From a plasmid: 64,000 nucleotides of DNA. The DNA lies in the sequence record NZ_CP072388.1. One strand, written 5' to 3'. The notes beneath the pieces were generated by a model. That model saw nothing but the letters and a program-made list of their open reading frames with translations. It was not told the origin of the DNA and did not search any database. Positions within the stretch are counted from its first letter, which is position 1, and every line of letters begins with the position of its first letter. The translations under genes and the position numbers were made by a program. Below, piece after piece: positions 1 to 64,000 of the stretch.

Positions 1-2
1 CG

Positions 3-665
3 CGGCGCAGCGGGCTGACCCGAGCCGAGACGGTGCGTCACCCGTACTTCTGGCTGGTCGCCAGCGCCGTCGCGGTCTCCGGCATGCTGACCACCGCCGT
101 CTCCTTCCACCAGATCAGCCTGCTGACCTCGCGCGGCCTGTCGCCCACCCAGGCGGCGGCCAACTTCATCCCGCAGACCGTCGCCGGGCTCCTCGCGACC
201 CTCGCCACCGGCTACCTCATCGACCGGTTCGCGCCCCGCTGGATGACCGTGGGATCCATGGTGTCCCTCGCCCTGGCCCTGTGGTGGGGCACGCACGTCA
301 GCCCTGGCTGGTCCGCCGTGCTCTTCGGCGCCCTGCTGGGCATCGCCGGCAACATGATCCGCGCCGTCGAGGCCGCCACCTTGCCCCGCTACTTCGGCAC
401 CCGGCACATCGGAGCGATCCGCGGCCTGGTGGCCTCCATCAGTGTCGGCGGCACGGCCTGCGGCCCGCTGCTGTTCGCCGCCGTCTTCGACCACCTCGAC
501 AGCTACACCCCCGCCCTGCTCGTCACCGCGGCGATCCCTATCGCCATCGCGATCTGGGCCCTAGTTGCGCCCGAACCCGACCCGCGTCGGTGGCCCAGGC
601 GCCGGTGGCGTCCGTCACGTCCAGCCACTGAGAAGGCCCCCGAGCCAAACCTGCCCTCACGTTAG
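3..665 (+). CDS. MFS transporter, C-terminal portion (5' end outside window)
   Basis: The open frame continues upstream of the first ATG/GTG to position 3. Six hydrophobic TM-like segments (e.g. LVASAVAVSGMLTTAV, IPIAIAIWALVA) typical of the second half of an MFS protein. Confidence 0.55.
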   Translation, partial: RRSGLTRAETVRHPYFWLVASAVAVSGMLTTAVSFHQISLLTSRGLSPTQAAANFIPQTVAGLLATLATGYLIDRFAPRWMTVGSMVSLALALWWGTHVSPGWSAVLFGALLGIAGNMIRAVEAATLPRYFGTRHIGAIRGLVASISVGGTACGPLLFAAVFDHLDSYTPALLVTAAIPIAIAIWALVAPEPDPRRWPRRRWRPSRPATEKAPEPNLPSR

Positions 666-837
666 GGTAGAGTTATCGGCGGCTCGGTCCTTCCCTTCTT
701 CCCGCTTTCGGGAGGGCCGAAGCCATCCACTCTTCCCCGTGCGCAGCGTCGCGTGCCCTTGTCCTGTCCATCCCCGGACCCGGTCACGTGATCTGGTCCT
801 CGGGGCGTGCGCGCCCCTGACCTCGAAGGAACGCTGC

Positions 838-2391
838 GTGTCGAACGACGTCCGCGCCACCCTGCCCGATCCCGCCCCCACGCCTCAGCCCGTCACCGGT
901 GCGCCCGAGGCGGACGAGTCCTACTCCGTGCTCGCTGCCCTGAAGTCCCCGCGCCGCCTGAAGACCGAGGTGCTCGCCGGGCTCGTCGTCGCTCTCGCGC
1001 TCATCCCCGAGGCGATCGCGTTCTCGATCATCGCCGGCGTCGACCCCCGGATCGGCCTGTTCGCCTCCTTCACGATGGCGGTCTCGATCGCCTTCCTCGG
1101 CGGGCGTCCCGCGATGATCTCCGCCGCGACCGGAGCGATCGCGCTCGTCATCGCGCCCGTCGCGCGCGAGCACGGCGTCGACTACTTCATCGCCACCGTG
1201 ATCCTCGCGGGCGTCATCCAGGTCGCCCTCGGTCTGCTCGGTGTCGCGAAGATCATGCGGTTCATCCCGCGCTCGGTCATGGTCGGGTTCGTCAACGCTC
1301 TGGCGATTCTCATCTTCCTCTCGCAGGTCCCGCACCTGCAGGACGTGCCGTGGATGGTCTACCCGCTGGTCGCCGTCGGCATCGCGATCATGGTCCTCAT
1401 GCCTCGCTGGACGAAGGTCGTCCCGGCTCCGCTCGTCGCGATCGTGCTGCTGACCGCCGCGACGGTGACGGCGGCCATCAACGTCCCGACGGTGGGCGAC
1501 GAGGGCGAGCTGCCCGACTCGCTGCCCTCGCTGTTCTTCCCGAACGTGCCGCTGACCCTCGAGACGCTGCAGATCATCGCGCCGTTCGCGCTCGCCATGG
1601 CGCTGGTCGGGATCCTCGAGTCGCTGCTCACGGCCAAGCTCGTCGACGACGTGACCGACACGCACTCGAACAAGACGCGCGAGGCCTGGGGGCAGGGCGC
1701 CGCGAACGTCATCACCGGGTTCTTCGGCGGCATGGGCGGCTGCGCCATGATCGGCCAGACCATGATCAACGTGAAGGCCTCCGGTGCGCGCACGCGCATC
1801 TCGACGTTCCTCGCCGGGGTGTTCCTGCTGATCCTCGTCGTCGGGCTCGGCGACGTCGTCGCGATCATCCCCATGGCCGCGCTGGTGGCCGTGATGATCA
1901 TGGTCGCGATCGGCACCTTCGACTGGCACTCCGTGCAGTTCGGCACTCTCAAGCGGATGCCGAAGTCCGAGACCGCCGTCATGCTCGCCACCGTCATCGT
2001 GACGGTGTGGACGCACAACCTGGCGTACGGCGTGATCGTCGGCGTCCTGGTCGCGATGGTCCTCTTCGCCCGCCGCGTCGCGCACTTCACGACCGTCACC
2101 CGCCTGGACGCATCCGACGCGGACAACCAGCGCGTCTACGCGGTCGAGGGCGAGCTGTTCTTCGCCTCCTCCAACGACCTCGTCTACCAGTTCGACTACG
2201 CCGGCGACCCGAAGCAGATCGTGATCGACATGACCAAGGCCCACGTCTGGGACGCCTCCACCGTCGCGACCCTCGACGCGATCCGCACGAAGTACGCGGC
2301 CAAGGGCAAGACCGTCACCATCGTCGGCGCCAACCCCGACACCACCGAACGCCTCGACCGGCTCGCCGGCAAGCTCGGCGCCGGACACTGA
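838..2391 (+). CDS. SulP-family anion (sulfate/bicarbonate) transporter with C-terminal STAS domain
   Basis: GTG start preceded by AAGGAA. Motifs LAGLVVALALIPEAIAFSIIAGV (SulP signature region). C-terminal STAS-like YAVEGELFFASSNDL...IVIDMTKAHVWDASTVATLD. The first 91 codons of the tracked ORF (565..) are a low-complexity extension and are not included. Confidence 0.85.
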   Translation: MSNDVRATLPDPAPTPQPVTGAPEADESYSVLAALKSPRRLKTEVLAGLVVALALIPEAIAFSIIAGVDPRIGLFASFTMAVSIAFLGGRPAMISAATGAIALVIAPVAREHGVDYFIATVILAGVIQVALGLLGVAKIMRFIPRSVMVGFVNALAILIFLSQVPHLQDVPWMVYPLVAVGIAIMVLMPRWTKVVPAPLVAIVLLTAATVTAAINVPTVGDEGELPDSLPSLFFPNVPLTLETLQIIAPFALAMALVGILESLLTAKLVDDVTDTHSNKTREAWGQGAANVITGFFGGMGGCAMIGQTMINVKASGARTRISTFLAGVFLLILVVGLGDVVAIIPMAALVAVMIMVAIGTFDWHSVQFGTLKRMPKSETAVMLATVIVTVWTHNLAYGVIVGVLVAMVLFARRVAHFTTVTRLDASDADNQRVYAVEGELFFASSNDLVYQFDYAGDPKQIVIDMTKAHVWDASTVATLDAIRTKYAAKGKTVTIVGANPDTTERLDRLAGKLGAGH

Positions 2392-2422
2392 GACGTTCTC
2401 GAACTCCCTGTGGAGGACTGAC

Positions 2423-2692
2423 ATGCACTGCTACGACTGCACCCAGATGAGCCTGGACACCCCCGCCGTCGCAACCTGCTCCAGCTGCGGCGCCGCAACG
2501 TGCGGCCCCCATACGCTGGAGTCCGCAACTACGCAGACCGTCACTACGATGGGAAACCCCACGGCGCGTACCGTCAGGACGTTGACCTGCACGAGCTGCG
2601 CGCCGCGCGAGGCCACCTCGACCATCCACCGCGCCAGCGGGCGCGCGCACGCCGGACTCCACGAGCACGTCACCGTCGCTCGCACACACTGA
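2423..2692 (+). CDS. small Cys-rich zinc-ribbon protein (DUF2180-like)
   Basis: GGAGGA 5 nt upstream of ATG. MHCYDC...CSSCGAATCGPH...CTSCAPRE gives CxxC pairs. A paralog sits at 17399. Confidence 0.5.
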   Translation: MHCYDCTQMSLDTPAVATCSSCGAATCGPHTLESATTQTVTTMGNPTARTVRTLTCTSCAPREATSTIHRASGRAHAGLHEHVTVARTH

Positions 2693-2811
2693 CCCACCAG
2701 TGGCCCGGGAGAATGCGTGCCGGGCCGCGGGTCAGCCGACGATCCCCGGTTCGTCGTGGTGACGTCCCGCGCCACGACGAACCGGCCCACACCACCTGAG
2801 CGGGGAACACC

Positions 2812-4497
2812 ATGCACACCGCACCACGAGACCTGAAGCAACCAGCCGCCCCCGCGCCCGCAGCCCTGCGCATCACACCGCTGGGTGGCGTGGGGGAGAT
2901 CGGCCGGAACATGACGGTCTTCGAGCTCGACGGGCGCCTGCTCGTCATCGACTGCGGCGTGCTGTTCCCCGAGGAGCACCAGCCCGGCATCGACGTCATC
3001 CTCCCCGACTTCGCGAGCCTGGAGAACCGGCTCGACGACATCGAGGCCATCGTGCTCACCCACGGGCACGAGGACCACATCGGCGGGGTGCCCTACCTCC
3101 TGCGCCAGCGCCCGGACATCCCCGTCATCGGGTCCGAGCTGACGCTCGCCTTCGTCGCGGCCAAGCTGACCGAGCACCGCATCGACCCCGTGCTCACCCG
3201 CGTCGAGGCGGGCGACCGGCACACCGCCGGCCCCTTCGCCCTCGAGTTCATCGCGGTCAACCACTCGATCCCCGACGGGCTCGCCGTCGCGATCCGCACA
3301 CCCGCCGGGCTCGTGCTCCACACCGGCGACTTCCGCATGGACCAGTTCCCGCTCGACGGGCGCCTGACCGACCTGCGCGCGTTCGGCCGGCTCGGCGACG
3401 AAGGCGTGGACCTGCTGCTCGTGGACTCCACCAACGCCGAGGTCCCCGGCTTCACGATCTCCGAGGCCGAGCTCACGCCGGCGATCGACCAGGTCTTCAC
3501 CACCACGCCCGGGCGCGTCATCGTGTCCAGCTTCGCCAGCCACGTCCACCGCATCCAGCAGGTCCTGAACGCCTCGCACGCCCACGGACGCAAGGTCGCG
3601 TTCGTCGGCCGGTCCATGGTGCGCAACATGCGCATCGCGCGCGAGCTCGGCTACCTCGACGTCCCGCGCGGGCTCGTCGTCGACTACACCAAGACCCGCG
3701 GCATGGCACCGGAGAAGGTCACGCTCGTGTGCACCGGGTCTCAGGGCGAACCCCTGGCCGCGCTGGCCCGCATGGCGAACGAGTCCCACGAGGTCCGCGT
3801 CAGCGAGGGCGACACCGTCCTGCTCGCCAGCTCCCTCATCCCCGGCAACGAGAACGCCATCTACGGCATCATCAACAAGCTCACCGACCTCGGCGCCAAC
3901 GTCGTCCACAAGGGCAACGCCCGCGTGCACGTCTCCGGCCACGCCAGCGCCGGCGAGCTCGTCTACTGCTACAACATCCTGCGCCCCCGCAACGTCATGC
4001 CCGTGCACGGCGAACCCAAGCACCTGCGCGCCAACGGCGCCCTCGCCGAACGCACCGGCGTCGACCCCGACCACGTCCTGATCACCCGCGACGGCGTCGC
4101 CGTCGACCTCCTCGACGGCGTCGCCCGCATCGCCGGGCAGGTCCAGGCCGACCTCGTCTACGTCGACGGGCAGACCATCGGCCATGCCACCGAGGACACC
4201 CTGGCGGAGCGCCGCCAGCTCGCGGCAGCGGGCGTCGTCACCGTCCTCGCGCTCCTGCAGCCCGGCACGACCGAGCTCGCCGAACCGCTCGAGTACCTGC
4301 ACCGCGGCTCGGTGCACAGCCAGGACAGCCTCGACAAGGCCACCCGCGCCGTGCGCAAGGCACTCTCCGACGCCGCACACCGTAACCAGACCTCCGGCGA
4401 AGAGCTCGAAGAGCTCATCGCCACCACGGTCGCACGCTCCCTCGGCCGCGACGCCCGACGCGACCCCGTCGTCATCGCCTACGCCCTCGACGCCTAG
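2812..4497 (+). CDS. rnj: ribonuclease J (metallo-beta-lactamase/beta-CASP RNase)
   Basis: ITPLGGVGEIGRNMTVFE, HGHEDHIGGVPYLL (HxHxDH), GDFRMD and LLLVDSTNAE motifs. Full-length 561 aa. Confidence 0.9.
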   Translation: MHTAPRDLKQPAAPAPAALRITPLGGVGEIGRNMTVFELDGRLLVIDCGVLFPEEHQPGIDVILPDFASLENRLDDIEAIVLTHGHEDHIGGVPYLLRQRPDIPVIGSELTLAFVAAKLTEHRIDPVLTRVEAGDRHTAGPFALEFIAVNHSIPDGLAVAIRTPAGLVLHTGDFRMDQFPLDGRLTDLRAFGRLGDEGVDLLLVDSTNAEVPGFTISEAELTPAIDQVFTTTPGRVIVSSFASHVHRIQQVLNASHAHGRKVAFVGRSMVRNMRIARELGYLDVPRGLVVDYTKTRGMAPEKVTLVCTGSQGEPLAALARMANESHEVRVSEGDTVLLASSLIPGNENAIYGIINKLTDLGANVVHKGNARVHVSGHASAGELVYCYNILRPRNVMPVHGEPKHLRANGALAERTGVDPDHVLITRDGVAVDLLDGVARIAGQVQADLVYVDGQTIGHATEDTLAERRQLAAAGVVTVLALLQPGTTELAEPLEYLHRGSVHSQDSLDKATRAVRKALSDAAHRNQTSGEELEELIATTVARSLGRDARRDPVVIAYALDA

Positions 4498-4563
4498 ACG
4501 CAGACCCCCGCGACGAGCCGAGCGAACTCCCGACGGACCCTGCGCAGCTCGAGTTACAACCTC

Positions 4564-4935
4564 TCAGCCACCGGTGGTCTCCGTGAGCGAGGTTGCCAGC
4601 TGGCTGAGCGCGCCGGGGACCAGGGAGTAGTAGGCCCATCGGCCGCGTTGCTCGCGGTGGAGCAGGCCGGCGTCGACGAGGATCTTCAGGTGGTGGCTGA
4701 CGGTCGGCTGGGCGAGGCCGATCGGCTCGGTGAGGTCGCACACGCACGCCTCGCCGCCGTCGTGCGCGGCGACGATCGACAGCAGCTGCACGCGCGTCGG
4801 GTCGCCGAGCGCCTTGAAGATGCGGGCGAGGTCGCGCGCGGTCTCGGGGTCCGCGGCGTCGCGCACGAGCGGCGCGCAGCATCCGCCTGCCGCGGGAGCG
4901 TCCGGTGCCTCGAGGGTGAGCGCGGTGGTGGTCAT
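4564..4935 (-). CDS. arsR: ArsR/SmtB-family metalloid-responsive repressor
   Basis: HTH LGDPTRVQLLSIV...QPTVSHHLKIL. Carries both an N-terminal GGCC pair and an ACVCDL motif, i.e. Cys positions of both described As(III)-binding ArsR types. Confidence 0.85.
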   Translation of the reverse strand: MTTTALTLEAPDAPAAGGCCAPLVRDAADPETARDLARIFKALGDPTRVQLLSIVAAHDGGEACVCDLTEPIGLAQPTVSHHLKILVDAGLLHREQRGRWAYYSLVPGALSQLATSLTETTGG

Positions 4936-4952
4936 GCCCTCATCTTGCCATG

Positions 4953-5009
4953 TATCGAAGTTTGTAGATACGTTGGCGTCCTATTTGTTGATCGAAGTTC
5001 GTCGATGCG
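4953..5009. promoter_or_regulatory. divergent arsR / oxidoreductase promoter with two ~20-bp direct repeats (candidate ArsR operators)
   Basis: TATCGAAGTTTGTAGATACG (4953-4972) and GATCGAAGTTCGTCGATGCG (4990-5009). The second contains the palindrome CGAA-G-TTCG. AT-richer than surroundings. Confidence 0.3.
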
Positions 5010-5020
5010 AGGAGAGTGCG

Positions 5021-6436
5021 ATGAGCGTTGAGCGTGCGGACCTGCCGGTCGTGGTGATCGGTGCGGGCCCGGTGGGGCTGGCCGCGGCGGCGCACCTGCT
5101 GGAGCGCGGTCTGGAGCCGCTGGTCCTCGAGGCGGGTGACGGCCCGGGTGCGGCGATCGCGTCGTGGGGTCATGTGCGGTTGTTCTCCCCGTGGCGGTAC
5201 GACGTCGACGCCGCAGCCCGGCGCCTGCTGGACCCGACGGGGTGGGTCGAGCCGGACCCCGACACCCTGCCGACCGGTGGGGAGCTCGTCGGGCGCTACC
5301 TGGTCCCGCTCGCCGCGACGCCGCAGATCTCCGCGCGCCTGCGCACCGGGACGCGGGTCCTGGCGGTCGCGCGCGACGGCGCGGACAAGACGCGTTCCCT
5401 CGGGCGCGAGCGGCAGGGCTACCGGGTCCGCACCGTCGGCCCGGACGGGCAGGTTCAGGACGTGCTGGCGCGCGCGGTGATCGACGCGTCAGGCACGTTC
5501 TCGACGTCGAACCCGCTGGGTGTCTCCGGTCTCCCGGCGGCGGGCGAGACGGGGGCCGCAGGGTATGTCACCGGACCGCTTCCGGACGTCCTCGGGTCGC
5601 AGCGCGACCGGTTCGCCGGCCGGGACACGCTCGTCGTCGGGATGGGGCACTCCGCGGCGAACACGCTGCTGGCCCTCGTCGAGCTCTCCGAGGCCGAGCC
5701 GGGCACCACGATCACCTGGGCGATCCGCGGCGGGTCCGCGCGGCGCCTGTTCGGCGGCGGCTCCGACGACGAGCTTCCCGCCCGCGGGCTGCTCGGCACG
5801 CGCCTGCGGGCCGCCGTGGAGGCTGGGCGCCTGACCCTGCTCACCCGGGTCTCGATCGAGCGCCTCGTCCCGGGCGGGGACACCGTGCAGGTGCTGGGGA
5901 CCGCCCGTGACGGGGCGCTGAACCTCGACGTCCACCAGATCGTCAACGCGACCGGGTTCCGCCCGGACCTCGACATGCTGCGCGAGGTGCGCCTGGACCT
6001 GGACCCGGTCGTGGAGGCGCCCACGGCGCTGGCCCCGCTCATCGACCCGAACCAGCACTCGTGCGGCACGGTGCCCCCGCACGGGGAGCAGGTGCTGTCC
6101 CACCCGGACGACGGGTTCTACCTCGCGGGCATGAAGTCCTACGGCCGCGCGCCGACGTTCCTGCTCGCCACGGGGTATGAGCAGGTGCGCTCGATCGCCG
6201 CAGCGCTGGCCGGGGACCGGACCGCGGCCGACGCGGTCGAGCTGAACCTGCCCGCGACCGGCGTCTGCTCGACCGATCTGGCCCTGGAGGCCGACGGCGC
6301 GAGCGCGGGCGGGTCGTGCTGCGGAACCGCGCCGGCCGAGCCGCAGCTGGTCACCCTCGGTGTCGGGGCGCCGGCCGGTGTCGGGTTCGCGACCGGCGTC
6401 GTGCACGGCCGGTCGGGCGACGGCCAGGACGCGTGA
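5021..6436 (+). CDS. FAD/NAD(P)-binding oxidoreductase (ars-island associated)
   Basis: GGAGAG RBS. Rossmann motif VVVIGAGPVGLAAAAHLLERGLEPLVLE and a second dinucleotide motif LVVGMGHSAANTL. Cys-rich C-terminus GGSCCG. Confidence 0.75.
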   Translation: MSVERADLPVVVIGAGPVGLAAAAHLLERGLEPLVLEAGDGPGAAIASWGHVRLFSPWRYDVDAAARRLLDPTGWVEPDPDTLPTGGELVGRYLVPLAATPQISARLRTGTRVLAVARDGADKTRSLGRERQGYRVRTVGPDGQVQDVLARAVIDASGTFSTSNPLGVSGLPAAGETGAAGYVTGPLPDVLGSQRDRFAGRDTLVVGMGHSAANTLLALVELSEAEPGTTITWAIRGGSARRLFGGGSDDELPARGLLGTRLRAAVEAGRLTLLTRVSIERLVPGGDTVQVLGTARDGALNLDVHQIVNATGFRPDLDMLREVRLDLDPVVEAPTALAPLIDPNQHSCGTVPPHGEQVLSHPDDGFYLAGMKSYGRAPTFLLATGYEQVRSIAAALAGDRTAADAVELNLPATGVCSTDLALEADGASAGGSCCGTAPAEPQLVTLGVGAPAGVGFATGVVHGRSGDGQDA

Positions 6437-6939
6437 GTCTGACCCTGCGGATCGCGACCCCCGCCGACATGGCGGGGGTCGCGCGCATCTACGACCACTA
6501 CGTGACGACGTCGACCGCGACGTTCGAGCTCACCCCACCGGGCGAGACCGTGTGGGCGGACAAGCTCGTGGCCCTGCAGGGTGCGGGCTGGCCGTTCCTG
6601 GTCGCCGACCTCGACGGCGCCGTGTCCGGGTTCGCCTACGTGGGCCCGTGGCGCCCGCGCCCGGCCTACGCCCACACGGTCGAGGACACGATCTACCTCG
6701 ACCTCGCAGCGACCGGGCGCGGGATCGGGACCCGGCTGCTCGACCAGGTGCTCACCGACGCCGCAGCGGCCGGCGCACGAGAGGTGATCGCGGTCATCGC
6801 CGACGGCGACACCGCCGCATCACTCGCCCTGCACCGTCGCGCCGGGTTCACCGACGCCGGGCGCCTGGAACGCGTGGGCCGCAAGTTCGACCGGTGGCTG
6901 GGCACGACCCTGCTGCAGAAGTCCCTGCCCCTCCCGTAA
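6433..6939 (+). CDS. GNAT N-acetyltransferase of the phosphinothricin-acetyltransferase family (ArsN1-like)
   Basis: GTG start overlaps the upstream stop. IYDHYVTTSTATFEL...GFAYVGPWRPRPAYAHTVE...GRGIGTRLL matches PAT/Bar-family signature regions. Confidence 0.75.
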   Translation: MSLTLRIATPADMAGVARIYDHYVTTSTATFELTPPGETVWADKLVALQGAGWPFLVADLDGAVSGFAYVGPWRPRPAYAHTVEDTIYLDLAATGRGIGTRLLDQVLTDAAAAGAREVIAVIADGDTAASLALHRRAGFTDAGRLERVGRKFDRWLGTTLLQKSLPLP

Positions 6940-6961
6940 CCGCCCTGCGGGCACGGCAAAC

Positions 6962-7033
6962 ATAGATCGTGCTCTATCTGTCATCCGGGCTTCCGACCTC
7001 GTTCACCACACGTTCACATAGACCGCGTTCTAT
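6962..7033. promoter_or_regulatory. pstS promoter region: PHO-box-like 11-nt direct repeats plus two copies of palindrome ATAGA-N6-TCTAT
   Basis: GTTCACCACAC/GTTCACATAGA at 7001-7022 (two GTTCAC units 11 nt apart). ATAGATCGTGCTCTAT (6962-6977) and ATAGACCGCGTTCTAT (7018-7033). Confidence 0.4.
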
Positions 7034-7085
7034 CGATCGTGTTGGTGGATGCGGGCGGGCGAAGGTCCCGCCCCGACGAGACGGG

Positions 7086-8069
7086 ATGACTTACGTGTTC
7101 AGACTTCCGCAGCGCACCGCTGTCGTGATCGGCGCGACGGGGCTGGTGCTCACGCTCGCCGCGTGTGGTGGCCAGAGCCAGGGAGCGACCGGCGATGGCG
7201 AGACATCGGGTGGCGGGCTCAGCGGGGAGGTCGTCATCGACGGCTCCTCGACGGTCGAGCCGCTGAGCTCGGCGGCGGCCACGTTGTTCCGCGACGAGGA
7301 GCCGGGTATCAACGTCACGGTCGCCACGTCGGGCACCGGTGGCGGGTTCGAGCGGTTCTGCGCCGGGGAGACCGACATCTCCGACGCCTCGCGTCCGATC
7401 AAGGACGAGGAGATCGCGGCGTGCGAGGACAACGGTGTGGAATTCACCGAGATCGTCATCGCCAACGACGGCCTGTCGGTGGTGGTGAACCCGGAGAACG
7501 ACTGGCTGGAGTGCATCACGACCGAGCAGCTCGCGACCATCTGGGGCCCAGACTCCGAGGGCACGGTGACCTCCTGGAGCCAGGTCGACCCGGAGTTCCC
7601 GGACGAGGCGCTCGCGCTGTACGGGGCGGGCACGGACTCGGGCACGTTCGACTACTTCACCGAGGCGATCAACGGCGAGGAGGGCGCGATCCGCACGGAC
7701 TACACCCCGTCGGAGGACGACAACCTCACGGTGCAGGGCGTCTCTGGCGCGGTCGGCGCGATGGGGTTCTTCGGCCTGAGCTACGCCGAGGAGAACGCCG
7801 ACTCGATCAAGCTCCTCGCCGTGGACAACGGTGACGGGTGCGTCGTCCCGTCCAAGGAGACGGTGCAGGACGGCACGTACTCGCCGCTGGGCCGCCCGCT
7901 GTTCATCTACGTCAACAACGCGAAGTACGCCGAGAACGAGGCGCTGCGTTCGTTCGTCGACTTCTACCTCGCCAACGAGGAGGAGATCGCCGCGGACGCG
8001 CTGTTCATCGACCTGACGGACGAGCAGCAGCAGACCGCGGCGGACGAGCTCGCGAGCCTGGTCGGCTGA
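7086..8069 (+). CDS. pstS: phosphate ABC transporter substrate-binding lipoprotein
   Basis: Signal peptide plus lipobox LTLAAC. VIDGSSTVEPL, TSGTGGGFERFC and LSYAEEN motifs of PstS. Confidence 0.9.
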   Translation: MTYVFRLPQRTAVVIGATGLVLTLAACGGQSQGATGDGETSGGGLSGEVVIDGSSTVEPLSSAAATLFRDEEPGINVTVATSGTGGGFERFCAGETDISDASRPIKDEEIAACEDNGVEFTEIVIANDGLSVVVNPENDWLECITTEQLATIWGPDSEGTVTSWSQVDPEFPDEALALYGAGTDSGTFDYFTEAINGEEGAIRTDYTPSEDDNLTVQGVSGAVGAMGFFGLSYAEENADSIKLLAVDNGDGCVVPSKETVQDGTYSPLGRPLFIYVNNAKYAENEALRSFVDFYLANEEEIAADALFIDLTDEQQQTAADELASLVG

Positions 8070-8080
8070 CCGGCGCCTCG

Positions 8081-9055
8081 ATGAGCACCCCTCGTTCCAC
8101 GGTGGCCGGTCCGGTGCGTGCGCCGGGCCGGCCACCGGCCCTGACCGAGCACGGCCCGGCCATCACCCGCCGGCGCGCGCGCCGCGGTGAGGCGCTGGTG
8201 CGCCTCCTGCTGCGCCTGGCGGCCTGGTTGTCGATCCTGATCACGGTCGGCATCGTGATCTCGCTGCTGACACCCGCACTGCAGTTCTTCGCCGAGGTCT
8301 CCGTCGTGGAGTTCCTCACCGGGACTCGCTGGGCGCCGCAGTTCGCCGACCCGACCTTCGGGGTCCTGCCCCTGGTCACGGCCACGGCCTGGACGACGCT
8401 GATCGCGCTGGCGGTGGCGGTCCCGTTCGGGCTGGGCGCGGCGATCTACCTTGCCGAGTACGCGCGCCCCCGCGCCCGCAAGATCCTCAAGCCGATCCTC
8501 GAGCTGCTGGCCGGCGTGCCGACCGTGGTGTTCGGCTTCTTCGCCCTGTCGTTCGTCGCCCCGACGGTGCTGCGGGACTGGCTGAGCATCGAGGTCGGCA
8601 CGTTCTCGATCCTGGCCGCCGGGCTGGTCATGGGCGTGATGATCATCCCGACCGTCGCCTCCCTGTCCGAGGACGCCATGTCCGCGGTGCCCGCCGCACT
8701 GCGCCAGGGCTCGGCCGCGCTGGGCGCCAACCGGATGCAGACCTCGCTGCGCGTGGTCTTCCCCGCGGCGCTGTCCGGGATCGTCGCCGCGGTGGTGCTC
8801 GGCATCTCCCGTGCGATCGGGGAGACGATGATTGTCGCGATCGCTGCCGGCGCCCGGCCTCAGATGGTCACCGACCCGACCATGGAGGGCGCCACCATGA
8901 CCGGGTTCATCGCCCGCATGGCCCTGGGCGACGCCCGGGTCGGGTCGCTGGAGTACAACACCCTCTTCGCCGTGGGCCTGCTGCTGTTCGCCCTGACCCT
9001 CGTGGTCAACGCGATCAGCATCCAGCTCGTGCGCCGCTTCCGCCAGGAGTACTGA
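8081..9055 (+). CDS. pstC: phosphate ABC transporter permease
   Basis: Six TM segments. EYARPRARKILKPILELLAGVPTVVFGFFAL matches the PstC EAA-loop region. Confidence 0.9.
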   Translation: MSTPRSTVAGPVRAPGRPPALTEHGPAITRRRARRGEALVRLLLRLAAWLSILITVGIVISLLTPALQFFAEVSVVEFLTGTRWAPQFADPTFGVLPLVTATAWTTLIALAVAVPFGLGAAIYLAEYARPRARKILKPILELLAGVPTVVFGFFALSFVAPTVLRDWLSIEVGTFSILAAGLVMGVMIIPTVASLSEDAMSAVPAALRQGSAALGANRMQTSLRVVFPAALSGIVAAVVLGISRAIGETMIVAIAAGARPQMVTDPTMEGATMTGFIARMALGDARVGSLEYNTLFAVGLLLFALTLVVNAISIQLVRRFRQEY

Positions 9056-9963
9056 TGGCCCTGCACACCCCCGCCGTGGCGACCCAGCAAGCTCGCCTGG
9101 CCACCGGTAACCGGTCCAAGGAACGCACCCCGACCTCGGTGCTCTTCCTGGCCCTGCTGTGGATCTCGCTGTTCGTCGCGTTCGCCACCCTCGTCGCGCT
9201 GATCGTCACGACGATCGCCCAGGGCGCCGACCGGCTCGACTCGCGCCTGTTCACCGAGTACCCGTCCTCGCGGCCCGAGGAGGCCGGGGCGCGCCCCGCG
9301 ATCCTGGGGTCGCTGTGGGTGATCGGCACCACCGCCGCCCTCGCGATCCCGCTCGGGGTCGCCGCGGCCGTGCACCTGGAGGAGTTCGCCGACCGGCGCC
9401 ACTGGTTCAACCGGTTCATCGAGCTCAACATCCAGAACCTGTCGGCCATCCCGTCGATCATCTACGGCATGCTCGCGATCGGGACCCTGGCCTTGATCGG
9501 CGTCGGGAACAAGAACATCGTGATCGGCGGCGCGCTCGCCCTGGCGCTGCTCATCCTGCCCGTCATCATCATCGCCACCCGTGAGGCGTTGCGCGCCGTC
9601 CCGCGCGAGCTGCGCCACGGGTCGCTCGCTCTAGGCGCGACCGAGCTGCAGACCACCTGGCGCATCACGTTGCCCGCCGCGGTCCCGGGCATCGCCACCG
9701 GCACGATCCTGGCCCTGTCCCGCGCGCTCGGCGAGGCCGCGCCGCTGCTGCTGCTGGGTGCCCTGGTGTTCATCTCCTTCGACCCCAACGGGCTGCTCTC
9801 GGGCTTCACCACCATGCCGATCCAGATCTATGGCTGGACCAACGCACCCCAGGCCGGGTTCCACGAGCTCGCGGCCGCGACCTCGATCCTGCTCGTGGGG
9901 ATCCTGCTGGCCATGAACGCGCTGGCCATCATCATCCGCAACCGCTACCAGCGCCGCTGGTGA
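9055..9963 (+). CDS. pstA: phosphate ABC transporter permease
   Basis: ATG overlaps the pstC stop (TGATG). Permease topology with an EAA-like loop. Confidence 0.9.
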
Positions 9964-9986
9964 GACCACCCGAGGACCACCCCACC

Positions 9987-10868
9987 ATGACCACCACCGG
10001 CACCTCCGCGAAGGCCACCATGTCCTCCAGCACCCAGATCTCCACTCGCCCCGCCCACAGCGAGCACCGCGAGATCCCTGCCGAGCCCAACCCGGTCCTG
10101 CAGTGCGAGGACGTCGACGTCTACTACGGCTCCTTCCGCGCCGTGCGCGACGTGTCCCTGGCGTTCGGGCACAACGAGATCACGGCCCTCATCGGCCCGT
10201 CCGGGTGCGGGAAGTCCACCATCCTGCGCTCCTTGAACCGGATGAACGACCTGGTCGAAGGCGCGCGCGTGACCGGGTCCGTACGGTACTGGGGCCAGGA
10301 CATGTATGGCGCCGGCGTGGACCCGATCGAGGTGCGCCGCCGCATCGGGATGGTCTTTCAAAAGCCCAACCCGTTCCCGAAGTCGATCTACGACAACATC
10401 GCCTACGGCCCGAGAGTCACGGGGATGAAGGTCGCGTCGATGGACGACCACGTCGAGCAGGCACTGACCCGCGCCGCCCTGTGGGACGAGGTCAAGGACA
10501 AGCTCAAGCAGTCCGCCTACGGCCTGTCCGGTGGGCAGCAGCAGCGCCTGTGCATCGCCCGCACGATCGCCGTCGAGCCCGACGTGATCCTCATGGACGA
10601 GCCGTGCGCGTCGCTCGACCCCATCGCGACCATGCGCATCGAGACCCTCATGACCGAGCTGCGCGACCTGTACACGATCGTCATCGTCACCCACAACATG
10701 CAGCAGGCGGCCCGCGTCGCCGACCGCACCGCGTTCTTCACCGCCGCCGTCGACGAGACCACCGGTGACCGCACGGGCGAGCTCGTCGAGTTCGACCACA
10801 CCGCGAAGATCTTCGAGAACCCGGCCGACCAGCGCACCGAGGACTACATCACCGGACGCTTCGGCTGA
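9987..10868 (+). CDS. pstB: phosphate ABC transporter ATP-binding protein
   Basis: Walker [10 protein letters not shown], signature [13 protein letters not shown], Walker B ILMDEP. A start at 9960 (GTG) is also possible. Confidence 0.9.
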
Positions 10869-10888
10869 CCACCCACCAGGAGCCGACG

Positions 10889-11644
10889 ATGACCGTCACC
10901 CTTCCCCCGCGCGGTCCCAGCACCCAGCGCGAGGCCACCGCGCTCGGGCCCCAGACCGTGCGCGCCGTCCTCGTCGACCCCACGTTCGACCCTCGCGAAG
11001 GGCTCGTGACCGCGATGCGCGAGCAAGGCATCACGCTCGAGCCCGTGAGCGACCCGCTGCGCGGCCTCGCCCGCGCCTCGCTCGCACACACCCGCGCCGT
11101 CGTGGTCAGCGCAGCGGTGGCCGACCCGATGCTCAGCGCCTTCGTCGCCGTGGTGCGCGACGAGCTCGACCTGCCCGTCCTGCTCGCCCACCGGGCCGGC
11201 GACGCCGACCGGCTCGGCGGCGCGGTGCTCGCCGGGGCCCGGCCCGTCGTCGACCAGCCCTACCAGCCCGCGCGCATGGCCGCGACCCTGCTCGGCCTCG
11301 CCGGGAACCAGGAACCAGGGATCGTGCGCGTCGGATCGCTCGAGCTCGACCCGGACGCCTACGACGCACGCCTGCACGGACGCGGCATCGACCTGAGCAC
11401 GCTGGAGTTCGAGGTCCTGCACGAGCTGGCGACCCACCCCGACCACGTGATCCCGCGCGAGCGGTTCACCCACCGCTACTGGCCGCGTTCACCCGACCCG
11501 GACGGAACCCTGGCCGCGGTCATCTCCCGCCTGCGCCGCAAGCTCGACGCCCATCACCTCGCCGGCGCCATCCACACCGTGCGCGGGATCGGCTTTCGCC
11601 TGGAGAGCGCCGTCCTCGCCGCATACTCACACCCAAACCCATAG
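10889..11644 (+). CDS. OmpR/PhoB-type winged-helix DNA-binding protein with atypical (pseudo-)receiver N-terminus
   Basis: C-terminal trans_reg_C-like domain (LELDPDAYDARLHGRGIDLSTLEFEVLHELA...TVRGIGFRLE). The N-terminal 130 aa is receiver-like but lacks the acidic DD pocket. Lies directly after pstB. Confidence 0.65.
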   Translation: MTVTLPPRGPSTQREATALGPQTVRAVLVDPTFDPREGLVTAMREQGITLEPVSDPLRGLARASLAHTRAVVVSAAVADPMLSAFVAVVRDELDLPVLLAHRAGDADRLGGAVLAGARPVVDQPYQPARMAATLLGLAGNQEPGIVRVGSLELDPDAYDARLHGRGIDLSTLEFEVLHELATHPDHVIPRERFTHRYWPRSPDPDGTLAAVISRLRRKLDAHHLAGAIHTVRGIGFRLESAVLAAYSHPNP

Positions 11645-11656
11645 ACGTCGATCTAT
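11641..11656. promoter_or_regulatory. third copy of palindrome ATAGA-N6-TCTAT
   Basis: ATAGACGTCGATCTAT overlaps the stop codon of the 10889 regulator and lies upstream of the 11666 ORF. Confidence 0.3.
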
Positions 11657-11665
11657 CATGATGGG

Positions 11666-12079
11666 GTGGCGAGCCGACTCCTCGACCGGGACGTGAGCGC
11701 GACCGTCGCCGTCGCGGCGTCGGCCGAGCAGACGTGGCGTGCGCTCCTGGTCGTCCTGGGGATCGACGCCGAGGTACCGGGTGTGCCGGCGGCCTACGGG
11801 GCCATGGCCGGGCGTGTGCGCGACGCTGTGCCGGGGGACGGCTTGGTGGTGCGTGGCCGTCTGGGCGCGCGCACGTACGAGTTCTCCGCCCATCTCGTCG
11901 CCCGCGGTGTGTGGTGCGACCTGACGGTGGACGCAGCCCCGGACGACCTTGTCGGGGCAGTAGAGGGCGGGCGCTGGCGGCACCACCTGGCCCGGCGTCG
12001 GGTCCGGCAGCTCGTGCGAGATCTGGTGACCGATGTCGCGCGCACGGCGGGTAGCGGCGCCGGTCCGGTCTCGCGCTGA
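11666..12079 (+). CDS. hypothetical protein (possible SRPBCC-fold)
   Basis: GTG-start ORF of 137 aa. Family assignment is weak. Confidence 0.35.
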   Translation: MASRLLDRDVSATVAVAASAEQTWRALLVVLGIDAEVPGVPAAYGAMAGRVRDAVPGDGLVVRGRLGARTYEFSAHLVARGVWCDLTVDAAPDDLVGAVEGGRWRHHLARRRVRQLVRDLVTDVARTAGSGAGPVSR

Positions 12080-12093
12080 GAGGCTGCCCGGCT

Positions 12094-13005
12094 TCAGGGG
12101 GTGATCTCGCGTACGAGGTCGTGCACGCGCGCGGTGATGTCGTCGACGATGCGCACGACGTCCTGAAGTGGGCGACCGGAAGGGTCCTCGACGGTCCAGT
12201 CGACGTAGCGCCGGCCAGGGAAGACCGGGCAGGCGTCGCCGCAGCCCATGGTGACCACGACGCCTGAGGCGCGCACGACCTCGTCGGTGAGGGGGCGGGG
12301 AAACTCGGTCAGCGCGTCGAGGCCGCGTCGCGCGAGCTCGGTGCGCACGACGGGGTCGATCGAGGCGGCGGGCACCGACCCGGCAGTGCGCACGCGCACC
12401 TGGTCGCCGGCGATCGAGCGCAGCACCGCGGCGGCGATCTGGGACCTGCCGGCGTTGCGCACGCACACGAACAGCACGTCCTGGCGCGGCGCGAGGCCGT
12501 GCCGGTCGAGGGTGAGGGCGGCGAGCCGGTCGGCGGCGAAGCGCGCGGTGAGCGCGGGCAGGTGGCGGCGCACGGTGGCGCGGGCGGCGAGCAGGTCGTA
12601 GCTGTCGGTGACGAACCGGGCGACGGTCTCGGGCGCGAGGACGTCGGTGTAGGTGGCGCTCAGGTCGGCGGTGATCCGTCGCAGGAGGCGGTCGTGGTCC
12701 CCGGGTGGGACGTGCGCGGCGCCGGACCGGTCCGGCGCGCCGATCGCGGCGCCGCCGAATCGGGCCAGGGCGTCCGGGGTCGGGCGGTATCGCGCGTCGG
12801 GGCCGTGTCCGACGCGGACCAGGACACCGACGTCGCTCATGGCCTGCAGGTGCGCGCCGACGGCGTCGAGGGCGCCACCGGGTCCGGCCAGGTCTCGGGC
12901 GCGGGGCTGTCCACTCGGGTCGGTGATGATCAGGGCCAGGAGCCGCAACCTGTCGGGATCGGCCATCGTGGCGGCCTGGGCGGCGCGCAGGTCGTCCGGG
13001 CTCAT
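12094..13005 (-). CDS. arsC: fusion: degenerate ArsR-like HTH + linker domain + LMW-PTP-family arsenate reductase
   Basis: C-terminal CX5R P-loop VLFVCVRNAGRSQIAA and a distal Cys (VVTMGCGDACP) typical of thioredoxin-coupled ArsC. The N-terminal HTH-like region lacks the CVC motif. Confidence 0.75.
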   Translation of the reverse strand: MSPDDLRAAQAATMADPDRLRLLALIITDPSGQPRARDLAGPGGALDAVGAHLQAMSDVGVLVRVGHGPDARYRPTPDALARFGGAAIGAPDRSGAAHVPPGDHDRLLRRITADLSATYTDVLAPETVARFVTDSYDLLAARATVRRHLPALTARFAADRLAALTLDRHGLAPRQDVLFVCVRNAGRSQIAAAVLRSIAGDQVRVRTAGSVPAASIDPVVRTELARRGLDALTEFPRPLTDEVVRASGVVVTMGCGDACPVFPGRRYVDWTVEDPSGRPLQDVVRIVDDITARVHDLVREITP

Positions 13006-13024
13006 CGGGGCACGCCCCGCCCGG

Positions 13025-13381
13025 TCAGCGCAGCAGGTCCGCGATCGCGTGCAGACGGACGGGGACGATGGAGTACCAGACCTCGCGTCCCACGGGGTCG
13101 CGGGTGACGATGCCCGCCTCGGTCATCACCTTCAGGTGGTGGGACACGGTGGGCTGGCGCAGGCCGAGCGCGCGGGTCAGGTCCGCGACGCGGGCACGGG
13201 CATCGGCGCTGTGGTGGATCAGGCTCAGCAGCTGTAGGCGGGTGGGGTCGGAGACGACCCGCAGCAGCGTGGCGGTGTCCTCGGCCTGCTCGCGGCTCAG
13301 CGTCGTGCGCAGGGCGGGCCCCGGCGCGCGTTCGGCCCGCCCCTGCAGGGGCGGGGACGACTCGCTTGCCGGGGCGCTCAC
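13025..13381 (-). CDS. arsR: ArsR-family regulator (cysteine-free)
   Basis: LQLLSLI...QPTVSHHLKVM HTH. No Cys anywhere in the protein. Confidence 0.8.
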   Translation of the reverse strand: MSAPASESSPPLQGRAERAPGPALRTTLSREQAEDTATLLRVVSDPTRLQLLSLIHHSADARARVADLTRALGLRQPTVSHHLKVMTEAGIVTRDPVGREVWYSIVPVRLHAIADLLR

Positions 13382-13403
13382 CCATCGAGGATAGCCGTCC
13401 GCG

Positions 13404-13844
13404 TCAGGCGGCCGGGGTGGGCGCGACCGGCGTGACGCCGAGCTCGCCCAGCAGGGTCAAGACACGGCCGCGGATCTCGTCGCGAATGGGGCGCACAGAC
13501 TCGATGCCCTGCCCTGCCGGGTCGGCGAGCTCCCAGTCCTCGTAGCGCTTGCCGGGGAAGATCGGGCAGGCGTCGCCGCAGCCCATGGTGATGACGACGT
13601 CGGACGCCTGGACGGCCTCGGTGGTGAGGACCTTGGGCTGCTCGGCGCGGATGTCGATGCCCTCTTCGAGCATGGCCTCGACGGCGACGGGGTTGATCTG
13701 GTCCGCCGGGGCCGAGCCGGCGGAGCGGACCTCGACGGCGCCGCCGGACAGTGCGCGAAGGTAGCCGGCGGCCATCTGGGATCGGCCGGCGTTGTGGACG
13801 CAGACGAACAGGGCTGACGGCTTCGCGGTGGTGGTGTCGGTCAT
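13404..13844 (-). CDS. arsC: arsenate reductase, LMW-PTP family (thioredoxin-coupled)
   Basis: AGGAGAA RBS. P-loop ALFVCVHNAGRSQMAAG. Downstream Cys pair ITMGCGDACP. Confidence 0.85.
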   Translation of the reverse strand: MTDTTTAKPSALFVCVHNAGRSQMAAGYLRALSGGAVEVRSAGSAPADQINPVAVEAMLEEGIDIRAEQPKVLTTEAVQASDVVITMGCGDACPIFPGKRYEDWELADPAGQGIESVRPIRDEIRGRVLTLLGELGVTPVAPTPAA

Positions 13845-13870
13845 GGCGTTCTCCTGGTTGCTGGTGGATC

Positions 13871-14881
13871 TCAGGCGATGGTCAGGGTCAGGTCGGGCAG
13901 CAGGTCGGCGAGCAGGCCCCGTACTCGCTCGTCGAGGTCGTCGCGGATCGCGGCGACCCCTGCGGGGGAGGCCAGGGCGGGGTCGCCGACGAGCCAGTCC
14001 TCGTACCTCTTGCCGGGCAGCACGGGGCAGACGTCGCCGCAGCCCATGGTGATGACGACATCGGCGGCGCGGACGGCGTCGTCGGTCAGGGGCTTGGGGA
14101 AGGCTTCGTCGTCGTCGGTGCCGAGCTCGGTCAGGGCCTCGAGCACCCCGTCGTGGATGTCGGCGGCAGGCGTGGACCCGGCGGAGCGGACCACGACGCG
14201 GTTCCCGGCGTAGTGCTGCAGCAGGGCGGCGGCGAGCTGGGAGCGTCCGGCGTTGGCGACGCAGACGAACAGCACTTGCGGTCGGGCGTCGCCGGAGCGG
14301 GTGAGGTCGGCCAGTCTCTGGCGGGCGAACCGTGCGGTGAGCGGCACCAGGTGGGCCGAGACCTTCGCCGAGCGGGCCAGGTCGGTGTAGGACTCGCGGA
14401 CCACGCGTTGCACGACGTCGAACCGGACGTCGGGAAACGCTCCGGCGAGGTCCTCGGCGAGGTGGTCGAGCGCCGGGTCGACGTCGTCCAGCCCCGCCAG
14501 GACGGCCGCACCGTGTGCAGAGCCCAGCGCGGCCGGGGCGAACGAGTCGAGCAGCGTCGTCACCGCGGCCTTGTAACCGCCGGTGATGCGGTACCAGACC
14601 CAGGTGCCGCGCCGTTCGGAGGTCAGCACGCCGACGTCGCGCAGCACCTTGAGGTGGTGCGACACGGTGGGCTGTGACACGTCGGTGAGGGCGGCGAGGT
14701 CGCACACGCACGCCTCCCCGGCGGGTGCGGTCGCGATGAAGGACAGCATCCGTAGCCGCAGCGGCTCGGCGAGGGCCTTGAGCGTGGTGGCGACGGCGCC
14801 GGCGACCTCGGTGCCGATCGCGTGGGACTCGATCTGCGGGGCGCAGTCCGGGTCCGTGACAGTCAAGGGTGTGGTGGTCAT
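13871..14881 (-). CDS. tri-domain fusion: ArsR (EACVCDL metalloid site) + linker domain + LMW-PTP arsenate reductase
   Basis: N-terminal LRLRMLSFIA...EACVCDL...QPTVSHHLKVL. C-terminal VLFVCVANAGRSQLAA...ITMGCGDVCP. ATG overlaps the acr3 stop (ATGA). Confidence 0.8.
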   Translation of the reverse strand: MTTTPLTVTDPDCAPQIESHAIGTEVAGAVATTLKALAEPLRLRMLSFIATAPAGEACVCDLAALTDVSQPTVSHHLKVLRDVGVLTSERRGTWVWYRITGGYKAAVTTLLDSFAPAALGSAHGAAVLAGLDDVDPALDHLAEDLAGAFPDVRFDVVQRVVRESYTDLARSAKVSAHLVPLTARFARQRLADLTRSGDARPQVLFVCVANAGRSQLAAALLQHYAGNRVVVRSAGSTPAADIHDGVLEALTELGTDDDEAFPKPLTDDAVRAADVVITMGCGDVCPVLPGKRYEDWLVGDPALASPAGVAAIRDDLDERVRGLLADLLPDLTLTIA

Positions 14882-15984
14882 GACCTCACCTCTTCCAGCT
14901 CGGGTGTTCGAGTCGTGGGGGCGTAGGGGTCGACGGCGAACCAGCGGCGCGCGAGCCACAGGGAGACGTAGACGAGGCCGACGAGGACGGGGACCTCGAT
15001 GAGCGGGCCGACGACGCCGGCCAGGGCCTGACCTGACGTGGCGCCGAACGTGCCGATGGCGACGGCGATCGCGAGCTCGAAGTTGTTGCCCGCAGCGGTG
15101 AAGGCGAGCGTCGTGGAGCGTGCGTAACCGAGCGCGAGCATCTTGCCGACGACGATGCCGATGCCCCACATGGCGGCGAAGTACACCAGCAGCGGCAGCG
15201 CGATGCGGGCCACGTCGAGCGGGTGGGAGGCGACGGCCTCGCCCTGCAGGGCGAAGAGCAGCACGATCGTGAACAGCAGTCCGTACAGCGCCCACGGCCC
15301 GACCTTCGGCAGGAACCGGTCCTCGTACCAGGTGCGGCCCTTGGCGCGTTCGCCGACCAGGCGGGAGGCGAACCCGGCGGCCAGCGGGACACCGAGGAAG
15401 ACGAGGACGTTGAGCGCGATCTGCCCGACCGAGACGTCGAGGCCCTGGGTGTCCAGACCGAGCCATCCGGGCAGCACGGTGAGGTAGAAGTAGCCGAGCA
15501 GCGAGAACGCGACGACCTGGAAGGCGGAGTTGATCGCGACCAGCACCGTGGCCGCCTCCCGATCCCCGCACGCGAGGTCGTTCCAGATCACGACCATCGC
15601 GATGCAGCGGGCCAGGCCGACGATGATCAGCCCTGTGCGGTACTCGGGCAGGTCGGGCAGGAAGGCCCAGGCAAGGGCGAACATCAGCGCGGGACCGACC
15701 AGCCAGTTCAGTACCAGCGAGGAGACCAGGAGCCTCTTGTCGCCGGTGACCGCGCCGACGCGGTCGTAGCGGACCTTGGCCAGGACCGGGTACATCATGA
15801 CGAGCAGGCCGAGCGCGATCGGGACCGAGATCCCGCCGACCTCCATCGCCGTGAGCACCTCGGACAGGGCGGGGACGAACCGGCCCAGGACGAGACCGGC
15901 GACCATCGCGAGGCCGATCCACAGCGGCAGCCACCGGTCCAGCGTGGACAGGCGCCCGCGCGTGGCGGTCGTGGGGTCGCTCAC
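14878..15984 (-). CDS. acr3: ACR3-family arsenite efflux permease
   Basis: ten predicted TM helices (hydropathy estimate by eye). Conserved ACR3 regions LNWLVGPALMFALAW and IVGLARCIAMVVIWNDLACGD (catalytic Cys region). GTG start overlaps the trxA stop (GTGA). Confidence 0.9.
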   Translation of the reverse strand: MSDPTTATRGRLSTLDRWLPLWIGLAMVAGLVLGRFVPALSEVLTAMEVGGISVPIALGLLVMMYPVLAKVRYDRVGAVTGDKRLLVSSLVLNWLVGPALMFALAWAFLPDLPEYRTGLIIVGLARCIAMVVIWNDLACGDREAATVLVAINSAFQVVAFSLLGYFYLTVLPGWLGLDTQGLDVSVGQIALNVLVFLGVPLAAGFASRLVGERAKGRTWYEDRFLPKVGPWALYGLLFTIVLLFALQGEAVASHPLDVARIALPLLVYFAAMWGIGIVVGKMLALGYARSTTLAFTAAGNNFELAIAVAIGTFGATSGQALAGVVGPLIEVPVLVGLVYVSLWLARRWFAVDPYAPTTRTPELEEVRS

Positions 15985-16304
15985 GCGAGGACCTCCTCGA
16001 TCTCGGCGACCAGCGCCTGCTTCGGGCGTGCGCCGACGACGGACTTCACCAGCTGGCCGTCGGAGTAGAAGTTCAGCGTCGGGATCGACACGACGCCCGC
16101 CGCCGCCACGGTCTTCGGGTTGGCGTCGGCGTCGAGCTTGGCGATCGTGAGCCTGCCCTCGTACTCCTGCGCGAGCTCGGCCAGGATCGGGGCGACCTGG
16201 CGGCACGGGCCGCACCACGTGGCCCAGATATCCACCAGCACAGGCACTTCGGAGGCCAGGACCACCTCGTCGAAGGTGTCGTCGGTGACGGTCACGGTGC
16301 TCAT
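15981..16304 (-). CDS. trxA: thioredoxin
   Basis: WCGPC active site, 108 aa, GGAGGAG RBS. ATG overlaps the trxB stop (ATGA). Confidence 0.9.
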
Positions 16305-17323
16305 CGGATCTCCTCCAGCGCCAGGGGCAGCTCGTCGGGGTTCGGGGTCTCGGGCGTGCCGGCCAGGTTCGCAAGGCCGGCGGCGTCGGCGAGCTCGGTG
16401 AGGTAGGCCTGGGCGTCCAGGGCGGCGGAGGCGCCGGTCCCGGCGGCCGTGATGGCCTGCCGGTAGGTGTGGTCGACCACGTCGCCGGCGGCGAACACGC
16501 CCGACAGGTTGGTGCGGGTGGAGCGGCCCTGGACCAGGATGTAACCGTCGTCGTCGAGGTCGACCTGGCCCTTGACCAGGTCGGTGCGCGGCTCGTGGCC
16601 GACGGCGACGAACAGGCCCGTCGCGGGCAGCTCGCGCTCGGCGCCGGTCACGGTGTCGCGCAGCGTCAGGCCCTCGACCTTGTTCTCTCCGCCGATCGCG
16701 GCGACCTCGCTGTTCCAGGCGAACTCGATCTTCGGGTCGTTCAGGGCGCGGTCGGCCATGATCTTCGACGCACGCAGCTCCCCACGGCGGTGCACGACGG
16801 TGACCTTGGACGCGAACCGGGTGAGGAACGTGGCCTCCTCCATCGCGGAGTCCCCGCCGCCGACGACCGCGATGTGCTGGTCGCGGAAGAAGAACCCGTC
16901 GCAGGTGCCGCACCAGGACACCCCGCGCCCGGACAGCCGCTCCTCCTCGGGCAGGCCGAGCTTGCGGTAGGCGGACCCGGTGGTCAGGATCACCGCCCGG
17001 GCCCGGTAGGTGTCGCCGCTGCCGGTGTGGAGCGTCTTGACCGGGCGGTCCAGCTCGAGGGACGTCACGTCGTCCCACACGATGCGCGCCCCGAACTTCT
17101 CGGCCTGGGCCCGCATGGCGTCCATGAGCTCAGGGCCTTGGATGCCGTCCGCGAACCCGGGGAAGTTCTCCACCTCGGTCGTGGTCATCAGCGCGCCACC
17201 GGCGGTGACCGAGCCGGCGACCACCACCGGCGCCAGGCCGGCACGGGCGGCGTAGATCGCCGCGGTGTACCCGGCGGGGCCCGACCCCACGATCACGATC
17301 TCCTGAACCTCTTGCATCGACAT
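16301..17323 (-). CDS. trxB: thioredoxin-disulfide reductase
   Basis: [18 protein letters not shown] motif, redox CGTCDG (CxxC), NADPH motif [10 protein letters not shown]. Confidence 0.9.
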
Positions 17324-17398
17324 GCCTCTATGTTGACACCGGTCGATGCAGCGCGCAAGGTGGATATCGATGAACGTCGATGCAACAGGAAGTGGATC

Positions 17399-17656
17399 AT
17401 GAACTGTTACGAGCACGCGCAGGAAGGCCGCGAGACGGTCGCCGTGGGGGTCTGCCCGCGCTGTGGCGCCGCGGTCTGCGCCGAGCACGCGGGGGAGTGT
17501 CGGGTCGAGATCGTTCGGAGCAACGGTGTCGGGTCGCCGACCCTCGGGCAGCACCGGGTCGTGTGCTGCGACCGGTGCCGCGCCTCTGGAGCTTGTGCCG
17601 GCGTGTGGCGGGCGGGCGTCGACGGCGCGCGTGAGCCGGCTGGTCGCGGCGTGTAG
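17399..17656 (+). CDS. small Cys-rich zinc-ribbon protein (DUF2180-like), paralog of 2423
   Basis: MNCYEH...[12 protein letters not shown]...CCDRCR. Divergent from trxB. The intergenic region carries GTCGATGCA twice. Confidence 0.5.
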
Positions 17657-17705
17657 CGCTCAGTTCACCGTGCTCGGAAGAAGCCCTGGTGGGTCGCCGG
17701 GGCGG

Positions 17706-18926
17706 TCATGCAGCGTTTGGGCGGTGCACCCCGGTCGACAGGGCGATGAGTGCCGCGAGGGCGGCGGACGCGGCAAGGACCGCGAACGTCGCCGGGTAGG
17801 AGCCGGTGGCGCCGGTGAACGCGGCGGCCGCCCAGGGCGCCAGTGCCATCGCGAGCGTGGTGGGGGCGTTGAGGATCCCGAACAAGACGCCGTACGAGCC
17901 CGATCCCCACCGGTCGCTGATCGCGGTGGACTGCAGCAGCGTGAATGCGCCGCGCGCCACGCCGAGGGCGACGGCGGCGGCGATGAGCGCGGTGGCCGGT
18001 CCGTCGAGCAGCCCGACGATGGCGATCGTCAGGGCCGAGGTGCCGAGGAGCGCGCTGGCGCGGACGGGTGGTGTGGTGCGCGCGGCGAGCGATCCGTACG
18101 CGATGCGCCCCAGGAGCTGACCCGCGCCGGACAGGCCGAGCGCCCACGCGGCCGCAGCCGCTGTCAGGCCGCGCCAGGTCAGCATCGGCACCAGATGGAT
18201 GGTGGCGGCGAACATCGCGAACGCGCCCAGCGCGGTGGCGCAGGTCAGGGCGAGGAACGCTCGAGAGCGCGCGATCGTTCGCCACCCGCCTCCGCCGTGT
18301 GCGTGCTGGGCGGTCTCGAGGGGCGGCCAGGGTGCGCGCAGGCCGATTGCGTGCGCGGGGATGGTCGTCAGGGCGAGCAGGACGGCCAGGAAGAGGTAGG
18401 TCTGGCGCCATCCCGCGTGCTGGACCAGGGCGGCGGTCAGGGGCGCGAAGATCGTGCTCGCGAGCCCTGCCACCAGGGTCAGCACGAGCAGGGCCCGGGT
18501 CCGCGCGGGCCCGTACCAGCGGGTGATCGCGGTGAACGCCGGGGCGTAGAGCACCATCGACTGGGCGACGCCGACCATGACCCAGGCGGCGAGGAACCAA
18601 CCCAGGGACGGGGCAAGCGCGACGGCGATCACGGCGACGCTCGCCAGGACGGACCCAGTGGTCATCACCGCCCGGGGACCGTGGTGATCGATGCGTCTGC
18701 CCACGAGCACGCCCGCGCCGGCTGCGACGACCAGGGCCGCGGAAAACGCGGCCGTCGCGCTGGCTGGCGACCAGCCGGTGTCGGCCGTGATGGCCGGCAA
18801 GGCGACCGGGAAGGAGTAGTACAGGACGCCCCACCCCACGACCTGGGTCAGGCACAAGGCCGCGAGGGTGCCGCGTGGGCCGGTGCGCAGACCGGCGTCG
18901 CCTCGGCCCCTCTGCGTGGTGGTCAC
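17706..18926 (-). CDS. MFS transporter (candidate ArsK/ArsJ-like efflux)
   Basis: Twelve TM segments. Start and stop overlap the upstream flavin-monooxygenase gene. Confidence 0.8.
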   Translation of the reverse strand: MTTTQRGRGDAGLRTGPRGTLAALCLTQVVGWGVLYYSFPVALPAITADTGWSPASATAAFSAALVVAAGAGVLVGRRIDHHGPRAVMTTGSVLASVAVIAVALAPSLGWFLAAWVMVGVAQSMVLYAPAFTAITRWYGPARTRALLVLTLVAGLASTIFAPLTAALVQHAGWRQTYLFLAVLLALTTIPAHAIGLRAPWPPLETAQHAHGGGGWRTIARSRAFLALTCATALGAFAMFAATIHLVPMLTWRGLTAAAAAWALGLSGAGQLLGRIAYGSLAARTTPPVRASALLGTSALTIAIVGLLDGPATALIAAAVALGVARGAFTLLQSTAISDRWGSGSYGVLFGILNAPTTLAMALAPWAAAAFTGATGSYPATFAVLAASAALAALIALSTGVHRPNAA

Positions 18927-20005
18927 GACCGAGTCAGCGTACGCACGGTGCGTGCGTGCGCGCTGACCGCCGCGGCGACGTGGGCGGCGTCGCGGTGCAC
19001 GCCGCGCAGCGTGTTCGAGGCGAACGAGCGCTGCAGCTCCAGCCCCACGAACCCCAGTCCCGGCCGGGCGAGCGAGATCCCGCCGCGCTGGCGCGGCATA
19101 CCGCGCTCGTCCAGCAAGGCCAGGTCACCGAGGTAGTCCAGCGCGGGCCGGTACCCGGTGGCCAGCACGAGGGCGTTGACGCGTTCGCGTGCCCCGTCTG
19201 CCCACACCACCCCGTCCTGGTCGACCGCGCTGAACATCGCGCGCGAGTCCACGGTGCCGTTCGCCAGCGCCTCGCGATAGCTGCCGGCGTCCAGGACCAG
19301 CGGCCCACGCACCACGCGTCGAAGCACCGCCGGGGGGAAGCGGTCGAAGCCGGTGACGCGGAACCAGAAGTGCACGTCCCGCCCCAGCGGGCGCTGGGTC
19401 GCGAACACGACGGGCTGGCGCGTCGCGAGGGTCACGTCGCTCACTTGCGCGAGCTCGTGCGCGATCTGCACCCCCGAGTTCCCGCCACCGACGACCACGA
19501 CGCGCTCCCCGGCGAACGACGAGGGATCGCAGTACTGGGCCGCGTGCACCACCCGGCCCGTGAAGTGCTCCAGCCCAGCAACGCTCGGACGCACAGGGTT
19601 GGCGAACGACCCCGTCGCCGCGATCACCCCGCTCGCGTCGAGCTCGACCCCGTCGCCCGTGCGCACCACGAACCCGGTCCCCGCCGGCTCGACCCCCACC
19701 ACCCGGGTTCCCGTCCGCACCTCGACCCCGAGGTGGTCGGCGTACCGGTGCAGGTGCTCGACCACCTCGTCCCGCGCCGGGTACCGGTCCGGGTCCCCCC
19801 CGAAGCCGAACCCGGGGAAGCCGCTGTACCGGGCCGGGGAGAACAGCCGCAGGCTGTCGTAGTACGACGGCCACGACCCCACCGGTCGGTCGCCCGCCTC
19901 CAGCACGAGCGGCTCGAGACCTCGCTCGCGCACGGCCCTGGCCGCGGCCAGGCCCGACTGGCCGGCACCGCTGATGATCACGGGGAGCGTCGTTGACGTC
20001 GTCAC
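18923..20005 (-). CDS. flavin-containing monooxygenase-like NAD(P)/FAD-binding protein (ArsO/ArsV-like)
   Basis: GTG start. IISGAGQSGLAAARAV (FAD) and a second dinucleotide site VVVVGGGNSGVQIAHEL. Sits in an ars context, divergent from arsR. Confidence 0.75.
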   Translation of the reverse strand: MTTSTTLPVIISGAGQSGLAAARAVRERGLEPLVLEAGDRPVGSWPSYYDSLRLFSPARYSGFPGFGFGGDPDRYPARDEVVEHLHRYADHLGVEVRTGTRVVGVEPAGTGFVVRTGDGVELDASGVIAATGSFANPVRPSVAGLEHFTGRVVHAAQYCDPSSFAGERVVVVGGGNSGVQIAHELAQVSDVTLATRQPVVFATQRPLGRDVHFWFRVTGFDRFPPAVLRRVVRGPLVLDAGSYREALANGTVDSRAMFSAVDQDGVVWADGARERVNALVLATGYRPALDYLGDLALLDERGMPRQRGGISLARPGLGFVGLELQRSFASNTLRGVHRDAAHVAAAVSAHARTVRTLTRS

Positions 20006-20069
20006 ATCCGTAACGTATCGATGATTCGCAATATGTCAATACGACGATGGATCGAGATACGCTCCAGGG

Positions 20070-20399
20070 ATGAGCACGCCGACAAGCCGCCCAGCGGTCG
20101 TGGAAGCTGCGCCGCTCGCGCTGGCCGAGGCGACGCACGACTTTCTCAGCGCGTTGGCGAGCCCCACACGCCAGCGTGTCCTGCTGCTGTTCGCGCGCGG
20201 CGGCGAGCTCGCGGTCGGGGAGGTGGCCGAACGTGCAGGCATCAGCCAGCCCACTGCATCCCAGCACCTGCAGATCCTGCGCCGTGGTGGCATTGTGACC
20301 TCGCGCCGCCAAGGCCGGGTCGTGCTCTACCGCGCCGACCGCGACGGCGTGGCGCGTGCGCTGAGCGACCTGCAGGCCTATCTCCAAGCGTGCTGCTGA
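20070..20399 (+). CDS. arsR: ArsR-family regulator with C-terminal Cys-Cys pair
   Basis: HTH ...QPTASQHLQIL. The protein ends ...LQACC, and has no CVC motif. Confidence 0.8.
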   Translation: MSTPTSRPAVVEAAPLALAEATHDFLSALASPTRQRVLLLFARGGELAVGEVAERAGISQPTASQHLQILRRGGIVTSRRQGRVVLYRADRDGVARALSDLQAYLQACC

Positions 20400-20426
20400 G
20401 CACCTGGAGGTCGTCGCGCCGCTCGC

Positions 20427-22955
20427 TCAGCCGTCTGGGTCCGAGCTCGCACGTTCCGCCCTGATGGCTGAGGGCGGCCCCGTAGGCGAGAGCTGGGCGA
20501 CCTCCTGCCTACGGGTTCGCAGGTGCCTGAGACTCTCTTCCAGGGCCGCAACCTCTCCGAGCCAGACTCGCTCGCGCGCCTCTCGCAGCCGGGCTTCGGC
20601 GTTCACGGTCATCTCGTCGAGGCGGCCGGCCTGTGCGGGGTCGACCTTGAGGAAGCGGCATCGGGTGCAGGCGTGCTCGTGCACGCACGGGGTGCCGTAC
20701 GGGCGGCGGCAGTCGCCGAGGGCGACCTTGCGCAGCAGGAAGTGTTGCTCGAACTCGTTCCACTCGTCGGGGGTGGCCGTGCGCAGCTCTTCCTCGGGGC
20801 GGGTGTGCCGGCGTCGCTCGACGAAGGCGTGGTGGGCCTGGATGACGTGCTCGGGGAAGACGGCTGTGTAGCCGCGGGTCGTGTCGAGGTTCAGATGCCC
20901 CAGGAGCGTGGAGACGATGTGCAGCGGGAGGCCTGCGCCGACGAGGTCGGTGGCGAACAGGCGTCTGAAGTCGTGCGGAGTGAACCGTACGGGGGTCTCG
21001 CCGTCGTGGATCCCTGCTCGGTCGGCGACCTGGTGCAGGAGCGTGCGCACGTACTGGGCGGAGAGCACGCTCTGCCGGGAGCCGATCCTGCGGGCGAACA
21101 GGTGGGGGAGCGGGTCGCTGAACACCTTCTCGTTCGGGTCGTACCGGACCGACAGGGGGACGCTCGGGCTGCCGCCGCGTGCGCGGCGTTGGACCTCGAC
21201 AAGGACCTTGACCAGGTCGGGGCTCATCGGGACGAGGCGTTCGGCGTCGGTCTTCGACGGGACGATGTGCAGCAGCGGCACGATGGTGTTGGTGGTCGGC
21301 GCGACGTAGTGCCGCAGGGACAGCTGCGTGAGCTCGAGGAGCTCTTCGATCCGCACTCCCGTCTCGCGCAACGACTCGACCACGGCCCATGCCCAGAAGC
21401 TGTCGGCCTCCAGGCGAGAGATGCACACCAGGCCGCGTTGCGCCGGTGGGATGCGGGCGTGCTCGGCGATCTCGACGATCCGGGCCCAGACCTGGTTGCG
21501 CGCAGCTCGGTTCGAGTGGAGGGGCGGGTCGTGGCGTTCGTAGGTGATGCCATCGACGGTGAACCGCTCGCCGTGACCGGCCGTGACGGCTGCGGCCAGC
21601 AGCCGGCTCCCGTCCTCTCGTAGCGCGTGGGCGGCGGCGGTGAACCGTGGAAGGTGCGGGGTGAGTGTCCGGGTACGTGCTTGCATGCGCGAGCGTCGTT
21701 GACGGTTGGCCTTCGACGCGCTCCGGGACTCGTGTCGTGGGACGGGGCAGGGCGCGACCCAGTAGGCCCAGCGTTCGGGCTCCTCGTGGGACCACTCGGC
21801 CAGGTCGCGGTAGAGCGCGCGTACCGAGAAGAACACCGACGCCACGTCGCGACGCGGGTGTCCGTCAAGAGTCGTGGCGAGCCGCTCACGCCACCGAACA
21901 GCGACCGCCGGAGCCAGACGCAAGTCGGCCTGATCCGGATTCAGGGCGAGGACCTGTCCCCAGAAGAGGCGCACCAGCCGATACGACAGGCCTTCCAACG
22001 ACCCGTAGTCCAGGCTCGCGCGCAGCTCGCCGAGGTAGTCGACCAGCAGGTCCAGAACCCCTGAGTGCGGGAGGCCGTACCGGGCGACGAGGGTCTGGAC
22101 GGAGTGCTGGCGAGAGTTCCCGGCTGCCGCCCAGGCGGCCCGTAGCGTCGGCGGTTCACCGGCGAGGGGCCCCAGCGCGACCAGGAGCTCCCAGGCCAGG
22201 TGCTCCTTGTTGTGCCGCTGGGAGGTACGCACGACGTCGGCGTAGGCGAGCAGATCGTCGCCCGTGAGCCGTCCCAGGCGCTTGCCGGTGCGGATCAGGA
22301 CTCGCGCCAGGCAGGTCTCGGCGTTGCGGCGCGCGAGCTCGGGCGCGTGCTCATAGGCGGACAGTGCCCGTAGCCGGACCATGGCGTCGGGTTCGGCGGT
22401 GTCGAGGAACCGGGCTGACGGGGCGCGCCGGTAGTGCGCGGCTCGCAGCAGCCAGGAGTAGGAGGGCCGCACCGTGCGCGCCTCGATGAGCGACATCACG
22501 GCGATCGAGACGAGCTTCCTGTGCACGCCGGTCTGGAGAGCGACGGCATCGATGCCGCCGTTCGGTGCGGCGTCCAAGCCGCTGGAGATCCACCGTTCCT
22601 CCCACGTCGATCCCGGGTGCTGGGCGAGCCAGGTCAGCACCCTGCGTACGGCACGGTCGCGGGCACGCTGAGCTTTCGGGAGCGGCTGTGAACGGCCGGA
22701 CAGGTAGGACTCGACCCAGGTGCAGGTTGCCTCCACATCGAGGGTCTGCACGTGCGCGAGCTCGTGGTCGGGCTCTCGCAGTGGCGGCAGTAGGGCGGTG
22801 TCGTAGGCGGGCCGACCGCGCGTCCTGCCGTCCTTGGAGTGCATCGGGTCCGGTGCAACGGCCGCACGAAGGACCCGGGTGCGCCGTCTCGTCTCGGCTG
22901 CCTGTGCGCGCGAGGGCAACCTCGGGTCGAGCGCCACCTCGCCGGTGCCGCTCAC
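20427..22955 (-). CDS. large tyrosine recombinase (Tn554 TnpB-like)
   Basis: C-terminal catalytic region R...HDFRRLFAT...LLGHLNLDTTRGYT (R-H-R-Y). 842 aa. GTG start overlaps the upstream recombinase stop (GTGA). Confidence 0.85.
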   Translation of the reverse strand: MSGTGEVALDPRLPSRAQAAETRRRTRVLRAAVAPDPMHSKDGRTRGRPAYDTALLPPLREPDHELAHVQTLDVEATCTWVESYLSGRSQPLPKAQRARDRAVRRVLTWLAQHPGSTWEERWISSGLDAAPNGGIDAVALQTGVHRKLVSIAVMSLIEARTVRPSYSWLLRAAHYRRAPSARFLDTAEPDAMVRLRALSAYEHAPELARRNAETCLARVLIRTGKRLGRLTGDDLLAYADVVRTSQRHNKEHLAWELLVALGPLAGEPPTLRAAWAAAGNSRQHSVQTLVARYGLPHSGVLDLLVDYLGELRASLDYGSLEGLSYRLVRLFWGQVLALNPDQADLRLAPAVAVRWRERLATTLDGHPRRDVASVFFSVRALYRDLAEWSHEEPERWAYWVAPCPVPRHESRSASKANRQRRSRMQARTRTLTPHLPRFTAAAHALREDGSRLLAAAVTAGHGERFTVDGITYERHDPPLHSNRAARNQVWARIVEIAEHARIPPAQRGLVCISRLEADSFWAWAVVESLRETGVRIEELLELTQLSLRHYVAPTTNTIVPLLHIVPSKTDAERLVPMSPDLVKVLVEVQRRARGGSPSVPLSVRYDPNEKVFSDPLPHLFARRIGSRQSVLSAQYVRTLLHQVADRAGIHDGETPVRFTPHDFRRLFATDLVGAGLPLHIVSTLLGHLNLDTTRGYTAVFPEHVIQAHHAFVERRRHTRPEEELRTATPDEWNEFEQHFLLRKVALGDCRRPYGTPCVHEHACTRCRFLKVDPAQAGRLDEMTVNAEARLREARERVWLGEVAALEESLRHLRTRRQEVAQLSPTGPPSAIRAERASSDPDG

Positions 22956-24151
22956 GGTGTCCAGCCGAGCAGCTCACGCACGGCCGCCGCGTCGTAGTCG
23001 GGCTCGACAGCAGCAGGTGGCGGCTTGGGGCGGGAGAAGTGCTCGAGCACCTTGGCCAACACGTCCTCCATCCGGGGCTGGGTGTAAATCGTCGTGGTGA
23101 AGATGTTCACGTGGCGAAGGACCGTCTGGACGTCGACCAAGGTGAATGCCGGGTCGGCCAGCAGGCGCTCGGCGGCCGTGTGCCGCAGGTCGTGCAGCGT
23201 CCAGTTCGATCCGATCCCGCGTTGCGCGCGCGAGAACATGGCCCGAGCCGCGTGGTAGGTCAGTGGTCTGAGTGCCGCCCCGGTGCGCGTCCACCAGACC
23301 CGATCGCCGGGTGCCGCCGGCTGACCTTCGCGCATGTACAGCGCCAGCCACACGAACGCGTCCGGGCTCGCCGGGACGCGTTCTGGCGCGCGGCTTCCCT
23401 TGGTGACGACGGTGATCGTGTGCTCCCCGAAGTCGTAATCTCCGTGCCGCAGCTCCAGCAGCTCGGTTGCCCGCACGCCGCTGGAGAGCCAGAACGACAG
23501 CAGCGCTCGGTCACGGTGACACGTCAGCGCGTCGAAGATCTGGTCGACGTACTCGTCAGGGATGCCGCGCCAGCCGATCCTGGGTACCCGCTGGCGGTAC
23601 GGCGCCCGGGCATGCCGGCGAAATTCACGCATCGGGTCCTGGTGGGCGTTGACGCGGCCCCTGCCGGAACGCTGGGCGGGGACAGGGTTCACCAGCGGAC
23701 CCAGATCCGCGGCGAGCGCAAAGTCGTAGAACCCGGCCAGCACCGAAAGTTGGTGGTTGATCGTGCGCGGAGCAAAGCCTGTCGCGGGACTCGCCCTGCC
23801 GGTAACCATGTTGATCTCGGCGCCACGCTCTCCGCGTCGTAACGCGGTCGCCGTCGGTGCCGCCCGTAAGTACTCCACGAAGGCGCGCACGTCGACACGC
23901 TCAGCACGCTCCCACGCCACGAGCCGCTGGTGGAGGAACCGGAACCACCGGAGCAAGTCGTAGGCGTAGCTGCGGACCGTCGCGGGACTGCAGTCCGACG
24001 CAGACAGATCACGCAGGTACAAGGAGGCTGCTGCGTGCTCGAGATCGGGGAACACGACCCGGAACGGCAGGCCGGAGTCGCACTCCACGACCCGGCCCAC
24101 GGCGCCCGTCACGCGCGACAGCGTCCCATGACGCACACCGCACGTCACCAC
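22952..24151 (-). CDS. tyrosine recombinase (Tn554 TnpA-like / XerD-like)
   Basis: N-terminal SAM-like core-binding region. Catalytic HDLRHTAAERLL...LRHVNIFTTTIYT. Confidence 0.85.
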   Translation of the reverse strand: MVTCGVRHGTLSRVTGAVGRVVECDSGLPFRVVFPDLEHAAASLYLRDLSASDCSPATVRSYAYDLLRWFRFLHQRLVAWERAERVDVRAFVEYLRAAPTATALRRGERGAEINMVTGRASPATGFAPRTINHQLSVLAGFYDFALAADLGPLVNPVPAQRSGRGRVNAHQDPMREFRRHARAPYRQRVPRIGWRGIPDEYVDQIFDALTCHRDRALLSFWLSSGVRATELLELRHGDYDFGEHTITVVTKGSRAPERVPASPDAFVWLALYMREGQPAAPGDRVWWTRTGAALRPLTYHAARAMFSRAQRGIGSNWTLHDLRHTAAERLLADPAFTLVDVQTVLRHVNIFTTTIYTQPRMEDVLAKVLEHFSRPKPPPAAVEPDYDAAAVRELLGWTP

Positions 24152-24184
24152 TCGATCTAGGAAGTTCAGTCAACGTGCCGGTGC

Positions 24185-25063
24185 GTGCTCGTGCGCGACG
24201 ACGCGGGCGTGAGCCTGTGGTCGCGGCGTGGCACCGACCTGACGGCGACGTTCCCGGAGATCGCGGCCGCGGCCGCGGAGCAGGTCGCGCCGGGGGCCGT
24301 GCTCGACGGTGAGCTCGTGGTCTGGACCGGGGGCCGGCTCGACTTCGAGGTCTTGCAGGAGCGGATGGGCCGCGGCGCGCGCAGCGCGGCCGCGCACGCC
24401 CGGCGCCGGCCCGCGTCGTTCGCGCTGTTCGACGTCCTCGCCGTCGACGGGCGCGACGTGCGCGGGCGGCCGCTGCGCGAGCGGCGCGCGCTGCTCGAGG
24501 AGGCCGCGACGTCGTGGCGCCCGCCGCTGAACCTGTCCCCGGTGACCGGCGACGTCGACGAGGCGCGCGAGTGGTTCGAGACGTACACGGTGGCCGGTGT
24601 CGAAGGCTTGGTCGTCAAGGGCGCCGGCGAGGCGTACCGGGGCGGGGAGCGGGCCTGGTTGAAGGTCAAGCACCGGGCCACGCTCGACGTCGTGTGCGCC
24701 GCGGTGATCGGCACCATGACCCAGCCGCAACAGGTCGTAGCCGGCCTGCCGATCGACGGCGAGCTGCGCATCGTCGGGCGCACCGGCCCGCTCACGCCGA
24801 CGGCGCGCCGCGCTCTCGCCGTCCACCTGCGACCGCCAGCAGGGGAGCACCCCTGGCCGGCGCAGGTGGCACCGGGTGCGTTCGGCCGGTTCAACGCCGA
24901 CCGCTCCGAACCGGTCACGCTCACGCGGGTCGAGCCGCTCGTCGTCGAGGTCAGCGCCGACGCCGCCTGGTCAGGCCGGTCTTTCCGCCACGCCCTACGT
25001 CTGCTCCGCGCCCGCCCGGACGCCGAGGTCTCCGCCGTGGAACCGCCACGTCGGGGCCAGTGA
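24185..25063 (+). pseudogene. ATP-dependent DNA ligase (LigD-like ligase domain), 5'-truncated
   Basis: Motifs GVEGLVVKGAGEAYRGGERAWLKVK (ligase motifs V/VI). The KxDG adenylation motif is absent. An in-frame stop lies at 24158-24160, immediately upstream. Confidence 0.6.
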
Positions 25064-25085
25064 TCGACCCTATGGGCTTGCGGCT

Positions 25086-25118
25086 GGGCCCCGCCCGAGC
25101 GTGCTCGGGCGGGGCCCC
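25086..25118. terminator. strong hairpin (15-bp perfect stem, 3-nt loop)
   Basis: GGGCCCCGCCCGAGC-gtg-GCTCGGGCGGGGCCC, 23 nt after the ligase stop. Confidence 0.5.
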
Positions 25119-25438
25119 GTCGCTACGGCTGTTCGCCGCCGGCTTCCGTGCCGACCGTCGAGCTCTGGCTACCGGTGATGGGGCTCAGGCACTGGGCGAG
25201 GTCCGGCGCCTGGGTGGGGCCGCCGAACCCCAGAAGCGAGAGCGCCAGGAGGACGATCGCGACGTTGCTGTAGGAATCAGCGGGCCGCTGATCAGGGGGG
25301 ATGGACATGGACACCTTCCTTGTAGGAAACGAGGGAGGTGGCCAGCCATGCGAACGCTCGCACGCAGGGAGTGGCCTCGTGGTGTGCAGCGCTCAGCGCG
25401 ACGCTGGCTGTAGTGCCGAGCACTACAGGCAGTGATGG

Positions 25439-25480
25439 GTTGAACACGTCACCGCGAGGCTTGGCCCTGACGTGTTCAAC
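25439..25480. repeat. 13-bp perfect inverted repeat with 16-nt spacer
   Basis: GTTGAACACGTCA...TGACGTGTTCAAC. A further palindrome AGTCGTCAAACGACT lies at 25492-25506. The surrounding region has no confident CDS. Confidence 0.4.
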
Positions 25481-26272
25481 ATGTCAGGATGAGTCGTCAA
25501 ACGACTGACAGCACGCATGGCTAGCCACCGAGTGAGCCGATATGCAGTTGTCGACGAGGGCCGGGTCAGTTGCAGCTGCCCGGCTCTTCGTCTGTCCGGC
25601 GGGACCTCGAAGGAGACCGGTGGAACTTCGTATGTGTAAGCCTGTCGGTGGCCCCTAGCGGACGGCTACACAGTACTTGAGTGAGCCCACCGGCTGAATG
25701 GCGTGACACCACGCTTTCGATATCGGATACGGCGTTCGACTGGTCGGAAGTGAGTGATCGTCTGCCGGGTGCCTCGCTCGGTACGTAGGTGAGCTGTCGC
25801 CCGTGGTGCACGAGGTGGTCGTCGTAGATGTGCACTTCACCCCGCCGGCCCGCACGAAGTCGCCAGGCCTAAAGGCTGGGGTGCGCTGTGACGATGCCGA
25901 GGGGCGCGTGTACGGAGCGCTGTTGAACGGCACGCCGCGGAACAGGTCGGCTGTGCGGTGGTAGTGCTGGCAGCGTCGGCGGGGATGTTGCGGATCTGCC
26001 CGATCACTCGCGCAAGGTGGTCGACGTGGCGGCCGTCCGGCATCGGCCACGAGGCCGCGGGCGGCTGCAGGCCGAGATGAGCTCGCAGGCGGCGTCCGCT
26101 CACTCGTCCCAGAAGCTCACGCCGCGCTCCTGCAGCCAGCACACACCACCTGACTCACCACGCAGGAACCACATCAGCTCGTGCGGCAGGGAGACTCCGG
26201 GTGCACGAGTTCGGCGTCTGTGTCGGAGCGCCCCGACATAGTTCGTCAGAGTCCCAACTAGGAGGCGCAGCA

Positions 26273-26458
26273 GTGATTGTCCATGGCACCTACCAAGCCG
26301 TGCCACAGCCCGGGCAGCCTGCGGACGGGCCCGTGCGCGAGGCCACCGTCGAGGCTGCCACCTACGAGGTGGCTCGTGCCATGCTCGACGAGCAGGTGCA
26401 GGACGGCGAACGACTCATCGGAATCCGGGTCGAGGGCCGCGCCGACGAGCACCCGTAG
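26273..26458 (+). CDS. small hypothetical protein (61 aa)
   Basis: GGAGG 7 nt upstream of GTG. Otherwise unassigned. Confidence 0.4.
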   Translation: MIVHGTYQAVPQPGQPADGPVREATVEAATYEVARAMLDEQVQDGERLIGIRVEGRADEHP

Positions 26459-26469
26459 GCGCGGCCGCG

Positions 26470-26763
26470 TCAGCGCCGCTCGACGGCGTCGGCCCACAGC
26501 CAGGCCCAGCCCTCGCGTCCGGCCGGGGACACGTACCTGATGTGGACCTGGCGACCGGCCCATGCGATGGCCTCGCCGTCGACGTGCGCCTCGCCGCTCT
26601 GGCGCTGGGTAATCCATGCCCGCACGGGGATGCCCTCCGGCGGCCGCACGATCGGCACGCCGCGGCGCGCGAGCTCGGGCGCCTCCTCGGCGTGGTCGCG
26701 CAGCGGCACCGTCTCGATGCCGGACGGCCACCCGCCCACCGGTGGACGTCGACGAGATCCCAC
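26470..26763 (-). CDS. hypothetical protein divergent from the ImuA-like gene
   Basis: 97-aa ORF whose start lies 13 nt from the LexA box. No recognisable family. Confidence 0.3.
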   Translation of the reverse strand: MGSRRRPPVGGWPSGIETVPLRDHAEEAPELARRGVPIVRPPEGIPVRAWITQRQSGEAHVDGEAIAWAGRQVHIRYVSPAGREGWAWLWADAVERR

Positions 26764-26773
26764 CCCCCAACGT

Positions 26774-26789
26774 TAGAACATATGTTCGA
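26774..26789. promoter_or_regulatory. LexA (Cheo-type SOS) box
   Basis: TAGAACATATGTTCGA contains GAAC-N4-GTTC, matching the Gram-positive/actinobacterial LexA consensus CGAACRNRYGTTCG. Located in a divergent promoter. Confidence 0.5.
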
Positions 26790-26810
26790 GTCAGGCCGCA
26801 TACTGGGAGG

Positions 26811-27518
26811 GTGAGTGCGACCGCCGCGGACGCGTTGGAGGTGGCTCGCGCGGCCTTGCACCGTGCCGAGCTGCGCACCGGCGTGCGCACCCTGCGCCCG
26901 GCCGTCGTCGACGTCGACGACACGCCCCGGCCCCTTGGCGCGCTGTTCGACGAGGGGCGCCTGCCCGCCGGGGCGGCGAGCGTCGTGGCCGGGTCGACGA
27001 GCCTGCTCCTGGCCCTGCTCGCGATGTCGCAGGGGCCGGCGGACTGGGTCGCGTTCGTCGGCATGCCCGACCTCGGGGTGCTCGCCGCGGCCGACGCCGG
27101 CGTCGACCTTGACCGGGTCGCGCTCGTGCCGCGCGTGGGGCACGACGGCGCGACCGTGCTCGCCGCGCTGCTCGACGGCTTCGCATACGTCGCGGTCGGG
27201 CCGGGCGTCGCGCTGACAGCGGCCGAGCGCCGGCGCCTGCTCGCCCGCGCCCGAGAGCGCGGCGCGGGGCTGGTGACCACGCGCCCGTGGGAGCAGGCCG
27301 CCGTGCGGCTCGAGGTGGCCGCGCACCGCTGGTCCGGCGTCGACCGGGGCGGGCGGTACCTGCGCCGCTGCGAGCTCGACGTCGAACGCACCACCCGCGG
27401 CGCCACCGACCGGTGGACCCTGACCCTGCCCACACCCGCCGGCCCGCTCGTCGACGCGATCGCGGGGGAGGCCCGACCCGCCCGCGCGCAGCGCGGCGCG
27501 CTGCGCCTCGTCAGCTAG
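26811..27518 (+). CDS. ImuA/SulA-like RecA-fold protein (SOS-regulated)
   Basis: GSTSLLLALLAMSQGPADWVAFVGMPDLGVLAAADAGVDLDRVALVP resembles ImuA'/SulA family cores. A LexA box is immediately upstream. GTG start abuts GGGAGG. Confidence 0.55.
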   Translation: MSATAADALEVARAALHRAELRTGVRTLRPAVVDVDDTPRPLGALFDEGRLPAGAASVVAGSTSLLLALLAMSQGPADWVAFVGMPDLGVLAAADAGVDLDRVALVPRVGHDGATVLAALLDGFAYVAVGPGVALTAAERRRLLARARERGAGLVTTRPWEQAAVRLEVAAHRWSGVDRGGRYLRRCELDVERTTRGATDRWTLTLPTPAGPLVDAIAGEARPARAQRGALRLVS

Positions 27519-27530
27519 AGCGGACGCGCG

Positions 27531-28181
27531 TCAGGCGGTGGTGTCGACGACGAGGGTGCCGGGGTGGGCGGCCGCGTACGCCTCGGCTGCGCCGACCGCA
27601 GCAGCCTTGCTGCCGTTGATGACCCGCTGGAAGTCGGTCACCAGCTTGTTCGGCATGGTGGTGTACCCCGTCACCCGCATGCTGGTGGCGTCGACCTGCC
27701 CCGCCGGGATGATGACGATGACACGGAGGCCGGCTGCGTCGAACGCGACGGCGACCTCGGTCAGCTGGTCACCCTGGGCAAACACGGCCTCCACGTCGGA
27801 GGGGGCACCGTCGATGGCGTGGGCGTCGGCGACCGCGACCTCCGGGGCCGTGCCGTCGACGACGACGCCGGTGCCGTCACCGTTCGGCGAGACATACACG
27901 CGCGCGCCCGCTGCACGGGCGGCGTCGACCAGGTCGGCCGGGACCGTCTCGCCGACGCCGGTGGGCACGACCGGCTCCGGGGCGGGCGGCTCGGTCGGCT
28001 CTGGCGACGCGGCGGGCGTGGCCTCCGCCGTCGCGGTGGGGCTCGAGGTAGCCGCCGGCTCGCCGGCGTCGGTCTCGCCCGGCCCGAGGACCAGAACTGC
28101 GGCGGCGCCTGCGGCGAGGACGCTGGCGGCGACGAGAGTGGCGGTGCGGGCACGGGCGCGGCGGGTGTTCGTGGTGCTCAT
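27531..28181 (-). CDS. membrane-anchored/secreted hypothetical protein with Pro/Ala-rich linker
   Basis: N-terminal TM/signal anchor (LVAASVLAAGAAAVLVL), then a PEPTEPPAPEP linker and a C-terminal globular domain. Confidence 0.5.
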   Translation of the reverse strand: MSTTNTRRARARTATLVAASVLAAGAAAVLVLGPGETDAGEPAATSSPTATAEATPAASPEPTEPPAPEPVVPTGVGETVPADLVDAARAAGARVYVSPNGDGTGVVVDGTAPEVAVADAHAIDGAPSDVEAVFAQGDQLTEVAVAFDAAGLRVIVIIPAGQVDATSMRVTGYTTMPNKLVTDFQRVINGSKAAAVGAAEAYAAAHPGTLVVDTTA

Positions 28182-28278
28182 CGGCGCTACCTATGCGCTG
28201 AGCAGCAGGAACACGCGGGCCCCGGACCCCGCGGCCTGGTGGGCGGCGAGCTCGCCGGGGCGTTCGTACGCTCCGAGC

Positions 28279-28605
28279 ATGCCGCGCACGCTCACGCCCG
28301 CGGAGCTCGCTGCGGAGGTTGGTGTGTCGCCGTCCGCCGTGCGGTACTGGCTGCGCCACAACGTCCCGCGCGCAGCGTCCGGGGCCTGGCATATCGACGC
28401 CGACACCGCAGCGCGCGCCCGGGCGCACTTCGCTGCGACGCAGCCTGCGCGTGCACGCACCCGCGACGTCTGCCTTGTCGCGGGATGCGGACGGATGTCC
28501 GCGGCCCGGGGGATGTGCCGGATGCACTACCAGCGGTGGTACCGAACGGGGACCGCTGCGAACACGGACACCGGCTCACAGACCGGCCCGTCGGCTGCGG
28601 GCTAG
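28279..28605 (+). CDS. HTH DNA-binding protein with C-terminal HNH-like zinc-binding motif
   Basis: AELAAEVGVSPSAVRYWL (excisionase/MerR-like HTH), then CLVAGCGRMSAARGMCRMHYQRWYRTG. Confidence 0.5.
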   Translation: MPRTLTPAELAAEVGVSPSAVRYWLRHNVPRAASGAWHIDADTAARARAHFAATQPARARTRDVCLVAGCGRMSAARGMCRMHYQRWYRTGTAANTDTGSQTGPSAAG

Positions 28606-28614
28606 GGTCGACGG

Positions 28615-29292
28615 GTGGTGATGCGACGTGTCCGGCCGATGGACTGGGGCGCCGTCGCATGGACGCTGTCCTGGTCGTTCAACCTTGCTCGAGGTTCTGG
28701 TTCACGGCGGGTGCTCGCGGTCGCGGCGTGGCCGATCTGGGTCGTAACGGTGATGTTGCTACCGGGCTTCGTTCACGCCGACCGGAAGGTCGTTGCCCGG
28801 CTGACGCGCCGCACGACTGGCGCCATGCTGTTCGGGCTCGCCCGGGTGCTCGCGTTCGCGGTCCTGGTCGGCGTCCCGGGCGGGGTCGTGCTCGGGTGGG
28901 TCTTCACGCTGGTGCCCTGGTGGCTCAGTGTGCCGCTCCTGCTGGCTGTCGCCGGGTGGGCGGGAACGGGCGCGGTCGTGGTCCTCGCGGTCCTGATGTC
29001 GCGCCTCGAGCACGTCCAGCGCGTGGAGACCGCGGCACGTCGCGCGCAGCCTTCCGCCCAGCGCAAGGCTGACCGTGCTGCGCGGCGGCGCGCCGATTGG
29101 GCGATGGACAGCGTCGCCTCTCGGCTCCCGCGCGGCGGCCTCGCCCTGGTCGGTGAGCACGCGCGCCGTACCGTGCCGTCCGGGCAGACCATCACGGCTG
29201 AGGCTGCGACGGACCAGCACGTCGCGGTGTACCGCAGATACGGGTTCGTGCCGCTGGCCACCGCGCCCTTCAAGATGCTTGCCACCGTGTAG
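28615..29292 (+). CDS. integral membrane hypothetical protein
   Basis: Four N-terminal TM helices. Starts 10 nt after the previous stop. Confidence 0.45.
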   Translation: MVMRRVRPMDWGAVAWTLSWSFNLARGSGSRRVLAVAAWPIWVVTVMLLPGFVHADRKVVARLTRRTTGAMLFGLARVLAFAVLVGVPGGVVLGWVFTLVPWWLSVPLLLAVAGWAGTGAVVVLAVLMSRLEHVQRVETAARRAQPSAQRKADRAARRRADWAMDSVASRLPRGGLALVGEHARRTVPSGQTITAEAATDQHVAVYRRYGFVPLATAPFKMLATV

Positions 29293-29647
29293 CAACTGGT
29301 TCCAGACCGTTCCCGGTGGCACCCCCGTCGCGAGCGGCCATGGCCAGCGAGCGCGAGGGAGGACCACCGGGTCGCTCGTGCAACGCTCCAGCGACGCTCG
29401 AAGCGGACAAAGGTGACATAAGGTCTATTATCGGCGTGAAACCAGTGCGCGTTGCATCTGATGCCCGAACTCGCACCGCGGTGCCGTCACGGCGTCTTCG
29501 CAGGCCAGACGGCTCGTCGGTCGCCCCCATGCCCGCATCTCCACCCAGAGCCTTCTCGCGGATCCGCTGGTCACGCAGGTTTCGTGCATCGGATGCACGA
29601 TTCCGCGGAAAGGCGACGGGCCGCCCGGCACGCAGAGCCGTGGTGGC

Positions 29648-30196
29648 TCAGGCGCCCGTAGCCGTCCTCTGATAGAGGCTCGAGGCAAGGAGGCGCGATC
29701 CGTCTGGAGCAGCAACGACCACGTCCCGCACGTGGACGAAGCCCTCGCGCTCGTAGAAGCCGCGCAGTCCGGGGTTGTGGGCGGCACAGTCCAGACGGAC
29801 CAGCGGCCGGCCCCGTTTCACGGCCTGGTCTCGCGCCCACTGCAGCAGGCGACGGCCCAGACCGGCGCCGCGCCGATGCTGGGCGACCGCAAGCCGGTGC
29901 ACATACACCGCAGGCTCGTCGTCATCGCCCCATGTCTCGCGATCGGATTCGCAGAGCACGATCATCGCAGCAAGCTTCGAACCGTCGCGCACGACGTAGA
30001 GGTCGCCCCTGTCAACGTCGGCCCTGATCACTGCGTCGGGGATGTCGTCCTGCCACTGATCGATCGACCGCGCATCCAGCCACTTTCGCGCGGCGTCGAT
30101 CAGGCCTTGCGCGGCCGCGATGTCGTCGGCGTTTCCCACCTCGACCTGCAGCACTTCGTCCCTCACAGTCTGGAGGCTAGCAACGCGCGCGAGCAT
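29648..30196 (-). CDS. GNAT-family N-acetyltransferase
   Basis: Acetyl-CoA motif VHRLAVAQHRRGAGLGRRLLQWA. Confidence 0.75.
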   Translation of the reverse strand: MLARVASLQTVRDEVLQVEVGNADDIAAAQGLIDAARKWLDARSIDQWQDDIPDAVIRADVDRGDLYVVRDGSKLAAMIVLCESDRETWGDDDEPAVYVHRLAVAQHRRGAGLGRRLLQWARDQAVKRGRPLVRLDCAAHNPGLRGFYEREGFVHVRDVVVAAPDGSRLLASSLYQRTATGA

Positions 30197-30397
30197 CCTG
30201 GTTCGAGCGGCAACGCTGGCTCATAGTCAGGTCGATGAGGGCCAGCAGCTCCCGCGACGGTGTCCATCTGCAGCAGCTCTGCGGGACGGCCCGTAGCGCG
30301 CCCTCGAGCAGACCACCGGAAGCGTGCTAGTGTCCAGGCATCACGATCAGCCCGTTGCCCTATGGCGGCGGGCTGATTTTCTTGTCTCTGGAGGCTC

Positions 30398-31408
30398 ATG
30401 GGTGAGTACACCAAGCCATGGCTCTCGCTCGACGACCAGCTAGAGAGGCTTGCGAGCCGTGGGGTCGCCGTCGACCCGCGTGATCGCGCTTCGGCTTGCT
30501 TGAGAGCTGTCGGCTACTACCGGCTCACGGGTTACCTGTACCCATTCCGCTGTTCGGAACAGGTCAAGGACGCGGACGGCAAGGTCCGGACGCGCGTCCT
30601 CAGCGGCTACCGCCCTGACACGTCCATCGCACATATCGCGCGAGTGATCGACTTCGATCGACAGTTGCGCATGCTTGTCATGGACGGCGTCGAGCGCATC
30701 GAAGTCGCCCTGCGCATGCAGGCCGGGTACGTCCTCGGCCGCCGGTCTCCGTTCGCGCATCTCAACCCCGCCACCTTCCTGACCTCGTTCGTCGAGCATC
30801 AGGTGGACGGCGAGACTGGGTGGAAGACGCAGCCGAGCAAGCACGCGCAGTGGTTACAGCGTGTCGCCCAGCGCCGCGCCAGTTCCGACGAGACGTTCGT
30901 CGCCCACTTCCGTGACGAGTACGACGGACAAATGCCGATTTGGGCGCTCACCGAGATTCTTGAGCTTGGTCAGCTCGCAACCCTGTACCGCGGCCTAAAC
31001 GAGGACGACGCTCAGGAGATCGCCGAGGCCTTCGCTGTCCCGACCAAGAAACTGATGGCGAGCTGGCTAGCGAGCCTGAACTATGTACGCAACGTGGCTG
31101 CGCATCACGCGCGCCTCTTCAACCGCAAGCTCCAGAACGCGCCGGCGCGACCGCGATTGGGGCTTGTGCCGCTGCTCGACCATCTGCGCGACGAGGACAC
31201 GCCCAAGGGCGCCTTCGGGGTGTACAACGCGCTGGCCGTGATCGCCTACATGCTGCGATCCGTTGACCGCAGTTCGGACTGGTGTCACCGGCTCGTCGAA
31301 CTGTGTGGCACCTTCCCCTCGTCGCCGGACCTCACGCTTGGGGCGCTGGGCGGCCCGCGAGAATGGACGTCGCTCAACCTGTGGGAACAGACTGGCGAAC
31401 TGCAATGA
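30398..31408 (+). CDS. Abi_2-family (AbiD/AbiF-like) abortive infection protein
   Basis: N-terminal KPWLSLDDQLERLASRGV and GYYRLTGYLYPF motifs characteristic of Abi_2. Locally lower GC. Confidence 0.7.
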   Translation: MGEYTKPWLSLDDQLERLASRGVAVDPRDRASACLRAVGYYRLTGYLYPFRCSEQVKDADGKVRTRVLSGYRPDTSIAHIARVIDFDRQLRMLVMDGVERIEVALRMQAGYVLGRRSPFAHLNPATFLTSFVEHQVDGETGWKTQPSKHAQWLQRVAQRRASSDETFVAHFRDEYDGQMPIWALTEILELGQLATLYRGLNEDDAQEIAEAFAVPTKKLMASWLASLNYVRNVAAHHARLFNRKLQNAPARPRLGLVPLLDHLRDEDTPKGAFGVYNALAVIAYMLRSVDRSSDWCHRLVELCGTFPSSPDLTLGALGGPREWTSLNLWEQTGELQ

Positions 31409-31455
31409 AGTTCTGACGGCGGCGCCCCGACCACTCGCCGGGGCGCCGCCCTTCA

Positions 31456-31665
31456 TCAGACTCGCTGGGCCATGGTGCCGCCAGGGTCCCGGCGGGCCTG
31501 GTCCTTCGAGACGAACTGCCCCGAACCTCCGTCGCGGTAGACGGTGCGGCGGTTACTGGTGCCGCTGCCGACCCGTTCAGTGACCGTCTTGCTGGGCCAA
31601 CGTGCGGCAGCCGCGTTCGAACGGAACTGGCCGGTGACGGTGCTGCGCTTGATCGAGCGACCCAT
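31456..31665 (-). CDS. small basic hypothetical protein
   Basis: 69-aa ORF convergent with the Abi gene. Weak call. Confidence 0.3.
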   Translation of the reverse strand: MGRSIKRSTVTGQFRSNAAAARWPSKTVTERVGSGTSNRRTVYRDGGSGQFVSKDQARRDPGGTMAQRV

Positions 31666-31995
31666 GGGTTCGCTCCCTTCTGGGCCTGCGGCCCGGTCAT
31701 GAAGTTCCCGGAACCGAGCCGCCCAGATCTTCCGCGTGGGAAGCAGACCTGGTTACTCTCGTGGTTCACCGCCCAGTGAGCCGCGAGAGCCCGGATCGGC
31801 ATGAGCCCGATCTGGGCTCTCCGTGCTTCAACGAGAGTCTTGCAGGTCACACCGACACGGCGCCACAAGATGTCGCTTCGTGTCGCGGTGAGCGCCCTAC
31901 ATGTTGTGGTTGCGGTCCGCTGGCTGCCCGAGGACGCCGCCGCGCATCTACACCCGACCGCATGGCCACTGCAGATCCGGGCGACGCTCTGGGCA

Positions 31996-32619
31996 TCAGA
32001 AGAACATCTGCCACAACGTCGCGATGCCCGTAACGAGGCCCGTGGCAAGCGCCGTCGCGGCGGTACCGACAAGCACTTGTCCTAGGACGCCGATAGCGCC
32101 AGCGGCGGTGCGCACGGAGCGTCCCGGACCGACCGCCTCGCGCAGGTTGGCCGGCCACCTCAGAAAGCCTGCGATCAACCCGGTGAGTCCCTTCTCGCGT
32201 TCCGAGGCGTCGGCTGCAGCCTTATTGGCAGCGCCGATAGCTGCTTCTACGGACGCGATGACCATGTCGGGCCGAAGCTGCTGCGGGTCGCGCAGACTCA
32301 TCTCCCAGTTGACGACCGGGTTCACGTCCCGCGTCATGTAGGCACCATTAGCGAGCGTGTACGTGCCGCCGTGCCGCTCGTGGACAGCGCCAGCCGCCCC
32401 CGCGGCCATTGCCACTGCCCTCCGCTTGGCCTGCCAAATACCGTGGTCGACCGCAGGAACAAGCTCCATGAACAAGCCATCGGAACGAGCTTGTGCGCTG
32501 TTCAGGAGGTCGATGTAGGCGCCCCGGAACTCAGTCAGCAGGTCTACGTCTCTAGCCCACCGCTTGCTCGGCTTCACAGTCTTGATTCTTCTGCATGGAT
32601 CTGACACACAGTCGAACAT
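31996..32619 (-). CDS. hypothetical protein with C-terminal TM helix
   Basis: ATG MFDCVSD...; ends in the hydrophobic segment VLVGTAATALATGLVTGIATLW. Lower GC. Confidence 0.35.
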   Translation of the reverse strand: MFDCVSDPCRRIKTVKPSKRWARDVDLLTEFRGAYIDLLNSAQARSDGLFMELVPAVDHGIWQAKRRAVAMAAGAAGAVHERHGGTYTLANGAYMTRDVNPVVNWEMSLRDPQQLRPDMVIASVEAAIGAANKAAADASEREKGLTGLIAGFLRWPANLREAVGPGRSVRTAAGAIGVLGQVLVGTAATALATGLVTGIATLWQMFF

Positions 32620-33066
32620 CAGGTGCCGCGCTTGATGACGATCAGCGGCAGGCTGTGCTGCCGAGGTGCGATGAGGCGTGTTCGCAGGCACCAAAGGGCG
32701 ACGGGTCTCGAGGTTCCAACCCTCGAGACCCGTCGGTCGGCACGGGCAACTACCGCCGGCAGCACCCTCCCCTGGCACTTCCAGGTAGGCACTGCCTCGC
32801 CGCCCCAACGCACCCCATCGCGCAGGGTGTCGCTGACTACCGACTCGGCCCGGAGTCCTCGATGACCGCGCGGGCCCCTTGGCCCTCAGCCACAGAGACG
32901 CTTCCTCCAGGTCGTGGATATCACGCTACAGCGGTTGTCGAGCGTTCTGCCACCATGACCTGGGCATACGTTTGAGTGCAGCAAGCCATGAGACGTCTGA
33001 GTGCGGTATGGTAGGTGGTAGTTACAGAGTCACCCCTACCTTCAAGCCCCACCCACTAGGAGCCAG

Positions 33067-34014
33067 ATGAGCGAAGTAGAGAGGACATCTAGTTCATCGC
33101 GACGCCAGAGAGCGATCGTCGCCCGCACTGGCGTCAAAGTGAGCCTCGGTGACCTCAGTCCTCCCGCTCAGGGTGAGGTCACGAAGCTGCTCGACTCGGC
33201 TCCAGGGCGCCGCATGACGACACCGGTTCGGAAGACGTTCGTGCGTACAGAGGACCCTGAGAGCCCTCCCCCCCTTGCGCAGATCGTCTCGACGCGCGGG
33301 CGAGGCGGCGCGGTGCCTCTGAAGCTGTATCTCGGACTGATTCGACGCAGTTCTGCGGCACCCTATGACTCGACAATCTCCGCTCGCCGATGGGCCGCCC
33401 TGCTAGATCTCGAGGACTATGCCCACCGGGGTGCTCGACGAGTCAACGACGCGATCAGCCGACTCCAAGAACTGCAGTTGATTGATGTAGAGACGAGCCG
33501 CGGCGCCGCCTCCACGATCACGCTTCTTCGTGAAGACGGATCAGGGGCTCCGTACCGCCCGCCTAGCGAGCAGAAGCGCTCTGGGAGGCCAGGGCGCGCG
33601 AAGGCCGCGCCTGAGCTCTATCTACAGATGCCCGACGCTCTATGGCAGGGGTACATCCAACGCATGGCTGCCCCGGAGCTCGCCATGCTGCTGATCCTTC
33701 TCGCAGAGCCCGACAGCGTTCAAGACGGGATGTGGTGGTCGATTCAGAACTTCCCCGCCTGGTACTGCATCAAGCCATCCATGCGCACCAGTGGCACCCA
33801 CGCACTCGAGAACCTCGGCTTGCTGCGCGTCACCAAGAAGATGCTCGACACGCCCCGCGGCGGCAATGGTGATGACCGCGACCGTGTGCGCAACGTCTAC
33901 AAGCTCAGGGGCGCGGCGCTCCAACCGGCCAAGACCGCCCCAGCCCCGCCTGCAGGAGCCAAGCCTTCGACACCCGCGACCAAGAAGCGGAGCCGACTCA
34001 AGAAGAAGGTTTGA
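33067..34014 (+). CDS. hypothetical protein (possible winged-helix DNA-binding/replication-associated)
   Basis: 315-aa ORF with a basic C-terminal tail (KKRSRLKKKV). Confidence 0.45.
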   Translation: MSEVERTSSSSRRQRAIVARTGVKVSLGDLSPPAQGEVTKLLDSAPGRRMTTPVRKTFVRTEDPESPPPLAQIVSTRGRGGAVPLKLYLGLIRRSSAAPYDSTISARRWAALLDLEDYAHRGARRVNDAISRLQELQLIDVETSRGAASTITLLREDGSGAPYRPPSEQKRSGRPGRAKAAPELYLQMPDALWQGYIQRMAAPELAMLLILLAEPDSVQDGMWWSIQNFPAWYCIKPSMRTSGTHALENLGLLRVTKKMLDTPRGGNGDDRDRVRNVYKLRGAALQPAKTAPAPPAGAKPSTPATKKRSRLKKKV

Positions 34015-34061
34015 GGGCGCCAACGACAGCAGCTGACGGGGCCGCCGACGAAATCTAGACG

Positions 34062-34099
34062 GATGGCGCCCACCTACGTGGCTTGAGGTGGGCGCCATC
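34062..34099. terminator. bidirectional hairpin (14-bp stem) between convergent genes
   Basis: GATGGCGCCCACCT-acgtggcttg-AGGTGGGCGCCATC. Confidence 0.5.
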
Positions 34100-34109
34100 G
34101 TGCCTTTGG

Positions 34110-34952
34110 TCAGCGCGTAAGTTCGGCGGCGTGGTCCCGGGTGTGGGCGCGGCTGCGGTTCGTGCGGGCGCGGGGCGCCGCGCCGTGTCGGGCACCGCGC
34201 AGGGTGGCGTTGGCGGAGGCCGGGAAGTTGGTGGCGGCCTCGCGCCGGGCGGTGGCCGCGGCGGCGGGGGCGTGCTTGAGCTCGTCTTCGGTGACGGGGG
34301 CGTACGCCGGCCCGTCGACGGCGCCGGTCTTGCTCGCCTCGCCGGCGTGGGTCTTGGCGGAGTCGTGGAGCCGGTCGTGCTCGACCAGGTGCTCGCGGGC
34401 GTCCTCGCGGGTGTCGTCCGCGCGCTGGGCGTCGACGTCGGCGGACGGGTCGGCCTGGGCGGCCTTGTCGCTGGCGCGCTCGTCGAGCTCGTCGGCCTCG
34501 GCGAAGTCCTCCCGGGCTTGGGCGTCCTCGCGCTGGGCGGCGGCCGCGTCGTCGAGCGCGTGCCACAGCGCGTTGGTGCGATCGGCCGGGTTGGGGTGGG
34601 CGCGGGCGACGGCGTCGACGTCGACGCCGAACCGGGCACCGACCTGCTCGCGCACGACCTGGTGGGCCTCGCGCCCGCGCGCATCGTGCGGGGCGATGGT
34701 GGAGGTGAACGTCGCGAGCTCGGCGACGTCCTGGTGGCCCGCGGTGCGCCAGAAGTCCTCGCGCCGGACCCGGTCGTAGACCATCGCGATCTGCTCGCGA
34801 TGCTCACCGGCCACGCGCGCGACCTCCTGGTGGCGCGCGGTGGCGCGGGTGGCCTGGGCACGGGCCAGCTGCTCGCGGACCTGGCCGATCGCCATCATGG
34901 TCGAGCGCACGACGCGGTCGACCTCCTGCCCGAACTCGTCCTCACTGCTCAT
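34110..34952 (-). CDS. acidic hypothetical protein
   Basis: 280-aa Asp/Glu/Ala-rich ORF, co-directional with the conjugation genes. Confidence 0.4.
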   Translation of the reverse strand: MSSEDEFGQEVDRVVRSTMMAIGQVREQLARAQATRATARHQEVARVAGEHREQIAMVYDRVRREDFWRTAGHQDVAELATFTSTIAPHDARGREAHQVVREQVGARFGVDVDAVARAHPNPADRTNALWHALDDAAAAQREDAQAREDFAEADELDERASDKAAQADPSADVDAQRADDTREDAREHLVEHDRLHDSAKTHAGEASKTGAVDGPAYAPVTEDELKHAPAAAATARREAATNFPASANATLRGARHGAAPRARTNRSRAHTRDHAAELTR

Positions 34953-34984
34953 TTGGATGCCTCCAGGGTGGGTGTCGGGTGGGG

Positions 34985-35395
34985 TTACTGCTCGGCCGGG
35001 TGGTGCGCGTCGCGGAACAACCCCGGCGGCGGGACCTCGACGGGCCAGGCGTCCGGGAGCTGACGATCCTGCACGTCGCTCAGGCGCCAGAACGGGCCGT
35101 CGGTGGCGGTGATCTCGCGCATCTCGGGGCCGAGGTAGTCGCGGAAGAACACGCTCATGCCGGTCATGCCCTCACCGCGCAGGAACTCCCAGGACCGCCA
35201 CAGCGCCTCCAGGCGCGCGACGACCTCGGTGTACTCCCACCAGCGCGGGTCCCACCGGAAGGACTTGGGGTTGCGCTTGTAGTGCGGGAGCAGCCACTCG
35301 CGCACCCACACGTCGACGTTCGGGTAGAACGTCGCGACCGGCTCGGACTCGGGCACGTCGTCCAGGTCGATCTCGACCTCGTCGAACTCGCTCAT
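34985..35395 (-). CDS. DUF4913-like protein (conjugation-associated)
   Basis: MSEFDEVEIDLDD...FYPNVDVWVREWLLPHY. ATG overlaps the coupling-protein stop. Confidence 0.55.
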   Translation of the reverse strand: MSEFDEVEIDLDDVPESEPVATFYPNVDVWVREWLLPHYKRNPKSFRWDPRWWEYTEVVARLEALWRSWEFLRGEGMTGMSVFFRDYLGPEMREITATDGPFWRLSDVQDRQLPDAWPVEVPPPGLFRDAHHPAEQ

Positions 35396-37143
35396 GCTGC
35401 CTCCCGGGCGCGCGCCGGCACGTTGGTGCGCGCGGCGCGCTGGTTCTCGTAGTGGGCCAGGCTCGCGCTGACCTTGTCGGTGTAGGGGCGGGCGCTGTGG
35501 TGGTCCAGGCGCAGCAGCGCGGCCGGCAGCCCGGAGGCGAGCAGCACCGCGCGCCCGCGCGGCAACGCGGTCAGGTCGGAGACGTCGAACAGGCGCTGGC
35601 GGGCGACCGAGGTCGAGACGGTGCGGCTGGTCTTGTTCTGCGACGCAGAGCGCTTGACGACGTCGTGGTCGCCGATCAGGTTCGACACGAACGGCAGGAA
35701 CTTGTCTTCGGAGAGCCCGGACCCGACCACGCGCACGTTCGCCGCGCTCCACAGCTTCTGCATCCCGGTCTCCCCGAACGCTTCGGCGCCCTGGGACCAG
35801 GACTGGAAGAACGCGGACACCACGATGCCGCGCGACCCGTAGTGCGAGTACAGGTCGGGCAGCTCGCGCCAGCGGCACACGTTCGCGACCTCGTCCAGCA
35901 CCGCGGTGACCGGCGGGGCCAGGCGCCCGCCCACCCCGCGCGACCCGGCGCGCTCGGCCGCCGTGAGGATTGCCATCGTCAGCGCGGCGGTGATCGCCCG
36001 CGCGGAGCCCCCGCCCTCCTTGGACACGAGGTAGACGGTGTCGGTCGAGCGGACGAAGGCGGCCGGGTCGAAGTGCGGACGCCGCCCGGTCGGGTCGGTG
36101 ATCCAGTCGGCGATCTTGCGGCTGCCCAGGACCCCGATCCAGGGCCGGACCGTGCCGTACACGCCGTCGCGCTGCTTCTCGGTGAGCTTCTGCGTCTTTT
36201 CCAGCGCGATCGCCTGCGCACCCTCGCCGTGGGCTTTGAGCAGCGCGGCCGGGTTCTCCCCGTCGCGGGCGTCGGGGTCGTTGGCCCACGCGAACACGTC
36301 CGTGATCGGCCGGCGGGCCAGGGCGGCGGCGAGGAACAGGCGCGACAGCAGTTCCTTGCCTGCGGACTCGAAGTACGCGTCCTGCTTCGCCCCGGCCGTC
36401 GTCGCGGAGGAGATGAACACGTCGGCGAGCTTCTCGGCGGTCTCGAGGTCGGTGACGAAGGACAGCGGGTTCCACCACCAGGTAGGTCGCTCGCCGATGA
36501 TGTCCTGCACGTCGTGGACCCAGCACACCCCGTGCTCGCTGCGTGGCCCGCGGGTGGCGTCGACGATGTCGGGCTTGTTCGACGTCGCCACGACCGGCCC
36601 GGTGGTCTCGAGGATTTGCGGGATGCACACGCACGAGGTCTTGCCTGCGCGCGGGCCCATGAGCCAGATCTGCACCCACTCCCACGACGCGTACAGCGCC
36701 TTGCGGGAGGGCAGGTGCGTGCCGAGGGTGACCCCGATCCCGGCGCCGTCGGCGCCGAGCCGGGCCGCGTCGCGGCGGGCCGCGCCCTCGGTGAGCTCGG
36801 TGACGTCGCGGCCGGTGGCCAGGTACCGGGCCTTGTAGTCGATGCGTGAACGCTGGCGGCCGGTGCGCAGCGCGACCGTCGCGAGCAGTGCCGCCACGGC
36901 GAGGAAGCCGGCGACGATGCCCAGGGTGATCGCGGTCTGCGCCGCGGTGAACGCGACGTCGCCGCCGAGCACCTGCGCCACGGTGTCGACCGGGTTGGAG
37001 GTGTCGCGGATCTGCGGGTTGGCCATCGCGCCGGCCCACAGCGCGCCGGCGACGATCATCAGGAGCAGGAGCAGGCCGCCGAGCAGCATCCACCCGAGGT
37101 CGTTGGTCGCCGGTTCGGCCCGCCGGTTCGCCTCGCGGGCCAT
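35392..37143 (-). CDS. type IV secretion coupling protein (TraG/VirD4 family)
   Basis: N-terminal TM anchor. Walker A GPRAGKTS, VLDEVANV (Walker B). Confidence 0.85.
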   Translation of the reverse strand: MAREANRRAEPATNDLGWMLLGGLLLLLMIVAGALWAGAMANPQIRDTSNPVDTVAQVLGGDVAFTAAQTAITLGIVAGFLAVAALLATVALRTGRQRSRIDYKARYLATGRDVTELTEGAARRDAARLGADGAGIGVTLGTHLPSRKALYASWEWVQIWLMGPRAGKTSCVCIPQILETTGPVVATSNKPDIVDATRGPRSEHGVCWVHDVQDIIGERPTWWWNPLSFVTDLETAEKLADVFISSATTAGAKQDAYFESAGKELLSRLFLAAALARRPITDVFAWANDPDARDGENPAALLKAHGEGAQAIALEKTQKLTEKQRDGVYGTVRPWIGVLGSRKIADWITDPTGRRPHFDPAAFVRSTDTVYLVSKEGGGSARAITAALTMAILTAAERAGSRGVGGRLAPPVTAVLDEVANVCRWRELPDLYSHYGSRGIVVSAFFQSWSQGAEAFGETGMQKLWSAANVRVVGSGLSEDKFLPFVSNLIGDHDVVKRSASQNKTSRTVSTSVARQRLFDVSDLTALPRGRAVLLASGLPAALLRLDHHSARPYTDKVSASLAHYENQRAARTNVPARAREAA

Positions 37144-38795
37144 CAGACCAGCACCTCTTCCGCCTCGTCGTCCTCGAGGCGGATGCTGCCCGCCTGCAGG
37201 GCGCGTTCCATCGCCGCCGCCCAGGCGCGGTTGGTGTTGTTCACGTCGTACTCGCTGGGGACCATGCGCATGACGAACGGGACCCCGGCGCGCTTGCCCG
37301 TCTTGAGAAGGAACTTCCCGCGGCCGGGCGGGACGGCGGCCTGGGACGTCTCGGGGTTCACTCCCCCGTCGGCGGACCAGTCGGTGATCATCTCCTGCTC
37401 ACGGCCGGACAGGGCGAAGACCTCCTTGAGGTTGCCCATCTCCTTGTCGGCCAGCCCGCCGAGGAACACCATCGCGGAGCGCTCGACGAAGCCCCAGGCG
37501 ATCTCCGTCAGGTGGGAGTTCGCGAGCTTGAGGTCGTTCATCGTGTGCGTGATCATCGCCTGCCCGATCGCGCGCTGGCGGTTGAGCCGGGTGAGCGCGT
37601 CGACGAAGTAGACCATCGCGTCCGACGCGCGCAGCATCCGCCACAGCTCGTCCATCACCAGGAAGTAGTGCCGCTGCGCGCGCATGCCCGCGGCCGCCAG
37701 GTGCTTGTCGGCGGCCACCATCGCCGAGCCGACCGACCAGCACACCGACTGCACCGCGGCCTGCAGCTGCAGGTCCGCGTCGTCGATGCCGGACAGGTCG
37801 TAGGCCATCGGGCGCCCGAGCTCGATGTGCTCGCTGGTCGGACGGGCGAACACGTCCCCGAACGGGCCGCTGACGCCGAGGGCCAGCAGCGCGTCCAGCA
37901 GGTCCTGCACCCGGGAGTCGTAGTGCTCGGTGTCCCCGCGACTGCTCGCGACGCGGACCAGGCGCGGGTGCCGGGAGCGGACCAGCGTGGCGAGGTCGTC
38001 GACCACCGGCATGCCGGTGTGCTCCTCGTCCAGCACGCGCAGCGCCTCGGCGACCAGGGACTGCTCGTAGTCGCGCAGCCGGGTGCCGCGCACGAGGTCG
38101 AGCAGCCCGAGCACCGTCGTGCGGCGCCTGGCGCGCATCTCCTCCAGCGCCTTGCGCCGGCGCTCCTCGTCGGGGATCTGCTCGAGCTCGCGCACGAGCG
38201 GGCCGAGGTCGAGCGGGTTGATGTTGCCCACGCCCGGTCCCAGCGCGATCACCTGCCCGCCCAGCGCGCGGATCAGGTCGACGTAGTCCGGCTTGGTGTC
38301 CGACAGGACCATCGGCGTGATCCCCCACGCCGCCAGCACCGTGACCATGCGCCGGATCAGCGAGGACTTGCCCAGGCCTGGGCGGCCGAGGACGAAGCAG
38401 GACGGGTTGAGGACCAGGTTCGCCATGAACCAGTGGATCGGGTCGGCGCAGACCGTCGACCCGTTCAGCAGGTTCGGGCCCAGCGGCACGCCGCGCACCG
38501 GGTTGCCCGACCCCGCGATGAACGGCCACAGGCCGCACACCTGGACGGTCGTGCCCTGGTACTCCGGAGCGGGCTCGATGTACGGCTCGCGTCCCGTGCC
38601 GTGGCCCGCCCAGCCGCGCCGGCCCGCGCGCCGGGACGCCTGCTCGCGCCCCTCGGCGGCCGCGTCCAAGAACTTGCCGAGGGCGCCGCGGCGTCGCGGC
38701 GCGCTCGCCGCGGATGCCCGCTTGGCACGCGCGGCGATCTGGCGTGCCTCGCGGCGGGACAGCTGCAGGCCGGTGGACTGCTCGGTGCGGTTCAC
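37143..38795 (-). CDS. conjugative transfer ATPase (VirB4/TcpF-like)
   Basis: Walker A GRPGLGKSS, Walker B FLVMDELW. Stop overlaps the coupling-protein start. GTG start overlaps the upstream stop (GTGA). Confidence 0.8.
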   Translation of the reverse strand: MNRTEQSTGLQLSRREARQIAARAKRASAASAPRRRGALGKFLDAAAEGREQASRRAGRRGWAGHGTGREPYIEPAPEYQGTTVQVCGLWPFIAGSGNPVRGVPLGPNLLNGSTVCADPIHWFMANLVLNPSCFVLGRPGLGKSSLIRRMVTVLAAWGITPMVLSDTKPDYVDLIRALGGQVIALGPGVGNINPLDLGPLVRELEQIPDEERRRKALEEMRARRRTTVLGLLDLVRGTRLRDYEQSLVAEALRVLDEEHTGMPVVDDLATLVRSRHPRLVRVASSRGDTEHYDSRVQDLLDALLALGVSGPFGDVFARPTSEHIELGRPMAYDLSGIDDADLQLQAAVQSVCWSVGSAMVAADKHLAAAGMRAQRHYFLVMDELWRMLRASDAMVYFVDALTRLNRQRAIGQAMITHTMNDLKLANSHLTEIAWGFVERSAMVFLGGLADKEMGNLKEVFALSGREQEMITDWSADGGVNPETSQAAVPPGRGKFLLKTGKRAGVPFVMRMVPSEYDVNNTNRAWAAAMERALQAGSIRLEDDEAEEVLV

Positions 38796-40294
38796 AGGTA
38801 CTCCCGGAGCTGGGCGGGGATGATCGAGTGCTCGGGCAGGATCACGCCGAGGGGCAGCGCGGCCTGGAACGCCACGGCCTGGTTGCCCAGCGCCGGGCGC
38901 AGCCGCAACCGGGCCTGGTTGCCCAGGGAAGGCACGATCTTGTCCAGGCGCGGGAACTCGTCCGAGCTCGCGCACGTCACGGTCACGATCGCGCCGAACC
39001 GCACGAGGCCGGCGCCCTGCGCCTCTTCCTCGGCCGCCTTGTTCGCGTACCGCAGCCGCGTGCGCTGACGCGCCGAGACTCGCTGCTTCTGCGAGGCGGT
39101 GAAGGTGGCGTTGTTGATCTCGGCCTCGATCACGTCGCTGGCCTCCCCCGCCGGGATCGGCCGGTAGAGCAGCGTCACCCGCTTGCGCAAGACGCCGGGC
39201 GTGGGCTCCACCAGACGCCGCAGCGCGCCGGAGAAGAACATCGACTCCGGCGCCTGCCACATCTGCCACGACTTCGAGACCGCGCGGTCGTGGAAGTACC
39301 GGTCGATCCTGTCCTCGGCGAACGTCGGCCCGGCCTCCGCCCAGGTCAGGCCCGTCCCGCCCTCGGCGCGCGCCTGCTCGACCCTCGAGGCGACCGTCGG
39401 GTCGTACGCCACGCGCGTGAAGTCGACGATGTCCTGAGCGGTGCACGCCCGCACGGACGTCCCGGCCCCGGTCTCCCAGAGCTGCGACAGCAGGACCGGG
39501 AGCCGGTTGCCGATCTCCTCGGCCATTGCCTGGGTGCCGCGGTCGCCGCCCTTGGCCTCCGGCGACTTCCCGGAGAACGTGATGGCGATGCGGGTCGCGA
39601 TCATCGGCGACGCCGTCGCGAGCTCGCCGACGAGCTCGCCGGCCACCGCGGCCGCGAACGGCTCCGCGTCCGGGGCCATGTTGCCCTGCACCATGCGGGT
39701 CAGGCGCACGCCGGAGTCGGGCGCCGTCTCGACGGTGACGCTCGCGCCGACGATCCCCTCGTCGACGCCGAGCTGGGCGAGCCAGGCGCCCCAGTGCGCG
39801 ACCTGCGAGTCGATGCGCGACTGGTCGACCAACGCGTCCCCGTCCGGGTACGCCTCGATCACCACGGTGTAGTGGGCGGCCGAGCGCAGCCGGATGAGCC
39901 CGAACCGGTTGCCGAACGCGTCCTGGTGCTCGCTGAGGGTGCTCGGTGCCATCAGGCCCGGCAGGCTGAACGTCCCGTCCGGCACCTTCCCGGCCGGGCC
40001 GGCGACGTAGAGGCTGTCGCCGCGGCGCGTCTTCGCCCGGTGCGCGGAGACCAGCATCCTGCGTGCGTAGAAGCTGCGGCCCTGGCGGGTGAAGCCCACC
40101 AGCAGCGCGGCCGCTGCCACGCCCACCGCCACGGTCACCAGCGCGGGCAGGTACCAGGCCCGCACGAGCATCAGGACGACGAGCACCACGAACGGGATGC
40201 CGAGCAGGGTCACGCCCATCGGCAGGCCGAGCACGCCCTGCCGGCTCGGGCGGGTCAGGTTGCCGTAGTGGATCCGGGTTGCTGCCTCAGTCAT
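38792..40294 (-). CDS. SCO6880-like conjugal-transfer membrane protein
   Basis: Two N-terminal TM helices plus a large soluble domain. GGAGGAG RBS. Confidence 0.6.
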   Translation of the reverse strand: MTEAATRIHYGNLTRPSRQGVLGLPMGVTLLGIPFVVLVVLMLVRAWYLPALVTVAVGVAAAALLVGFTRQGRSFYARRMLVSAHRAKTRRGDSLYVAGPAGKVPDGTFSLPGLMAPSTLSEHQDAFGNRFGLIRLRSAAHYTVVIEAYPDGDALVDQSRIDSQVAHWGAWLAQLGVDEGIVGASVTVETAPDSGVRLTRMVQGNMAPDAEPFAAAVAGELVGELATASPMIATRIAITFSGKSPEAKGGDRGTQAMAEEIGNRLPVLLSQLWETGAGTSVRACTAQDIVDFTRVAYDPTVASRVEQARAEGGTGLTWAEAGPTFAEDRIDRYFHDRAVSKSWQMWQAPESMFFSGALRRLVEPTPGVLRKRVTLLYRPIPAGEASDVIEAEINNATFTASQKQRVSARQRTRLRYANKAAEEEAQGAGLVRFGAIVTVTCASSDEFPRLDKIVPSLGNQARLRLRPALGNQAVAFQAALPLGVILPEHSIIPAQLREYL

Positions 40295-41715
40295 CGCTTC
40301 TCCTCCGTCACGTCGTCCATCGCGCCTGCGGCCGTCGCCCCGGTGTTCGCCAAGTCACCGACAACCTGCGCACCGACCCGGGTGCGGTCCGCGCTCGAGG
40401 AACCGGTCGTGGCCGTCGTCGCGCCGCTGTTGTCCGGCGCCGCTGCAGGCTGGGCACCGCTGGCACCGTTCGTCCCGGTGCTCGTCGTCTCGCTCGGCGA
40501 GGCGCCAGATCCGCTCGTCGACCCAGAGGACGCCCCGTTGCTCGAGGTCCCTGCACCGCTCGACGTACCGGGGCCGTCGCTCGCCGCGCCCGCCGGGCTC
40601 GACCCGCCGGTGCCGCTCCCGCTGCCGCCGCCCGATGGCGTGGAGCCTCCACCGCTCGCTGTTCCGCCACCGGCAGCTCCCCCGCCCGCAGCGCCGTTCG
40701 CGGCCGCCGTGGTGCCTGTGGTCGAAGCGGCGGTACCGCTCGTGGTCGCCGTGGTGCCGGCGCCCGCGGCCGCCGGTGCCGCGGCCCCGCCGGTCGCACC
40801 GATTGCGACCACCGCGGCTCCCGTGGCCACGACGCCCGCGGCGGCGGCCGCCCCGGAGAACGCCCCGGACGAACCGCCGGCGGCGACCGGGGCGATGAAC
40901 TTGATCAGCGCTGGCAGCGCGAGCGCAGCCGCCAGCAGGATGACGATCGCGAGACTGGTGACGTATATCGCGTTGGCGTTGGGGTCCAGGCCGGCAATCT
41001 GCGGCGGATCCTTGAGCATGAGGATGCCCAGCGCGTAGATCCCGCCCGCGACCGGCTTGAACAAGATGAACGCGAGCAGCCAACTCATCGCCTTGCGGAA
41101 CGCCTGGGCACCGGACTCGGAGCCAGACGCGGCCGCCAGGGTGGGCAAGAACGCGAACAGCACCAGCACCAAGGCGCCACGCACGATCATGAAAGCCACG
41201 TTCGCCAGGCTCGCCAGGAATGCCAGCAGCGCCAGGATCAGACCAGGACCGATGCCCGTGACCAGGAACAGGTCGACGCTCAGGATCCCCTGCAGCGACA
41301 TCGGATCGTCGGTCACCTGCTCGACGATCCAGGGCGCGAAGGCATCCCCGGCGGCCATCAGCGACGTGAAGCCCGTGGCGAGCACGGCGGAGACGACGAT
41401 CAGGTTCGCGATCATCCGCACCGCGCCGGCGCCGCTGCGGAACTCGTGCGTCACGGCCATGCGACCCAGCGCGATGAGGATGCCGATCAGCGCAAAAACG
41501 AACGTGTACCAGGAGAGGTTCTGCTGGATGGCCGTGACCGGCGACGCGTTCACGTCGGGCGAGGGCATGCCCAGCCAGAACGTGTTCAGCCACTCCAGGA
41601 CGGATACGGCCCCCTCCGCCATGCTCTTCACGAACGTCTCGGCGGCCGACTGCCCCCACTCGGCGATCTTGTTGCCGAGGCGGCAGTCGAAGTCGATGCC
41701 CTTGCACTCATCCAC
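40291..41715 (-). CDS. TrbL/VirB6-like polytopic membrane protein with Gly/Ser/Thr-rich low-complexity tail
   Basis: more than five predicted TM helices (estimated by eye from the hydrophobic N-terminal half). C-terminal ~200 aa of GGAAGGGTASGGGS...-type repeats. Confidence 0.6.
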   Translation of the reverse strand: MDECKGIDFDCRLGNKIAEWGQSAAETFVKSMAEGAVSVLEWLNTFWLGMPSPDVNASPVTAIQQNLSWYTFVFALIGILIALGRMAVTHEFRSGAGAVRMIANLIVVSAVLATGFTSLMAAGDAFAPWIVEQVTDDPMSLQGILSVDLFLVTGIGPGLILALLAFLASLANVAFMIVRGALVLVLFAFLPTLAAASGSESGAQAFRKAMSWLLAFILFKPVAGGIYALGILMLKDPPQIAGLDPNANAIYVTSLAIVILLAAALALPALIKFIAPVAAGGSSGAFSGAAAAAGVVATGAAVVAIGATGGAAAPAAAGAGTTATTSGTAASTTGTTAAANGAAGGGAAGGGTASGGGSTPSGGGSGSGTGGSSPAGAASDGPGTSSGAGTSSNGASSGSTSGSGASPSETTSTGTNGASGAQPAAAPDNSGATTATTGSSSADRTRVGAQVVGDLANTGATAAGAMDDVTEEKR

Positions 41716-42442
41716 CGGTGGCTCCCCACGGCGTGAAGGTCGCTAGGTCTGCCAGCACCGGCTCGAGCTGGCTCATTGAGAAGTCGCCGAGCCACGTGCC
41801 GGCAGCTTCGTCCCACACGAGCCCGAGGCGGATGGACGCCTCGACGTCGTTCTGGCGTAGCCCGAGGTCGATGACGACTCGGTCGGTCTCCACCTGCTGG
41901 AACTGGAACCCGGCGACCTGCGCGACACGGCCCGCTTCCTGACCCTTCGCCTCGAGGTCCTGGGCGCTGACCCACTGGGAACGGGCCGGGTTGTCGACGG
42001 TTGCCGACTCGGCCACCTCGACGTAGTCGGTCTCATTCAGACCGATGAAGAGATGAACGGCCGCGAACAGCGCGCCGGTCGGCGAGGGCGCGAAGCACGG
42101 CCAGGCCGAGTCGTCCGTCGCCACCGGGCCGTACTCGGGCGAGGTCGGGACCATGAAGTACCCGACGGCCTCCCAGGACGCCTCGGGTCCCGCGACCGGG
42201 ATCTCGGTTGCTGCGGGCAGGTCGCACGCGTTGCCGCTCGCGTCCGGCGTCGCCGGGGCGTCGGGGCTGTCCGCCGACATGGTCGGCGACGGGTCGGACG
42301 GCCCTGTCTGGCTGTCGTCCGACCCGCGCGACGTCCCGACGAGGGCGACGACGACGAGGACGACGATGAGCAGCAGGAAGCCCCCCGCGACCCACCACCA
42401 GACGTTGAACGGACTGGTGCTGTGGTTGTTCTCGTCGCTCAT
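41708..42442 (-). CDS. membrane-anchored hypothetical protein
   Basis: N-terminal TM WWWVAGGFLLLIVVLVVVALV. Confidence 0.5.
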   Translation of the reverse strand: MSDENNHSTSPFNVWWWVAGGFLLLIVVLVVVALVGTSRGSDDSQTGPSDPSPTMSADSPDAPATPDASGNACDLPAATEIPVAGPEASWEAVGYFMVPTSPEYGPVATDDSAWPCFAPSPTGALFAAVHLFIGLNETDYVEVAESATVDNPARSQWVSAQDLEAKGQEAGRVAQVAGFQFQQVETDRVVIDLGLRQNDVEASIRLGLVWDEAAGTWLGDFSMSQLEPVLADLATFTPWGATGG

Positions 42443-42451
42443 CGGTACTCC

Positions 42452-42724
42452 TTAGACAAAGACCCGCATGATCGCCCCGACGCCAGTCGCGAGGATGCAC
42501 ACGAGGATCGACATGACCAGGCCCTTGAACCCGTTGATCTCGCGGCCGGTGAACGCCGCGAAGGCGAGGTAGCCGGCGGAGACGAGGAACCCGGCGACGC
42601 CGAGGACGATCACGCCCCAGCTGAGCCAGTTCAGGACCGTGGTCACGCCCTCGACGCCCGGCGGCTCCTCGGGCGAGGGGTCGGGCAGGACGCTGGTTGC
42701 GAGCTGGTAGATGCGCGGTGTCAT
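42452..42724 (-). CDS. small two-TM membrane protein (possible pilin/VirB2-like)
   Basis: 90 aa with two hydrophobic helices. ATG overlaps the upstream stop. Confidence 0.4.
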   Translation of the reverse strand: MTPRIYQLATSVLPDPSPEEPPGVEGVTTVLNWLSWGVIVLGVAGFLVSAGYLAFAAFTGREINGFKGLVMSILVCILATGVGAIMRVFV

Positions 42725-43398
42725 TCGTCGTTCCCTTCGATGTTCCGTGCGTGCGCACGGATGTTCTTGATGACCTGGCGGGTGCGGATCGGTGCGCCGT
42801 GGACCACCGCCGGCTCGATGCGCCACAGCTCGTTCCATGGCAGGTGCCAGCCATGCGGCGTCATCTGCGCGAGGCGACGCGCCGCAGCACGCTGAGGTGC
42901 CGTCAGGCGAGGCCCGTCGTCCACGAGGACGAGCCCCAGCAAGGTGGAGTCGGTAAGCGTCCCGGCCGCCCACAGGCGGGCGAACCGTTCCGCGGCGCTC
43001 AGGCCGGCGTGGTGCGTCCGGGCGACAGCGAGCACGGCGAGGCTGGGCAGAGGGCGTTCCCACCCGGTGGCGACCGGCCAGCTGCGGCCGACGTCGACCG
43101 CGTCCTCGCCGAGCAGCCCGGCGAGCGTGGTCGCCCCTGCTCCCCCGTGCAGCCCCATCACGCAGATCAGCGGGCGCTCGGGGACATCCCGGCGGGGCCA
43201 GGGGTCGTCGTGCGCCACATCGACCGGCGGTGCCGATTCAGGCCGCGAGGGCCCGGCCAGCGCGATCTGCTCGCCCAGCACCTCGTCGACCTCGGGCTGC
43301 GGTTCGACGTCCGACTGCGGCGCCATCGGCGCGGCGACGAACGGGTTCTGGACTGGCGGGTCGACCGCCTGTGACCTGCGTCGAAACAAGCTGTGCAC
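42721..43398 (-). CDS. hypothetical protein with degenerate ParA/CpaE-like P-loop
   Basis: VMGLHGGAGATTLAGLLG resembles KGGxGKTT but lacks the Lys. Confidence 0.4.
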   Translation of the reverse strand: MHSLFRRRSQAVDPPVQNPFVAAPMAPQSDVEPQPEVDEVLGEQIALAGPSRPESAPPVDVAHDDPWPRRDVPERPLICVMGLHGGAGATTLAGLLGEDAVDVGRSWPVATGWERPLPSLAVLAVARTHHAGLSAAERFARLWAAGTLTDSTLLGLVLVDDGPRLTAPQRAAARRLAQMTPHGWHLPWNELWRIEPAVVHGAPIRTRQVIKNIRAHARNIEGNDE

Positions 43399-43500
43399 CC
43401 CCTTCTCAACTGGCTACAACCAGATTATGGCACAATTTCATCACGTTGCGCTAGGGTATGATCAGATCGTGAACCGACACAGGAAAGGCGGGGCCGGCGG

Positions 43501-43992
43501 ATGCGACTGAGGCGGTCTGCAGCGGTGATCGCGAGCTTTCTCGTGCTCGGCGCGTGCTCGGCACCGGAGGCGGCGACCGAATCCCCGCCCGCCGCGACCG
43601 CGTCCGAAGCGGCGACTGACGGGCCGGCCCCTTCGGGCGAGCCGTCTGCGCCCGACGTCGTCAGCGCGCCGGACAGCGAAGCCGCGGTGGAGGTCGCGGT
43701 GGCCGCGATGACGGACTTCACTGCACGCGATCGCCCATACGAGGCGTGGTGGGCGGAGTTCAGCGCGCACCTGACGCCCGAGGGCATGCAGGCGTACGAG
43801 TTCACGGACCCGGCTCGCGTCCCCGCATCGGGCGTCGCCGACGCCGGGCAGTTCGCCGGCGGTCCCGACGGCACGAGTGCCGCCGTGCTCGTGGGTACGG
43901 ACGTCGGGCAGTACCGCGTCGAGCTCGTGCGTCAGAGCGTCCTTGACGCCTGGCTGGTCGACCGGCTCACGCCGCCGCAGGAGGCGTCGTGA
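43501..43992 (+). CDS. lipoprotein
   Basis: Signal peptide with lipobox LVLGAC. Confidence 0.55.
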   Translation: MRLRRSAAVIASFLVLGACSAPEAATESPPAATASEAATDGPAPSGEPSAPDVVSAPDSEAAVEVAVAAMTDFTARDRPYEAWWAEFSAHLTPEGMQAYEFTDPARVPASGVADAGQFAGGPDGTSAAVLVGTDVGQYRVELVRQSVLDAWLVDRLTPPQEAS

Positions 43993-45083
43993 AGCGCGCG
44001 CTCGGGGGGTCGCTCGCGTTCGTCTTCTTCTTGCCGATCCTCTTGCTGGTGGTCATCGGCGGCGGTGGGTGCGCCCCCGCCGTTGCGAGCGGCGAAGCGG
44101 TGAGCGTCGACGTCGACGCGGTCGTCGACCAGGAGCTGCAGGGGCTCTCGGGCGACCCGCAGGTCCGCGCCGACCAGCTGCGCAACGCGGCGCTGATCAT
44201 GAACGCCGCTCAGGCGCTCTCCCTGCCCGTGAAGGCGCAGGCGATCGGTGTGATGACCGCGATGGGCGAGTCGTCGTTGATCAACGTCGACTACGGCGAC
44301 GACCGCCACGGTGTGACGAACCCGGATGGGACGCCGACGTGCAGCCTGGGCCTGTTCCAGCAGCAGTGGTGCCTGGGATGGGGCACCCGCGAGCAGGTCA
44401 TGGACCCCACGTACGCGGCGACGAAGTTCTACGAGCGGCTGGTCGCCGTCGAAGGCTGGCAGGACCTGGCCCCGACGATCGCGGCGCACCGAGTTCAGCG
44501 CAACGCCGACCCGTTCCACTACGAGAAGTACTGGACCGACGCGAACGCCATCGTCGCCGCGCTCACCGGCCTCGAGATCGACCCCACCGGCGAGAGCCCG
44601 TCCAGCTGTGCCGTCGACACCGCCGCGGGCTCCGGGGACTACCCCACCGACGGCGGCCCGGGCGCCTGGGGAGGGCACTCCAACGGCCGGATCCCGGGCA
44701 GCGCGATGAAGGTGTTGCCCTGGGCGAGCGGTCACTACCTGCGCGCGGATGCGACCGACGCGCTCACCGCGCTCAACAACGTCTACCAGGCGCAGTTCGG
44801 GCGCCCGCTGTCGATCACCGACGCCTACCGCGACTACGACACCCAGGTGCGTCTCAAGGCGCAGAAGGGCGGCATGGCGGCCACGCCCGGCACGTCGAAC
44901 CACGGCTGGGGGCTGGCCGTCGACCTCGGCGGTGGCATCAACCGGTTCGGCACACCGCAGCACCTATGGATGAAGCAGAACGCGCCCGCCTACGGCTGGA
45001 TCCTGCCGAGCTGGGCCGACCAGGGCGGGGTCAACCCCGAGCCGTGGCACTGGGAGTACTGGGGAGTTGCAGATGCCGCTTGA
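43989..45083 (+). CDS. secreted cell-wall hydrolase with C-terminal M15-family peptidase domain (T4SS-associated)
   Basis: Signal/TM. SNHGWGLAVDL and D..H motifs of peptidase M15 (VanY-like). Confidence 0.7.
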   Translation: MKRALGGSLAFVFFLPILLLVVIGGGGCAPAVASGEAVSVDVDAVVDQELQGLSGDPQVRADQLRNAALIMNAAQALSLPVKAQAIGVMTAMGESSLINVDYGDDRHGVTNPDGTPTCSLGLFQQQWCLGWGTREQVMDPTYAATKFYERLVAVEGWQDLAPTIAAHRVQRNADPFHYEKYWTDANAIVAALTGLEIDPTGESPSSCAVDTAAGSGDYPTDGGPGAWGGHSNGRIPGSAMKVLPWASGHYLRADATDALTALNNVYQAQFGRPLSITDAYRDYDTQVRLKAQKGGMAATPGTSNHGWGLAVDLGGGINRFGTPQHLWMKQNAPAYGWILPSWADQGGVNPEPWHWEYWGVADAA

Positions 45084-46524
45084 TCCGAAGACCGTGCCGG
45101 CCTTCCCGGTGGTCAACCTCGCGATGGCCGTCGACGGCGCCGTGACCGTCGATGGGCGCCCGGTCGAGGTCGCCCCGGGACAAACTCCCGCCGCTGCCGG
45201 CGTCGCGGCCGTGGCCGAGCTCGTGCGCGAGCAGGACCTGGGTGCGGTGCGCGTGCGCGCCGCCGCACCCGAAGGGGTCTTCCAGATGGTGGTCTCCGCC
45301 GACGGCGAGGCCATCGACACGACTCCCCCACCGCCTGCCCCACGCGGCCCCCGGCCGCGCCTGCTCCTGGGCATCGGCGCGGCCGCCGGGTGCGTCGTCG
45401 TACTCGGCGCGGCGACAGTCGGCGTCCTGGCGATCGCCGACGAGGCCGACCAGCCCCCGGCACAGACCCAGACCGCTACGCCCGAGCCGCTACCCGGCGC
45501 CGGCGCCAACCTGCCGGTCGCGACTCCCCCGGGCTTCGCGAGCCGGGCTACCTGGGCCGTGCCGGTGGACCCGCGCTCGACGCCGCTGGTCCGCGACGAC
45601 GGCTCGGTCGTCGTGACCACGCCGTCGGGCGACCTCAACATGCTCGACCCCGCTACCGGGCGCACGCGGTGGACCGGGACGGGCGCGCGGGGCGCTCTGG
45701 CGCTGAGCGAGGTCCAGGGCCGGCACGTCGTCGCCGCCACGTCCTCGTCCGAGCTGCACCTGTGGCCCCTCGACGTCACCGACCCCGCCCGCACCCCCGC
45801 CGTCGACCTCCCGCTGACCGCCCGCCGCGCCGAGGTCACCCACCTCGGATCCAGCCCGCTGGTCACCCTCGAGAACCAGACCGTTGCGGTGTTCGACGGC
45901 GAGGGCCTGGTGCGCCGCGACGTTCCGGTCGGCGCCGACCCGGTCCTCGCCCGCCACGACGGGATCGTGGCGGTCGGCGACGACGCCTGGTGGCTCATCA
46001 CCGCCGACGCCGATCCCGTGCGCCACGCCCTCCCGCGCCCCGACGGCGCCAGCGGCGCCCCGCTGGCCGTGTCTGCCGCCGACGACGCCACCCTGGTCAT
46101 CACCTGGCCGGTCGCCGGGCCGACGGACCTGGCCGCGCTCGTCGACATCGCCACCGGCCGCATCACGGCCCAGGCAGCCGTCGACGACGCGGCGATCGGT
46201 GCCGACGACGTCCCGCTGCACGATCCGACCGGGCAGACCATGACGCTCGGGACGCTGTTCGTCGACTACTCCCCCGAGCCGGCGATCCTCGAGCTCCCCG
46301 ACATCACGCCGACCGCGGTCCACGGACACACGATCCTTGGCACCGTCGGCCGCGCCGCGGCCGTCCTGGAGGCCGGGGACGACGAGCCCCGCATCTACGA
46401 CGAGTCCACCTCGGCGACCGCACCCCTCGCTGTCACCGACGACTACGCCTACGTCATGGCCGACAAGGTCGACCAGACGCTCCTGTACGCAGTACCCCGA
46501 ACCGACGAAGGGACGAACCCATGA
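45073..46524 (+). CDS. membrane-anchored hypothetical protein (beta-propeller-like repeats possible)
   Basis: GGGGAG RBS. Single TM (LLLGIGAAAGCVVVLGAATVGVL). Confidence 0.5.
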   Translation: MPLDPKTVPAFPVVNLAMAVDGAVTVDGRPVEVAPGQTPAAAGVAAVAELVREQDLGAVRVRAAAPEGVFQMVVSADGEAIDTTPPPPAPRGPRPRLLLGIGAAAGCVVVLGAATVGVLAIADEADQPPAQTQTATPEPLPGAGANLPVATPPGFASRATWAVPVDPRSTPLVRDDGSVVVTTPSGDLNMLDPATGRTRWTGTGARGALALSEVQGRHVVAATSSSELHLWPLDVTDPARTPAVDLPLTARRAEVTHLGSSPLVTLENQTVAVFDGEGLVRRDVPVGADPVLARHDGIVAVGDDAWWLITADADPVRHALPRPDGASGAPLAVSAADDATLVITWPVAGPTDLAALVDIATGRITAQAAVDDAAIGADDVPLHDPTGQTMTLGTLFVDYSPEPAILELPDITPTAVHGHTILGTVGRAAAVLEAGDDEPRIYDESTSATAPLAVTDDYAYVMADKVDQTLLYAVPRTDEGTNP

Positions 46525-47879
46525 TCAACGTCGTCGTCCACGCTGACGGCAGCGGCGGCCACGTCGAGCTGCCCGACGAGACCGTTCCCCTCGCACCGGG
46601 GAACCCCGCCGACGTCCAGCAGCGCGCCGTCAGCGTGCTCCTGCGCCACTCCGCGAAGGAAGGCCGACCCGTCACCGTCAAGGCCGTCGACGCCAGCGGC
46701 GCCAGACACCTACGCGTGACCCCGGACGGGCGCGTCGAGCCCGTGCGGAACCTCGACACCCCGCCCGCGCCCGCACCGTCTCCCGAGCAGGCCGACAACC
46801 CGGCGCCGCCCAGCCGCGACGAGTCGCCGGCGCCCGACGTCGACGCCGCCCCCACCACGCCGGCACCCGAGCCGACCCCCACCCTCGGCAGCGGCGACGA
46901 GCTCGCCCCCGCCGTCGAGCCCGGCCCGCCTGACCCCGCGGCGGCCGAGCCCATGACCCGCCGCGCCCGCAAGTCGTTCCTCACCGTCGCTCAGGCCGAG
47001 CAGCCCGCCATGAAAGGGCTGCGGGGAGCGATGACGCGCGCAGGCATCCGCATGGCACCCAGCGAAGCCGAGCGCATCGAGCGCGCCAACGTCCGCGCGG
47101 TCTCCCAGCACTGGCCCGGACCCCGGACCATCGCCGTCGTCAACGGCAAGGGCGGCGCAAGCAAGACGCCGACCACCGTCCTGCTCTCCGCGGTGTTCGC
47201 CCTCAACGGCGGCGCCGGCGTCGTGGCCTACGACAACAACCAGACCCGCGGCACTCTCGGCTGGCGCACCGAACAGGGCCCGCACGAGGCGACCCTGCTC
47301 GACATGCTCCCCCGCGCCACCCACCTGCTCGGCACCAGCGCGCAGTCGGCCGACCTCGCCCACTACGTGCACCACCAGACCCACGACCGCTACGACGTCC
47401 TGCGCTCCCAGCCCATGATGCTCGCCGACCAGCAGCGCCTGGGCGTCGACGACTTCGACGCCGTCCACGCCGTGCTCAAGAAGTACTACCGGCTCATCTT
47501 CGTCGACTCCGGCAACGACGAGTCCGACCCGCTGTGGCTGCGCATGATCGACCACGCCGACCAGCTCGTCGTCGCCACAACCACCCGAGCGGACATCGCC
47601 GAAGCCGGCGCCCTGCTGCTCGAAGCCCTGGCCGACCGCGACGAGCGATCGGCCGCCCTGGCTGCCGGCGCCGTCGTCGTCGTCAACCAGGCCAACGAGA
47701 AGGGCGGTCAGCACGAGGCCGACCAGATCGCCGACGGGTACCGAACGATCGCCCGCCAAGCGGTCACCATCCCCTACGACAAGGCGATGGTCGACGGACA
47801 CCTGCAGTTCTCGACGCTGCGCCCGACCACACGACGTGCTTGGCTTACGGCGGGGGCTGCAGTAGCGCGGGGCCTATAA
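46521..47879 (+). CDS. ParA/MinD-family P-loop ATPase with N-terminal extension (TadZ/CpaE-like)
   Basis: Deviant Walker A VNGKGGASKTPTT. ATG overlaps the upstream stop. Confidence 0.7.
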   Translation: MINVVVHADGSGGHVELPDETVPLAPGNPADVQQRAVSVLLRHSAKEGRPVTVKAVDASGARHLRVTPDGRVEPVRNLDTPPAPAPSPEQADNPAPPSRDESPAPDVDAAPTTPAPEPTPTLGSGDELAPAVEPGPPDPAAAEPMTRRARKSFLTVAQAEQPAMKGLRGAMTRAGIRMAPSEAERIERANVRAVSQHWPGPRTIAVVNGKGGASKTPTTVLLSAVFALNGGAGVVAYDNNQTRGTLGWRTEQGPHEATLLDMLPRATHLLGTSAQSADLAHYVHHQTHDRYDVLRSQPMMLADQQRLGVDDFDAVHAVLKKYYRLIFVDSGNDESDPLWLRMIDHADQLVVATTTRADIAEAGALLLEALADRDERSAALAAGAVVVVNQANEKGGQHEADQIADGYRTIARQAVTIPYDKAMVDGHLQFSTLRPTTRRAWLTAGAAVARGL

Positions 47880-47918
47880 CCCGCACAATGAGCATCAGCC
47901 GCACGCATAGAACGGACC

Positions 47919-48230
47919 GTGACTCACGTGCCCGCGACCCACGACGAGGACATCGACGCCCTCGGGCAGATCGCCCGCAGCGCCGATCGCACGGCCGTCG
48001 TGCGCCATCTGAGCACGCACCCCGGTGACTACTTCGGAGCCATCCACAAGGCCACCGGCATCTCCGTCGGAAGCCTCGGCAAACACCTACGCGACCTCGA
48101 AGCCGCCGGCATCATCGTCGGCGACCTCCCCCTCGAGCAGCGCAAGGGCCGCACCGTGCGCTACCACGTCGACGACAAGCGCCTGCGGACGCTCGTCAAG
48201 AAGCTCGAACGGCGCTTGCTGGGCCAGTGA
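47919..48230 (+). CDS. winged-helix transcriptional regulator (ArsR/MarR-like)
   Basis: IHKATGISVGSLGKHLRDLEAAGII HTH. Confidence 0.55.
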   Translation: MTHVPATHDEDIDALGQIARSADRTAVVRHLSTHPGDYFGAIHKATGISVGSLGKHLRDLEAAGIIVGDLPLEQRKGRTVRYHVDDKRLRTLVKKLERRLLGQ

Positions 48231-48570
48231 CACCAAGGGCTCTGCGGGACGGCAAGCAGTGCGCCGTCACCTCCGCTCGCCAGGCCGCTCGGGCTTCAAC
48301 GCGACCGGCGCCGGGGAAGCAAGCGTGCACCCGAGGGTGAGAGAGGACGACACACGCCTCGCAGGCGCGCATGGCCGCCGCGGAAACACCCTCCGCTTCT
48401 TCGGCATGCCTGACGTGGCGTCCAGCGCGCGGTATCACTGTGATCGCGATCGCAGTAGGCGCCCAGGGACGTACACGTTCAGGCGCCCATCGTCACGAAC
48501 ACGCGGCGGGCGACACGCCGACACGCCAGTTGCAGAATTCGTCCGGATTCAGGAAGTCGTGTGGTTGAGT

Positions 48571-49044
48571 ATGCCCATGACGATCTCCACGGGACGACCG
48601 AGCAAGGGTGACAGGGACCAGTTCCTGCTCGAGCTCCCCGTCGCCGCCGCGGACATCCTTCGACGCAACGCCGACGCCCTGCAGATGCCCCACGGCGAGT
48701 ACATCGCCGCGGTCCTCGCCGAGCAGGTGGGCATGCCCTGGCTCGCACCTGTCGAGACGCGAGCACCGTATGCCGGCCGCATTCAGGAGATGCTCGACGA
48801 AGTCGGAGTGAAGGCGTGGGACACCGCTCCTGCCTCCGGTTGGGCCGAGACCATCAAGTTCACGACGCGTCCCGCGCGGCCCATCGGAGATCTCGTCCGT
48901 TCACGCTCGCGCGTGCAGGGCATGACGTACAAGGAGTACATCGTCGCGGCAGTCATGGCGTGGCACGGCATCACGCGTGATGCCGACCCTGCGTTGGCGC
49001 CCCGTTCGCGCTACGCCCGGGAGGCGATGCGCCAACCCGCATAA
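48571..49044 (+). CDS. hypothetical protein with internal duplication
   Basis: Two related segments (...EYIAAVLAEQVGMPW / ...EYIVAAVMAWHGI). Followed by a strong terminator. Confidence 0.4.
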   Translation: MPMTISTGRPSKGDRDQFLLELPVAAADILRRNADALQMPHGEYIAAVLAEQVGMPWLAPVETRAPYAGRIQEMLDEVGVKAWDTAPASGWAETIKFTTRPARPIGDLVRSRSRVQGMTYKEYIVAAVMAWHGITRDADPALAPRSRYAREAMRQPA

Positions 49045-49048
49045 GAAA

Positions 49049-49076
49049 GTGGCCCGTCCCTTGCGGGACGGGCCAC
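49049..49076. terminator. hairpin, 12-bp perfect stem
   Basis: GTGGCCCGTCCC-ttgc-GGGACGGGCCAC. Confidence 0.5.
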
Positions 49077-49194
49077 CAGATCGAACCACTTCCGGCGACT
49101 TGCTTGGCGGCTGGAAACCGGAGCGGTTCTCTACCTAAGAACAGGAGCCATCATACCCACCGCCCCGACGGGGCGCGATTTCGCCTACACCGGC

Positions 49195-50994
49195 GTGTCG
49201 TCGCCAACCGTTTCCGAGCTCTCGCAGGCGAGCCATGCGCACCCGCGCGCAGGCTCGCCCGACGAGCAGTGGGCGGACACCGCGCACCTCCTTGCAGGGT
49301 GCGACCGGGTGCGCATCGGCACGATCCGCGCTGATCGCAGCGTCGACTACCCCACCCGCGGCGAACGTAAACTCACACTCGCGCGTCCGACGGCACCGGC
49401 CGCGGTCCGCGTCTACGGTGATGACGGCTGCTGCCGCGCCCTGTTCCTCGACCTCGACGCCAAGGGCCGCCACGGTGCGGTCGACGTAGCCCGAGACGGA
49501 GCAGTGCTGCAGCGCATCCTCGCCGTTGCCGGGCTGCGTACCTTCGTCGACATCGCCCCGACCGGTGGTCGTCACATCTACGTCCCCCTCGCCAAGCGTC
49601 TGCCGTTCGAGGTTGCTCGCGAGCTCGTCGAGGCGCTTGCCCGGCACGCGCCCACGCTCGATCCAGGCCCGCACCGCAGCGTGCGCACCGGGTGCATCCG
49701 CACGCCAGGATCCACGCACGGCGCCGGCGGCCACCAAGTCCTGACCAGCAGCCTCTCGAGCGCTGTCGACGTCCTCAAGCGACCCAACCCACCCACCGCC
49801 ATTGCAGAGCTCCGCGGCATGCTCGCCGGCGACATTGCCGCGGTCCGCGCTCAGCGCGACGACCTGACAATCGTCTCTGCGCCCACCTCTGACCAGCCCG
49901 GTGCACCCGGCACGCTCTCCGCCCGTGTCGTCGCGATCGCCCGCAACGGGCTCTGGGACGTCGGCCGCTACGACTCGCCATCCGCTGCACGCCAGGCGGT
50001 CATCACGGCCTGCGTGCGTGCCGGCTGGGACATCACCGATGTGCAGCGTCGACTCAACGATGGCACATGGCCGGCTCTCGCGGGCATGTACGCCCGGTAC
50101 TCCCCCGCACGGCGCCCCGTGTCCCTGCGGGCCGACTGGCTCAAGGCGAGGGCGTACATCGCCTGTACGCCTCAAGACCCGAAAACCAGCAGTGACGTGC
50201 AGAAAGACAGTGTGCACATCTCCAACACAAGCGCTCTTCTGTCACAGGGGGGCGACGACCACGGCTGGATCCGAACCTGGCGGGCTGCGGTCTCCACCTA
50301 CGAGACGGTGCGTCTTCCCGGTAGGCACTGGTACACGGCACGGTTTCTTCTCCGTGCGATCGGAGAGGCTGCACACAAGACCGGCAGCAGGTACGTCGGA
50401 TTCGGCTGCAGATCGCTCGCTGAAGCCTGCGGAGCCGACTACACGACGGTGTCAGTCTTACTGCACGAACTCCAGCGTGCTGGCTGGATCGACCTGATCG
50501 AGTCCGCGCGCGGCGAGACAGCAGACCTGTACGAGCTCACCCTCCCCCACGATCTCCGCGGCCGGTCGGACGAACTGCGCTGGCAGCGTGGCAAGGTGTA
50601 CTCGCTTCGGCCGGCCTTCCGCGAGCTCGGCCACGTCAGTGCTTTCGTCTTCGAGGCCGTTGAGCAGGGCAGGGCCTCCTCCATCACGGAACTTGTCGCC
50701 ATCACCGGGATCTCGCGACGAGCTGTTCACACCAGCATTGACCTGCTCACCGCCTGGGACCTCGTCGAACGCACAGACGAGGGCCTGCGAGCCTTCCCGG
50801 AGCGCCTCGGGCGTGTCGCCGAGCACCTCGGCGCCTTCGAGGCGATCTACGAGCAGATGCGCCGTCACCGCGCACAGCGGGCCACCTGGCGGGCCTGGCT
50901 CGCGCGGTTCGAGGGCCACTGGGATGAGGGCGAGCACTGGGACGAACTCCACTCCCCCGCGGCCGAGACCCTCTTCGCGACGGAGGTGGCCTGA
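49195..50994 (+). CDS. replication protein with N-terminal primase-polymerase (PrimPol/AEP) domain
   Basis: AEP motifs ALFLDLDAK (DxD) and IAPTGGRHIYVPL (sGxGxH-like). 599 aa. Confidence 0.65.
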   Translation: MSSPTVSELSQASHAHPRAGSPDEQWADTAHLLAGCDRVRIGTIRADRSVDYPTRGERKLTLARPTAPAAVRVYGDDGCCRALFLDLDAKGRHGAVDVARDGAVLQRILAVAGLRTFVDIAPTGGRHIYVPLAKRLPFEVARELVEALARHAPTLDPGPHRSVRTGCIRTPGSTHGAGGHQVLTSSLSSAVDVLKRPNPPTAIAELRGMLAGDIAAVRAQRDDLTIVSAPTSDQPGAPGTLSARVVAIARNGLWDVGRYDSPSAARQAVITACVRAGWDITDVQRRLNDGTWPALAGMYARYSPARRPVSLRADWLKARAYIACTPQDPKTSSDVQKDSVHISNTSALLSQGGDDHGWIRTWRAAVSTYETVRLPGRHWYTARFLLRAIGEAAHKTGSRYVGFGCRSLAEACGADYTTVSVLLHELQRAGWIDLIESARGETADLYELTLPHDLRGRSDELRWQRGKVYSLRPAFRELGHVSAFVFEAVEQGRASSITELVAITGISRRAVHTSIDLLTAWDLVERTDEGLRAFPERLGRVAEHLGAFEAIYEQMRRHRAQRATWRAWLARFEGHWDEGEHWDELHSPAAETLFATEVA

Positions 50995-51002
50995 GATGAG
51001 GG

Positions 51003-51125
51003 CCGAGGCCCCAGCGATCTTCATTCATGAACACAGACATGAACCACGTCATGAACCGTGTTCGCCAGTCATGACTTCATGCATTCATGCAAACATGCAC
51101 AACCAGGCGTCCGCCGGACACCCTG
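51003..51125. repeat. AT-rich iteron cluster (TTCATGCAT-type) upstream of parA
   Basis: CATTCATGAACA...GTCATGAACC...TTCATGCATTCATGCAAACATGCAC. Confidence 0.5.
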
Positions 51126-51147
51126 GACGACTTGAGAGAGGTACGCG

Positions 51148-51924
51148 ATGACGACGACGACCGCGCTCGGAAACCAGAAGGGCGGTGTCGGGAAGACCAC
51201 GGTGTCGCTGTGTCTGCTGAGCGAGCTCGCTCGTCTCGGCAGGTCATGTCTGCTGATCGACCTCGATCAGCAGATGTCTGCGTCCTCGACCGTGGGCGCG
51301 GAGGGCGACATCACGATCGAGGACGTCCTGCGCGCGAAGGCTCCCGCGCACCTGTCCGATGCGATCGAGAAGTCGCAGTGGGAGGGGATCGACGTCGTTC
51401 CGGGCTCCGACACCATCCAGACCCTTGAACGTGACCCCGACGTCATGGCCGCCTTCCGTCTCCAGAAGGTCCTTCGAGACAACGCCGACCTGCTCTCCAA
51501 GTACGACGACATCATCATCGACCTGCCACCGGATCTGGGGACCTGTACGGTCTCCGGCCTCCTCGCGGCCGACCAGGTCGTCGCCGTGACGATCCCGGAG
51601 CCGTGGAGTTCCGAAGGCCTCGACCGATTCCTCACTACGCTCGAGGGGATCCGCCAGGGGCCTCACCCCTCGTTGACCCTGTTCGGCGTCATCGTGAACA
51701 TGGTCCGCCGCACCAACGAGCACCGGTACCGCATCGCCGAGTTGAACGACTCCGTGGGCGGGCTCGTCATGAACCCGGTGATCCCGCAGCGCGTCGCCGC
51801 GGCGGAGGTCGCAAGCGAGCAGCTGCCGCTGCACGAGCTGAAGAACGAGGGCGCAAAGGTCCTATCAGACCTGTTCGCTGAGCACGCCAGGGCGCTGGCC
51901 GAGGGCCGGAAGGGGAAGAACTGA
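51148..51924 (+). CDS. parA: ParA partition ATPase
   Basis: Deviant Walker A GNQKGGVGKTTVS, GAGAGG RBS. Confidence 0.85.
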   Translation: MTTTTALGNQKGGVGKTTVSLCLLSELARLGRSCLLIDLDQQMSASSTVGAEGDITIEDVLRAKAPAHLSDAIEKSQWEGIDVVPGSDTIQTLERDPDVMAAFRLQKVLRDNADLLSKYDDIIIDLPPDLGTCTVSGLLAADQVVAVTIPEPWSSEGLDRFLTTLEGIRQGPHPSLTLFGVIVNMVRRTNEHRYRIAELNDSVGGLVMNPVIPQRVAAAEVASEQLPLHELKNEGAKVLSDLFAEHARALAEGRKGKN

Positions 51925-52535
51925 TGCCGAAGCCGCGAATGTCGAAGAGAACAGCTCTCGACGTCGTCCTCGGTCAGCCGGCGCCTGTCGCGGCGCCGGA
52001 GTCCGGAAACGGGACGAGCACAACCACCGCTGTGGTCGAGCCTGAGCAGAGGGACGAAGGGCCAACGTCTGACGAGGCCGAAGGAACCGAACCCGAGCCC
52101 GCGCCCACAGCGGATGGCGCCCCGTCGGCAGAGAGCACAACGCTCGTTACGCCGGATCAGGACGAGACGGCGGAAGTTGAGGACGGCCAGCGCGAGACCA
52201 GCGAGACGGACGAGGCAGGCGAACCCGCTGAGTCGGCCGAGCCTGAACCGCTGCCCACCCCGGAGCCGGGGCCACGCCAGGCGGCGTCGAAGGCTCGACC
52301 TCGCAGGCATGCTCCGGCTGCCCCCTCTCTCGAGGAGTCTGACCCCCGATTTCAGCCGGTGCTCGGACGCAACGATGATGCTGCGCTCGTGCCGTTCTCG
52401 ACCCGCCTTACCCCAGATCTACGTCGCCGGCTCAAGCTCTACTCCGCGGTGTCGGGCGAGTCCACGACCAGCCTGACCAACCGCGCGCTCGACTACATGC
52501 TCGAGGTGGCCGAACGCAAGGTCGGCATGCGCTGA
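51924..52535 (+). CDS. ParG-like ribbon-helix-helix centromere-binding protein with acidic disordered N-terminus
   Basis: ATG overlaps the parA stop. C-terminal RHH VPFSTRLTPDLRRRLKLYSAVSGESTTSLTNRALDYML. Confidence 0.6.
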   Translation: MPKPRMSKRTALDVVLGQPAPVAAPESGNGTSTTTAVVEPEQRDEGPTSDEAEGTEPEPAPTADGAPSAESTTLVTPDQDETAEVEDGQRETSETDEAGEPAESAEPEPLPTPEPGPRQAASKARPRRHAPAAPSLEESDPRFQPVLGRNDDAALVPFSTRLTPDLRRRLKLYSAVSGESTTSLTNRALDYMLEVAERKVGMR

Positions 52536-52551
52536 GTCATCCCGTCCATGT

Positions 52552-52586
52552 CTGAGGGCCCTGCGTCGATCGCGCGGGGCCCTCAG
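52552..52586. terminator. hairpin after the partition operon
   Basis: CTGAGGGCCC-N15-GGGCCCTCAG. Confidence 0.45.
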
Positions 52587-52599
52587 CCTTTGCGCAGGC

Positions 52600-53030
52600 G
52601 TGTGTGAAGTCATGAATGCATGAAGTCATGAGTACCGCGGTCCCAGCCGCGCCCAGCACCGTTCATGAAAGCATGCATGAATGCATAAACTCGCGAGCCC
52701 ATCGTTGGGCCGGCGTACATCCACCACCCGGACAGTTCATGCATGCCTTCATGAAAGCAGGAACGAATGAATGCATGATCCCGTGACCACTTTGCGTGCG
52801 TCGGTGAAAGTATGAAGTAGTTCACGCATTCATGTACCACTTCATGCATGACTGCATGTGTTGATGAAGCAAGTCATGAAGCCATTCATGTTTACATGCA
52901 TTCATGCATGACGTCATGAACGCATGAATGCATGAACGGTTCTCCTGCGAGCTGTTGGTTCGGGCGACCATGCATGAATGCATGAATGCATGCATGCGTT
53001 CATGCAGTTCACACTGCCTCGCCTGCCTTG
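52600..53030. repeat. ~430-bp AT-rich array of >10 copies of ATGCATGAA / TTCATGCAT in both orientations (candidate centromere/iteron region)
   Basis: e.g. TCATGAATGCATGAAGTCATGA, CATGAACGCATGAATGCATGAA, CCATGCATGAATGCATGAATGCATGCATGCGTTCATGC. GC far below flanks. Confidence 0.6.
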
Positions 53031-53136
53031 TCCTCGTTGGCGCAGTCGCGGGACAACCGAGATTAGAAGCTCCACGTGAGTGGGGCACAGCTCGTATGTG
53101 CGCACCTAGGCTGACATCGATAGAGCGGGAGGTGCG

Positions 53137-53667
53137 ATGGTCGAGCGTGGATCCTGCCGCACGTGCGGCGTGGAAACTGTCCGCCTGAGGTGCTTCGACG
53201 GCACTGTGCGGACATTCCACGCGCGAGAAGCCGCCAATCCCGATCTCGACGAGTCTCAGCGCTGGTACTACACGGCCACGCGCGGAGCGATCAGCGGCGC
53301 CGACGCGTCCTCGCCACCCAACAGGCCGTACCTAACCCTTCACCAGTGCCTGCGCACACGCGCCGGCTTCGGCGAGTCCACCAGAAACGAGGCCGGCACG
53401 ATCCGTGCCGCCGACGCAGTCGCGCTCCGTACGGATGTCCCCACGGTCAACGACTCGGCGCTGAGCCTCACCGGCTACCGCTGGACGTACCGATGGCCGT
53501 CCCACTGGGCGCACATCATCGCAGGCCGAGCACCCCAGGCGCTGTGCGGCGCCACCGTCCTGGTGCCCGAGGAGATGAGCGAGAGGGAACGCGCGCGGAT
53601 CTCGACGATGCACGTGTGCCCACGGTGCGTGCAGACGAACGCCCGCCACGAACGAACACGTCGCTAG
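53137..53667 (+). CDS. zinc-ribbon-containing hypothetical protein
   Basis: CRTCG near the N-terminus and CPRC near the C-terminus. Confidence 0.45.
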   Translation: MVERGSCRTCGVETVRLRCFDGTVRTFHAREAANPDLDESQRWYYTATRGAISGADASSPPNRPYLTLHQCLRTRAGFGESTRNEAGTIRAADAVALRTDVPTVNDSALSLTGYRWTYRWPSHWAHIIAGRAPQALCGATVLVPEEMSERERARISTMHVCPRCVQTNARHERTRR

Positions 53668-53728
53668 GGGAGCACGCGCATCGACGCCGTGTGCGAAGAT
53701 CTACAACGAATGCAAAGACTGCAAAGGA

Positions 53729-54868
53729 GTGCGAACGGTGGCGCGTAACCCGTTCAAGCCCACAGCGGGCGCCACACCGCCCCTGCTCGTCGGGCGTGAT
53801 GACGACCTCGAGGAGTTCGCTGAATCCCTGGACGACGGACCAGGCGCGCCCGGACGACTGACGATCTTCACCGGCGCCCGCGGCGTCGGCAAGACCGTGA
53901 TGCTCACCGAGGTCGCCGACACCGCGCTCCAGCGAGCCTGGGTGACGATCGCCGAGACCGCCACGCCCGGCCTCATCGACCGCCTCTCGGCAGCCACCTC
54001 GATGCTCTCGCGCGAGCACGATCCGACCAGCCACCGCGGCCGCAGCATCACCGGTGTCACCCTGCCGGTCGTAGGTGGAGGCCTCACCTTCAGCCAGGCA
54101 CCTGCCGTCGTCACGGCGTGGCGCGACGAGCTCGGGGGAGTGCTCGACGCACTCGAGAACCACGGCACCGGACTGCTCGTCACGATCGACGAGGTCCACC
54201 ACGTCGCACGCGAAGACCTTCGCGCACTCGCCGCAACGTTCCAGCACCTGGTACGCGAAGACCGCAACGTCGCCCTCGCCTTCGCCGGTCTCCCGTCGTC
54301 GGTCTCCGACCTGCTCAACGACGACGTCCTGACCTTCCTGCGCCGCGCCACACCCGTCCACCTGGAAGACGTCGCCCTCGACGACGTCAAGACCGCCCTG
54401 CGCACCACCATCACCGACAGCGGACGCACCATCACCGACACCGCCCTCGACGCCGCCGCACAAGCCACCGGCGGCTACCCCTTCATGATCCAGCTCGTCG
54501 GCTACCACGTATGGCGCAAAGCCAGCAGCGACACCATCGACGAAGCCGCCGTCGCACTCGGCATCCCAGCCGCCCGCAAGCGACTCGGCTCCACCGTCCA
54601 CGCCACGGCCCTCGCCGACCTGTCCGACGTCGACCGCACCTATCTGCTCGCCATGGCACAAGACGACGGCCCCTCCCGCACCGGAGTCATCGCGAAGCGA
54701 CTACGCGTCAGCGACTCCTACGCCCAGGTCTACCGCGGCAGACTCCTCGACGCCGGCATGATCGAGACAACCAGACGCGGCTACGTCGACTTCGCCATCC
54801 CCTACCTGCGCGAATACCTCCGCGAGCACGCCGCCCAGTACGAGATGGCAAACCGCCCCGAGAACTGA
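53729..54868 (+). CDS. AAA-type ATP-binding protein (Arch_ATPase-like) with C-terminal winged helix
   Basis: Walker A GARGVGKT, Walker B LLVTIDEVHHV. Confidence 0.65.
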   Translation: MRTVARNPFKPTAGATPPLLVGRDDDLEEFAESLDDGPGAPGRLTIFTGARGVGKTVMLTEVADTALQRAWVTIAETATPGLIDRLSAATSMLSREHDPTSHRGRSITGVTLPVVGGGLTFSQAPAVVTAWRDELGGVLDALENHGTGLLVTIDEVHHVAREDLRALAATFQHLVREDRNVALAFAGLPSSVSDLLNDDVLTFLRRATPVHLEDVALDDVKTALRTTITDSGRTITDTALDAAAQATGGYPFMIQLVGYHVWRKASSDTIDEAAVALGIPAARKRLGSTVHATALADLSDVDRTYLLAMAQDDGPSRTGVIAKRLRVSDSYAQVYRGRLLDAGMIETTRRGYVDFAIPYLREYLREHAAQYEMANRPEN

Positions 54869-54936
54869 CCTGTACCCCGCCAGCGCGCCCTGTCGCCGCG
54901 CAGCGCGCGCTGCGGGCCACCACCCAAGGAGCAGAC

Positions 54937-55098
54937 ATGACCCTCGACGTCAACTACCCGCCTACTCACCACCCAGCCGTAGCCGTCCCTGAGCGCCAAG
55001 ACGTCGAGCAGTCCCTGCTCGCCCACCTCCCTCAGCCCACAACGCCAGCCATCGGAGACCTGACCTGGCCAGGCCTCGAGGCACCCGAGAGCCTCTAG
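54937..55098 (+). CDS. small hypothetical protein (53 aa)
   Basis: AAGGAG RBS 6 nt upstream of ATG. Confidence 0.3.
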   Translation: MTLDVNYPPTHHPAVAVPERQDVEQSLLAHLPQPTTPAIGDLTWPGLEAPESL

Positions 55099-55267
55099 CC
55101 GAACGACTGATCGACGCCCTCGCGCTCACCCGAGCACGAGGGCATCGTCGTTCCCGGACGCGGCCGATGGCCGAATGGGGGAGCGCTGAGGTGAGGTAGT
55201 GCCCGTCTTCGACCTCGGCTGGGCGCACGGAGATCGAAAGCGTCCTAGCTCGCAAGGAAGCGCACGG

Positions 55268-55510
55268 TTACCCGCGGTGCTTCTCAACGTTGCGATACAG
55301 GTCGAGCAGTTCCTGCACGTCGCGTTCCTCCGCGCGCCGACGAACGTCCGGACCAGACACCCGGAACGCACACCAAGCGATCACGGCGACGTAGACGAAC
55401 AAGCCCGCCACGAGCACGAGCCACTCACCGCTGTCACCGACGACCTCGTCCATGCGCTCGACCGTACCGCCCCCCTCACCCAGCTCACCGACGACCCAGG
55501 GAAGAGACAA
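55268..55510 (-). CDS. small membrane hypothetical protein
   Basis: One TM (LVLVAGLFVYVAVIAWCAF). Confidence 0.3.
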   Translation of the reverse strand: MSLPWVVGELGEGGGTVERMDEVVGDSGEWLVLVAGLFVYVAVIAWCAFRVSGPDVRRRAEERDVQELLDLYRNVEKHRG

Positions 55511-55528
55511 GTCGGCGGCCGAGACTCG

Positions 55529-55880
55529 TGGTGGAGCTCGGCAGGGTGCGTGGTGCGCCGGCCGGTGGCCGGCCCGATCTGTGGCCGCTGCGCGGCCCGG
55601 TGCTTTCCCGCGCTGCGCGCGGGGAAGTCGTCCCCTCCTGGCTCTCCATCATCGCCCGCGCGACCCTGCGCGCAACCCGCTCGACTACGTCGCCGGCCCG
55701 TCGCCGAAACTCGTCGCCCGGCGCTCCTTCGTCGCTTCATCCGGGCGACGAGCCCCGTCGTCGGACCGTACCGCGGGTTGCACTCCGGGCCGCTTATGCG
55801 GGCGTTGATTACGGAGCCAGGAGGGGGCGAAAAACGGTCGGGACCACCCGCCACCCGCCACCTGGCAGGAAGGAGCCCCC
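55529..55880 (+). repeat. leader/promoter module A, copy 1 (diverged)
   Basis: Shares GCCGCTGCGCGGCC..CCCGCGCTGCGCGCGGGG..TCGTCCCCTCCTGGCTCTCCATCATCG..CGCGCGACCCTGCGCGCAACC...GATTACGGAGCCAGGAGGGGGCGAAAAACGGTCGGGACCACC with copies at 57144 and 61244. Ends at the start codon of the DUF4192 gene. Confidence 0.6.
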
Positions 55881-56915
55881 GTGGCTCACCAGCCCGCACT
55901 CCGCGCCCGCACCGTCGCCGACGTGCTCGCCTACATCCCCGCGTGCATCGGGTACACCCCGACCGAGAGCATGGTCGTCGTCGCCCGCCGGTCGAGCACC
56001 GGCACCGTCGGCCTGGTCGCTCGCGCGGACCTGTCCGACGTCACGCCCGAGACGGCCGACATGCTCGCCGTGCACGTCGCCAACGACCGCGCCGCGTCCG
56101 CGATCATCGCCCTGTACACCGAGGACCGCGAGCAGGCCGACCGCACCCTCGCGGGCATGACCGAGGCCCTGCACGGCCAGGCCGTCGACGTGTACGACGC
56201 CGTGCAGGTCAGCGCCGACGGGTACGTCGACCTCCACGCGCCGCACCCGGTCGTGCGCCCGCTGTCGGACGTGACCTCGAGCGTGCTCGCCGCCGAACTG
56301 GTCGCCTCCGGCGTCGCCCCGGCGCGTGACCGCGCCGGGCTGCTGCCCGGCGCGGCCGACGAGGCCGCCCAGGACCTCGCCCGCAGTGCGGCCGCCAAGC
56401 ACGCCGCCAAGACGCGCGACGAGCAGACCACCCACGCGCTCGCCACGTGGCGACTCGCGCTCAGCGGCCTGGTCGACGGCCCCGCGATCTACGGCGAACT
56501 CGCGCAGATGCTCACGCACATCAAGGTCCGTGACGCCGCCCTGCTGACCGCCGTCCCCGACGTCGACCCGGACACCGTGACCCAGGTTGTCACCGGGCAG
56601 AACCCGGACGACGACGCCGTGGGCCGCGCGATCGCCGCGATGGTGGACCCGAAGGTCGGCGTCCAGCCCGGTGAGGCCGCCGACGCCGCGCGCGATCTGC
56701 TCGCGCAGATCATCGCGCACGTGCCCACCAGCGCCGCCGCGTGGACGCTGTGGGGCTTCCTCACGTGGTGGACCGGGCAGAACGGCATCGCGGGCGACGC
56801 CATCGACCGCGCGCTCAGCGTCGACGACGGCTATCGCCTGGCCCTGATGCTGCGGGCCGTGCTTCGGGCGGGCCTGCCGCCCGCATGGGTCGTGCGCGAG
56901 CGCGACGCGCAGTGA
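55881..56915 (+). CDS. DUF4192-family protein
   Basis: N-terminal VLAYIPACIGYTPTESMVVV matches the DUF4192 start region. Confidence 0.65.
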   Translation: MAHQPALRARTVADVLAYIPACIGYTPTESMVVVARRSSTGTVGLVARADLSDVTPETADMLAVHVANDRAASAIIALYTEDREQADRTLAGMTEALHGQAVDVYDAVQVSADGYVDLHAPHPVVRPLSDVTSSVLAAELVASGVAPARDRAGLLPGAADEAAQDLARSAAAKHAAKTRDEQTTHALATWRLALSGLVDGPAIYGELAQMLTHIKVRDAALLTAVPDVDPDTVTQVVTGQNPDDDAVGRAIAAMVDPKVGVQPGEAADAARDLLAQIIAHVPTSAAAWTLWGFLTWWTGQNGIAGDAIDRALSVDDGYRLALMLRAVLRAGLPPAWVVRERDAQ

Positions 56916-56924
56916 CACCCGGCG

Positions 56925-57045
56925 CGCGGCCCGTGGGACAGCCCCGCGGGCCGCGCGCCCTCCGCGCGGGGTGCTGCCCGTACCGGCCCATCGAGGGCCG
57001 GCACGAGCACCGGGGAGCTGCCGCCCCCCGGACCCCCGCCTCATC
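56925..57045 (+). terminator. module B copy 1: tandem hairpins
   Basis: CCGCGCG-ccctc-CGCGCGG and GCCGGCCC-atcga-GGGCCGGC. A copy lies at 58910. Confidence 0.45.
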
Positions 57046-57143
57046 CCGACGCGCGTCCCAGCAGACCGCACCGAACCAGCCACCAGCGCCAGGCCGGGGA
57101 GCGGCCCGTGGCCGATGGGGGAGTGCCGGTAGCGGGTGCGCCT

Positions 57144-57495
57144 GGTGGAGCTCGGCCAGGTGCGTGGTGCGCCGGCCGGTGGCCGCCCCGATTCGGTGGC
57201 CGCTGCGCGGCCTGGTGTTCTCCCGCGCTGCGCGCGGGGGAGTCGTCCCCTCCTGGCTCTCCATCATCGACCGCGCGACCCTGCGCGCAACCGACCTCGC
57301 TGCGCGTCCCGGCCCGGCGAAACTCGGCGGCCTGCGGTCGCTGCGCTCCCTGAGCTCGGCCGGCGAGCCCCGCCGTTCCGGGACCGGTCGGTTGCGCTCT
57401 GGGCCGCTTGTGCGGTCGGTGATTACGGAGCCAGGAGGGGGCGAAAAAACGGTCGGGACCACCGGCCACCCACCTGCTGGCGGGAAGGGGCACCC
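57144..57495 (+). repeat. leader/promoter module A, copy 2
   Basis: Near-identical to copy 3 over ~300 bp. Ends at the ATG of the ParB-domain gene. Confidence 0.6.
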
Positions 57496-58902
57496 ATGAC
57501 CACCGACACCACGGCCACTCAGGCCGAGACGACCACCACCGCCGACGGCGCGGAGTTCGCCCACGTCGACCCGCGCACCCTGGTTGTCGGCGTGAACGTG
57601 CGCGCCGACGCCGACCTCACGCCCGCGTTCGTCGGCTCGATCAAGCAGCACGGAGTCCTGCAGCCCGTGCGCGTGCGCCGCGACGACGACGGCACGCTCG
57701 TCGTCCTGCACGGCCAGCGCCGCACCCTGGGCGCGATCGAGGCGGGCCAGGCGACGATCCCCGCGTACATCGTGACCAGCAGCGGCGAGGGCGCGCAGCG
57801 CATCGTGGAGCAGTTGGCCGAGAACGACCATCGCGAGGACATGCGCGACAGCCACCGCACCGCCGCCTACCGTCAGCTCTCGCTCGAGTTTGGGCTGAGC
57901 GCGGCGCAGATCGCCAAGCGCACCGGCACGAAGAAGGCCGTCGTCCAGGCCACGCTCACCGTGGCCGAGTCCCAGGTCGCCGCCGCCGTGCAGGCCAAGT
58001 ACGACCTGCCGCTGGATGTGGCCGCCGCCCTGGCGGAGTTCGACGACGACACTGAGACCGTCAAGAACCTGACCGCCGTCGCGGTCAAGGAGCCTGGCCG
58101 CTTCGCCCACGAGGCTCAGCGCGCGCGTGACGAGCGCCAGCGCGCCGCCGAGGTCGCCGCCGCCCGCGAGACCCTGACCGCACAGAACGTGACCGAGGTC
58201 GAGCGCCCCGACTACAACGACGCCAAGGTCCAGCACCTGGCTCGACTCAAGCCCACCAACGACGACCCGAACGGCACCGACCTGACCCCCGAGGCGCACG
58301 CCGAGTGCCCCGGTCACGCGGCGTACATCGCCGCGCAGTGGAACCGCGTCGAGATCGTCTACGTCTGCACGAACTGGCGCACCCACGGCCACGCCGACCG
58401 CTACGGCACCACCAGCACCCAGCGCACCGGACCGATGAGCGAGGCCGAGAAGGCCGAGCGCAAGCAGGTCATCGAGAACAACAAGGCGTGGAAGTCCGCC
58501 GAGACCGTGCGCCGGACCTGGCTCGCGGAGTTCGCCCAGCGCAAGACCGCCCCCAAGGGCGCCGCCGAGTACATCGCCCACGCGATCGCCACCGAAACCC
58601 ACACCCTGCGACGCGCAGGAGAGCGCGGACACACACTGGCCAGCGAATGGCTCGGCATCAAGACCGAGACCAGCCCGTACCCGACCGGACGCGGCCTGGC
58701 CGACCTCATCGCCAAGGCCACCCCCAGCCGCGCCCAGCACATCGCGCTCGTCCTCGCCCTCGCCGCACGCGAGGCCGAGACCGGCGTGCAGACCTGGCGC
58801 CGCGAAGGCGCCGAACAGACCTACCTCAGCGCACTCGAAACCTGGGGCTACACCCTCAGCGACGTCGAGCAGATCGCCCGAGGCCAGGCGCCCACCGAGT
58901 AG
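57496..58902 (+). CDS. ParB/Sulfiredoxin-domain (ParB-like nuclease) protein
   Basis: N-terminal ParB N-domain VVGVNVRADADL...IKQHGVLQPVRVRRDDDGTLVVLHGQRRTLGA. Confidence 0.75.
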   Translation: MTTDTTATQAETTTTADGAEFAHVDPRTLVVGVNVRADADLTPAFVGSIKQHGVLQPVRVRRDDDGTLVVLHGQRRTLGAIEAGQATIPAYIVTSSGEGAQRIVEQLAENDHREDMRDSHRTAAYRQLSLEFGLSAAQIAKRTGTKKAVVQATLTVAESQVAAAVQAKYDLPLDVAAALAEFDDDTETVKNLTAVAVKEPGRFAHEAQRARDERQRAAEVAAARETLTAQNVTEVERPDYNDAKVQHLARLKPTNDDPNGTDLTPEAHAECPGHAAYIAAQWNRVEIVYVCTNWRTHGHADRYGTTSTQRTGPMSEAEKAERKQVIENNKAWKSAETVRRTWLAEFAQRKTAPKGAAEYIAHAIATETHTLRRAGERGHTLASEWLGIKTETSPYPTGRGLADLIAKATPSRAQHIALVLALAAREAETGVQTWRREGAEQTYLSALETWGYTLSDVEQIARGQAPTE

Positions 58903-58909
58903 CACCCAG

Positions 58910-59028
58910 CGCGGTCCGTGGGACAGACCCGCGGGCCGCGCACCCGGGTGCGCGCGCTGCCTGCGCCGGCCCATCGAGGGCCGGCGCAGACACCGGGGAG
59001 CTGCCGCCCCCCGAACCCCCGCCTCGGC
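58910..59028 (+). terminator. module B copy 2: tandem hairpins
   Basis: GCGCGCAC-ccgg-GTGCGCGC and GCCGGCCC-atcga-GGGCCGGC. Confidence 0.45.
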
Positions 59029-59192
59029 ATGAGTACCGGATCAGAAGAACGCCACCGTGGCCGACGGTCGAGATTTCAACGAGGAACTTCCGAGCCTACG
59101 TGCGGCTGCCGTGATGACCAGGTGCGATTGGCCTCGAGGTGGCCGGATTCCGCGCTTTCATCGTCTGGGTCGGTTGCATAGAACCCGAACGC

Positions 59193-60542
59193 TCATGGCG
59201 ACGAGAGGGTCGCGACTCGCCAGTTGAGGCTATTTGCGACTTCGTAGACGGAGGCTGCGAATCCGTACGGGCTGCATCCGCGGCCGTTCGGCTGCGCAGC
59301 AGGGACCCCGTTGCAGTTGTCCAGGACCCACTCCTCGTCTTCGAACCAGTAGATCCCCGAGATGACGCCCAGAGCGCGTGGTCGGAAGCCCGCGTCGACG
59401 GAAACCAAGTCGAACACGGGGCCACCGCTGTCTCCGCTGCCCCACAGCGGTTCGCCGAGTTGGTTGACGATACGAGCGACCTTTGCGCTGGTGATGTCGG
59501 TGTCCTCATACTCGACGAAATAGTCGGTTTCGACGACCTGCCCACCGCAGGTCATGCCGGAGTACGATCCCGAGCTGCAGACCTCTTGTCCGAGAAGATA
59601 GCCAGTGGAGACTGCCTCCACGCCGACGTACTGGGTGCTCGTGTACTCGCCGATGTACATGTAGGGGTTCGACCAGTCCTGCGTCAGGACGGCGCCGTCG
59701 AGGCTTGTGAGCCGGTGCGTCATGTTGCCGTAGTGGTAGGCCATGAGGCCGCCTTCAGACATGGCGGTACGGACCCATTGGGAGTTGATCGGACCGCAGT
59801 GGGCGGCGGTGACCATCCCGTAGTCGCCGGTGACCTTGTGTCGGGTGGCGAAAGCGGTGCTGCAGTTGCCACGGAGGTAGCCGTCCTGGAACCGGCTTAT
59901 CCGGGCGCCGCCCAAGTGCAGGTTGTCGGACAGTCGGGCGGGGTTGTTCTGGACGTTCTCGTTGACGCGCACCGGCACGCCGGCGATCTCGCTCAGCTCG
60001 TTGGCTACTTCGTCGCGATCGGGGCTCGCGCTGCGGCGTGCACCGGTTGACGTGCTCTGGTCAAGGTCCACATAGACGCCAGAGGCGTCGGCGTTGACGC
60101 CCGCGCCGGCGACCTTTGCACCGCCCACCTCGGTGCCGGGAAGACTTGCCGCGGCCCGGCGGAGGTCTCCAGGGAGGTACGGGGCGGCAGTAACCGCCAA
60201 GTTCTCCGACGGCGTCAGGTCAGCTGGGACGTCCCCGTACCACGCGACAGACAGGTGGGACCGGTCGTCCGAGATGGCGAGCGTGCCGAGGCGGTCGTCG
60301 GAGCCGTAGCGCTTCCTGATCTCGTCGGCCTTGGCGGCCACAACCTCGGGAATGGCGGGCGTGTGAAGGTGCTGCGCCAGGTCAGACGGGTCGAGGACTG
60401 ACCGTTGATCGACGGGGCCCTGTACATCGGGCTCAGGCGGCGGGACGGGCGAGTTCGTCGCGTGTGCAGCGATCCCCCCGCACAGAGAGAGCGAGACGGC
60501 GGCGACGAGCGCATAGCTGCCGCGTTGCAGCCTGGACTTCAT
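59193..60542 (-). CDS. secreted S1-family (chymotrypsin/streptogrisin-like) serine protease with pro-region
   Basis: Signal peptide. TAAHCG (His) and GDSGGPV (Ser) motifs. Low GC. Confidence 0.8.
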   Translation of the reverse strand: MKSRLQRGSYALVAAVSLSLCGGIAAHATNSPVPPPEPDVQGPVDQRSVLDPSDLAQHLHTPAIPEVVAAKADEIRKRYGSDDRLGTLAISDDRSHLSVAWYGDVPADLTPSENLAVTAAPYLPGDLRRAAASLPGTEVGGAKVAGAGVNADASGVYVDLDQSTSTGARRSASPDRDEVANELSEIAGVPVRVNENVQNNPARLSDNLHLGGARISRFQDGYLRGNCSTAFATRHKVTGDYGMVTAAHCGPINSQWVRTAMSEGGLMAYHYGNMTHRLTSLDGAVLTQDWSNPYMYIGEYTSTQYVGVEAVSTGYLLGQEVCSSGSYSGMTCGGQVVETDYFVEYEDTDITSAKVARIVNQLGEPLWGSGDSGGPVFDLVSVDAGFRPRALGVISGIYWFEDEEWVLDNCNGVPAAQPNGRGCSPYGFAASVYEVANSLNWRVATLSSP

Positions 60543-60550
60543 GTTTCCCC

Positions 60551-61003
60551 CTACGTTGTCGTATGCGGTACCGCTTTGCCATTAACGAGAACCTCGACAG
60601 CGTCGTCGACGGAATTCTCGACCGGGATCTCCACAACGTGACTAAAAGGAACGCTATCCGCGGTGCAGCTCATGTTGTTGCTGCGCGCCATCTCGAGAGC
60701 GAGAGTTGTCGATCCTTGCCAAGCGATCCCCACCGGGATCGCTGGGCAGCTGGAACTACCCCAGGACGTGACCGTGAGCGTCGGCGGCTCGGCGGTCGGG
60801 TCGATGACTACATTCGACTGCCCCTCCGGCGGTGGCCTGAGCGTCGAGTCCTCGGTGGGAAACGAGTCGACAGCGATCGAGACAGCGGGCACGCCAGTCC
60901 TGGATGCGGGAGGCGGGTCACTAGAGGGCGCCGCACAGCCGGTGATGACGCCAACGACGAGCAACCCAGTGAAAAGCACCGGCACGTAGGCGGCTCGCCT
61001 CAT
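60551..61003 (-). CDS. lipoprotein, co-transcribed upstream of the protease
   Basis: Lipobox VITGCA. 9-nt gap to the protease start. Confidence 0.5.
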   Translation of the reverse strand: MRRAAYVPVLFTGLLVVGVITGCAAPSSDPPPASRTGVPAVSIAVDSFPTEDSTLRPPPEGQSNVVIDPTAEPPTLTVTSWGSSSCPAIPVGIAWQGSTTLALEMARSNNMSCTADSVPFSHVVEIPVENSVDDAVEVLVNGKAVPHTTT

Positions 61004-61243
61004 TGACTATCCCCCAAAGTCAAGGTGGTGGAAGGAGAGTGCCATAAGTTCGGATGGTCGACAAGGGTCGGGCGCGCGGTCCGTGCTCGGCCGCGAACGA
61101 GTAAGGGGCACGTTGAGCGTCTGAGCGTGGCGAGACTCAGCCGCGTCGCTCGCCGAAGATCAGGGTGCTCGAGGGCGCGTTCTTGCGCGGTGCAGGGGCA
61201 CGGCAGATCCCTGCGCCTTGAGGCCCGCTGCGCGGGCTGTTCG

Positions 61244-61539
61244 TGCCGCTGCGCGGCCCGGTGTTGTCCCGCGCTGCGCGCGGGGGAGTCGTCCCCTCCT
61301 GGCTCTCCATCATCGACCGCGCGACCCTGCGCGCAACCGACCTCGCTGCGCGTCCCGGCCCGGCGAAACTCGGCGGCCTGCGGTCGCTGCGCTCCCTGAG
61401 CTCGGCCGGCGAGCCCCGCCGTTCCGGGACCGGTCGGTTGCGCTCTGGGCCGCTTGTGCGGTCGGTGATTACGGAGCCAGGAGGGGGCGAAAAACGGTCG
61501 GGACCACCGGCCACCCACCTGCTGGCGGGAAGGGTCACC
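61244..61539 (+). repeat. leader/promoter module A, copy 3
   Basis: See copies 1 and 2. Ends at ATG 61540. Confidence 0.6.
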
Positions 61540-61929
61540 ATGACCACCAACTCCGCGCACGTCTTCGGTGAGCCGATCCACGTCTACACCCGCGCCCGGG
61601 CCCTGGCCGACGGCGTCCTGGTCGACGCCGGGCCGCTGGCCGGTGAGGCAGGGTTCCGCTGGCCCGTCGCGCTCACCCAGGCGGCTCACGCCGAGGCTGT
61701 CACCTGGAACCCCGAGCACGGCCCCGGGCAGGACGAGACCGGCCGACTGTGGGACGTGCTCTGGCTCGCCACCATCGCGGCCCGCGCGGGCCGCTCCCGG
61801 TTTACCGTGGCCCGCGTCCCCAATCTCCCGGGCCAGGACGAGGCCCAGGGCCTCGACCTCGTGCTCCACGTCGGCCCCGGCGACACGGGCGAACCGGTCG
61901 TGACGATCAGCCTCCCCGGCGAGGACTGA
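61540..61929 (+). CDS. hypothetical protein (mobile-element associated)
   Basis: 129-aa ORF preceded by module A and GGGAAGGG. Confidence 0.5.
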   Translation: MTTNSAHVFGEPIHVYTRARALADGVLVDAGPLAGEAGFRWPVALTQAAHAEAVTWNPEHGPGQDETGRLWDVLWLATIAARAGRSRFTVARVPNLPGQDEAQGLDLVLHVGPGDTGEPVVTISLPGED

Positions 61930-62004
61930 CCGCCACCGCGGCGGGCCAGCAGCGGCCCGCCGCGGCCCCACGCCCGACCGGCCCCGGCCCACGAAGGGAC
62001 CACC

Positions 62005-62337
62005 ATGACCACCGAGCACCAGACCATGCGCCAGCGCGTGGCCGCCATCAACTCCCACCCCGCCGAGCTCGAGCCCGAGCAGCGCGCCGCGCTCGAGGAG
62101 CGCGTCCGTCGCCGCCTGCCCGGCTACCCCGACCAGTACGTCATCCAGTACGCGAACGGCGATGCCGATTTCGCGCTCTGGCTCGCCCTGGTCGACGTCC
62201 GGCTCATGCGCCGAATCTGGCTCACCCACCGCGCTATCGCGGACCGCCCCTGGCGCGAGGACTACGACGCGGGCCGCGACCCCATCGACGCCGCCGACGA
62301 GGCGGCCGAGGAGGAAGCCGGCCACCACTTCGACTGA
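62005..62337 (+). CDS. hypothetical protein
   Basis: 110-aa ORF with an acidic C-terminus. Confidence 0.4.
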   Translation: MTTEHQTMRQRVAAINSHPAELEPEQRAALEERVRRRLPGYPDQYVIQYANGDADFALWLALVDVRLMRRIWLTHRAIADRPWREDYDAGRDPIDAADEAAEEEAGHHFD

Positions 62338-62487
62338 ACCACCAGCGGGCCGGGCGCAAGAACGCCCGGCCCGCCCCTCACCTGAGGTATACATACAGAT
62401 GCGCTAGATGTATACTTGAGGTGTTGGAAGGGCACGCAACGGCCGGAGACCACCGGCCACCCGGCACCAACGCAAAGGAGGGCCCTC

Positions 62488-62769
62488 GTGGCTCAGCACA
62501 CCATCGCCGCCCAGGACGCGAGCCGCGCGTCGTTCGAGGCCAGCATCGAGGCCGCCAAGCGCCACGCGCGGGAGACCGGCGAGGACCTGTACGACGTGCT
62601 GGATCGGATGGACCGCAACGACGCGAGCGTCGTCCCGGCGATCCACCCCCTGATCAGCGCCGACAAGGCCCACCTGGCCCAGCGCATGCGCGGCGCCCTG
62701 TGGATCGATCCGACCGGACGCCGCACCTACACCCCGCCCGCGCGCACCCTGGGCGAGCTGCTCGCCTGA
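62488..62769 (+). CDS. hypothetical protein
   Basis: AAGGAGG RBS 6 nt before GTG. Preceded by an AT-rich palindrome. Confidence 0.5.
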   Translation: MAQHTIAAQDASRASFEASIEAAKRHARETGEDLYDVLDRMDRNDASVVPAIHPLISADKAHLAQRMRGALWIDPTGRRTYTPPARTLGELLA

Positions 62770-62849
62770 CGTGCCCGGTGGGTCGGGAAGGAGACTTCCC
62801 GGCCCACCGGCTGGCCCACCCAGAACCGCACGCGAGCAGGAGAGCGCCC

Positions 62850-63791
62850 ATGCTGACCATCACCCACACCCGCGAGGCTGGAACCCTTATCGACGGGACC
62901 GAGCGCGGCGACGGAACGAACGTCATCCTCAAGGCCAACGGCTGGCGGTTCAGCCGCAGCCTGGCCGGTTGGTTCATCCCGCAGTCGCGGGACCGCGCCG
63001 TCAAGGCGTGGAAGATCAACGCGACCGCGGCCGCGCTGCGCGAGGCCGGCCACACGGTCGAGGTCCACGTCGACGACACCGCCCGCCCGGCCGCCGTCGT
63101 CGAGGCCGACAAGATCGCCCGACAGGCCGACCGCACCGCGGCCCTGGCCGCCAAGGCTGACCGCAAGACCGCCGCCGCCGATGCCGCCTACGCCCGGCAC
63201 GAGGCCGCCGTCGAGCGGCTGCCCGAGGGAGGGGAGCCGATCAAGATCGGCCACCACTCCGAGAAGCGCCACCGCCGCGACACCGAGCGCGCATGGTCCA
63301 CGCTCGGCACCGCCGTCCACGCCCAGCGCGACGCCGAGGACGCCCAGGAGGCAGCGGCGACCGCCGCCGCGACGACCGGCGCCCGGTACAACCCCGTCAC
63401 CGTCGGGAACAGGATCGACCGGCTGGCCGCACAGATCCGCAAGTACGAGCGCGAGCTGGTCGCGCCGGTCTACGACCTCGACACCGGATACCGGCCCGCG
63501 ACCGAGCACGAGCAGGCCCGGCGCCGTCGACGCCTCGAGCCGGCCATCGCCGAGACCCGCGACAACCTCGCGCACTGGCAGGACGTGCGCGCCCAGCAGA
63601 TCGCCGACGGCACCGTCACCGCATACGGGCCGCACAACGTCGCCAAGGGCGACGAGGTCAAGATCGGCCACTGGTGGCGACGCGTCGCCCGCGTCAACGC
63701 CAAGTCCGTGAGCGTCGAGACCGACTACTCCTGGACCGACCGCGCCCCGTGGCACGAGGTCACCGACCACCGCCCGGCCCAGGCCACGTGA
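62850..63791 (+). CDS. DUF3560-family protein
   Basis: GWRFSRSL...GHHSEKRHRRD motifs. Confidence 0.6.
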   Translation: MLTITHTREAGTLIDGTERGDGTNVILKANGWRFSRSLAGWFIPQSRDRAVKAWKINATAAALREAGHTVEVHVDDTARPAAVVEADKIARQADRTAALAAKADRKTAAADAAYARHEAAVERLPEGGEPIKIGHHSEKRHRRDTERAWSTLGTAVHAQRDAEDAQEAAATAAATTGARYNPVTVGNRIDRLAAQIRKYERELVAPVYDLDTGYRPATEHEQARRRRRLEPAIAETRDNLAHWQDVRAQQIADGTVTAYGPHNVAKGDEVKIGHWWRRVARVNAKSVSVETDYSWTDRAPWHEVTDHRPAQAT

Positions 63792-63859
63792 CCGACAGCC
63801 AGGGCGGGCCGCACCCGGCCCGCCCTGGCCCAGCCCGTACCGACACCAGGAGAACCGCC

Positions 63860-64000
63860 ATGACCACCGCCACCGCACCCCGAACCCGTAGGCTCACCCG
63901 TGCACGCCGCGCCGCCGTGGGGGACTTGCCGCCCCCCACACCCCCCGCCTCCGGCGCGGCTCACCACCGCCTGCAACCCCGAGGTGCCCTTCCCATGACC
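63860..64000 (+). CDS. hypothetical protein, 3'-truncated by window end
   Basis: ATG ORF running off the window. Confidence 0.3.
   Translation, partial: MTTATAPRTRRLTRARRAAVGDLPPPTPPASGAAHHRLQPRGALPMT

Follow-up and report, generated by a model that had tools for sequence, protein, structure and literature searches.

The closest described relatives of the locus analyzed here are the transposons of the Tn554 family (Tn554, Tn558, Tn559, Tn6674), for which a 2023 review gives Staphylococcus and Enterococcus as the only reported hosts. In these elements a small and then a large tyrosine recombinase gene stand at one end with the cargo downstream, the termini are short imperfect inverted repeats, and insertion takes place in a protein-coding gene at a specific site and in a specific orientation, with no target duplication. 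All these features are shared by the elements described below. Differences lie in the target, which for Tn554 is att554 in radC, and in tnpC (DUF6262, ca. 125 aa), found in Tn554 downstream of tnpB. A class of Tn554-related elements lacking TnpC was described in silico in actinobacteria (Van Houdt et al., 2012; Mob DNA 3:6, PMC3414803), with a long recombinase (Famint41, 611–828 aa) and a short one (Famint36) encoded in the same direction on plasmids and chromosomes. The long protein of the class is marked by an N-terminal extension of more than 400 aa, and its partner has ca. 350 aa. The class was defined from the proteins only, with neither ends nor target, and the word “ligase” is absent from that paper.

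Two other kinds of element invite comparison. SEs and GInts depend on two additional core genes, tfp/srap or ginC/ginD, which our locus lacks, and their hosts are different. The islands integrated at dusA and at tRNA genes are similar in that a conserved gene segment serves as the attachment site and its function is compensated. However, they rely on one integrase and repair the target by means of a duplicated end, whereas in the elements considered here the target is truly split and the compensation, where present, as in many members, consists of a separate full-length ligase gene.

A Tn554-related recombinase pair beside an interrupted ligase gene

We have analyzed a stretch of 64,000 nucleotides of plasmid DNA (NZ_CP072388.1), hereafter the window, with the following features:

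565–4519 (+): SulP/STAS permease and RNase J, chromosomal flank (synteny with related genera)
4520–20069: arsenic/phosphate-transport island, in the cargo position (Pfam)
20070–20399 (+): ArsR-family regulator, first cargo-side gene (Pfam HTH_20/HTH_5, NCBIfam metalloregulator)
20427–22955 (-): large tyrosine recombinase, TnpB-like, 842 aa (Pfam Phage_integrase at aa 516–702)
22952–24151 (-): small tyrosine recombinase, TnpA-like, maximal ORF of 399 aa (Pfam SAM_1 and Phage_integrase)
24160–24178: recombinase-proximal (right) terminal sequence GGAAGTTCAGTCAACGTGC, with the conserved core GTTCAGTCAAC at 24164–24174
24179–25063 (+): remnant of an ATP-dependent DNA ligase (LigC-like), from codon 42 to the stop (homology to intact ligases)
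25064–64000: backbone of the conjugative element or plasmid to which the ligase gene belongs (Pfam, synteny)

Our reading of this locus, to which we give a probability of about 80%, is that positions 20427–24178 represent one end, that with the recombinases, of an actinobacterial element which is related to Tn554, lacks TnpC and targets ligase genes, in a copy that would have been truncated or rearranged.

The two recombinase genes overlap at a GTGA (ccGTGAgc) and 27 nt separate the large one from the convergent arsR, in both respects as the original prediction had it. In the relatives the small recombinase starts 13 codons later (MTGAVG..., 386 aa), so that 24112 is the likely start here too. 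This protein aligns over its full length with the TnpA of a staphylococcal Tn554-family element (BLASTP, E 1e-9) and keeps the catalytic residues R227, H320, R323, H347 and Y356. The large recombinase matches a staphylococcal TnpB of the same family (E 6e-14; 25% identity in an alignment of 293 aa that takes in the C-terminal Cys motif), while the cross pairs (small against TnpB, large against TnpA) gave only weak BLASTP matches. The Tn554-like nature proposed for the pair is therefore borne out by homology to both TnpA and TnpB. Identity with XerC or XerD found no support, with scores of 56–90 bits against NCBIfam equivalog cut-offs of ca. 330, and the third recombinase gene of a RIT trio is absent, the two genes being flanked by arsR and the ligase.

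The large protein consists of an all-helical N-terminal region of ca. 500 aa, the catalytic domain, a C-terminal Cys/His motif and a final helix, and it is ca. 200 aa longer at the N-terminus than the TnpB of Tn554. In the Tn554 family, TnpA and TnpB measure ca. 360 and ca. 630 aa. Among 15 homologues, the catalytic-domain residues R548, K568, H661, R664, H687 and Y696 were invariant, and so were C749, C757, H759, H761, C763 and C766. A Foldseek search of the PDB with its AlphaFold model, of moderate confidence (pLDDT 70), retrieved only generic matches to Xer, Cre and Tn1549 integrases, none of them placing the N-terminal 450 residues. The dN/dS values against relatives were 0.10–0.13 for the small and 0.14–0.21 for the large recombinase; both genes are intact and under purifying selection.

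With the staphylococcal TnpC as query, tblastn gave no match, neither in the window nor in those related loci that this search covered, and the place downstream of the large recombinase is occupied by the convergent arsR. On the basis of the TnpA/TnpB homology and this lack of TnpC, we assign the pair to the TnpC-less actinobacterial Tn554-related class, with which it shares the long recombinase (842 aa, catalytic domain at 516–702) and the shorter partner of 386 or 399 aa. A homologue of the large recombinase with 39% identity is found on pNOCA01, one of the examples of Van Houdt et al. (2012). To that class the present analysis adds a definition of the ends, of the target in ligase genes and of the cargo of replacement ligases.

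The border between element and ligase is exact (24178|24179), the core GTTCAGTCAAC being followed by GTGC and then by CGG. Of all minus-strand matches to the end weight matrix across the window, this proximal end scores highest, and the element end showed no sigma-70-like promoter. The ligase ORF proper (24185–25063, +) matches only positions 37–204 of the 204 of PF01068, and its NF006078 score falls below the cut-off with profile positions 1–36 missing. The KxDG adenylation motif is thus lacking, as had been noticed, and the in-frame stop reported just upstream is a TAG at 24158–24160. The start was only partly right: a GTG-initiated ORF does begin at 24185, but homology to intact ligases already begins 6 nt upstream, at the Arg codon CGG (24179). 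Neither has the 5' half of the gene been lost. Full-length relatives have 325–340 aa and only about 41 codons (12%) are gone, so that of the two events envisaged, insertion or replacement, the former holds, with the element sitting inside the ligase gene exactly between codons 41 and 42. The missing codons include motif I (KWDG), and homology begins with the residue that follows KWDGF. The retained sequences EGLVVK and WLKVK had been labeled motifs V and VI; we take them to be motifs IV and V of the usual nomenclature. The ligase of the window is a pseudogene made by insertion.

The target site in related loci

The stretch 24152–24184, pointed out beforehand as the insertion boundary, proved to be a true element/target junction that is repeated across related loci. 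In 37 of the 41 evaluable loci of the close clade, GTTCAGTCAAC plus 4 nt adjoins the Arg codon that follows K-W-D-G-F/Y of a ligase, a recurrence that puts the arrangement far beyond chance; in the other four (L006, L041, L042, L080) the proximal end does not adjoin a ligase. The 4 nt between motif and Arg codon are ATGC, TAGC, TAGT or GTGC, unlike the ligase flanks. In 18 loci the 5' ligase fragment that matches is present as well, and its Phe/Tyr codon is directly followed by the distal end, CTTCACTGAAC; of the 21 occurrences of the distal 11-mer, 20 directly adjoin the K[WFYH]DG[FY..] end of such a fragment, in these 18 loci. The target point is located between the Phe/Tyr and Arg codons of E-P-K-W-D-G-F/Y-R, the motif of the catalytic lysine. 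Insertion is at this single position and in a single orientation, and the ligase is split into a 5' piece of 41 codons and a 3' piece that are contiguous in codons, with no target duplication visible at the junctions. The two ends (GTTCAGTCAAC plus 4 nt; CTTCACTGAAC..GTCAA) share TTGAC in direct and TGAAC in inverted orientation. A transfer of a 6-bp core in the style of Tn554 would be invisible here because donor and recipient flanks would be nearly identical.

Complete elements of the clade, such as those of Georgenia daeguensis JCM 17459 and Promicromonospora iranensis, span 5.4–13 kb, with the large recombinase gene and the distal end bounding the cargo. In each of the 18 two-ended loci, the distal end was located on the cargo side, 1.3–8 kb past the large recombinase. 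The cargo is variable and often includes a full-length replacement ligase or metal-resistance genes, such as copper genes on a conjugative Paenarthrobacter plasmid or ars genes in L080. Two loci (L008 and L013) have two distal ends in tandem. Members occur in many genera, on chromosomes as well as on plasmids, with differing cargo, and in the literature searched we found no report of elements of this kind with a ligase target.

By homology to Tn554, both recombinases would act jointly on the short terminal sites at the proximal and distal ends, and the joined ends would then be recombined by them with the motif-I DNA of a ligase. A circular form would carry the junction GTTCAGTCAACGTGC|CTTCACTGAAC and leave a restored ligase reading GGCTTC|CGG. 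In the window, the host of the ligase is, on this reading, an integrated conjugative element next to the chromosomal SulP-RNase J genes.

Mobility and history of the element

The ligase and RNase J proteins of the window are identical to NCBI entries named Cellulosimicrobium. Empty sites are represented by intact ligases in two Cellulosimicrobium loci (L087 and L089), and the right flank of the window is syntenic with the flank of the intact ligase in C. funkei L089. The backbone in this flank includes genes for a MT3502_N protein, Abi_2, a T4 coupling protein, DUF6668 and VanY, as well as prim-pol/HTH, ParA, DUF4192 and ParB-like proteins.

Each of three interrupted ligases (window, L001 and L084) is 75–81% identical at the amino acid level to intact relatives, and among themselves they are 67–73% identical, and the recombinase regions of the three loci mostly have ca. 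83–91% nucleotide identity. In the three pairs compared, the dS of the ligase remnants (0.50–0.84) was near that of the recombinases (0.41–0.88). Similar dS values in ligase and recombinases also fit old insertions co-inherited with the host replicon.

It could be argued that the element is an old immobile relic inherited with the conjugative element, whose recombinases have been kept for some other purpose, e.g., to resolve multimers or to integrate the host element. The similarity of dS values in three comparisons would agree with this, as would the purifying selection on the recombinases and the fact that no other integrase was detectable in the window. Against it, the three interrupted ligases compared above belong to different lineages, each with closer intact relatives (in a neighbor-joining tree that carries no support values and in which pseudogene decay lengthens branches), the clade is spread over the chromosomes and plasmids of many genera with differing cargo, and the tandem distal ends of L008 and L013 suggest repeated insertion. 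We regard a relic as unlikely.

The distal end and the arsenic island

The other end of the element is absent from the 64-kb window, in which we searched for the distal 11-mer allowing two mismatches, for a gapped end pattern, with the weight matrix and by blastn with 15 distal ends. The 5' piece of the ligase is also absent from it (tblastn with nine N-termini and a degenerate KWDG(F/Y) DNA pattern). Therefore, either this copy is truncated on the cargo side or it has been rearranged, with the distal end outside the window, and from the one end present the completeness, size and cargo of the element cannot be established here. Direct or inverted repeats across 1–25200 corresponded to paralogous ars genes only. 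The window has no tRNA genes, which excludes a tRNA attachment site.

One form of rearrangement would be a complete copy whose distal end and 5' ligase piece are located beyond the window, an inversion or replicon fusion having put the genes SRAP-DUF2188 and the ligase 5' piece past 64000. The conjugative backbone does continue off the right edge, and DUF2188 and SRAP, the genes that precede intact ligases, are missing from the window. However, the distal end was on the cargo side in 18 of 18 two-ended loci, and here that side extends over 16 kb, as far as the chromosomal DNA, with no end, which makes this explanation rather improbable. If AAGTGGGAYGGNTWY ran straight into CTTCACTGAAC at another place on the replicon, the copy would be complete and not truncated.

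The original prediction placed the other end at 4500–4560, between the RNase J stop and an arsR gene, so that a complete element of ca. 4520–24178 would have the whole ars/pst island as cargo. Foreign DNA does start at 4519/4520, the ars genes occupy the side of the cargo, and both L001 and L084 have ars-related genes after their recombinases. Nevertheless, no distal-end motif, terminal similarity or ligase 5' fragment was found at 4498–4563 or elsewhere in the window, and the weight-matrix score of the region is that of the background. Moreover, the left neighbor is RNase J and not a 5' ligase piece, and with 19.7 kb the element would be larger than every complete one seen (5.4–13 kb). We consider such an element very unlikely. 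A weakly end-like sequence at the synteny break, 4520–4535 (GAGCGAACTCC), was rejected, its weight-matrix score being at the background level.

What the left side does reveal is a break in synteny. The flank is 82–83% identical in nucleotides to loci of Promicromonospora (L085) and Isoptericola (L086) up to 4495–4519, with no identity to them beyond 4519. We see 4519/4520 as the edge of a composite foreign island of at least 59 kb with a conjugative backbone, rather than as a demonstrated element end; after this point come the ars/pst genes, the recombinases, the ligase remnant and the backbone, which runs past 64000.

The island contains genes for arsR, flavin oxidoreductases, a GNAT protein, a pst-like ABC transporter, ArsC-type phosphatases, ACR3/SBF, a thioredoxin-reductase-like protein and an MFS protein, and from 14122 on it has 91–95% nucleotide identity to the C. 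funkei locus L001. Compared with L001, the ars genes have a dS of 0.13–0.26, lower than the 0.45–0.53 of the recombinases. The exception is the arsR at 20070–20399, which with a dS of 0.70 groups with the recombinase/ligase segment and not with the other ars genes. These values suggest that the history of the ars genes has been partly separate from that of the recombinases. In L001 and L084, whose recombinases are also followed by ars-related genes, the ligases differ in lineage. As the other end cannot be found in the window, an arrival of the ars genes as cargo of the element is plausible rather than proven. With only one end of the element seen, we advise against annotating the ars island as a bounded transposon.

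Finally, that the ligase is intact but frameshifted by a sequencing or assembly artefact, its true start lying in another frame, has only the truncated ORF itself to recommend it and was refuted: the DNA upstream of 24179 is the recombinase gene plus the conserved element end, DNA coding for KWDG is absent from the window, and the junction is repeated in independent assemblies (L001, L084 and more than 30 others).

Implications

Taken as a recombinase-bearing end, the locus can be placed in a Tn554-related clade, unreported in the literature searched, that appears to home to the DNA coding for the catalytic-lysine motif of LigC-type ligases, be it on actinobacterial chromosomes, plasmids or conjugative elements. 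We lean, with no great margin, towards a model in which a replacement ligase compensates for the interrupted gene and recreates the landing site, giving rise to nested arrays. The full-length ligases found inside elements of the clade keep the same motif-I DNA, so that one cargo gene would serve in both roles. It can even be speculated that precise excision reconstitutes the ligase and acts as a reversible switch.

Among the transposons with tyrosine recombinases, those of Tn554 type are the least understood, and here exact ends together with a conserved coding target provide a direct assay, joined ends against a ligase motif-I site of ca. 25 bp. Insertion of members of this clade would also explain many of the “truncated ATP-dependent DNA ligase” annotations in Actinobacteria, and the clade illustrates how metal-resistance genes (ars, cop) may reach conjugative plasmids and ICEs.

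Genes of the Window and Kinship with Tn554

The ORFs on which the original prediction was based were all present as described, including the 4-nt GTGA overlap and the 27-nt gap noted there:

20070–20399, plus strand, ArsR-family gene, its end 27 nt from the stop of the large recombinase ORF
20427–22955, minus strand, large recombinase ORF (842 aa), Phage_integrase domain at residues 516–702, overlapping the small recombinase ORF by GTGA
22952–24151, minus strand, small recombinase ORF (399 aa), SAM_1 and Phage_integrase domains
24185–25063, plus strand, ligase ORF (292 codons), whose match to the PF01068 adenylation-domain profile starts only at position 37 of 204

The G+C content of the window is ca. 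71%. NCBI entries from Cellulosimicrobium match both its ligase and its RNase J without a difference; after the exact matches, RNase J identity drops to 85% at best, in proteins with no Cellulosimicrobium label. Ligase homology resumes at 24179, with an Arg codon. Alignment with full-length relatives (325–340 aa) put the missing part at only ca. 41 N-terminal residues, the last ones being ...EPKWDGF, and therefore the loss amounts to ca. 12% of the ligase and not to its 5′ half, as had been proposed. In its relatives the small recombinase begins 13 codons later, which points to 24112 as the start. Just past the ligase stop there is a perfect G+C-rich hairpin (25085–25115, GGCCCCGCCCGAGC GTGC TCGGGCGGGGCC), probably the ligase terminator; nucleotide similarity of the window to a Cellulosimicrobium funkei locus (L001) and a metagenomic contig (L084) stops a few bases short of it.

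The recombinases had been proposed to be Tn554-like, and this was borne out by a staphylococcal plasmid match carrying a Tn554-family unit, with tnpA (361 aa), tnpB (637 aa) and tnpC (DUF6262), beside a JAB/radC fragment (L082). The large recombinase is 25% identical to its TnpB over 293 residues (E 6e-14), in an alignment that takes in the post-catalytic Cys/His motif (GDCRRPYGTPCVHEHACTRCRF in the window protein), and the small one aligns with TnpA over its full length (E 1e-9), keeping the catalytic R, H-x-x-R, H and Y. The cross comparisons (small vs. TnpB, large vs. TnpA) were weak. In contrast to the staphylococcal unit, there is no TnpC homologue beside the window pair, and none in the rest of the window or among the related loci compared. 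One subgroup without TnpC, including pRHL2, pNOCA01 and SCP1, has been described, with neither ends nor target given (Van Houdt et al., PMC3414803). pNOCA01 encodes a homologue of the large recombinase (39% identical), and the window pair belongs to this TnpC-less class. Among 1.84 billion proteins, the large-recombinase family accounts for 513 cluster representatives (clusters at 50% identity, E ≤ 1e-30). In the structural model of the large recombinase (pLDDT 70) the only parts similar to known recombinase structures are the CB and catalytic domains, and the N-terminal region, of roughly 450 residues, is predicted to be helical.

The Ligase Target and the Ends of the Element

An alignment of large recombinases was used for a scan, one genome per species, that gave 80 loci; those with at least 50% identity to the window large recombinase were taken as the close clade. 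In nearly all close-clade loci with a complete gene, GTTGACTGAAC (recombinase sense) was found 6–25 nt upstream of the small recombinase start, replaced by GTTAACTGCAC in an Arthrobacter subgroup, and with a longer gap in a few loci (e.g., L002 and L007). Wherever a ligase was detected, the window included, its codon 42 starts exactly 5 nt past this proximal motif. The ligase was cut at codon 42 in 37 of the 41 evaluable close-clade loci, counting diverged ligases recognised by translation, the exceptions being L006, L041, L042 and L080.

The distal end, downstream of the recombinases, is the 11-mer GTTCAGTGAAG. All but one of its 21 occurrences run directly into the reverse complement of ...K[W/F/Y/H]DG[F/Y..], the final codons of the ligase 5′ fragment (18 loci). 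In ligase orientation the distal junction reads ...AAGTGGGACGGCT(A/T)C|CTTCACTGAAC(N1-4)GTCAA... and the proximal one ...GAAGAGTTCAGTCAAC(N4)|CGN.... The codons of one ligase piece continue directly in the other, so that neither target duplication nor loss is visible. Complete elements measure 5.4–13 kb, and the distal ends have no common sequence past the terminal 18–23 nt. The target ligases are 29–76% identical to one another and have in common the motif-I DNA GA(A/G)CCGAAGTGGGA(C/T)GGNT(T/A)C|CGN. By the junction comparison, insertion is precise and oriented, between two codons of motif I. The ends are short and conserved; they share TTGAC in the direct and TGAAC in the inverted orientation, and once joined would give GAGTTCAGT-N12-ACTGAACTC. 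By analogy with Tn554, both recombinases would be required, acting on the joined-end intermediate and the ligase site.

In a more distant clade of the pair (ca. 40% identity; L044, L045, L053, L056, and L077) the end motif is GTTGACCGCAC, located upstream, ca. 100 nt from the small recombinase. This motif adjoins the cut 5′ portion of an ORF that encodes an N-terminal HTH-like region; the cut follows '...FSFRLSYSGKAVHR', and as judged by eye the ORF resembles an IS21-type istA transposase. This other clade seems to have a protein-coding target of its own.

A One-Ended Copy in a Composite Island

No ligase 5′ fragment, distal-end motif or distal-end similarity was found anywhere in the 64-kb window; on this evidence the window carries a copy, with one end only, of a Tn554-related element from a class previously recognised in silico. 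The other end had been placed near 4500–4560. There is a true boundary there, since the chromosomal synteny kept with Promicromonospora and Isoptericola (82–83% nt), SulP/STAS then RNase J (565–4497; also in L085 and L086, from these genera), breaks off at 4495–4519, but the boundary is that of a composite island and has no distal-end motif. The DNA downstream of RNase J in both genera has no match further along the window, and it differs between all genomes compared. The island comprises:

4520–20069, ars/pst genes, followed by arsR
20427–25063, large and small recombinase genes, then the ligase remnant
25064–64000, conjugative-element or plasmid backbone, continuing past 64000
26616–27518, MT3502_N protein
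30398–31408, Abi_2, in a lower-GC stretch (30–34 kb, 64–67% G+C)
35392–37143, T4 coupling protein
49195–50994, prim-pol/HTH protein

DUF6668, VanY, ParA, DUF4192, a ParB-like protein and DUF6573 complete the backbone genes. The stretch 6969–11644, within the arsenic island, encodes the binding protein, two permeases and ATPase of a pst-like phosphate/arsenate ABC transporter, as well as a Trans_reg_C-domain regulator. Apart from the Tn554-like pair, no integrase was detected in the window.

Comparison with relatives, as the original prediction had advised, provided intact ligases in Cellulosimicrobium cellulans (L087) and C. funkei (L089), both with SRAP and DUF2188 upstream, and the latter with the same MT3502_N region downstream as the window. 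DUF2188 and SRAP are absent from the window, and therefore the backbone upstream of the insertion point has been lost or moved together with the distal end. Overall, the observation behind the prediction was confirmed and its interpretation partly supported: the Tn554-like pair stood, the distal end and the lost 5′ half of the ligase did not.

Cargo and the ars Genes

Cargo, carried from the large recombinase to the distal end, is variable and includes sigma factors, ABC transporters and dehydrogenases, or, in Arthrobacter sp. ISL-95, ars genes. On the conjugative Paenarthrobacter ureafaciens plasmid pA (NZ_CP094490, L083) it is a copper-resistance cluster; there the large recombinase is annotated as two pieces, and the interrupted ligase lies within a DNA-damage module with SRAP, DUF2188, a Y-family polymerase and umuD.

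That the ars genes of the window are cargo too is plausible. They lie on the cargo side of the recombinases, gene order in the C. funkei locus L001 is collinear with that of the window, and in contig L084 a thioredoxin-reductase-like gene homologous to 17244–17339 starts 27 nt past the large recombinase stop; these two loci, both with ars-type neighbours, belong to different ligase lineages. However, the window has no distal end, the arsR-FMO-MFS block is missing from the equivalent position in L084, and the dS of the ars genes against L001 (FMO, MFS, and TrxR, 0.13–0.26; 91–95% nt identity, found with L001 only) is much below that of the recombinases (0.45–0.53). Values for the ligase remnant and arsR were 0.62 and 0.70. 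Along 14122–20400 the divergence from L001 has a breakpoint near 20100, and conservation is poor at the 3′ end of the large recombinase. By these comparisons the history of the ars genes is mosaic.

Possible Mobility within the Clade and Proposed Replacement Ligases

The arrangement of truncated ligase, small and large recombinase is also found in L001 and L084, to which the window has nucleotide identities of about 73–80% in the ligase remnant and mostly about 83–91% in the recombinases. In a neighbour-joining tree without support values, the three interrupted ligases fell into three sub-lineages, each with intact members. They are only 67–73% identical to each other and nearer to intact ligases (window, 75% to P0002 and P0003; L001, 80% to P0014; L084, 81% to P0008), which favours separate insertions of closely related elements. 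Long co-inheritance of element and interrupted ligase may also account for the pattern, since in each pair the dS of the remnant is similar to that of the recombinases and the tree against it is the unsupported one. The recombinases are under purifying selection (dN/dS 0.10–0.21), and the remnant is relaxed (0.36–0.48).

Full-length ligases, potential new landing sites, were found within the element in many loci (L003, L004, L010, L017–L020, L023–L029, L036 and L039), including most Mycolicibacterium loci. They have 47–79% identity to the ligase interrupted at their own locus, with the same motif-I DNA, and we infer that they would compensate for the disrupted ligase and could themselves be targeted. 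L008 and L013 each have two tandem distal ends, compatible with nested insertion. In the full-text literature searched, of incomplete coverage, ligase genes were unreported as a target of these or any tyrosine-recombinase elements. Ligase specificity across the clade, defined ends and replacement-ligase cargo appear to be new details.

Follow-up and report, generated by a model that had tools for sequence, protein, structure and literature searches.

The par locus described here lies in a 64,000-nucleotide stretch of plasmid DNA (sequence record NZ_CP072388.1; hereafter, the window), and it comprises a gene for a ParA ATPase, a gene for a putative centromere-binding protein (CBP), a hairpin, and two arrays of short repeats, one on either side of the gene pair (Table 1). 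The upstream array is situated 32 bp past the stop codon of a rep-like gene and 51 bp ahead of the parA start, while the downstream array (52611-53004) lies 3' of the CBP gene and is made up of five sub-clusters with 28-29 repeats in total.

Table 1. Features of the par locus and its surroundings, with positions given in the window
Feature	Position	Strand	Remarks
rep-like gene	49195..50994	+	Context only, outside the par module; PrimPol-like N-terminal region, MarR-type winged-helix domains
Upstream CATG-box array, proposed operator and auxiliary centromere	51026..51097	.	7 perfect boxes
parA	51148..51924	+	Deviant Walker-A ATPase of 258 aa; residues 7-17 read GNQKGGVGKTT, Walker A at 9-17
CBP gene, putative by binding	51924..52535	+	203 aa; ATG overlaps the parA TGA by 1 nt
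Hairpin	52552..52586	+	Perfect 15-bp stem, then CCUUUG; directly 3' of the CBP stop codon
Sub-cluster A	52611..52630	.	3 CATG boxes, spacing 8 bp
Sub-cluster B	52664..52687	.	3 CATG boxes and 1 degenerate in-register box (CATA)
Sub-cluster C	52738..52777	.	4 CATG boxes; spacings 4, 8, 24 bp
Sub-cluster D, largest	52811..52934	.	12 perfect CATG boxes (52831-52934) and in-register degenerate boxes
Sub-cluster E	52969..53004	.	6 boxes: CATG CATG aatg CATG aatg CATG CATG cgtt CATG

ParA matches the Pfam families AAA_31 (2.8e-32) and CbiA (3e-21), which together span residues 4-227, and it also matches the NCBIfam model ParA_partition below the cutoff of that model. Its best relatives of solved structure are Soj of T. 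thermophilus (1wcv, 7e-25) and 8ray. The alignment with Soj begins at residue 5 and the N-terminal HTH extension characteristic of type Ia is absent, i.e. the protein is a small Walker ParA without an HTH domain, as expected of type Ib systems. The small CBP gene lies immediately 3' of parA, which is also typical of a type Ib operon, and loci L003-L007 and L010 have this arrangement too.

In an alignment of 16 homologues, residues 1-20 of the CBP (MPKPRMSKRTALDVVLGQPA) form a nearly invariant N-terminal peptide, and a distant relative, P0017, carries a similar motif, RIRRSALQIAMG, at its own N-terminus. The peptide is followed by a hypervariable, acidic, Pro-rich linker (approximately residues 21-125), which is predicted to be disordered (AF2 pLDDT <50), then by a basic patch and by a conserved RHH-like C-terminal domain (approximately residues 140-203). 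The AF2 model of this domain, with pLDDT of at least 90 for residues 160-200, exhibits two helices (164-177 and 181-200) preceded by an extended segment. About 40 of the 51 entries in the Foldseek PDB list for the model are RHH proteins, with individual E-values that are all weak; the best is CopA_SO (probability 0.90, target TM 0.78, rmsd 0.8 Å over 41 residues). Pfam RHH_10 gives a sub-threshold match in 15 of the 16 family members. As modelled, the C-terminal domain resembles an RHH DNA-binding domain, which is what a type Ib partner protein would carry.

The initial annotation had called the CBP an RHH protein of the ParG type. Fold modelling and the sub-threshold RHH_10 matches speak for the RHH-like domain, but membership in the ParG family was rejected at the level of sequence: no ParG match was obtained from Pfam at E ≤0.1 for the CBP, nor at E ≤1 across the 16 members, and PDB-sequence profile searches with full-length and domain alignments returned chance matches only, with no ParG chain among them. 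ParG is 76 aa long, whereas the CBP comprises 203 aa with an acidic linker of about 100 aa. The CBP family is nearly orphan, with six cluster representatives found among 1.84 billion proteins; a scan of genome contigs for CBP relatives returned one locus, and the CBP as a protein query gave no match in PLSDB.

The repeat in both arrays had been described earlier as a 9-mer, ATGCATGAA/TTCATGCAT, with 3-4 copies upstream and more than 10 downstream. Nine exact copies occur in the window against 0.03 expected (one upstream, eight downstream), and if one mismatch is allowed the number rises to 26 against 2.8 expected, with 4 copies at 51020-51092, 18 at 52616-53007 and 4 scattered elsewhere, in agreement with the earlier counts. 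The occurrence of the repeats in both orientations, with a tandem string at 52970-52996, was confirmed, as was the AT-enrichment of the arrays (56% GC upstream and 50% downstream, compared with 70.6% for the window). The arrays do flank the par genes as proposed, but the 9-mer was rejected as the functional unit, for it is merely CATG with half of each adjoining spacer. The true repeat unit of both arrays is the palindromic tetramer CATG, arranged in a strict 4-bp register and mostly 8 bp centre to centre. No other 4-mer is as strongly enriched in 52595-53015 as this one (28 observed, 1.6 expected), and every one of the 16 occurrences of CATG-N4-CATG in the window falls inside the two arrays (0.6 expected). 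Gaps of up to 32 bp between adjacent boxes are all multiples of 4 within the arrays (29/29: 8 bp sixteen times, 4 bp six times, 12 bp four times, 20 bp twice and 24 bp once), compared with 6 of 24-25 outside the arrays in the window. Taken together, the two arrays contain approximately 36 perfect boxes, and the operon is flanked by 7 and 28-29 phased CATG boxes, respectively, in keeping with the iterated short repeats that adjoin type Ib operons.

The boxes of the upstream array start at 51026, 51038, 51050, 51070, 51078, 51086 and 51094 and maintain a single mod-4 phase throughout. When five loci are aligned, three of the boxes (51026, 51038 and 51086) are identical in all five sequences, two others (51050 and 51070) are each altered in one locus, and the mean column identity over the array is 91%. 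The upstream intergenic region of the other loci is 78-86% identical to that of the window, which is comparable to the parA coding sequence (86%). A sigma-70 consensus scan of 50900-53200 found no promoter, and no TANNNT was found in the upstream region by manual search. As the upstream array yielded no promoter, autoregulation is argued purely by analogy. Given its place just ahead of parA and its conservation like coding DNA, the array would be an operator for autoregulation, and it may also act as a minor centromere.

The downstream sub-clusters are each in phase internally and out of phase with one another; the degenerate boxes of sub-cluster D are TATG at 52811, CACG at 52823 and GATG at 52863. 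The hairpin between the CBP gene and this array (-37.1 kcal/mol as RNA, z = -4.05) is probably the operon terminator, setting the genes apart from the array. A simple terminator scan (50900-53200) called no terminator, the hairpin being missed because it lacks a T-run; in homologous loci its place is taken by GC-rich inverted repeats of other sequence.

Sub-cluster D lies within the lowest-GC 200 bp of the entire 64 kb (52737-52936, 44% GC), and the low GC content of the downstream array together with its position at most 1.6 kb from rep could be taken to mean that the replication origin is formed by the arrays, chiefly by the AT-rich downstream one, with iterons for the PrimPol/winged-helix Rep and a DNA-unwinding element. 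The product of rep matches Pfam MarR_2 (9e-10) and, below the cutoff, LigD_Prim-Pol (6e-5), its homologues are found on actinobacterial plasmids, and an iteron search of 46500-49300, upstream of rep, gave only repeats at chance level. However, the AT-richness of the downstream region arises from the boxes and spacers themselves, and the box is a 4-bp palindrome with 4n register and 8-bp period rather than a direct repeat of 17-22 bp, the length of classical origin iterons; such a box and period are what RHH arrays typically show, unlike the iterons of winged-helix Rep proteins. Plasmid pTL2A is particularly informative, as its Rep is 55% identical to that of the window over the full length (519 residues), the winged-helix/HTH region included, whereas its ParA is only 25% identical, the partner protein is unrelated, and the repeats, of the CTTGCAAG/TTGCAAT type, are located upstream of parA only, with none downstream. 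That the par cassette and the repeats differ despite such a similar Rep argues against Rep iterons, an alternative put forward in the initial annotation that is not supported by this comparison. With p110066 considered as well, where the repeats are of the CAAGC type and Rep is related, it is seen from the sequence comparison that the repeats are exchanged along with the par module and that Rep remains related. Moreover, similar arrays adjoin ParA/RHH genes in unrelated contigs, and no rep gene was noticed in those contigs that were examined in detail. We regard the origin as an unlikely explanation of the arrays. It is also rather improbable that the downstream array of about 400 bp is dual-function, being both a CBP-coated centromere and the unwinding and initiation region of a PrimPol-type Rep; if it were, assembly of the segregation complex would be physically coupled to the initiation of replication on one scaffold of CATG boxes.

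The arrangement with one array on each side of the par genes, which had been likened to two-site centromeres, is retained in four homologous loci (L003, L004, L006 and L007, from Cellulosimicrobium and one MAG). Their CBPs are approximately 50-55% identical to that of the window, and both arrays occupy matching positions; the phased CATG boxes number 4-6 upstream of parA and, downstream of the CBP gene, 17-28. In the window and these four loci together, 111 of the 115 short gaps are multiples of 4, compared with 9 of 37 outside the arrays. The downstream regions are 56-60% identical to that of the window and align poorly, with the boxes kept; the array remains linked to the CBP gene, while the genes further out vary between the loci. 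A PADLOC search on two inserted genes found nothing convincing, and the downstream array as a DNA query gave no match in PLSDB. In P0016 (L009), the most divergent member of the family, CATG boxes with 8- and 12-bp spacing are found past a terminator hairpin. P0017, the distant relative, combines tandem RHH domains with an adjacent ParA, and 22 consecutive 8-bp units GCATGnnn are located downstream of it. In six unrelated contigs (L029, L037, L188, L151, L169 and L226), CATG/8-bp arrays adjoin a ParA homologue or follow an RHH-like ORF.

A search pattern of four CATG boxes with a period of 8 bp returned at least 120 stretches in metagenomes and 107 in viruses, mostly microsatellites, so that these numbers allow no estimate of frequency. 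One may ask whether the arrays at this locus are functionless or of unrelated function, either a degenerate (CATG)n slippage microsatellite, for which sub-cluster E with its 9.5 copies of a 4-bp period and the many spacers one mismatch away from CATG (AATG, CATT) could be adduced, or a grouping of CATG sites for methylation or restriction. The spacers of the upstream array are, however, unrelated and the array is conserved like coding DNA, and both arrays hold their position beside the par genes in diverged loci despite the turnover of their sequence. As to methylation, a Pfam scan that covered about 25 of the ORFs revealed no DNA methyltransferase among them, and the 4n phasing would be left unexplained. 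We find this explanation scarcely credible.

The boxes might instead be bound by another regulator of the plasmid, in which case they would form a regulatory or silencing array and not a ParA-dependent centromere. One candidate is the 155-aa protein encoded at 48577-49044, which appears by eye to contain two RHH-like repeats, is 87-98% identical in every homologous locus that bears the arrays, and is absent from pTL2A. As this protein tracks the arrays in the homologous loci, comparison within the plasmid family leaves both it and the CBP as candidate binders. The arrays, however, flank parA and the CBP gene and not the gene for the 155-aa protein, family and fold searches provided no support for its RHH-like nature, and the independent contigs with CATG/8-bp arrays contain ParA and an RHH-like partner next to them. 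On balance, a regulator of this kind is a doubtful candidate for the binder.

The reading that we favour is a type Ib plasmid partition cassette of the ParA/RHH kind, with palindromic CATG tetramer boxes as its cis sites, presumably bound by the CBP, and we assign it a probability of roughly 0.72. A parA gene next to one for an RHH protein, with short repeats as putative binding sites, had been proposed before, and the gene content, the fold modelling and the comparative evidence are consistent with this proposal. Most likely the upstream array is the operator and the downstream array the main centromere.

Several features of the cassette have counterparts in partition systems that have been characterized. 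The parH/OF sites of TP228 consist of a tetramer box with a 4-bp spacer, where one ParG dimer binds per box and coats the DNA cooperatively; in OF, a promoter-proximal sub-array of 8 boxes serves also as the operator, and a larger centromere array of 12 boxes is adjacent to it (PMC3130281). In ParG, the tail at the N-terminus forms a helix in the cleft of ParF and carries an arginine-finger-like motif (PMC7308502). The locus in the window resembles TP228 parFGH in its small Walker ParA, in a small RHH-like partner with an N-terminal tail (flexible in ParG, predicted to be disordered here), and in the alternation of 4-bp boxes with 4-bp spacers (8 bp centre to centre), which come in mixed arrangements. 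It differs in the box itself (palindromic CATG instead of ACTC), in the number of boxes (about 36 perfect ones instead of 20) and in the position of the main array, which is upstream in TP228 but here is found downstream of the operon, behind the hairpin, and divided into mutually out-of-phase sub-clusters. In pB171 the boxes are 6 bp long, and the two sites reportedly contain ~17 and ~18 short repeats and are paired by the RHH protein ParB. The gene order of pB171 par2 is parC1-parA-parB-parC2 (PMC4270457). The likeness to this type Ib system is drawn from the layout, with repeat arrays on both sides of the two genes, and not from the proteins; the repeats differ in sequence and length, the host lineages are different (Enterobacteria versus Micrococcales here), and the arrays in the window are very unequal in size (7 versus 28-29 boxes).

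The ParB protein of pCXC100 from Leifsonia xyli (Microbacteriaceae) has no DNA-binding motif detectable by sequence, but it contains a C-terminal dimeric RHH domain preceded by a flexible N-terminal region, and its dimers bind cooperatively to successive short repeats (PMC3074162). It likewise belongs to an actinobacterial type Ib cassette, and its structure (3no7) is among the Foldseek matches to the CBP domain (rank 18); however, pCXC100 lacks the palindromic tetramer and the downstream array, and the PDB-sequence profile search found no relation to the CBP at the level of sequence. Contiguous repeats bound by RHH dimers that contact their neighbours are known also from MetJ (8-bp metboxes) and from omega of pSM19035 (7-bp heptads). 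MetJ is a metabolic repressor acting on 2-5 boxes, while omega is both a regulator and a centromere protein with several sites, whose heptads are non-palindromic and arranged as direct or inverted repeats; neither protein is related in sequence to the CBP. The cassette as a whole is thus of a well-known and not a new kind, combining tetramer boxes like those of TP228 with a flanking layout like that of pB171 par2.

By analogy with these systems and from the CBP model, partition could proceed as follows. Over each CATG, one CBP dimer would place a two-stranded β-ribbon in the major groove (approximately residues 156-162, PFSTRLT, a segment whose Arg does not vary even among distant relatives), and dimers on boxes 8 bp apart would touch and bind cooperatively, with the geometry of ParG on ACTC boxes or MetJ on 8-bp metboxes; CATGCATG and 12-bp steps would shift the 8-bp frame. 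The seven boxes just ahead of parA would confer autoregulation and perhaps minor centromere activity, while on the downstream array tens of CBP dimers would coat the DNA to form the main centromere. Tethered to this complex, the N-terminal peptides (Lys8/Arg9 and a short helix at 11-15) may contact nucleoid-bound ParA-ATP and stimulate its ATPase, driving the usual ParA-gradient segregation of the large conjugative plasmid.

Literature searches for CATG, RHH and partition found no paper, and those on plasmid partition in Cellulosimicrobium found nothing relevant. Phased CATG/8-bp arrays might conceivably be a widespread, as yet undescribed centromere "code" that plasmids and phage-plasmids share through RHH partition proteins unrelated to one another. 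The locus would provide a model of RHH-type centromeres from actinobacteria that is open to experiment, with a palindromic 4-bp box in perfect 4n register and with the boxes divided between an operator under constraint and a main array that evolves fast. It could be used to ask in what way box spacings of 4, 8 and 12 bp control how RHH dimers coat DNA cooperatively, why the arrays of a centromere turn over but operators do not, and, given the unusually long acidic linker of the CBP, how a long disordered tether affects the stimulation of ParA. In practical terms, large Cellulosimicrobium plasmids gain an annotation for their stability module.

The initial annotation had described arrays of a 9-mer, ATGCATGAA, on both sides of parA and of the gene for its partner, a predicted centromere-binding protein (CBP), and had taken them for candidate centromeres and/or iterons of the Rep protein. 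The repeats in 50995-53040 are confirmed by counting: the window contains nine exact copies of ATGCATGAA (0.03 expected) and 26 copies with at most one mismatch (2.8 expected), of which four lie at 51020-51092, 18 at 52616-53007 and four are scattered elsewhere, and the 9-mer is seen in both orientations, with a tandem run at 52970-52996. Their strong AT-enrichment is also borne out, as the upstream and downstream arrays have a GC content of 56% and 50%, respectively, compared to 70.6% for the window; 52737-52936 is the lowest-GC 200-bp segment of the window (44%), and the upstream array ranks fourth lowest in the whole-window comparison. However, the 9-mer itself is not the repeat unit: a listing of every CATG reveals that the true unit is this palindromic tetramer, placed in a strict 4-bp register, of which the 9-mer is a by-product.

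All 29 gaps of up to 32 bp between neighbouring boxes within the arrays are multiples of 4 (8 bp in 16 cases, 4 bp in six, 12 bp in four, 20 bp in two and 24 bp in one), as opposed to 6 of the 24-25 short CATG gaps elsewhere in the window, i.e. the quarter expected by chance. The downstream sub-clusters are each in phase internally and mutually out of phase. CATG is the top enriched 4-mer in 52595-53015 (28 observed, 1.6 expected), and the 16 occurrences of CATG-N4-CATG in 64 kb all fall inside the two arrays, with 0.6 expected. The spacers are A/T-biased beside the box (CATG-A-A or T-T-CATG) and diverse otherwise, therefore the arrays are not simple tandem duplications; sub-cluster E is close to degenerate (CATG)n.

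Features of the probable partition cassette and CATG arrays on other contigs
Feature	Sequence	Position	Description
rep	window	49195-50994	weak match to PrimPol; winged helices of MarR type
Upstream array	window	51026-51097	7 CATG boxes
parA	window	51148-51924	258-aa deviant-Walker-A ATPase without N-terminal extension
CBP gene	window	51924-52535	203-aa protein; one-base overlap with parA (stop/start)
Hairpin	window	52552-52586	perfect 15-bp GC-rich stem 3' of CBP stop codon
Downstream array	window	52611-53004	29 CATG boxes, five sub-clusters
Sub-cluster A	window	52611-52630	
Sub-cluster B	window	52664-52679	
Sub-cluster C	window	52738-52777	
Sub-cluster D	window	52831-52934	
Sub-cluster E	window	52969-53004	
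CATG boxes	L029	856-1030	8-bp period
CATG boxes	L037	1190-1400	8-bp period
CATG boxes	L188	5139-5250	8-bp period
CATG boxes	L151	7950-7980	8-bp period
CATG boxes	L169	3191-3218	8-bp period
CATG boxes	L226	9921-9948	8-bp period

The arrays accompany the par genes in four homologous loci from Cellulosimicrobium and one metagenome-assembled genome (MAG) (L003, L004, L006 and L007), whose CBPs are 50-55% identical overall. In each of them, 4-6 phased CATG boxes occupy the rep-parA interval and a further 17-28 lie beyond the CBP gene. Of the 115 short gaps in the arrays of the window and these loci taken together, 111 are divisible by 4, compared to 9 of 37 elsewhere. Identity to the window is 78-86% in the upstream intergenic region, on a par with parA (86%) and above the end of rep (76-79%), and in the five-locus alignment three upstream boxes are unchanged throughout and two others differ in one locus each. 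The downstream 600 bp are 56-60% identical and, like the disordered linker of CBP, essentially unalignable, while the box count stays high. This array adjoins the CBP gene in these loci, and the genes past it vary: in the window they encode a zinc-finger-like protein and an AAA_16 ATPase, in the other loci there is a small ORF with a ParB_N gene, or a glutaredoxin gene with one on the reverse strand. It is very improbable that the arrays are a microsatellite or a methylation cluster, which would leave their positional conservation, diverse spacers and phasing unexplained. In P0016, the most divergent CBP family member, boxes at 8- and 12-bp spacing occur between the gene's own hairpin and the end of the contig. 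P0017, a relative with tandem ribbon-helix-helix (RHH)-like domains that appears to represent this system in the form of a single-chain pseudo-dimer, is encoded behind ParA and followed by 22 consecutive 8-bp GCATGnnn units in one register; on this metagenomic contig (L010 1581-1756) the units read GCATGGTT, GCGTGGCT and so on.

The gene pair past the array in the window (53137-54868 (+), encoding proteins of 176 and 379 aa) looks like an insertion between the array and a small ORF, since the homologous loci lack it there; PADLOC gave no convincing defence-system match for it. The small ORF itself (54937-55098 (+), 53 aa, MTLDVNYPP...DLTWPG) is conserved: L003, L004, L007 and plasmid pTL2A (L001 8222-8380) each have a counterpart past the par region.

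An origin of replication or Rep iterons would agree with the downstream array being the most AT-rich DNA present; this alternative is nonetheless unlikely, as it is contradicted by the box geometry and by comparison of Rep proteins with repeats. The Rep of pTL2A is 55% identical to that of the window over 519 residues, yet its repeats are CTTGCAAG/TTGCAAT-type palindromes upstream of parA (L001 6680-6815), with no such repeats downstream of the par genes, and its ParA is only 25% identical and paired with a protein unrelated to CBP. Cellulomonas plasmid p110066, whose Rep is likewise related, carries a further kind, CAAGC boxes at ~8-9 bp, upstream of parA (L008 6750-6935). The repeats therefore change with the par cassette, Rep staying related, which suggests that par cassettes are exchanged as modules, sites included, beside a conserved rep. 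The earlier interpretation is largely upheld; what it had wrong is the repeat unit and the iteron alternative. Homologues of rep occur on plasmids of Cellulosimicrobium, Xylanimonas, Cellulomonas, Arthrobacter and others. The window, which also encodes tyrosine recombinases, a T4 coupling protein and DUF4192, ParB_N and DUF6573 proteins, seems to belong to a large conjugative plasmid, or to a mobile element of that sort, that carries accessory cargo. Genes for two neighbouring tyrosine recombinases and for a coupling protein of the TraG/TraD type lie at 20427-24151 (-) and 35392-37143 (-), and genes for a sulfate permease, RNase J and a phosphate-binding protein at 565-8069.

The hairpin after the CBP stop codon (-37 kcal/mol in a 70-nt fold, z = -4) was not called by a consensus terminator scan because it has no T-run; its position is kept in the homologues, with different sequences. 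A search of 5.8 billion clustered proteins gave just 16 homologues of CBP, all from Cellulosimicrobium or Isoptericola except for one MAG labelled Mycobacterium, and an exhaustive HMMER search with its C-terminal 75 residues found six among 1.84 billion representatives; P0002, which is nearly identical to CBP, is annotated as a Cellulosimicrobium cellulans protein from a 146-kb contig. In the alignment the N-terminal peptide MPKPRMQKRTALDVVLGQPAP and the C-terminal domain are nearly invariant, separated by a hypervariable acidic, proline-rich linker and then a basic patch. In the AF2 model, residues 164-177 and 181-200 form confidently predicted helices with an extended PFSTRL segment ahead of them, and residues 11-15 a short helix within the N-terminal peptide. 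Foldseek matches of the domain-only model are almost all RHH proteins (CopA_SO, AtaR, PutA, MazE, KacA, CopG, Arc, AmrZ, NikA and 3no7, the centromere protein of pCXC100), the best with probability 0.90, target-normalised TM 0.78 and rmsd 0.8 Å, although, the domain being tiny, every E-value is above 0.5. In 15 of the 16 family members there is a match to Pfam RHH_10, always below the cutoff, and neither Pfam nor profile searches of PDB sequences linked CBP to ParG, omega or pCXC100 ParB. The distant relatives P0017 and P0018 contain two tandem copies of the domain, which fits a unit working as a dimer. With each line of evidence individually weak, we use the RHH fold as a working assignment.

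While the anatomy of the cassette and its conservation are directly observed, we infer its mechanism from established RHH/ParA biology. Each CBP dimer would read one palindromic CATG with its β-ribbon, and dimers 8 bp apart would touch and coat the array cooperatively, as MetJ does on its 8-bp metboxes. ParG likewise coats ACTC boxes separated by 4 bp, each box taking a single dimer (PMC3130281). CATGCATG and 12-bp steps would permit a switch from one to the other of two interleaved 8-bp frames. Constrained in its arrangement, the upstream array would serve as operator and possibly as a minor centromere, as does OF in TP228, and the downstream array, free to reshuffle, as the main centromere, in agreement with the "pliable" behaviour reported for parH (PMC3130281). 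The N-terminal peptide of CBP (Lys8/Arg9, short helix) is likely the ParA-activating element, by analogy with ParG, whose residues 8-22 form a helix in the ParF cleft with an arginine-finger-like motif (PMC7308502); in pCXC100 ParB a flexible N-terminal region also precedes the RHH domain (PMC3074162).

The cassette would work like a type Ib partition system, and those defining features of the class that can be tested are present. The closest site grammar, a tetramer box with a 4-bp spacer, is that of TP228; the closest layout, sites flanking the genes, is that of pB171 par2, in which the two repeat sites are paired. The gene and site order of par2, with its flanking two-site layout, has been described (PMC4270457). 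Unlike in these systems, the box is a palindromic CATG, the boxes differ in number, the main array lies downstream, behind a hairpin, in multiple clusters, and the protein is a near-orphan with a ~100-aa acidic linker. By sequence, CBP falls outside the ParG, omega and pCXC100-ParB families; we count the cassette within the known type Ib class since its partner proteins and centromeres are extremely diverse (PMC3074162).

Directly 5' of rep lies a 155-aa ORF (48577-49044 (+)), 87-98% identical in array-bearing homologous loci, in which two internal repeats of an RHH-like pattern can be discerned by eye; its product may regulate rep or may bind the CATG boxes in place of CBP. Every array-bearing locus of the family retains the ORF, which thus co-occurs with CBP so that the comparison fits either protein as the binder, and it is missing from pTL2A. 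Pfam and NCBIfam gave no match for it, and in independent contigs arrays of this kind are linked to pairs of ParA and RHH proteins, hence we regard a binder other than CBP as improbable. These contigs come from scans of metagenomic and viral-catalogue contigs for four CATG boxes at 8-bp period, which indicate recurrence rather than frequency. The matches listed are mostly microsatellites; alongside these, diverse-spacer arrays lie directly 5' of ParA homologues (25-31% identity) in L029, L037, L188, L151 and L169. In L037 the gene after ParA begins an RHH-like protein with a proline-rich linker, and in L226 the array lies directly 3' of an ORF with an RHH-like C-terminus, itself downstream of a ParA. 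As these six contigs are unrelated (45-67% GC) and show the arrays by ParA/RHH genes, phased CATG arrays may be a recurrent type of par site.

Follow-up and report, generated by a model that had tools for sequence, protein, structure and literature searches.

A long covarying hairpin in front of probable leading-region genes of an actinobacterial conjugative element, a candidate class of single-stranded DNA promoters

To our knowledge, promoters that operate in single-stranded DNA (ssDNA) are so far known only from plasmids of the E. coli type. In Gram-positive bacteria including actinomycetes, sso elements (ssoA, ssoU; sti of Streptomyces pIJ101) are strand-specific ssDNA hairpins at which the host RNA polymerase makes a primer RNA. 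They have been compared with Frpo (PMC7690428). Of the Frpo/ssi elements, which constitute class 1, F carries two copies (Frpo1, Frpo2) and ColIb-P9 three (ssi1-3) (PMC9849209, PMC6294495). For IncI1 and IncF plasmids three mutually non-homologous classes of ssDNA promoters are known; classes 2 and 3 were validated by RNA-seq and 5' RACE and have start sites that match the predictions (PMC12672017). Here we examined a window of 64,000 nucleotides from a plasmid (NZ_CP072388.1). It contains three copies of a repeat, module A, which shares with class 1 an imperfect hairpin of the transferred (T) strand in the range of ~200-330 nt (PMC9849209, PMC7690428), the T-strand being a predicted one in our case.

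Copy 1 (A1, 55529-55880, + strand) was delineated by the direct-repeat families D4, D5 and D11, alignment and nhmmer (E = 4e-76) and precedes a DUF4192 gene (55881-56915, +, 344 aa; Pfam PF13830, E = 2e-32). Copy 2 (A2, 57143-57495, +; direct repeats, alignment, folding) precedes a gene with ParB_N plus HTH_ParB domains in Pfam (57496-58902, +, 468 aa). Its product matched ParB, Spo0J, Noc and KorB in the PDB and is a real relative of the ParB/KorB fold. Copy 3 (A3, about 61239-61539, +; direct repeats, alignment) precedes a DUF6573 gene (61540-61929, +, 129 aa; Pfam PF20213, E = 1e-20). A sequence-only reading of this stretch had reported three copies that end at start codons, two of them nearly identical. 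Indeed, all three end 0-4 nt before 55881, 57496 and 61540; over 250 nt A2 and A3 share 99% identity, and A1 is ~83% identical, with the divergence mainly in the centre. The conserved blocks listed there are all present in module A, and an Rfam search gave no match, in keeping with its statement that no annotated family was recognised. The GC content of module A is about 74%. A search for relatives established that module A is not a local duplication: 23 to >25 copies are spread over 9 replicons (4 named genera plus a MAG) and 8 metagenomic contigs.

The window encodes T4CP, VirB4-like and SCO6880-family genes and a Prim-Pol plus wHTH protein; a search of the window and the following 9.3 kb yielded neither a relaxase nor an oriT of this element. 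The cassette genes of three related plasmids are oriented towards MobF or MobC plus relaxase, and ArdC-like, SSB, Fic/VbhA and toprim genes lie in between. Among relatives, a divergent module A copy is located directly 5' of ssb. As a general rule the relaxase enters the recipient last (PMC11541004). Given this rule and the synteny with the three relatives, the context of module A is best explained as that of a leading region in a type IV conjugative element of Actinobacteria, with the - strand of the window as the predicted T-strand.

The core of module A folds into a real hairpin structure. It is an imperfect hairpin of 208-215 nt (~210) in which CCCCTCCTGGCTC pairs with GCCAGGAGGGG. In A1 it spans 55632-55827, modelled on the - strand from folds and covariation, in A2 57247-57441 and in A3 61293-61487. 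Compared to shuffles the long-range hairpin has a z of about -7 (A1, -6.7). The covariation check on aligned copies which had been proposed was carried out with 22 copies. In 31 of 55 pairs both sides changed with pairing kept, and not one of 500 shuffles reached any covariation measure. Paired cells amounted to 95.4%, versus 80.7% in shuffles and about 40% with slid partners, although the copies are kin and evolve in concert so that cell counts overstate independent events. The earlier description of module A as a leader thus holds for a part of it; the long-range hairpin at its core had been missed. 5' of the long stem are small GC hairpins (A1, 55555-55623): one at 55555-55574, an invariant one, GGCCGC-TGC-GCGGCC, at 55583-55597, and CCCGCGC-TGC-GCGCGGG at 55607-55623. 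The latter is terminator-like, being followed by a T-run in most relatives, and in most copies hairpin and T-run abut the upstream base of the long stem. On the - strand the loops of these small hairpins read GCA, i.e. they are C-GNA-G triloops.

Covariation alone does not distinguish between RNA and ssDNA. Position-specific features fit a structure that belongs to the strand antisense to the genes, the assignment being derived from conserved G·T wobbles and G-N-A triloops. At strictly Watson-Crick consensus pairs inside the stem, non-Watson-Crick cells read on the + strand were A·C in 11 cases and G·T in one. On the - strand G·T wobbles recur, and one-sided changes lead to G·C or A·T (e.g. 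GGG·TTT, columns 87-89/139-141). G-N-A triloop mini-hairpins number 64 on the - strand and 3 on the + strand; the ratio expected from composition is about 1.5:1. In 11 of 12 copies the - strand had the better shuffle-corrected z. The asymmetry in raw fold energy is weak evidence for a strand: coding windows of + strand genes likewise favoured the - strand (-5.6 ± 4.6 kcal/mol), and with DNA parameters A2 and A3 had no - strand preference (+3.4). As an internal control served hairpin 1 of a second module, B, in 8 Cellulosimicrobium-type copies. It preferred the + strand in 7/8 with RNA parameters (differences of -0.5 to +12.7 kcal/mol) and in 8/8 with DNA parameters.

Every module A copy carries the pattern TTGnnn-16 nt-(G/C)AnnAT on the - strand. 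In A1 the -10-like hexamer is GATGAT (55648-55653, -; ATCATC on the + strand), and exactly 16 nt upstream is the -35-like hexamer TTGCGC (55670-55675, -). The corresponding complements are at 57263-57268 and 57285-57290 in A2 and at 61309-61314 and 61331-61336 in A3. The -10-like hexamer varies (GATGAT, GATCAT, GAGGAT, CAGAAT), and in all copies the A at position 2 is unpaired while the other five positions are paired. It is followed on its 3' side by 3 unpaired nt, a small internal loop, and then by clean stem. In the most divergent copies the - strand retains TTG, which the + strand 3' arm has lost. On the + strand arm the spacing is 22-23 nt, and an nAnnnT hexamer is absent at the equivalent place. 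The full pattern occurs 5 times in 128 kb (both strands); 3 of these are module A copies. The hexamers, with G/C in place of T at -12 and TTG alone at -35, are weak and fail a simple sigma-70 scan, as do the validated Frpo regions of F. The very GC-rich stems may be hard for a polymerase to open.

For A1, transcription is predicted to start at 55813-55819 (about 55816, +), where the hairpin has its 3' base; the starts of A2 and A3, placed by hexamer position, would be at about 57430 and 61476. In A1 the leader (55822-55880, +) comprises an A-tract (55828-55837), the conserved core TCGGGACCACCCGCCACCC and the RBS GGAAGG (55868-55873); the RBS is at 57483-57488 in A2 and 61528-61533 in A3. A homologous leader (62429-62490, +) belongs to the gene starting at 62488, which has a conventional AT-rich, palindromic promoter/operator (TATACA-17-TATACT, 62388-62416, +). 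The common leader begins 6 nt past the predicted start of that gene, which maps to about 55816 in A1. Hexamer position and leader homology thus agree on the A1 start, and the hairpin would be located outside of the mRNA.

This bears on the proposal of the sequence-only reading that module A is a structured 5' UTR or a small-RNA locus. The structure was borne out by covariation; the features of the antisense strand, a predicted start 3' of the hairpin and a terminator-like hairpin upstream of it argue against a transcribed + strand element. Such an element, whether riboregulator, RNase III site, stabiliser or antitermination element, would be served by a duplex promoter further upstream, and we consider it unlikely. 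It is compatible with the ambiguity of covariation, with the slightly better + strand folds of A2 and A3 under DNA parameters and with a few + strand U·G pairs (columns 72/246 and 89/229). However, the Paraoerskovia copies have T·T at column 72/246, which thus is a conserved mismatch, not a U·G pair, and position-specific wobbles and loops favour the - strand. The terminator-like hairpin with its T-run at the stem base leaves no room for a promoter in most copies. A scan of module A and the upstream region, by a scanner that may miss duplex promoter types outside its coverage, did not detect a duplex promoter. Nor is there an Rfam family.

We propose, with a probability of roughly 0.55, that module A is a new class of Frpo-like ssDNA promoters, non-homologous to Frpo and the first proposed for Actinobacteria. 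The proposal builds on computed repetition, conservation, hairpin covariation, strand features, hexamer geometry and gene context. The - strand, as predicted T-strand, would be the template for the DUF4192, ParB-like and DUF6573 genes. Upon entry of ssDNA into the recipient the ~210-nt inverted repeat would fold into the long hairpin. A pseudo-duplex promoter would result whose non-template strand, the arm 3' of the loop, carries TTGnnn-16 nt-(G/C)AnnAT, with the A at -11 already unpaired, positions -6 to -4 as internal loop and at least 10 bp of clean stem as downstream duplex. Host RNA polymerase may then start at about 55816, 57430 and 61476, leave the stem at its base, continue on the single-stranded template and produce mRNAs for the three genes, each with a leader of ~65 nt and the RBS GGAAGG. 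Complementary-strand synthesis would abolish the hairpin. The duplex form would lack both a usable -10 element and the correct spacing and the genes would be silent, i.e. expression would be a transient burst at entry. As has been proposed for Frpo, the transcript may in addition serve as primer for the complementary strand.

Possibly priming is the main function. The - strand hairpin would then serve complementary-strand synthesis in the recipient as an ssi/sso-like site, at which host RNA polymerase, DnaG or a toprim/Prim-Pol primase of the plasmid acts, and its position upstream of genes would be secondary. This reading, which we regard as unlikely, draws on the same strand and structure evidence as the promoter. 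Very stable G-N-A mini-hairpins are reportedly a feature of ssDNA origins (Hirao et al.; Yoshizawa et al. 1997). Toprim-domain proteins are encoded in the same region of related plasmids and a Prim-Pol plus wHTH protein in the window, and Frpo itself was first described as a promoter for primer RNA (PMC7690428). Yet every copy keeps a fixed short distance to a start codon, has a conserved leader with RBS and stands before one of particular gene families, none of which priming requires. Both functions are compatible, since Frpo is proposed to do both.

Module A also contains a 15-bp near-palindrome, GGCCGCTGCGCGGCC, which nearly all copies keep unchanged, with no covariation. Together with the ParB-like protein, which matches KorB and ParB structures, it recalls the suggestion of the sequence-only reading that module A is an operator for an element-encoded repressor, ParB/KorB-like or another HTH protein, with zygotic induction by repressor dilution. 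RK2 KorB and p576 Reg576 are precedents (p576: PMC6294495), and the neighbouring 62488 gene clearly uses a palindromic operator-promoter. The suggestion nevertheless found no support. The palindrome occurs nowhere outside of module A, neither in the window nor in related loci, and a duplex promoter to be controlled was not detected. Nor would an operator account for about 55 covarying pairs in 200 nt, for a hairpin of constant length or for the conserved mismatches. As sole function a duplex operator thus appears improbable; it could add an extra layer of control.

Same-plasmid copies are more alike than orthologous ones and central segments are shuffled between positions, which indicates recombination among module A copies. 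A repeated imperfect palindrome with this history could have spread between genes as a selfish or neutral repeat (MITE-, ERIC- or REP-like) or as an ssDNA recombination site akin to attC; in attC, too, a single strand forms the fold, with extrahelical bases. We judge this very improbable. All copies are co-oriented with the downstream gene, each is fused to leader, RBS and start codon, and they were seen only in leading regions of conjugative elements. Target-site duplications or terminal repeats were not seen at module A. The hairpin, at about 210 nt, is larger than attC sites, which measure 57-141 nt. Tyrosine recombinases are >30 kb away and no intI is adjacent. As a candidate R-box, GCGCAAC/GTTGCGC was rejected: it does not fit RYYYAAC/GTTRRRY and sits mid-stem, not at the base.

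Two copies of module B (84% identity) close cassettes on the + strand, B1 (56916-57042) 3' of the DUF4192 gene and B2 (58903-59025) 3' of the ParB-like gene. Their location had been reported correctly; instead of two stem-loops there are three hairpins and a C-rich tail (B1: 56921-56959, 56971-57010, 57012-57029, tail to 57042; B2: 58909-58941, 58954-58993, 58995-59012, tail 59014-59025). The hairpin 2 apex, GGCCC-ATCGA-GGGCC, is identical in both copies as had been noted (56985-56999 and 58968-58982). The first hairpin given there, CCGCGCG/CGCGCGG versus GCGCAC/GTGCGC, does pair; it is a small alternative that overlaps the 3' arm of the 17-bp hairpin 1. Hairpin 1 begins 5-8 nt past the stop codon and is best explained as a terminator-like mRNA hairpin. 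Hairpins 2 and 3, as conserved signals, better fit the - strand. A partial B-like element (hairpin 3 and tail, 63919-63951, +) follows a DUF3560 gene and has a counterpart in a Paraoerskovia plasmid. Module B as a whole is best explained as a terminator-like insulator of cassettes. The general picture of co-regulated cassettes with common upstream control and a terminator-like downstream module holds across genera.

How does module A compare to known systems? RK2 KorB-OB and p576 Reg576 are also cis repeats before several operons of a conjugative plasmid, serve coordinated transient expression at entry and have a ParB-family protein encoded alongside (PMC6294495). They are, however, 13-14 bp duplex operators at which a repressor acts on ordinary promoters, whereas in module A a covarying hairpin of 210 nt is repeated, and a duplex promoter was not detected. 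With attC sites of integrons module A has in common one-strand imperfect hairpins, conserved unpaired bases and the punctuation of a co-oriented cassette array. An attC site, however, lies 3' of a promoterless cassette, carries its R-box at the base of the stem and depends on intI/attI close by; none of this applies to module A. The sso elements occur once per plasmid, on rolling-circle plasmids, and give a short primer, not an mRNA, without fusion to leader, RBS and gene; module A is repeated, is fused to leader, RBS and gene, would give an mRNA and belongs to a type IV conjugative element.

Module A also resembles class 1. Shared are 2-3 copies in the leading region, 5' of and co-oriented with leading genes; the kinds of genes (ssb, a ParB-family gene, anti-defence genes); a stem base about 55-60 nt from the start codon; better folding of the antisense (T) strand; and -35/-10-like boxes reconstituted on one arm, with no recognisable duplex promoter. 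Folded likewise, F Frpo2 gave a ~295-nt hairpin (z -6.3 for the T-strand, -4.9 for the other strand) whose base lies about 60 nt before the ATG; in module A this distance is about 53 nt. Frpo2 lies 5' of ssb, as does the divergent module A copy. Sequence similarity of module A to Frpo was not found. Module A is GC-rich (about 74%) where Frpo is AT-containing, has no A+T-rich UP-like segment by the -35 and carries TTGnnn/(G/C)AnnAT instead of near-consensus sigma-70 boxes. It further differs in its host phylum, Actinomycetota, in its G-N-A triloop side hairpins and in being known from sequence alone. The class 2 and 3 elements of pESBL and F likewise are non-homologous large stem-loops 5' of leading operons that act as ssDNA promoters; likened here by description, they are enterobacterial and validated, unlike module A (PMC12672017). 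If module A is an ssDNA promoter, it would be one more non-homologous class beside classes 1-3.

The window has a GC content of 70.6% and is actinobacterial DNA. The sequence-only reading had placed a repeated leader, module A, at three start codons and a hairpin module, module B, behind the first two of these genes, and both placements were borne out. The copies of module A are located at 55529-55880 (A1), 57143-57495 (A2) and about 61239-61539 (A3). They end 0-4 nt before the start codons of a DUF4192 gene (55881), a gene coding for a protein with ParB_N and HTH_ParB domains (57496) and a DUF6573 gene (61540), respectively. Over 250 nt, A2 and A3 share 99% identity; A1 has diverged more, to about 83% identity, mostly in its centre. 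The repeated leader was recognized correctly, yet one long hairpin within each copy had been overlooked. CCCCTCCTGGCTC, close to the 5' end of module A, and GCCAGGAGGGG, close to its 3' end, are reverse complements of each other. Every copy folds as a single long imperfect hairpin (A1, 55632-55827; A2, 57247-57441; A3, 61293-61487). Compared with dinucleotide shuffles the hairpins of the window had z-scores of about -7 on both strands, and across the copies folded z ranged from -5.5 to -10.8, i.e. these are long, stable stem-loops. In a sliding-window hairpin scan the 'nested pairs' criterion was too noisy. The suggested Rfam search gave no real match for module A: at gathering thresholds the whole window was without matches, and in sensitive mode the sole match in 55450-57520 was a spurious, sub-threshold plant miRNA precursor. 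The best-supported mechanism for module A is that of a single-stranded DNA (ssDNA) promoter cassette resembling Frpo, the ssDNA promoter hairpin of the F plasmid. We rate its chances as slightly better than even (about 0.55). Recognition by RNA polymerase, strand transfer and timing are each what we infer throughout.

A search of related elements, which had been proposed, was carried out by iterative nhmmer profile searches and module A was found well beyond the window. Twenty-three copies are present in 9 replicons, i.e. the window, Cellulosimicrobium cellulans pTL2A, a Paraoerskovia sediminicola plasmid, a Xylanimonas allomyrinae plasmid, two Isoptericola contigs, C. cellulans NBRC 15516, C. 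marinum and one MAG. At least eight metagenomic contigs carry real copies. These were obtained from at least 119 pattern-matched stretches; the pattern GYCMGGAGRGKGCGRAAAA was too degenerate and a profile filter was applied afterwards. Three plasmids in PLSDB carry module A, and a phage similarity search did not return a match to it. A repeated imperfect palindrome might suggest a selfish palindromic element. Each copy is, however, co-oriented with and abuts the gene downstream, and we consider this explanation less likely; a MITE was considered as well and rejected. Downstream of the copies are orthologues of DUF4192, ParB_N or DUF6573, some small ORFs, the gene that opens an ArdC-like operon and, for the most divergent copies, ssb. 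The most divergent variant, TTGCGT-16-CAGAAT with a longer leader of ~100 nt, was seen in two metagenomic loci (L062, 4071-4807, and L067) directly upstream of ssb (PF00436, E = 2e-21).

The covariation test which had been called for was clearly positive. Hairpin length is 208-215 nt in 22/22 copies despite the diverged centre. RNAalifold predicted 57 pairs in a 20-copy + strand alignment, 27 of them with double-sided changes; in a 22-copy - strand alignment of the hairpin only, compensatory changes were present in 31/55 pairs. In the 22-copy alignment 95.4% of the cells were paired vs 80.7% after column shuffles and ~40% when partners were slid by 1-3 columns, although such cell counts overstate the number of independent events because the copies are related and subject to concerted evolution within plasmids. 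Column shuffles did not match any observed covariation measure (0/500). Several separate stem 'alleles' were observed, e.g. GCAACCGACC/GGTCGGTTGC, GCAAGGCCCG/CGGGCCTTGC and ACAACCCGTT/ACGGGTTGT. The hairpin structure of module A is real.

The central hairpin segment occurs as discrete 'alleles' that are shuffled relative to the gene downstream, as in A1 compared with A2/A3 and in the relatives. The A1 centre matches that of the copy before an 84-aa gene in C. cellulans NBRC 15516, and the A2 and A3 centres match those of copies preceding ParB or DUF6573 elsewhere. Module A copies on the same plasmid are often near-identical. Shuffling and near-identity point to recombination or gene conversion between modules.

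Next to the start codons, a long hairpin might simply be a structure in the 5' UTR of the mRNA, and the + strand does fold significantly. The question then is which strand carries the structure. Raw fold energies favoured the - strand, which is antisense to the cassette genes and predicted to be the transferred strand, in 20/20 copies with RNA parameters and in 18/20 with DNA parameters; the shuffle-corrected z favoured it in 11/12. Because coding windows of the same + strand genes favour the - strand too (-5.6 ± 4.6 kcal/mol) and the fold-energy difference of A2 and A3 is +3.4, i.e. opposite to a - strand preference, the asymmetry in raw energy was downgraded to weak evidence. Position-specific features are the stronger evidence. 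A strand-neutral structure was derived with G·U pairs forbidden. Non-Watson-Crick cells within its stem, when read on the + strand, were 11 A·C vs 1 G·T. On the - strand G·T wobbles recur and alternate with G·C or A·T via one-sided changes. An example is GGG·TTT in columns 87-89/139-141, which an mRNA would carry as three A·C mismatches in a row. Mini-hairpins with C:G-closed triloops are present within and near the stem, and among them G-N-A was counted 64 times on the - strand vs 3 times on the + strand; the ratio expected from composition is ~1.5:1. These triloops occur at about five separate positions per module, N varies (GCA, GAA, GTA) and the stems covary. G-N-A triloops are known for unusually stable DNA mini-hairpins, as reported by Hirao et al. 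and Yoshizawa et al. 1997. The most divergent copies keep TTG on the - strand and have lost it from the 3' arm of the + strand (GGTATGCG). Hairpin 1 of module B served as an internal control and behaved in the opposite manner: in eight Cellulosimicrobium-type copies the + strand was preferred, being stabler in 7/8 with RNA parameters (-0.5 to +12.7 kcal/mol) and in 8/8 with DNA parameters. In five Isoptericola and Paraoerskovia copies of this hairpin the strand preference was small or absent. Thus, the position-specific features place the module A structure on the antisense (-) strand rather than on the mRNA, as is characteristic of Frpo, and a 5' UTR structure is the less likely explanation. 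An antisense RNA was rejected too: the - strand hairpin is without a terminator behind it and a promoter was not seen.

The geometry of this - strand hairpin is promoter-like. The arm 3' of the loop carries TTGnnn, exactly 16 nt and GATGAT in every copy examined. The second hexamer can also be GATCAT, GAGGAT or CAGAAT, and among the forms of the first are TTGTGA, TTGCAC, TTGAAC, TTGCGT and TTGTGC. TTGnnn-16-(G/C)AnnAT was retained even in a copy with replaced stem base and leader. This arm would serve as the non-template strand, with transcription directed towards the genes. Three positions are invariant, namely the adenines at -11 and -8 and the T at -7. The actinobacterial -10 consensus is TAnnnT, and the variable positions of the -10-like hexamer coincide with its 'n' positions. 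In every - strand minimum-energy fold the -11 A (hexamer position 2) is unpaired, facing C, A or an internal loop, and the remaining five hexamer positions are paired. The 3 nt after the hexamer are unpaired and face a 3-4 nt bulge of the template arm, followed by at least 10 clean bp. TTG itself is paired in the - strand folds and its flanking pairs covary. The + strand arm has a spacing of 22-23 nt, and its counterpart of the -10-like hexamer (GATTAC, CATTCC, GATAAG) is without T at -7. TTG-N19-nAnnAT has five occurrences in 128 kb (both strands), and three of the five are A copies. A pure priming site on the transferred strand is the closest rival and is compatible with the ssDNA promoter reading.

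A sigma-70 scanner reported no duplex promoter in any A copy; the single promoter-like site in the 7.6 kb scanned was TATACA-17-TATACT at 62388-62416. The same scanner was also blank on the validated Frpo regions of F. Therefore, weak hexamers are not disqualifying and such a scan cannot decide either way. Judged by their hexamers, the predicted -35/-10 boxes of module A are non-canonical.

The one conventional promoter, AT-rich and palindromic, precedes the gene at 62488, and the leader of this gene and module A are homologous in the 3' tail of the latter (A1 55822-55883 vs 62429-62490; alignment score 57 vs 20.7 ± 4.3 in shuffles). Its predicted start at ~62423 is 6 nt before the leader homology begins. 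In A1 this maps to ~55816, the +1 predicted from the -10-like hexamer of the hairpin; for A2 and A3 the predicted starts are ~57430 and ~61476. A shared leader with matching predicted starts suggests one leader module that occurs behind either a duplex promoter-operator or the hairpin. In the stretch 62388-62490, TATACA-17-TATACT sits within the palindrome GTATACAT...ATGTATAC, which probably is an operator; the gene behind it codes for 93 aa. A duplex operator had also been proposed for module A itself, with the adjacent ParB/KorB-like protein as the candidate repressor. The candidate palindrome GGCCGCTGCGCGGCC is invariant and confined to A copies, and the ParB_N protein is a relative with the ParB/KorB-fold. 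We consider a duplex operator less likely than an ssDNA promoter.

Module B is present at 56916-57042 and 58903-59025, behind the DUF4192 and ParB-like genes. It had been described as two stem-loops; a cross-genus alignment gave three hairpins and a C-rich tail, GGACCCCCGCC. Hairpin 1 begins 5-8 nt past the stop codon, is variable with up to 17 bp and is a GC hairpin without a U-tract. Hairpin 2 has an apex GGCCC-ATCGA-GGGCC (56985-56999, 58968-58982) which is invariant across genera, with 11 relatives, on top of a covarying lower stem. Hairpin 3 is GGGGrsc-wTGCC-GCCCCC. Hairpins 2 and 3 mostly preferred the - strand. An invariant apex over a covarying stem suggests that some factor may recognize the loop sequence specifically. 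Our reading of module B is that of an insulator or terminator. Behind the DUF3560 gene there is a partial B-like copy (63919-63951). An intrinsic terminator would have a U-tract directly after its GC-rich hairpin; hairpin b of module A is followed by TTTTCTT in most relatives, which is absent from the copies of the window. The Cellulomonas counterpart of hairpin 2 keeps an xTCGA loop. Altogether, the initial observation is confirmed and extended.

Other long hairpins were noted. The Cellulomonas sp. C5510 plasmid p110066 (8700-13571) has no module A. Its intergenic regions hold a different module in four copies, which precede ParB, a hypothetical gene, ArdC and one further gene. Each copy forms a ~130-nt hairpin in which seven G·T wobbles are conserved on the - (antisense) strand and the apex is GC-GCA-GC as in module A; alongside is a B-like hairpin, GCGC-GTCGA-GCGC, then CCCCGGACCCCGG. 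This module is a possible second class of the same device. About 3.2 kb past the window end (locus L133, 14345-14585) a fourth, more divergent long hairpin of ~225 nt (z -5.8) is located directly upstream of a glutaredoxin (NrdH-like) gene, with a T/A-tract at the base and TTGCGC on the antisense arm. The module A profile did not detect it. In Pseudonocardia sp. KRD291 a ~150-nt intergenic module has two copies 2.4 kb apart (263-415 and 2702-2856) and contains CCCGAACCCCCGCC, similar to the C-rich tail with which module B ends; cassettes organised in an analogous way may thus exist beyond Micrococcales. For the Pseudonocardia element that precedes ParB, folding was not significant (z -0.9).

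The elements that carry module A appear to be type IV conjugative plasmids. The window contains genes for a T4CP, a VirB4-like and a SCO6880-family protein. In three fully sequenced relatives the cassette genes share a strand, occupy the interval from parA to the relaxase (MobF, or MobC plus relaxase) and are directed at the relaxase; ArdC-like, SSB, NrdH, toprim and Fic/VbhA genes lie between cassettes and relaxase. With this gene orientation the transferred strand of the relatives would be the template strand, provided that the relaxase gene enters last, as is reported (PMC11541004). For the element of the window itself, Pfam searches and tblastn with the relaxases and MobC of the three relatives detected no relaxase gene in the window or in the 9.3 kb beyond it, and an oriT was not found there either. 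PDB searches for the DUF4192 and DUF6573 proteins returned no matches.

Several features of the window surround the cassettes. Just downstream of parA (51148-51924) and a 203-aa ORF is an array of 8-bp-periodic CATGAAnn / ATGCATGA repeats (52591-53011) with a lower GC content (0.61), which looks like a partition centromere or replication iterons. A lower-GC insertion (0.64-0.66) with two - strand genes separates B2 from A3 (59060-61160). The product of ORF 59193-60542 has an N-terminus resembling a signal peptide and contains TAAHC and GDSGGP, which are motifs of S1 serine proteases, with no Pfam match at E < 0.01; ORF 60551-61003 codes for a small protein. At this position pTL2A has just one 77-aa ORF. 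Farther away are two adjacent - strand tyrosine recombinase genes, an ATP-dependent DNA ligase domain, a GNAT acetyltransferase and Abi_2 abortive-infection genes (20427-24151, 24185-25063, 29648-30196, 30398-31408), with metabolic cargo (sulfate permease, RNase J, flavin oxidoreductases) on one side and the T4SS block on the other. These genes may mark an element boundary or a defence islet.

Integron attC sites also are hairpins folded from one specific DNA strand. They measure 57-141 nt, have R''/R' boxes (RYYYAAC/GTTRRRY) at the stem base, lie 3' of cassettes and have intI/attI adjacent. Module A was rejected as an attC site: it is 208-215 nt long, its GCGCAAC/GTTGCGC breaks the R-box consensus and is mid-stem, it lies 5' of genes with an RBS, and the nearest tyrosine recombinases are >30 kb off.

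A more far-reaching proposal, which we advance tentatively and with a little less than even confidence, is that actinobacterial conjugative leading regions are a series of ssDNA-only cassettes. Each would consist of a phylum-specific, structurally distinct hairpin promoter (pre-unpaired -11 A, pre-opened discriminator, G-N-A punctuation) that is silent as a duplex, then a conserved three-hairpin insulator, and at least two non-homologous classes would exist, module A and the four-copy module of p110066. ssDNA promoters allow expression of anti-defence and establishment genes within the first minutes in a new cell. If the reading is true, DUF4192, the ParB_N protein and DUF6573 would be the earliest-expressed establishment or anti-defence genes, and these three widespread proteins would be nominated as entry-phase factors. 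Module A would then offer a sequence tag by which actinobacterial plasmids and ICEs, whose oriT are mostly unmapped, could be searched for their leading regions and early genes. It would also yield testable predictions for hexamers, the unpaired -11 A and start sites, and offer polymerase biochemistry a natural 'pre-melted' sigma A promoter.

How does module A compare with the known ssDNA promoters? Frpo occupies 328 nt of the F leading region and as ssDNA forms a stem-loop that presents -35/-10 boxes to the host RNA polymerase; leading genes are expressed from it early and transiently, and it may also prime synthesis of the complementary strand (PMC7690428, PMC9849209). Two copies, 92% identical, are present in F and three in ColIb-P9; in the Gram-positive p576 the establishment genes are under a repressor instead (PMC6294495). 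A 2025 study distinguished three mutually non-homologous classes of ssDNA promoters in IncI1/IncF with starts confirmed by 5' RACE (PMC12672017). Demonstrated examples are from enterobacterial IncF and IncI plasmids only, and large-scale searches used similarity to those sequences (PMC11541004, PMC12672017). In our literature searches we did not come across any ssDNA promoter described from Actinobacteria. Membership in class 1, which comprises Frpo1/Frpo2 of F and ssi1-3 of ColIb-P9, is defined by BLAST E < 1e-6 (PMC11541004). The best blastn match of module A against the F leading region and ColIb-P9 Frpo1 had E = 0.17, i.e. noise, and nhmmer returned nothing; on sequence grounds module A is outside of the class 1 family. 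In overall architecture module A resembles Frpo. Folded likewise, Frpo2 of F formed a ~295-nt hairpin that was stabler on the T-strand (z -6.3 vs -4.9). Its base is ~60 nt from the ATG of ssb; Frpo2 lies directly upstream of ssb like the most divergent metagenomic variant of module A. The layout of the F leading region is the same as in the relatives, with ssb, a ParB-family gene and psiB pointing at oriT and the tra operon. If module A is an ssDNA promoter, it would be the first outside Proteobacteria and extend the mechanism to high-GC Gram-positives as an independent family with a covariation-backed structure. Frpo-like architecture without sequence similarity would then define a new class in a new phylum.
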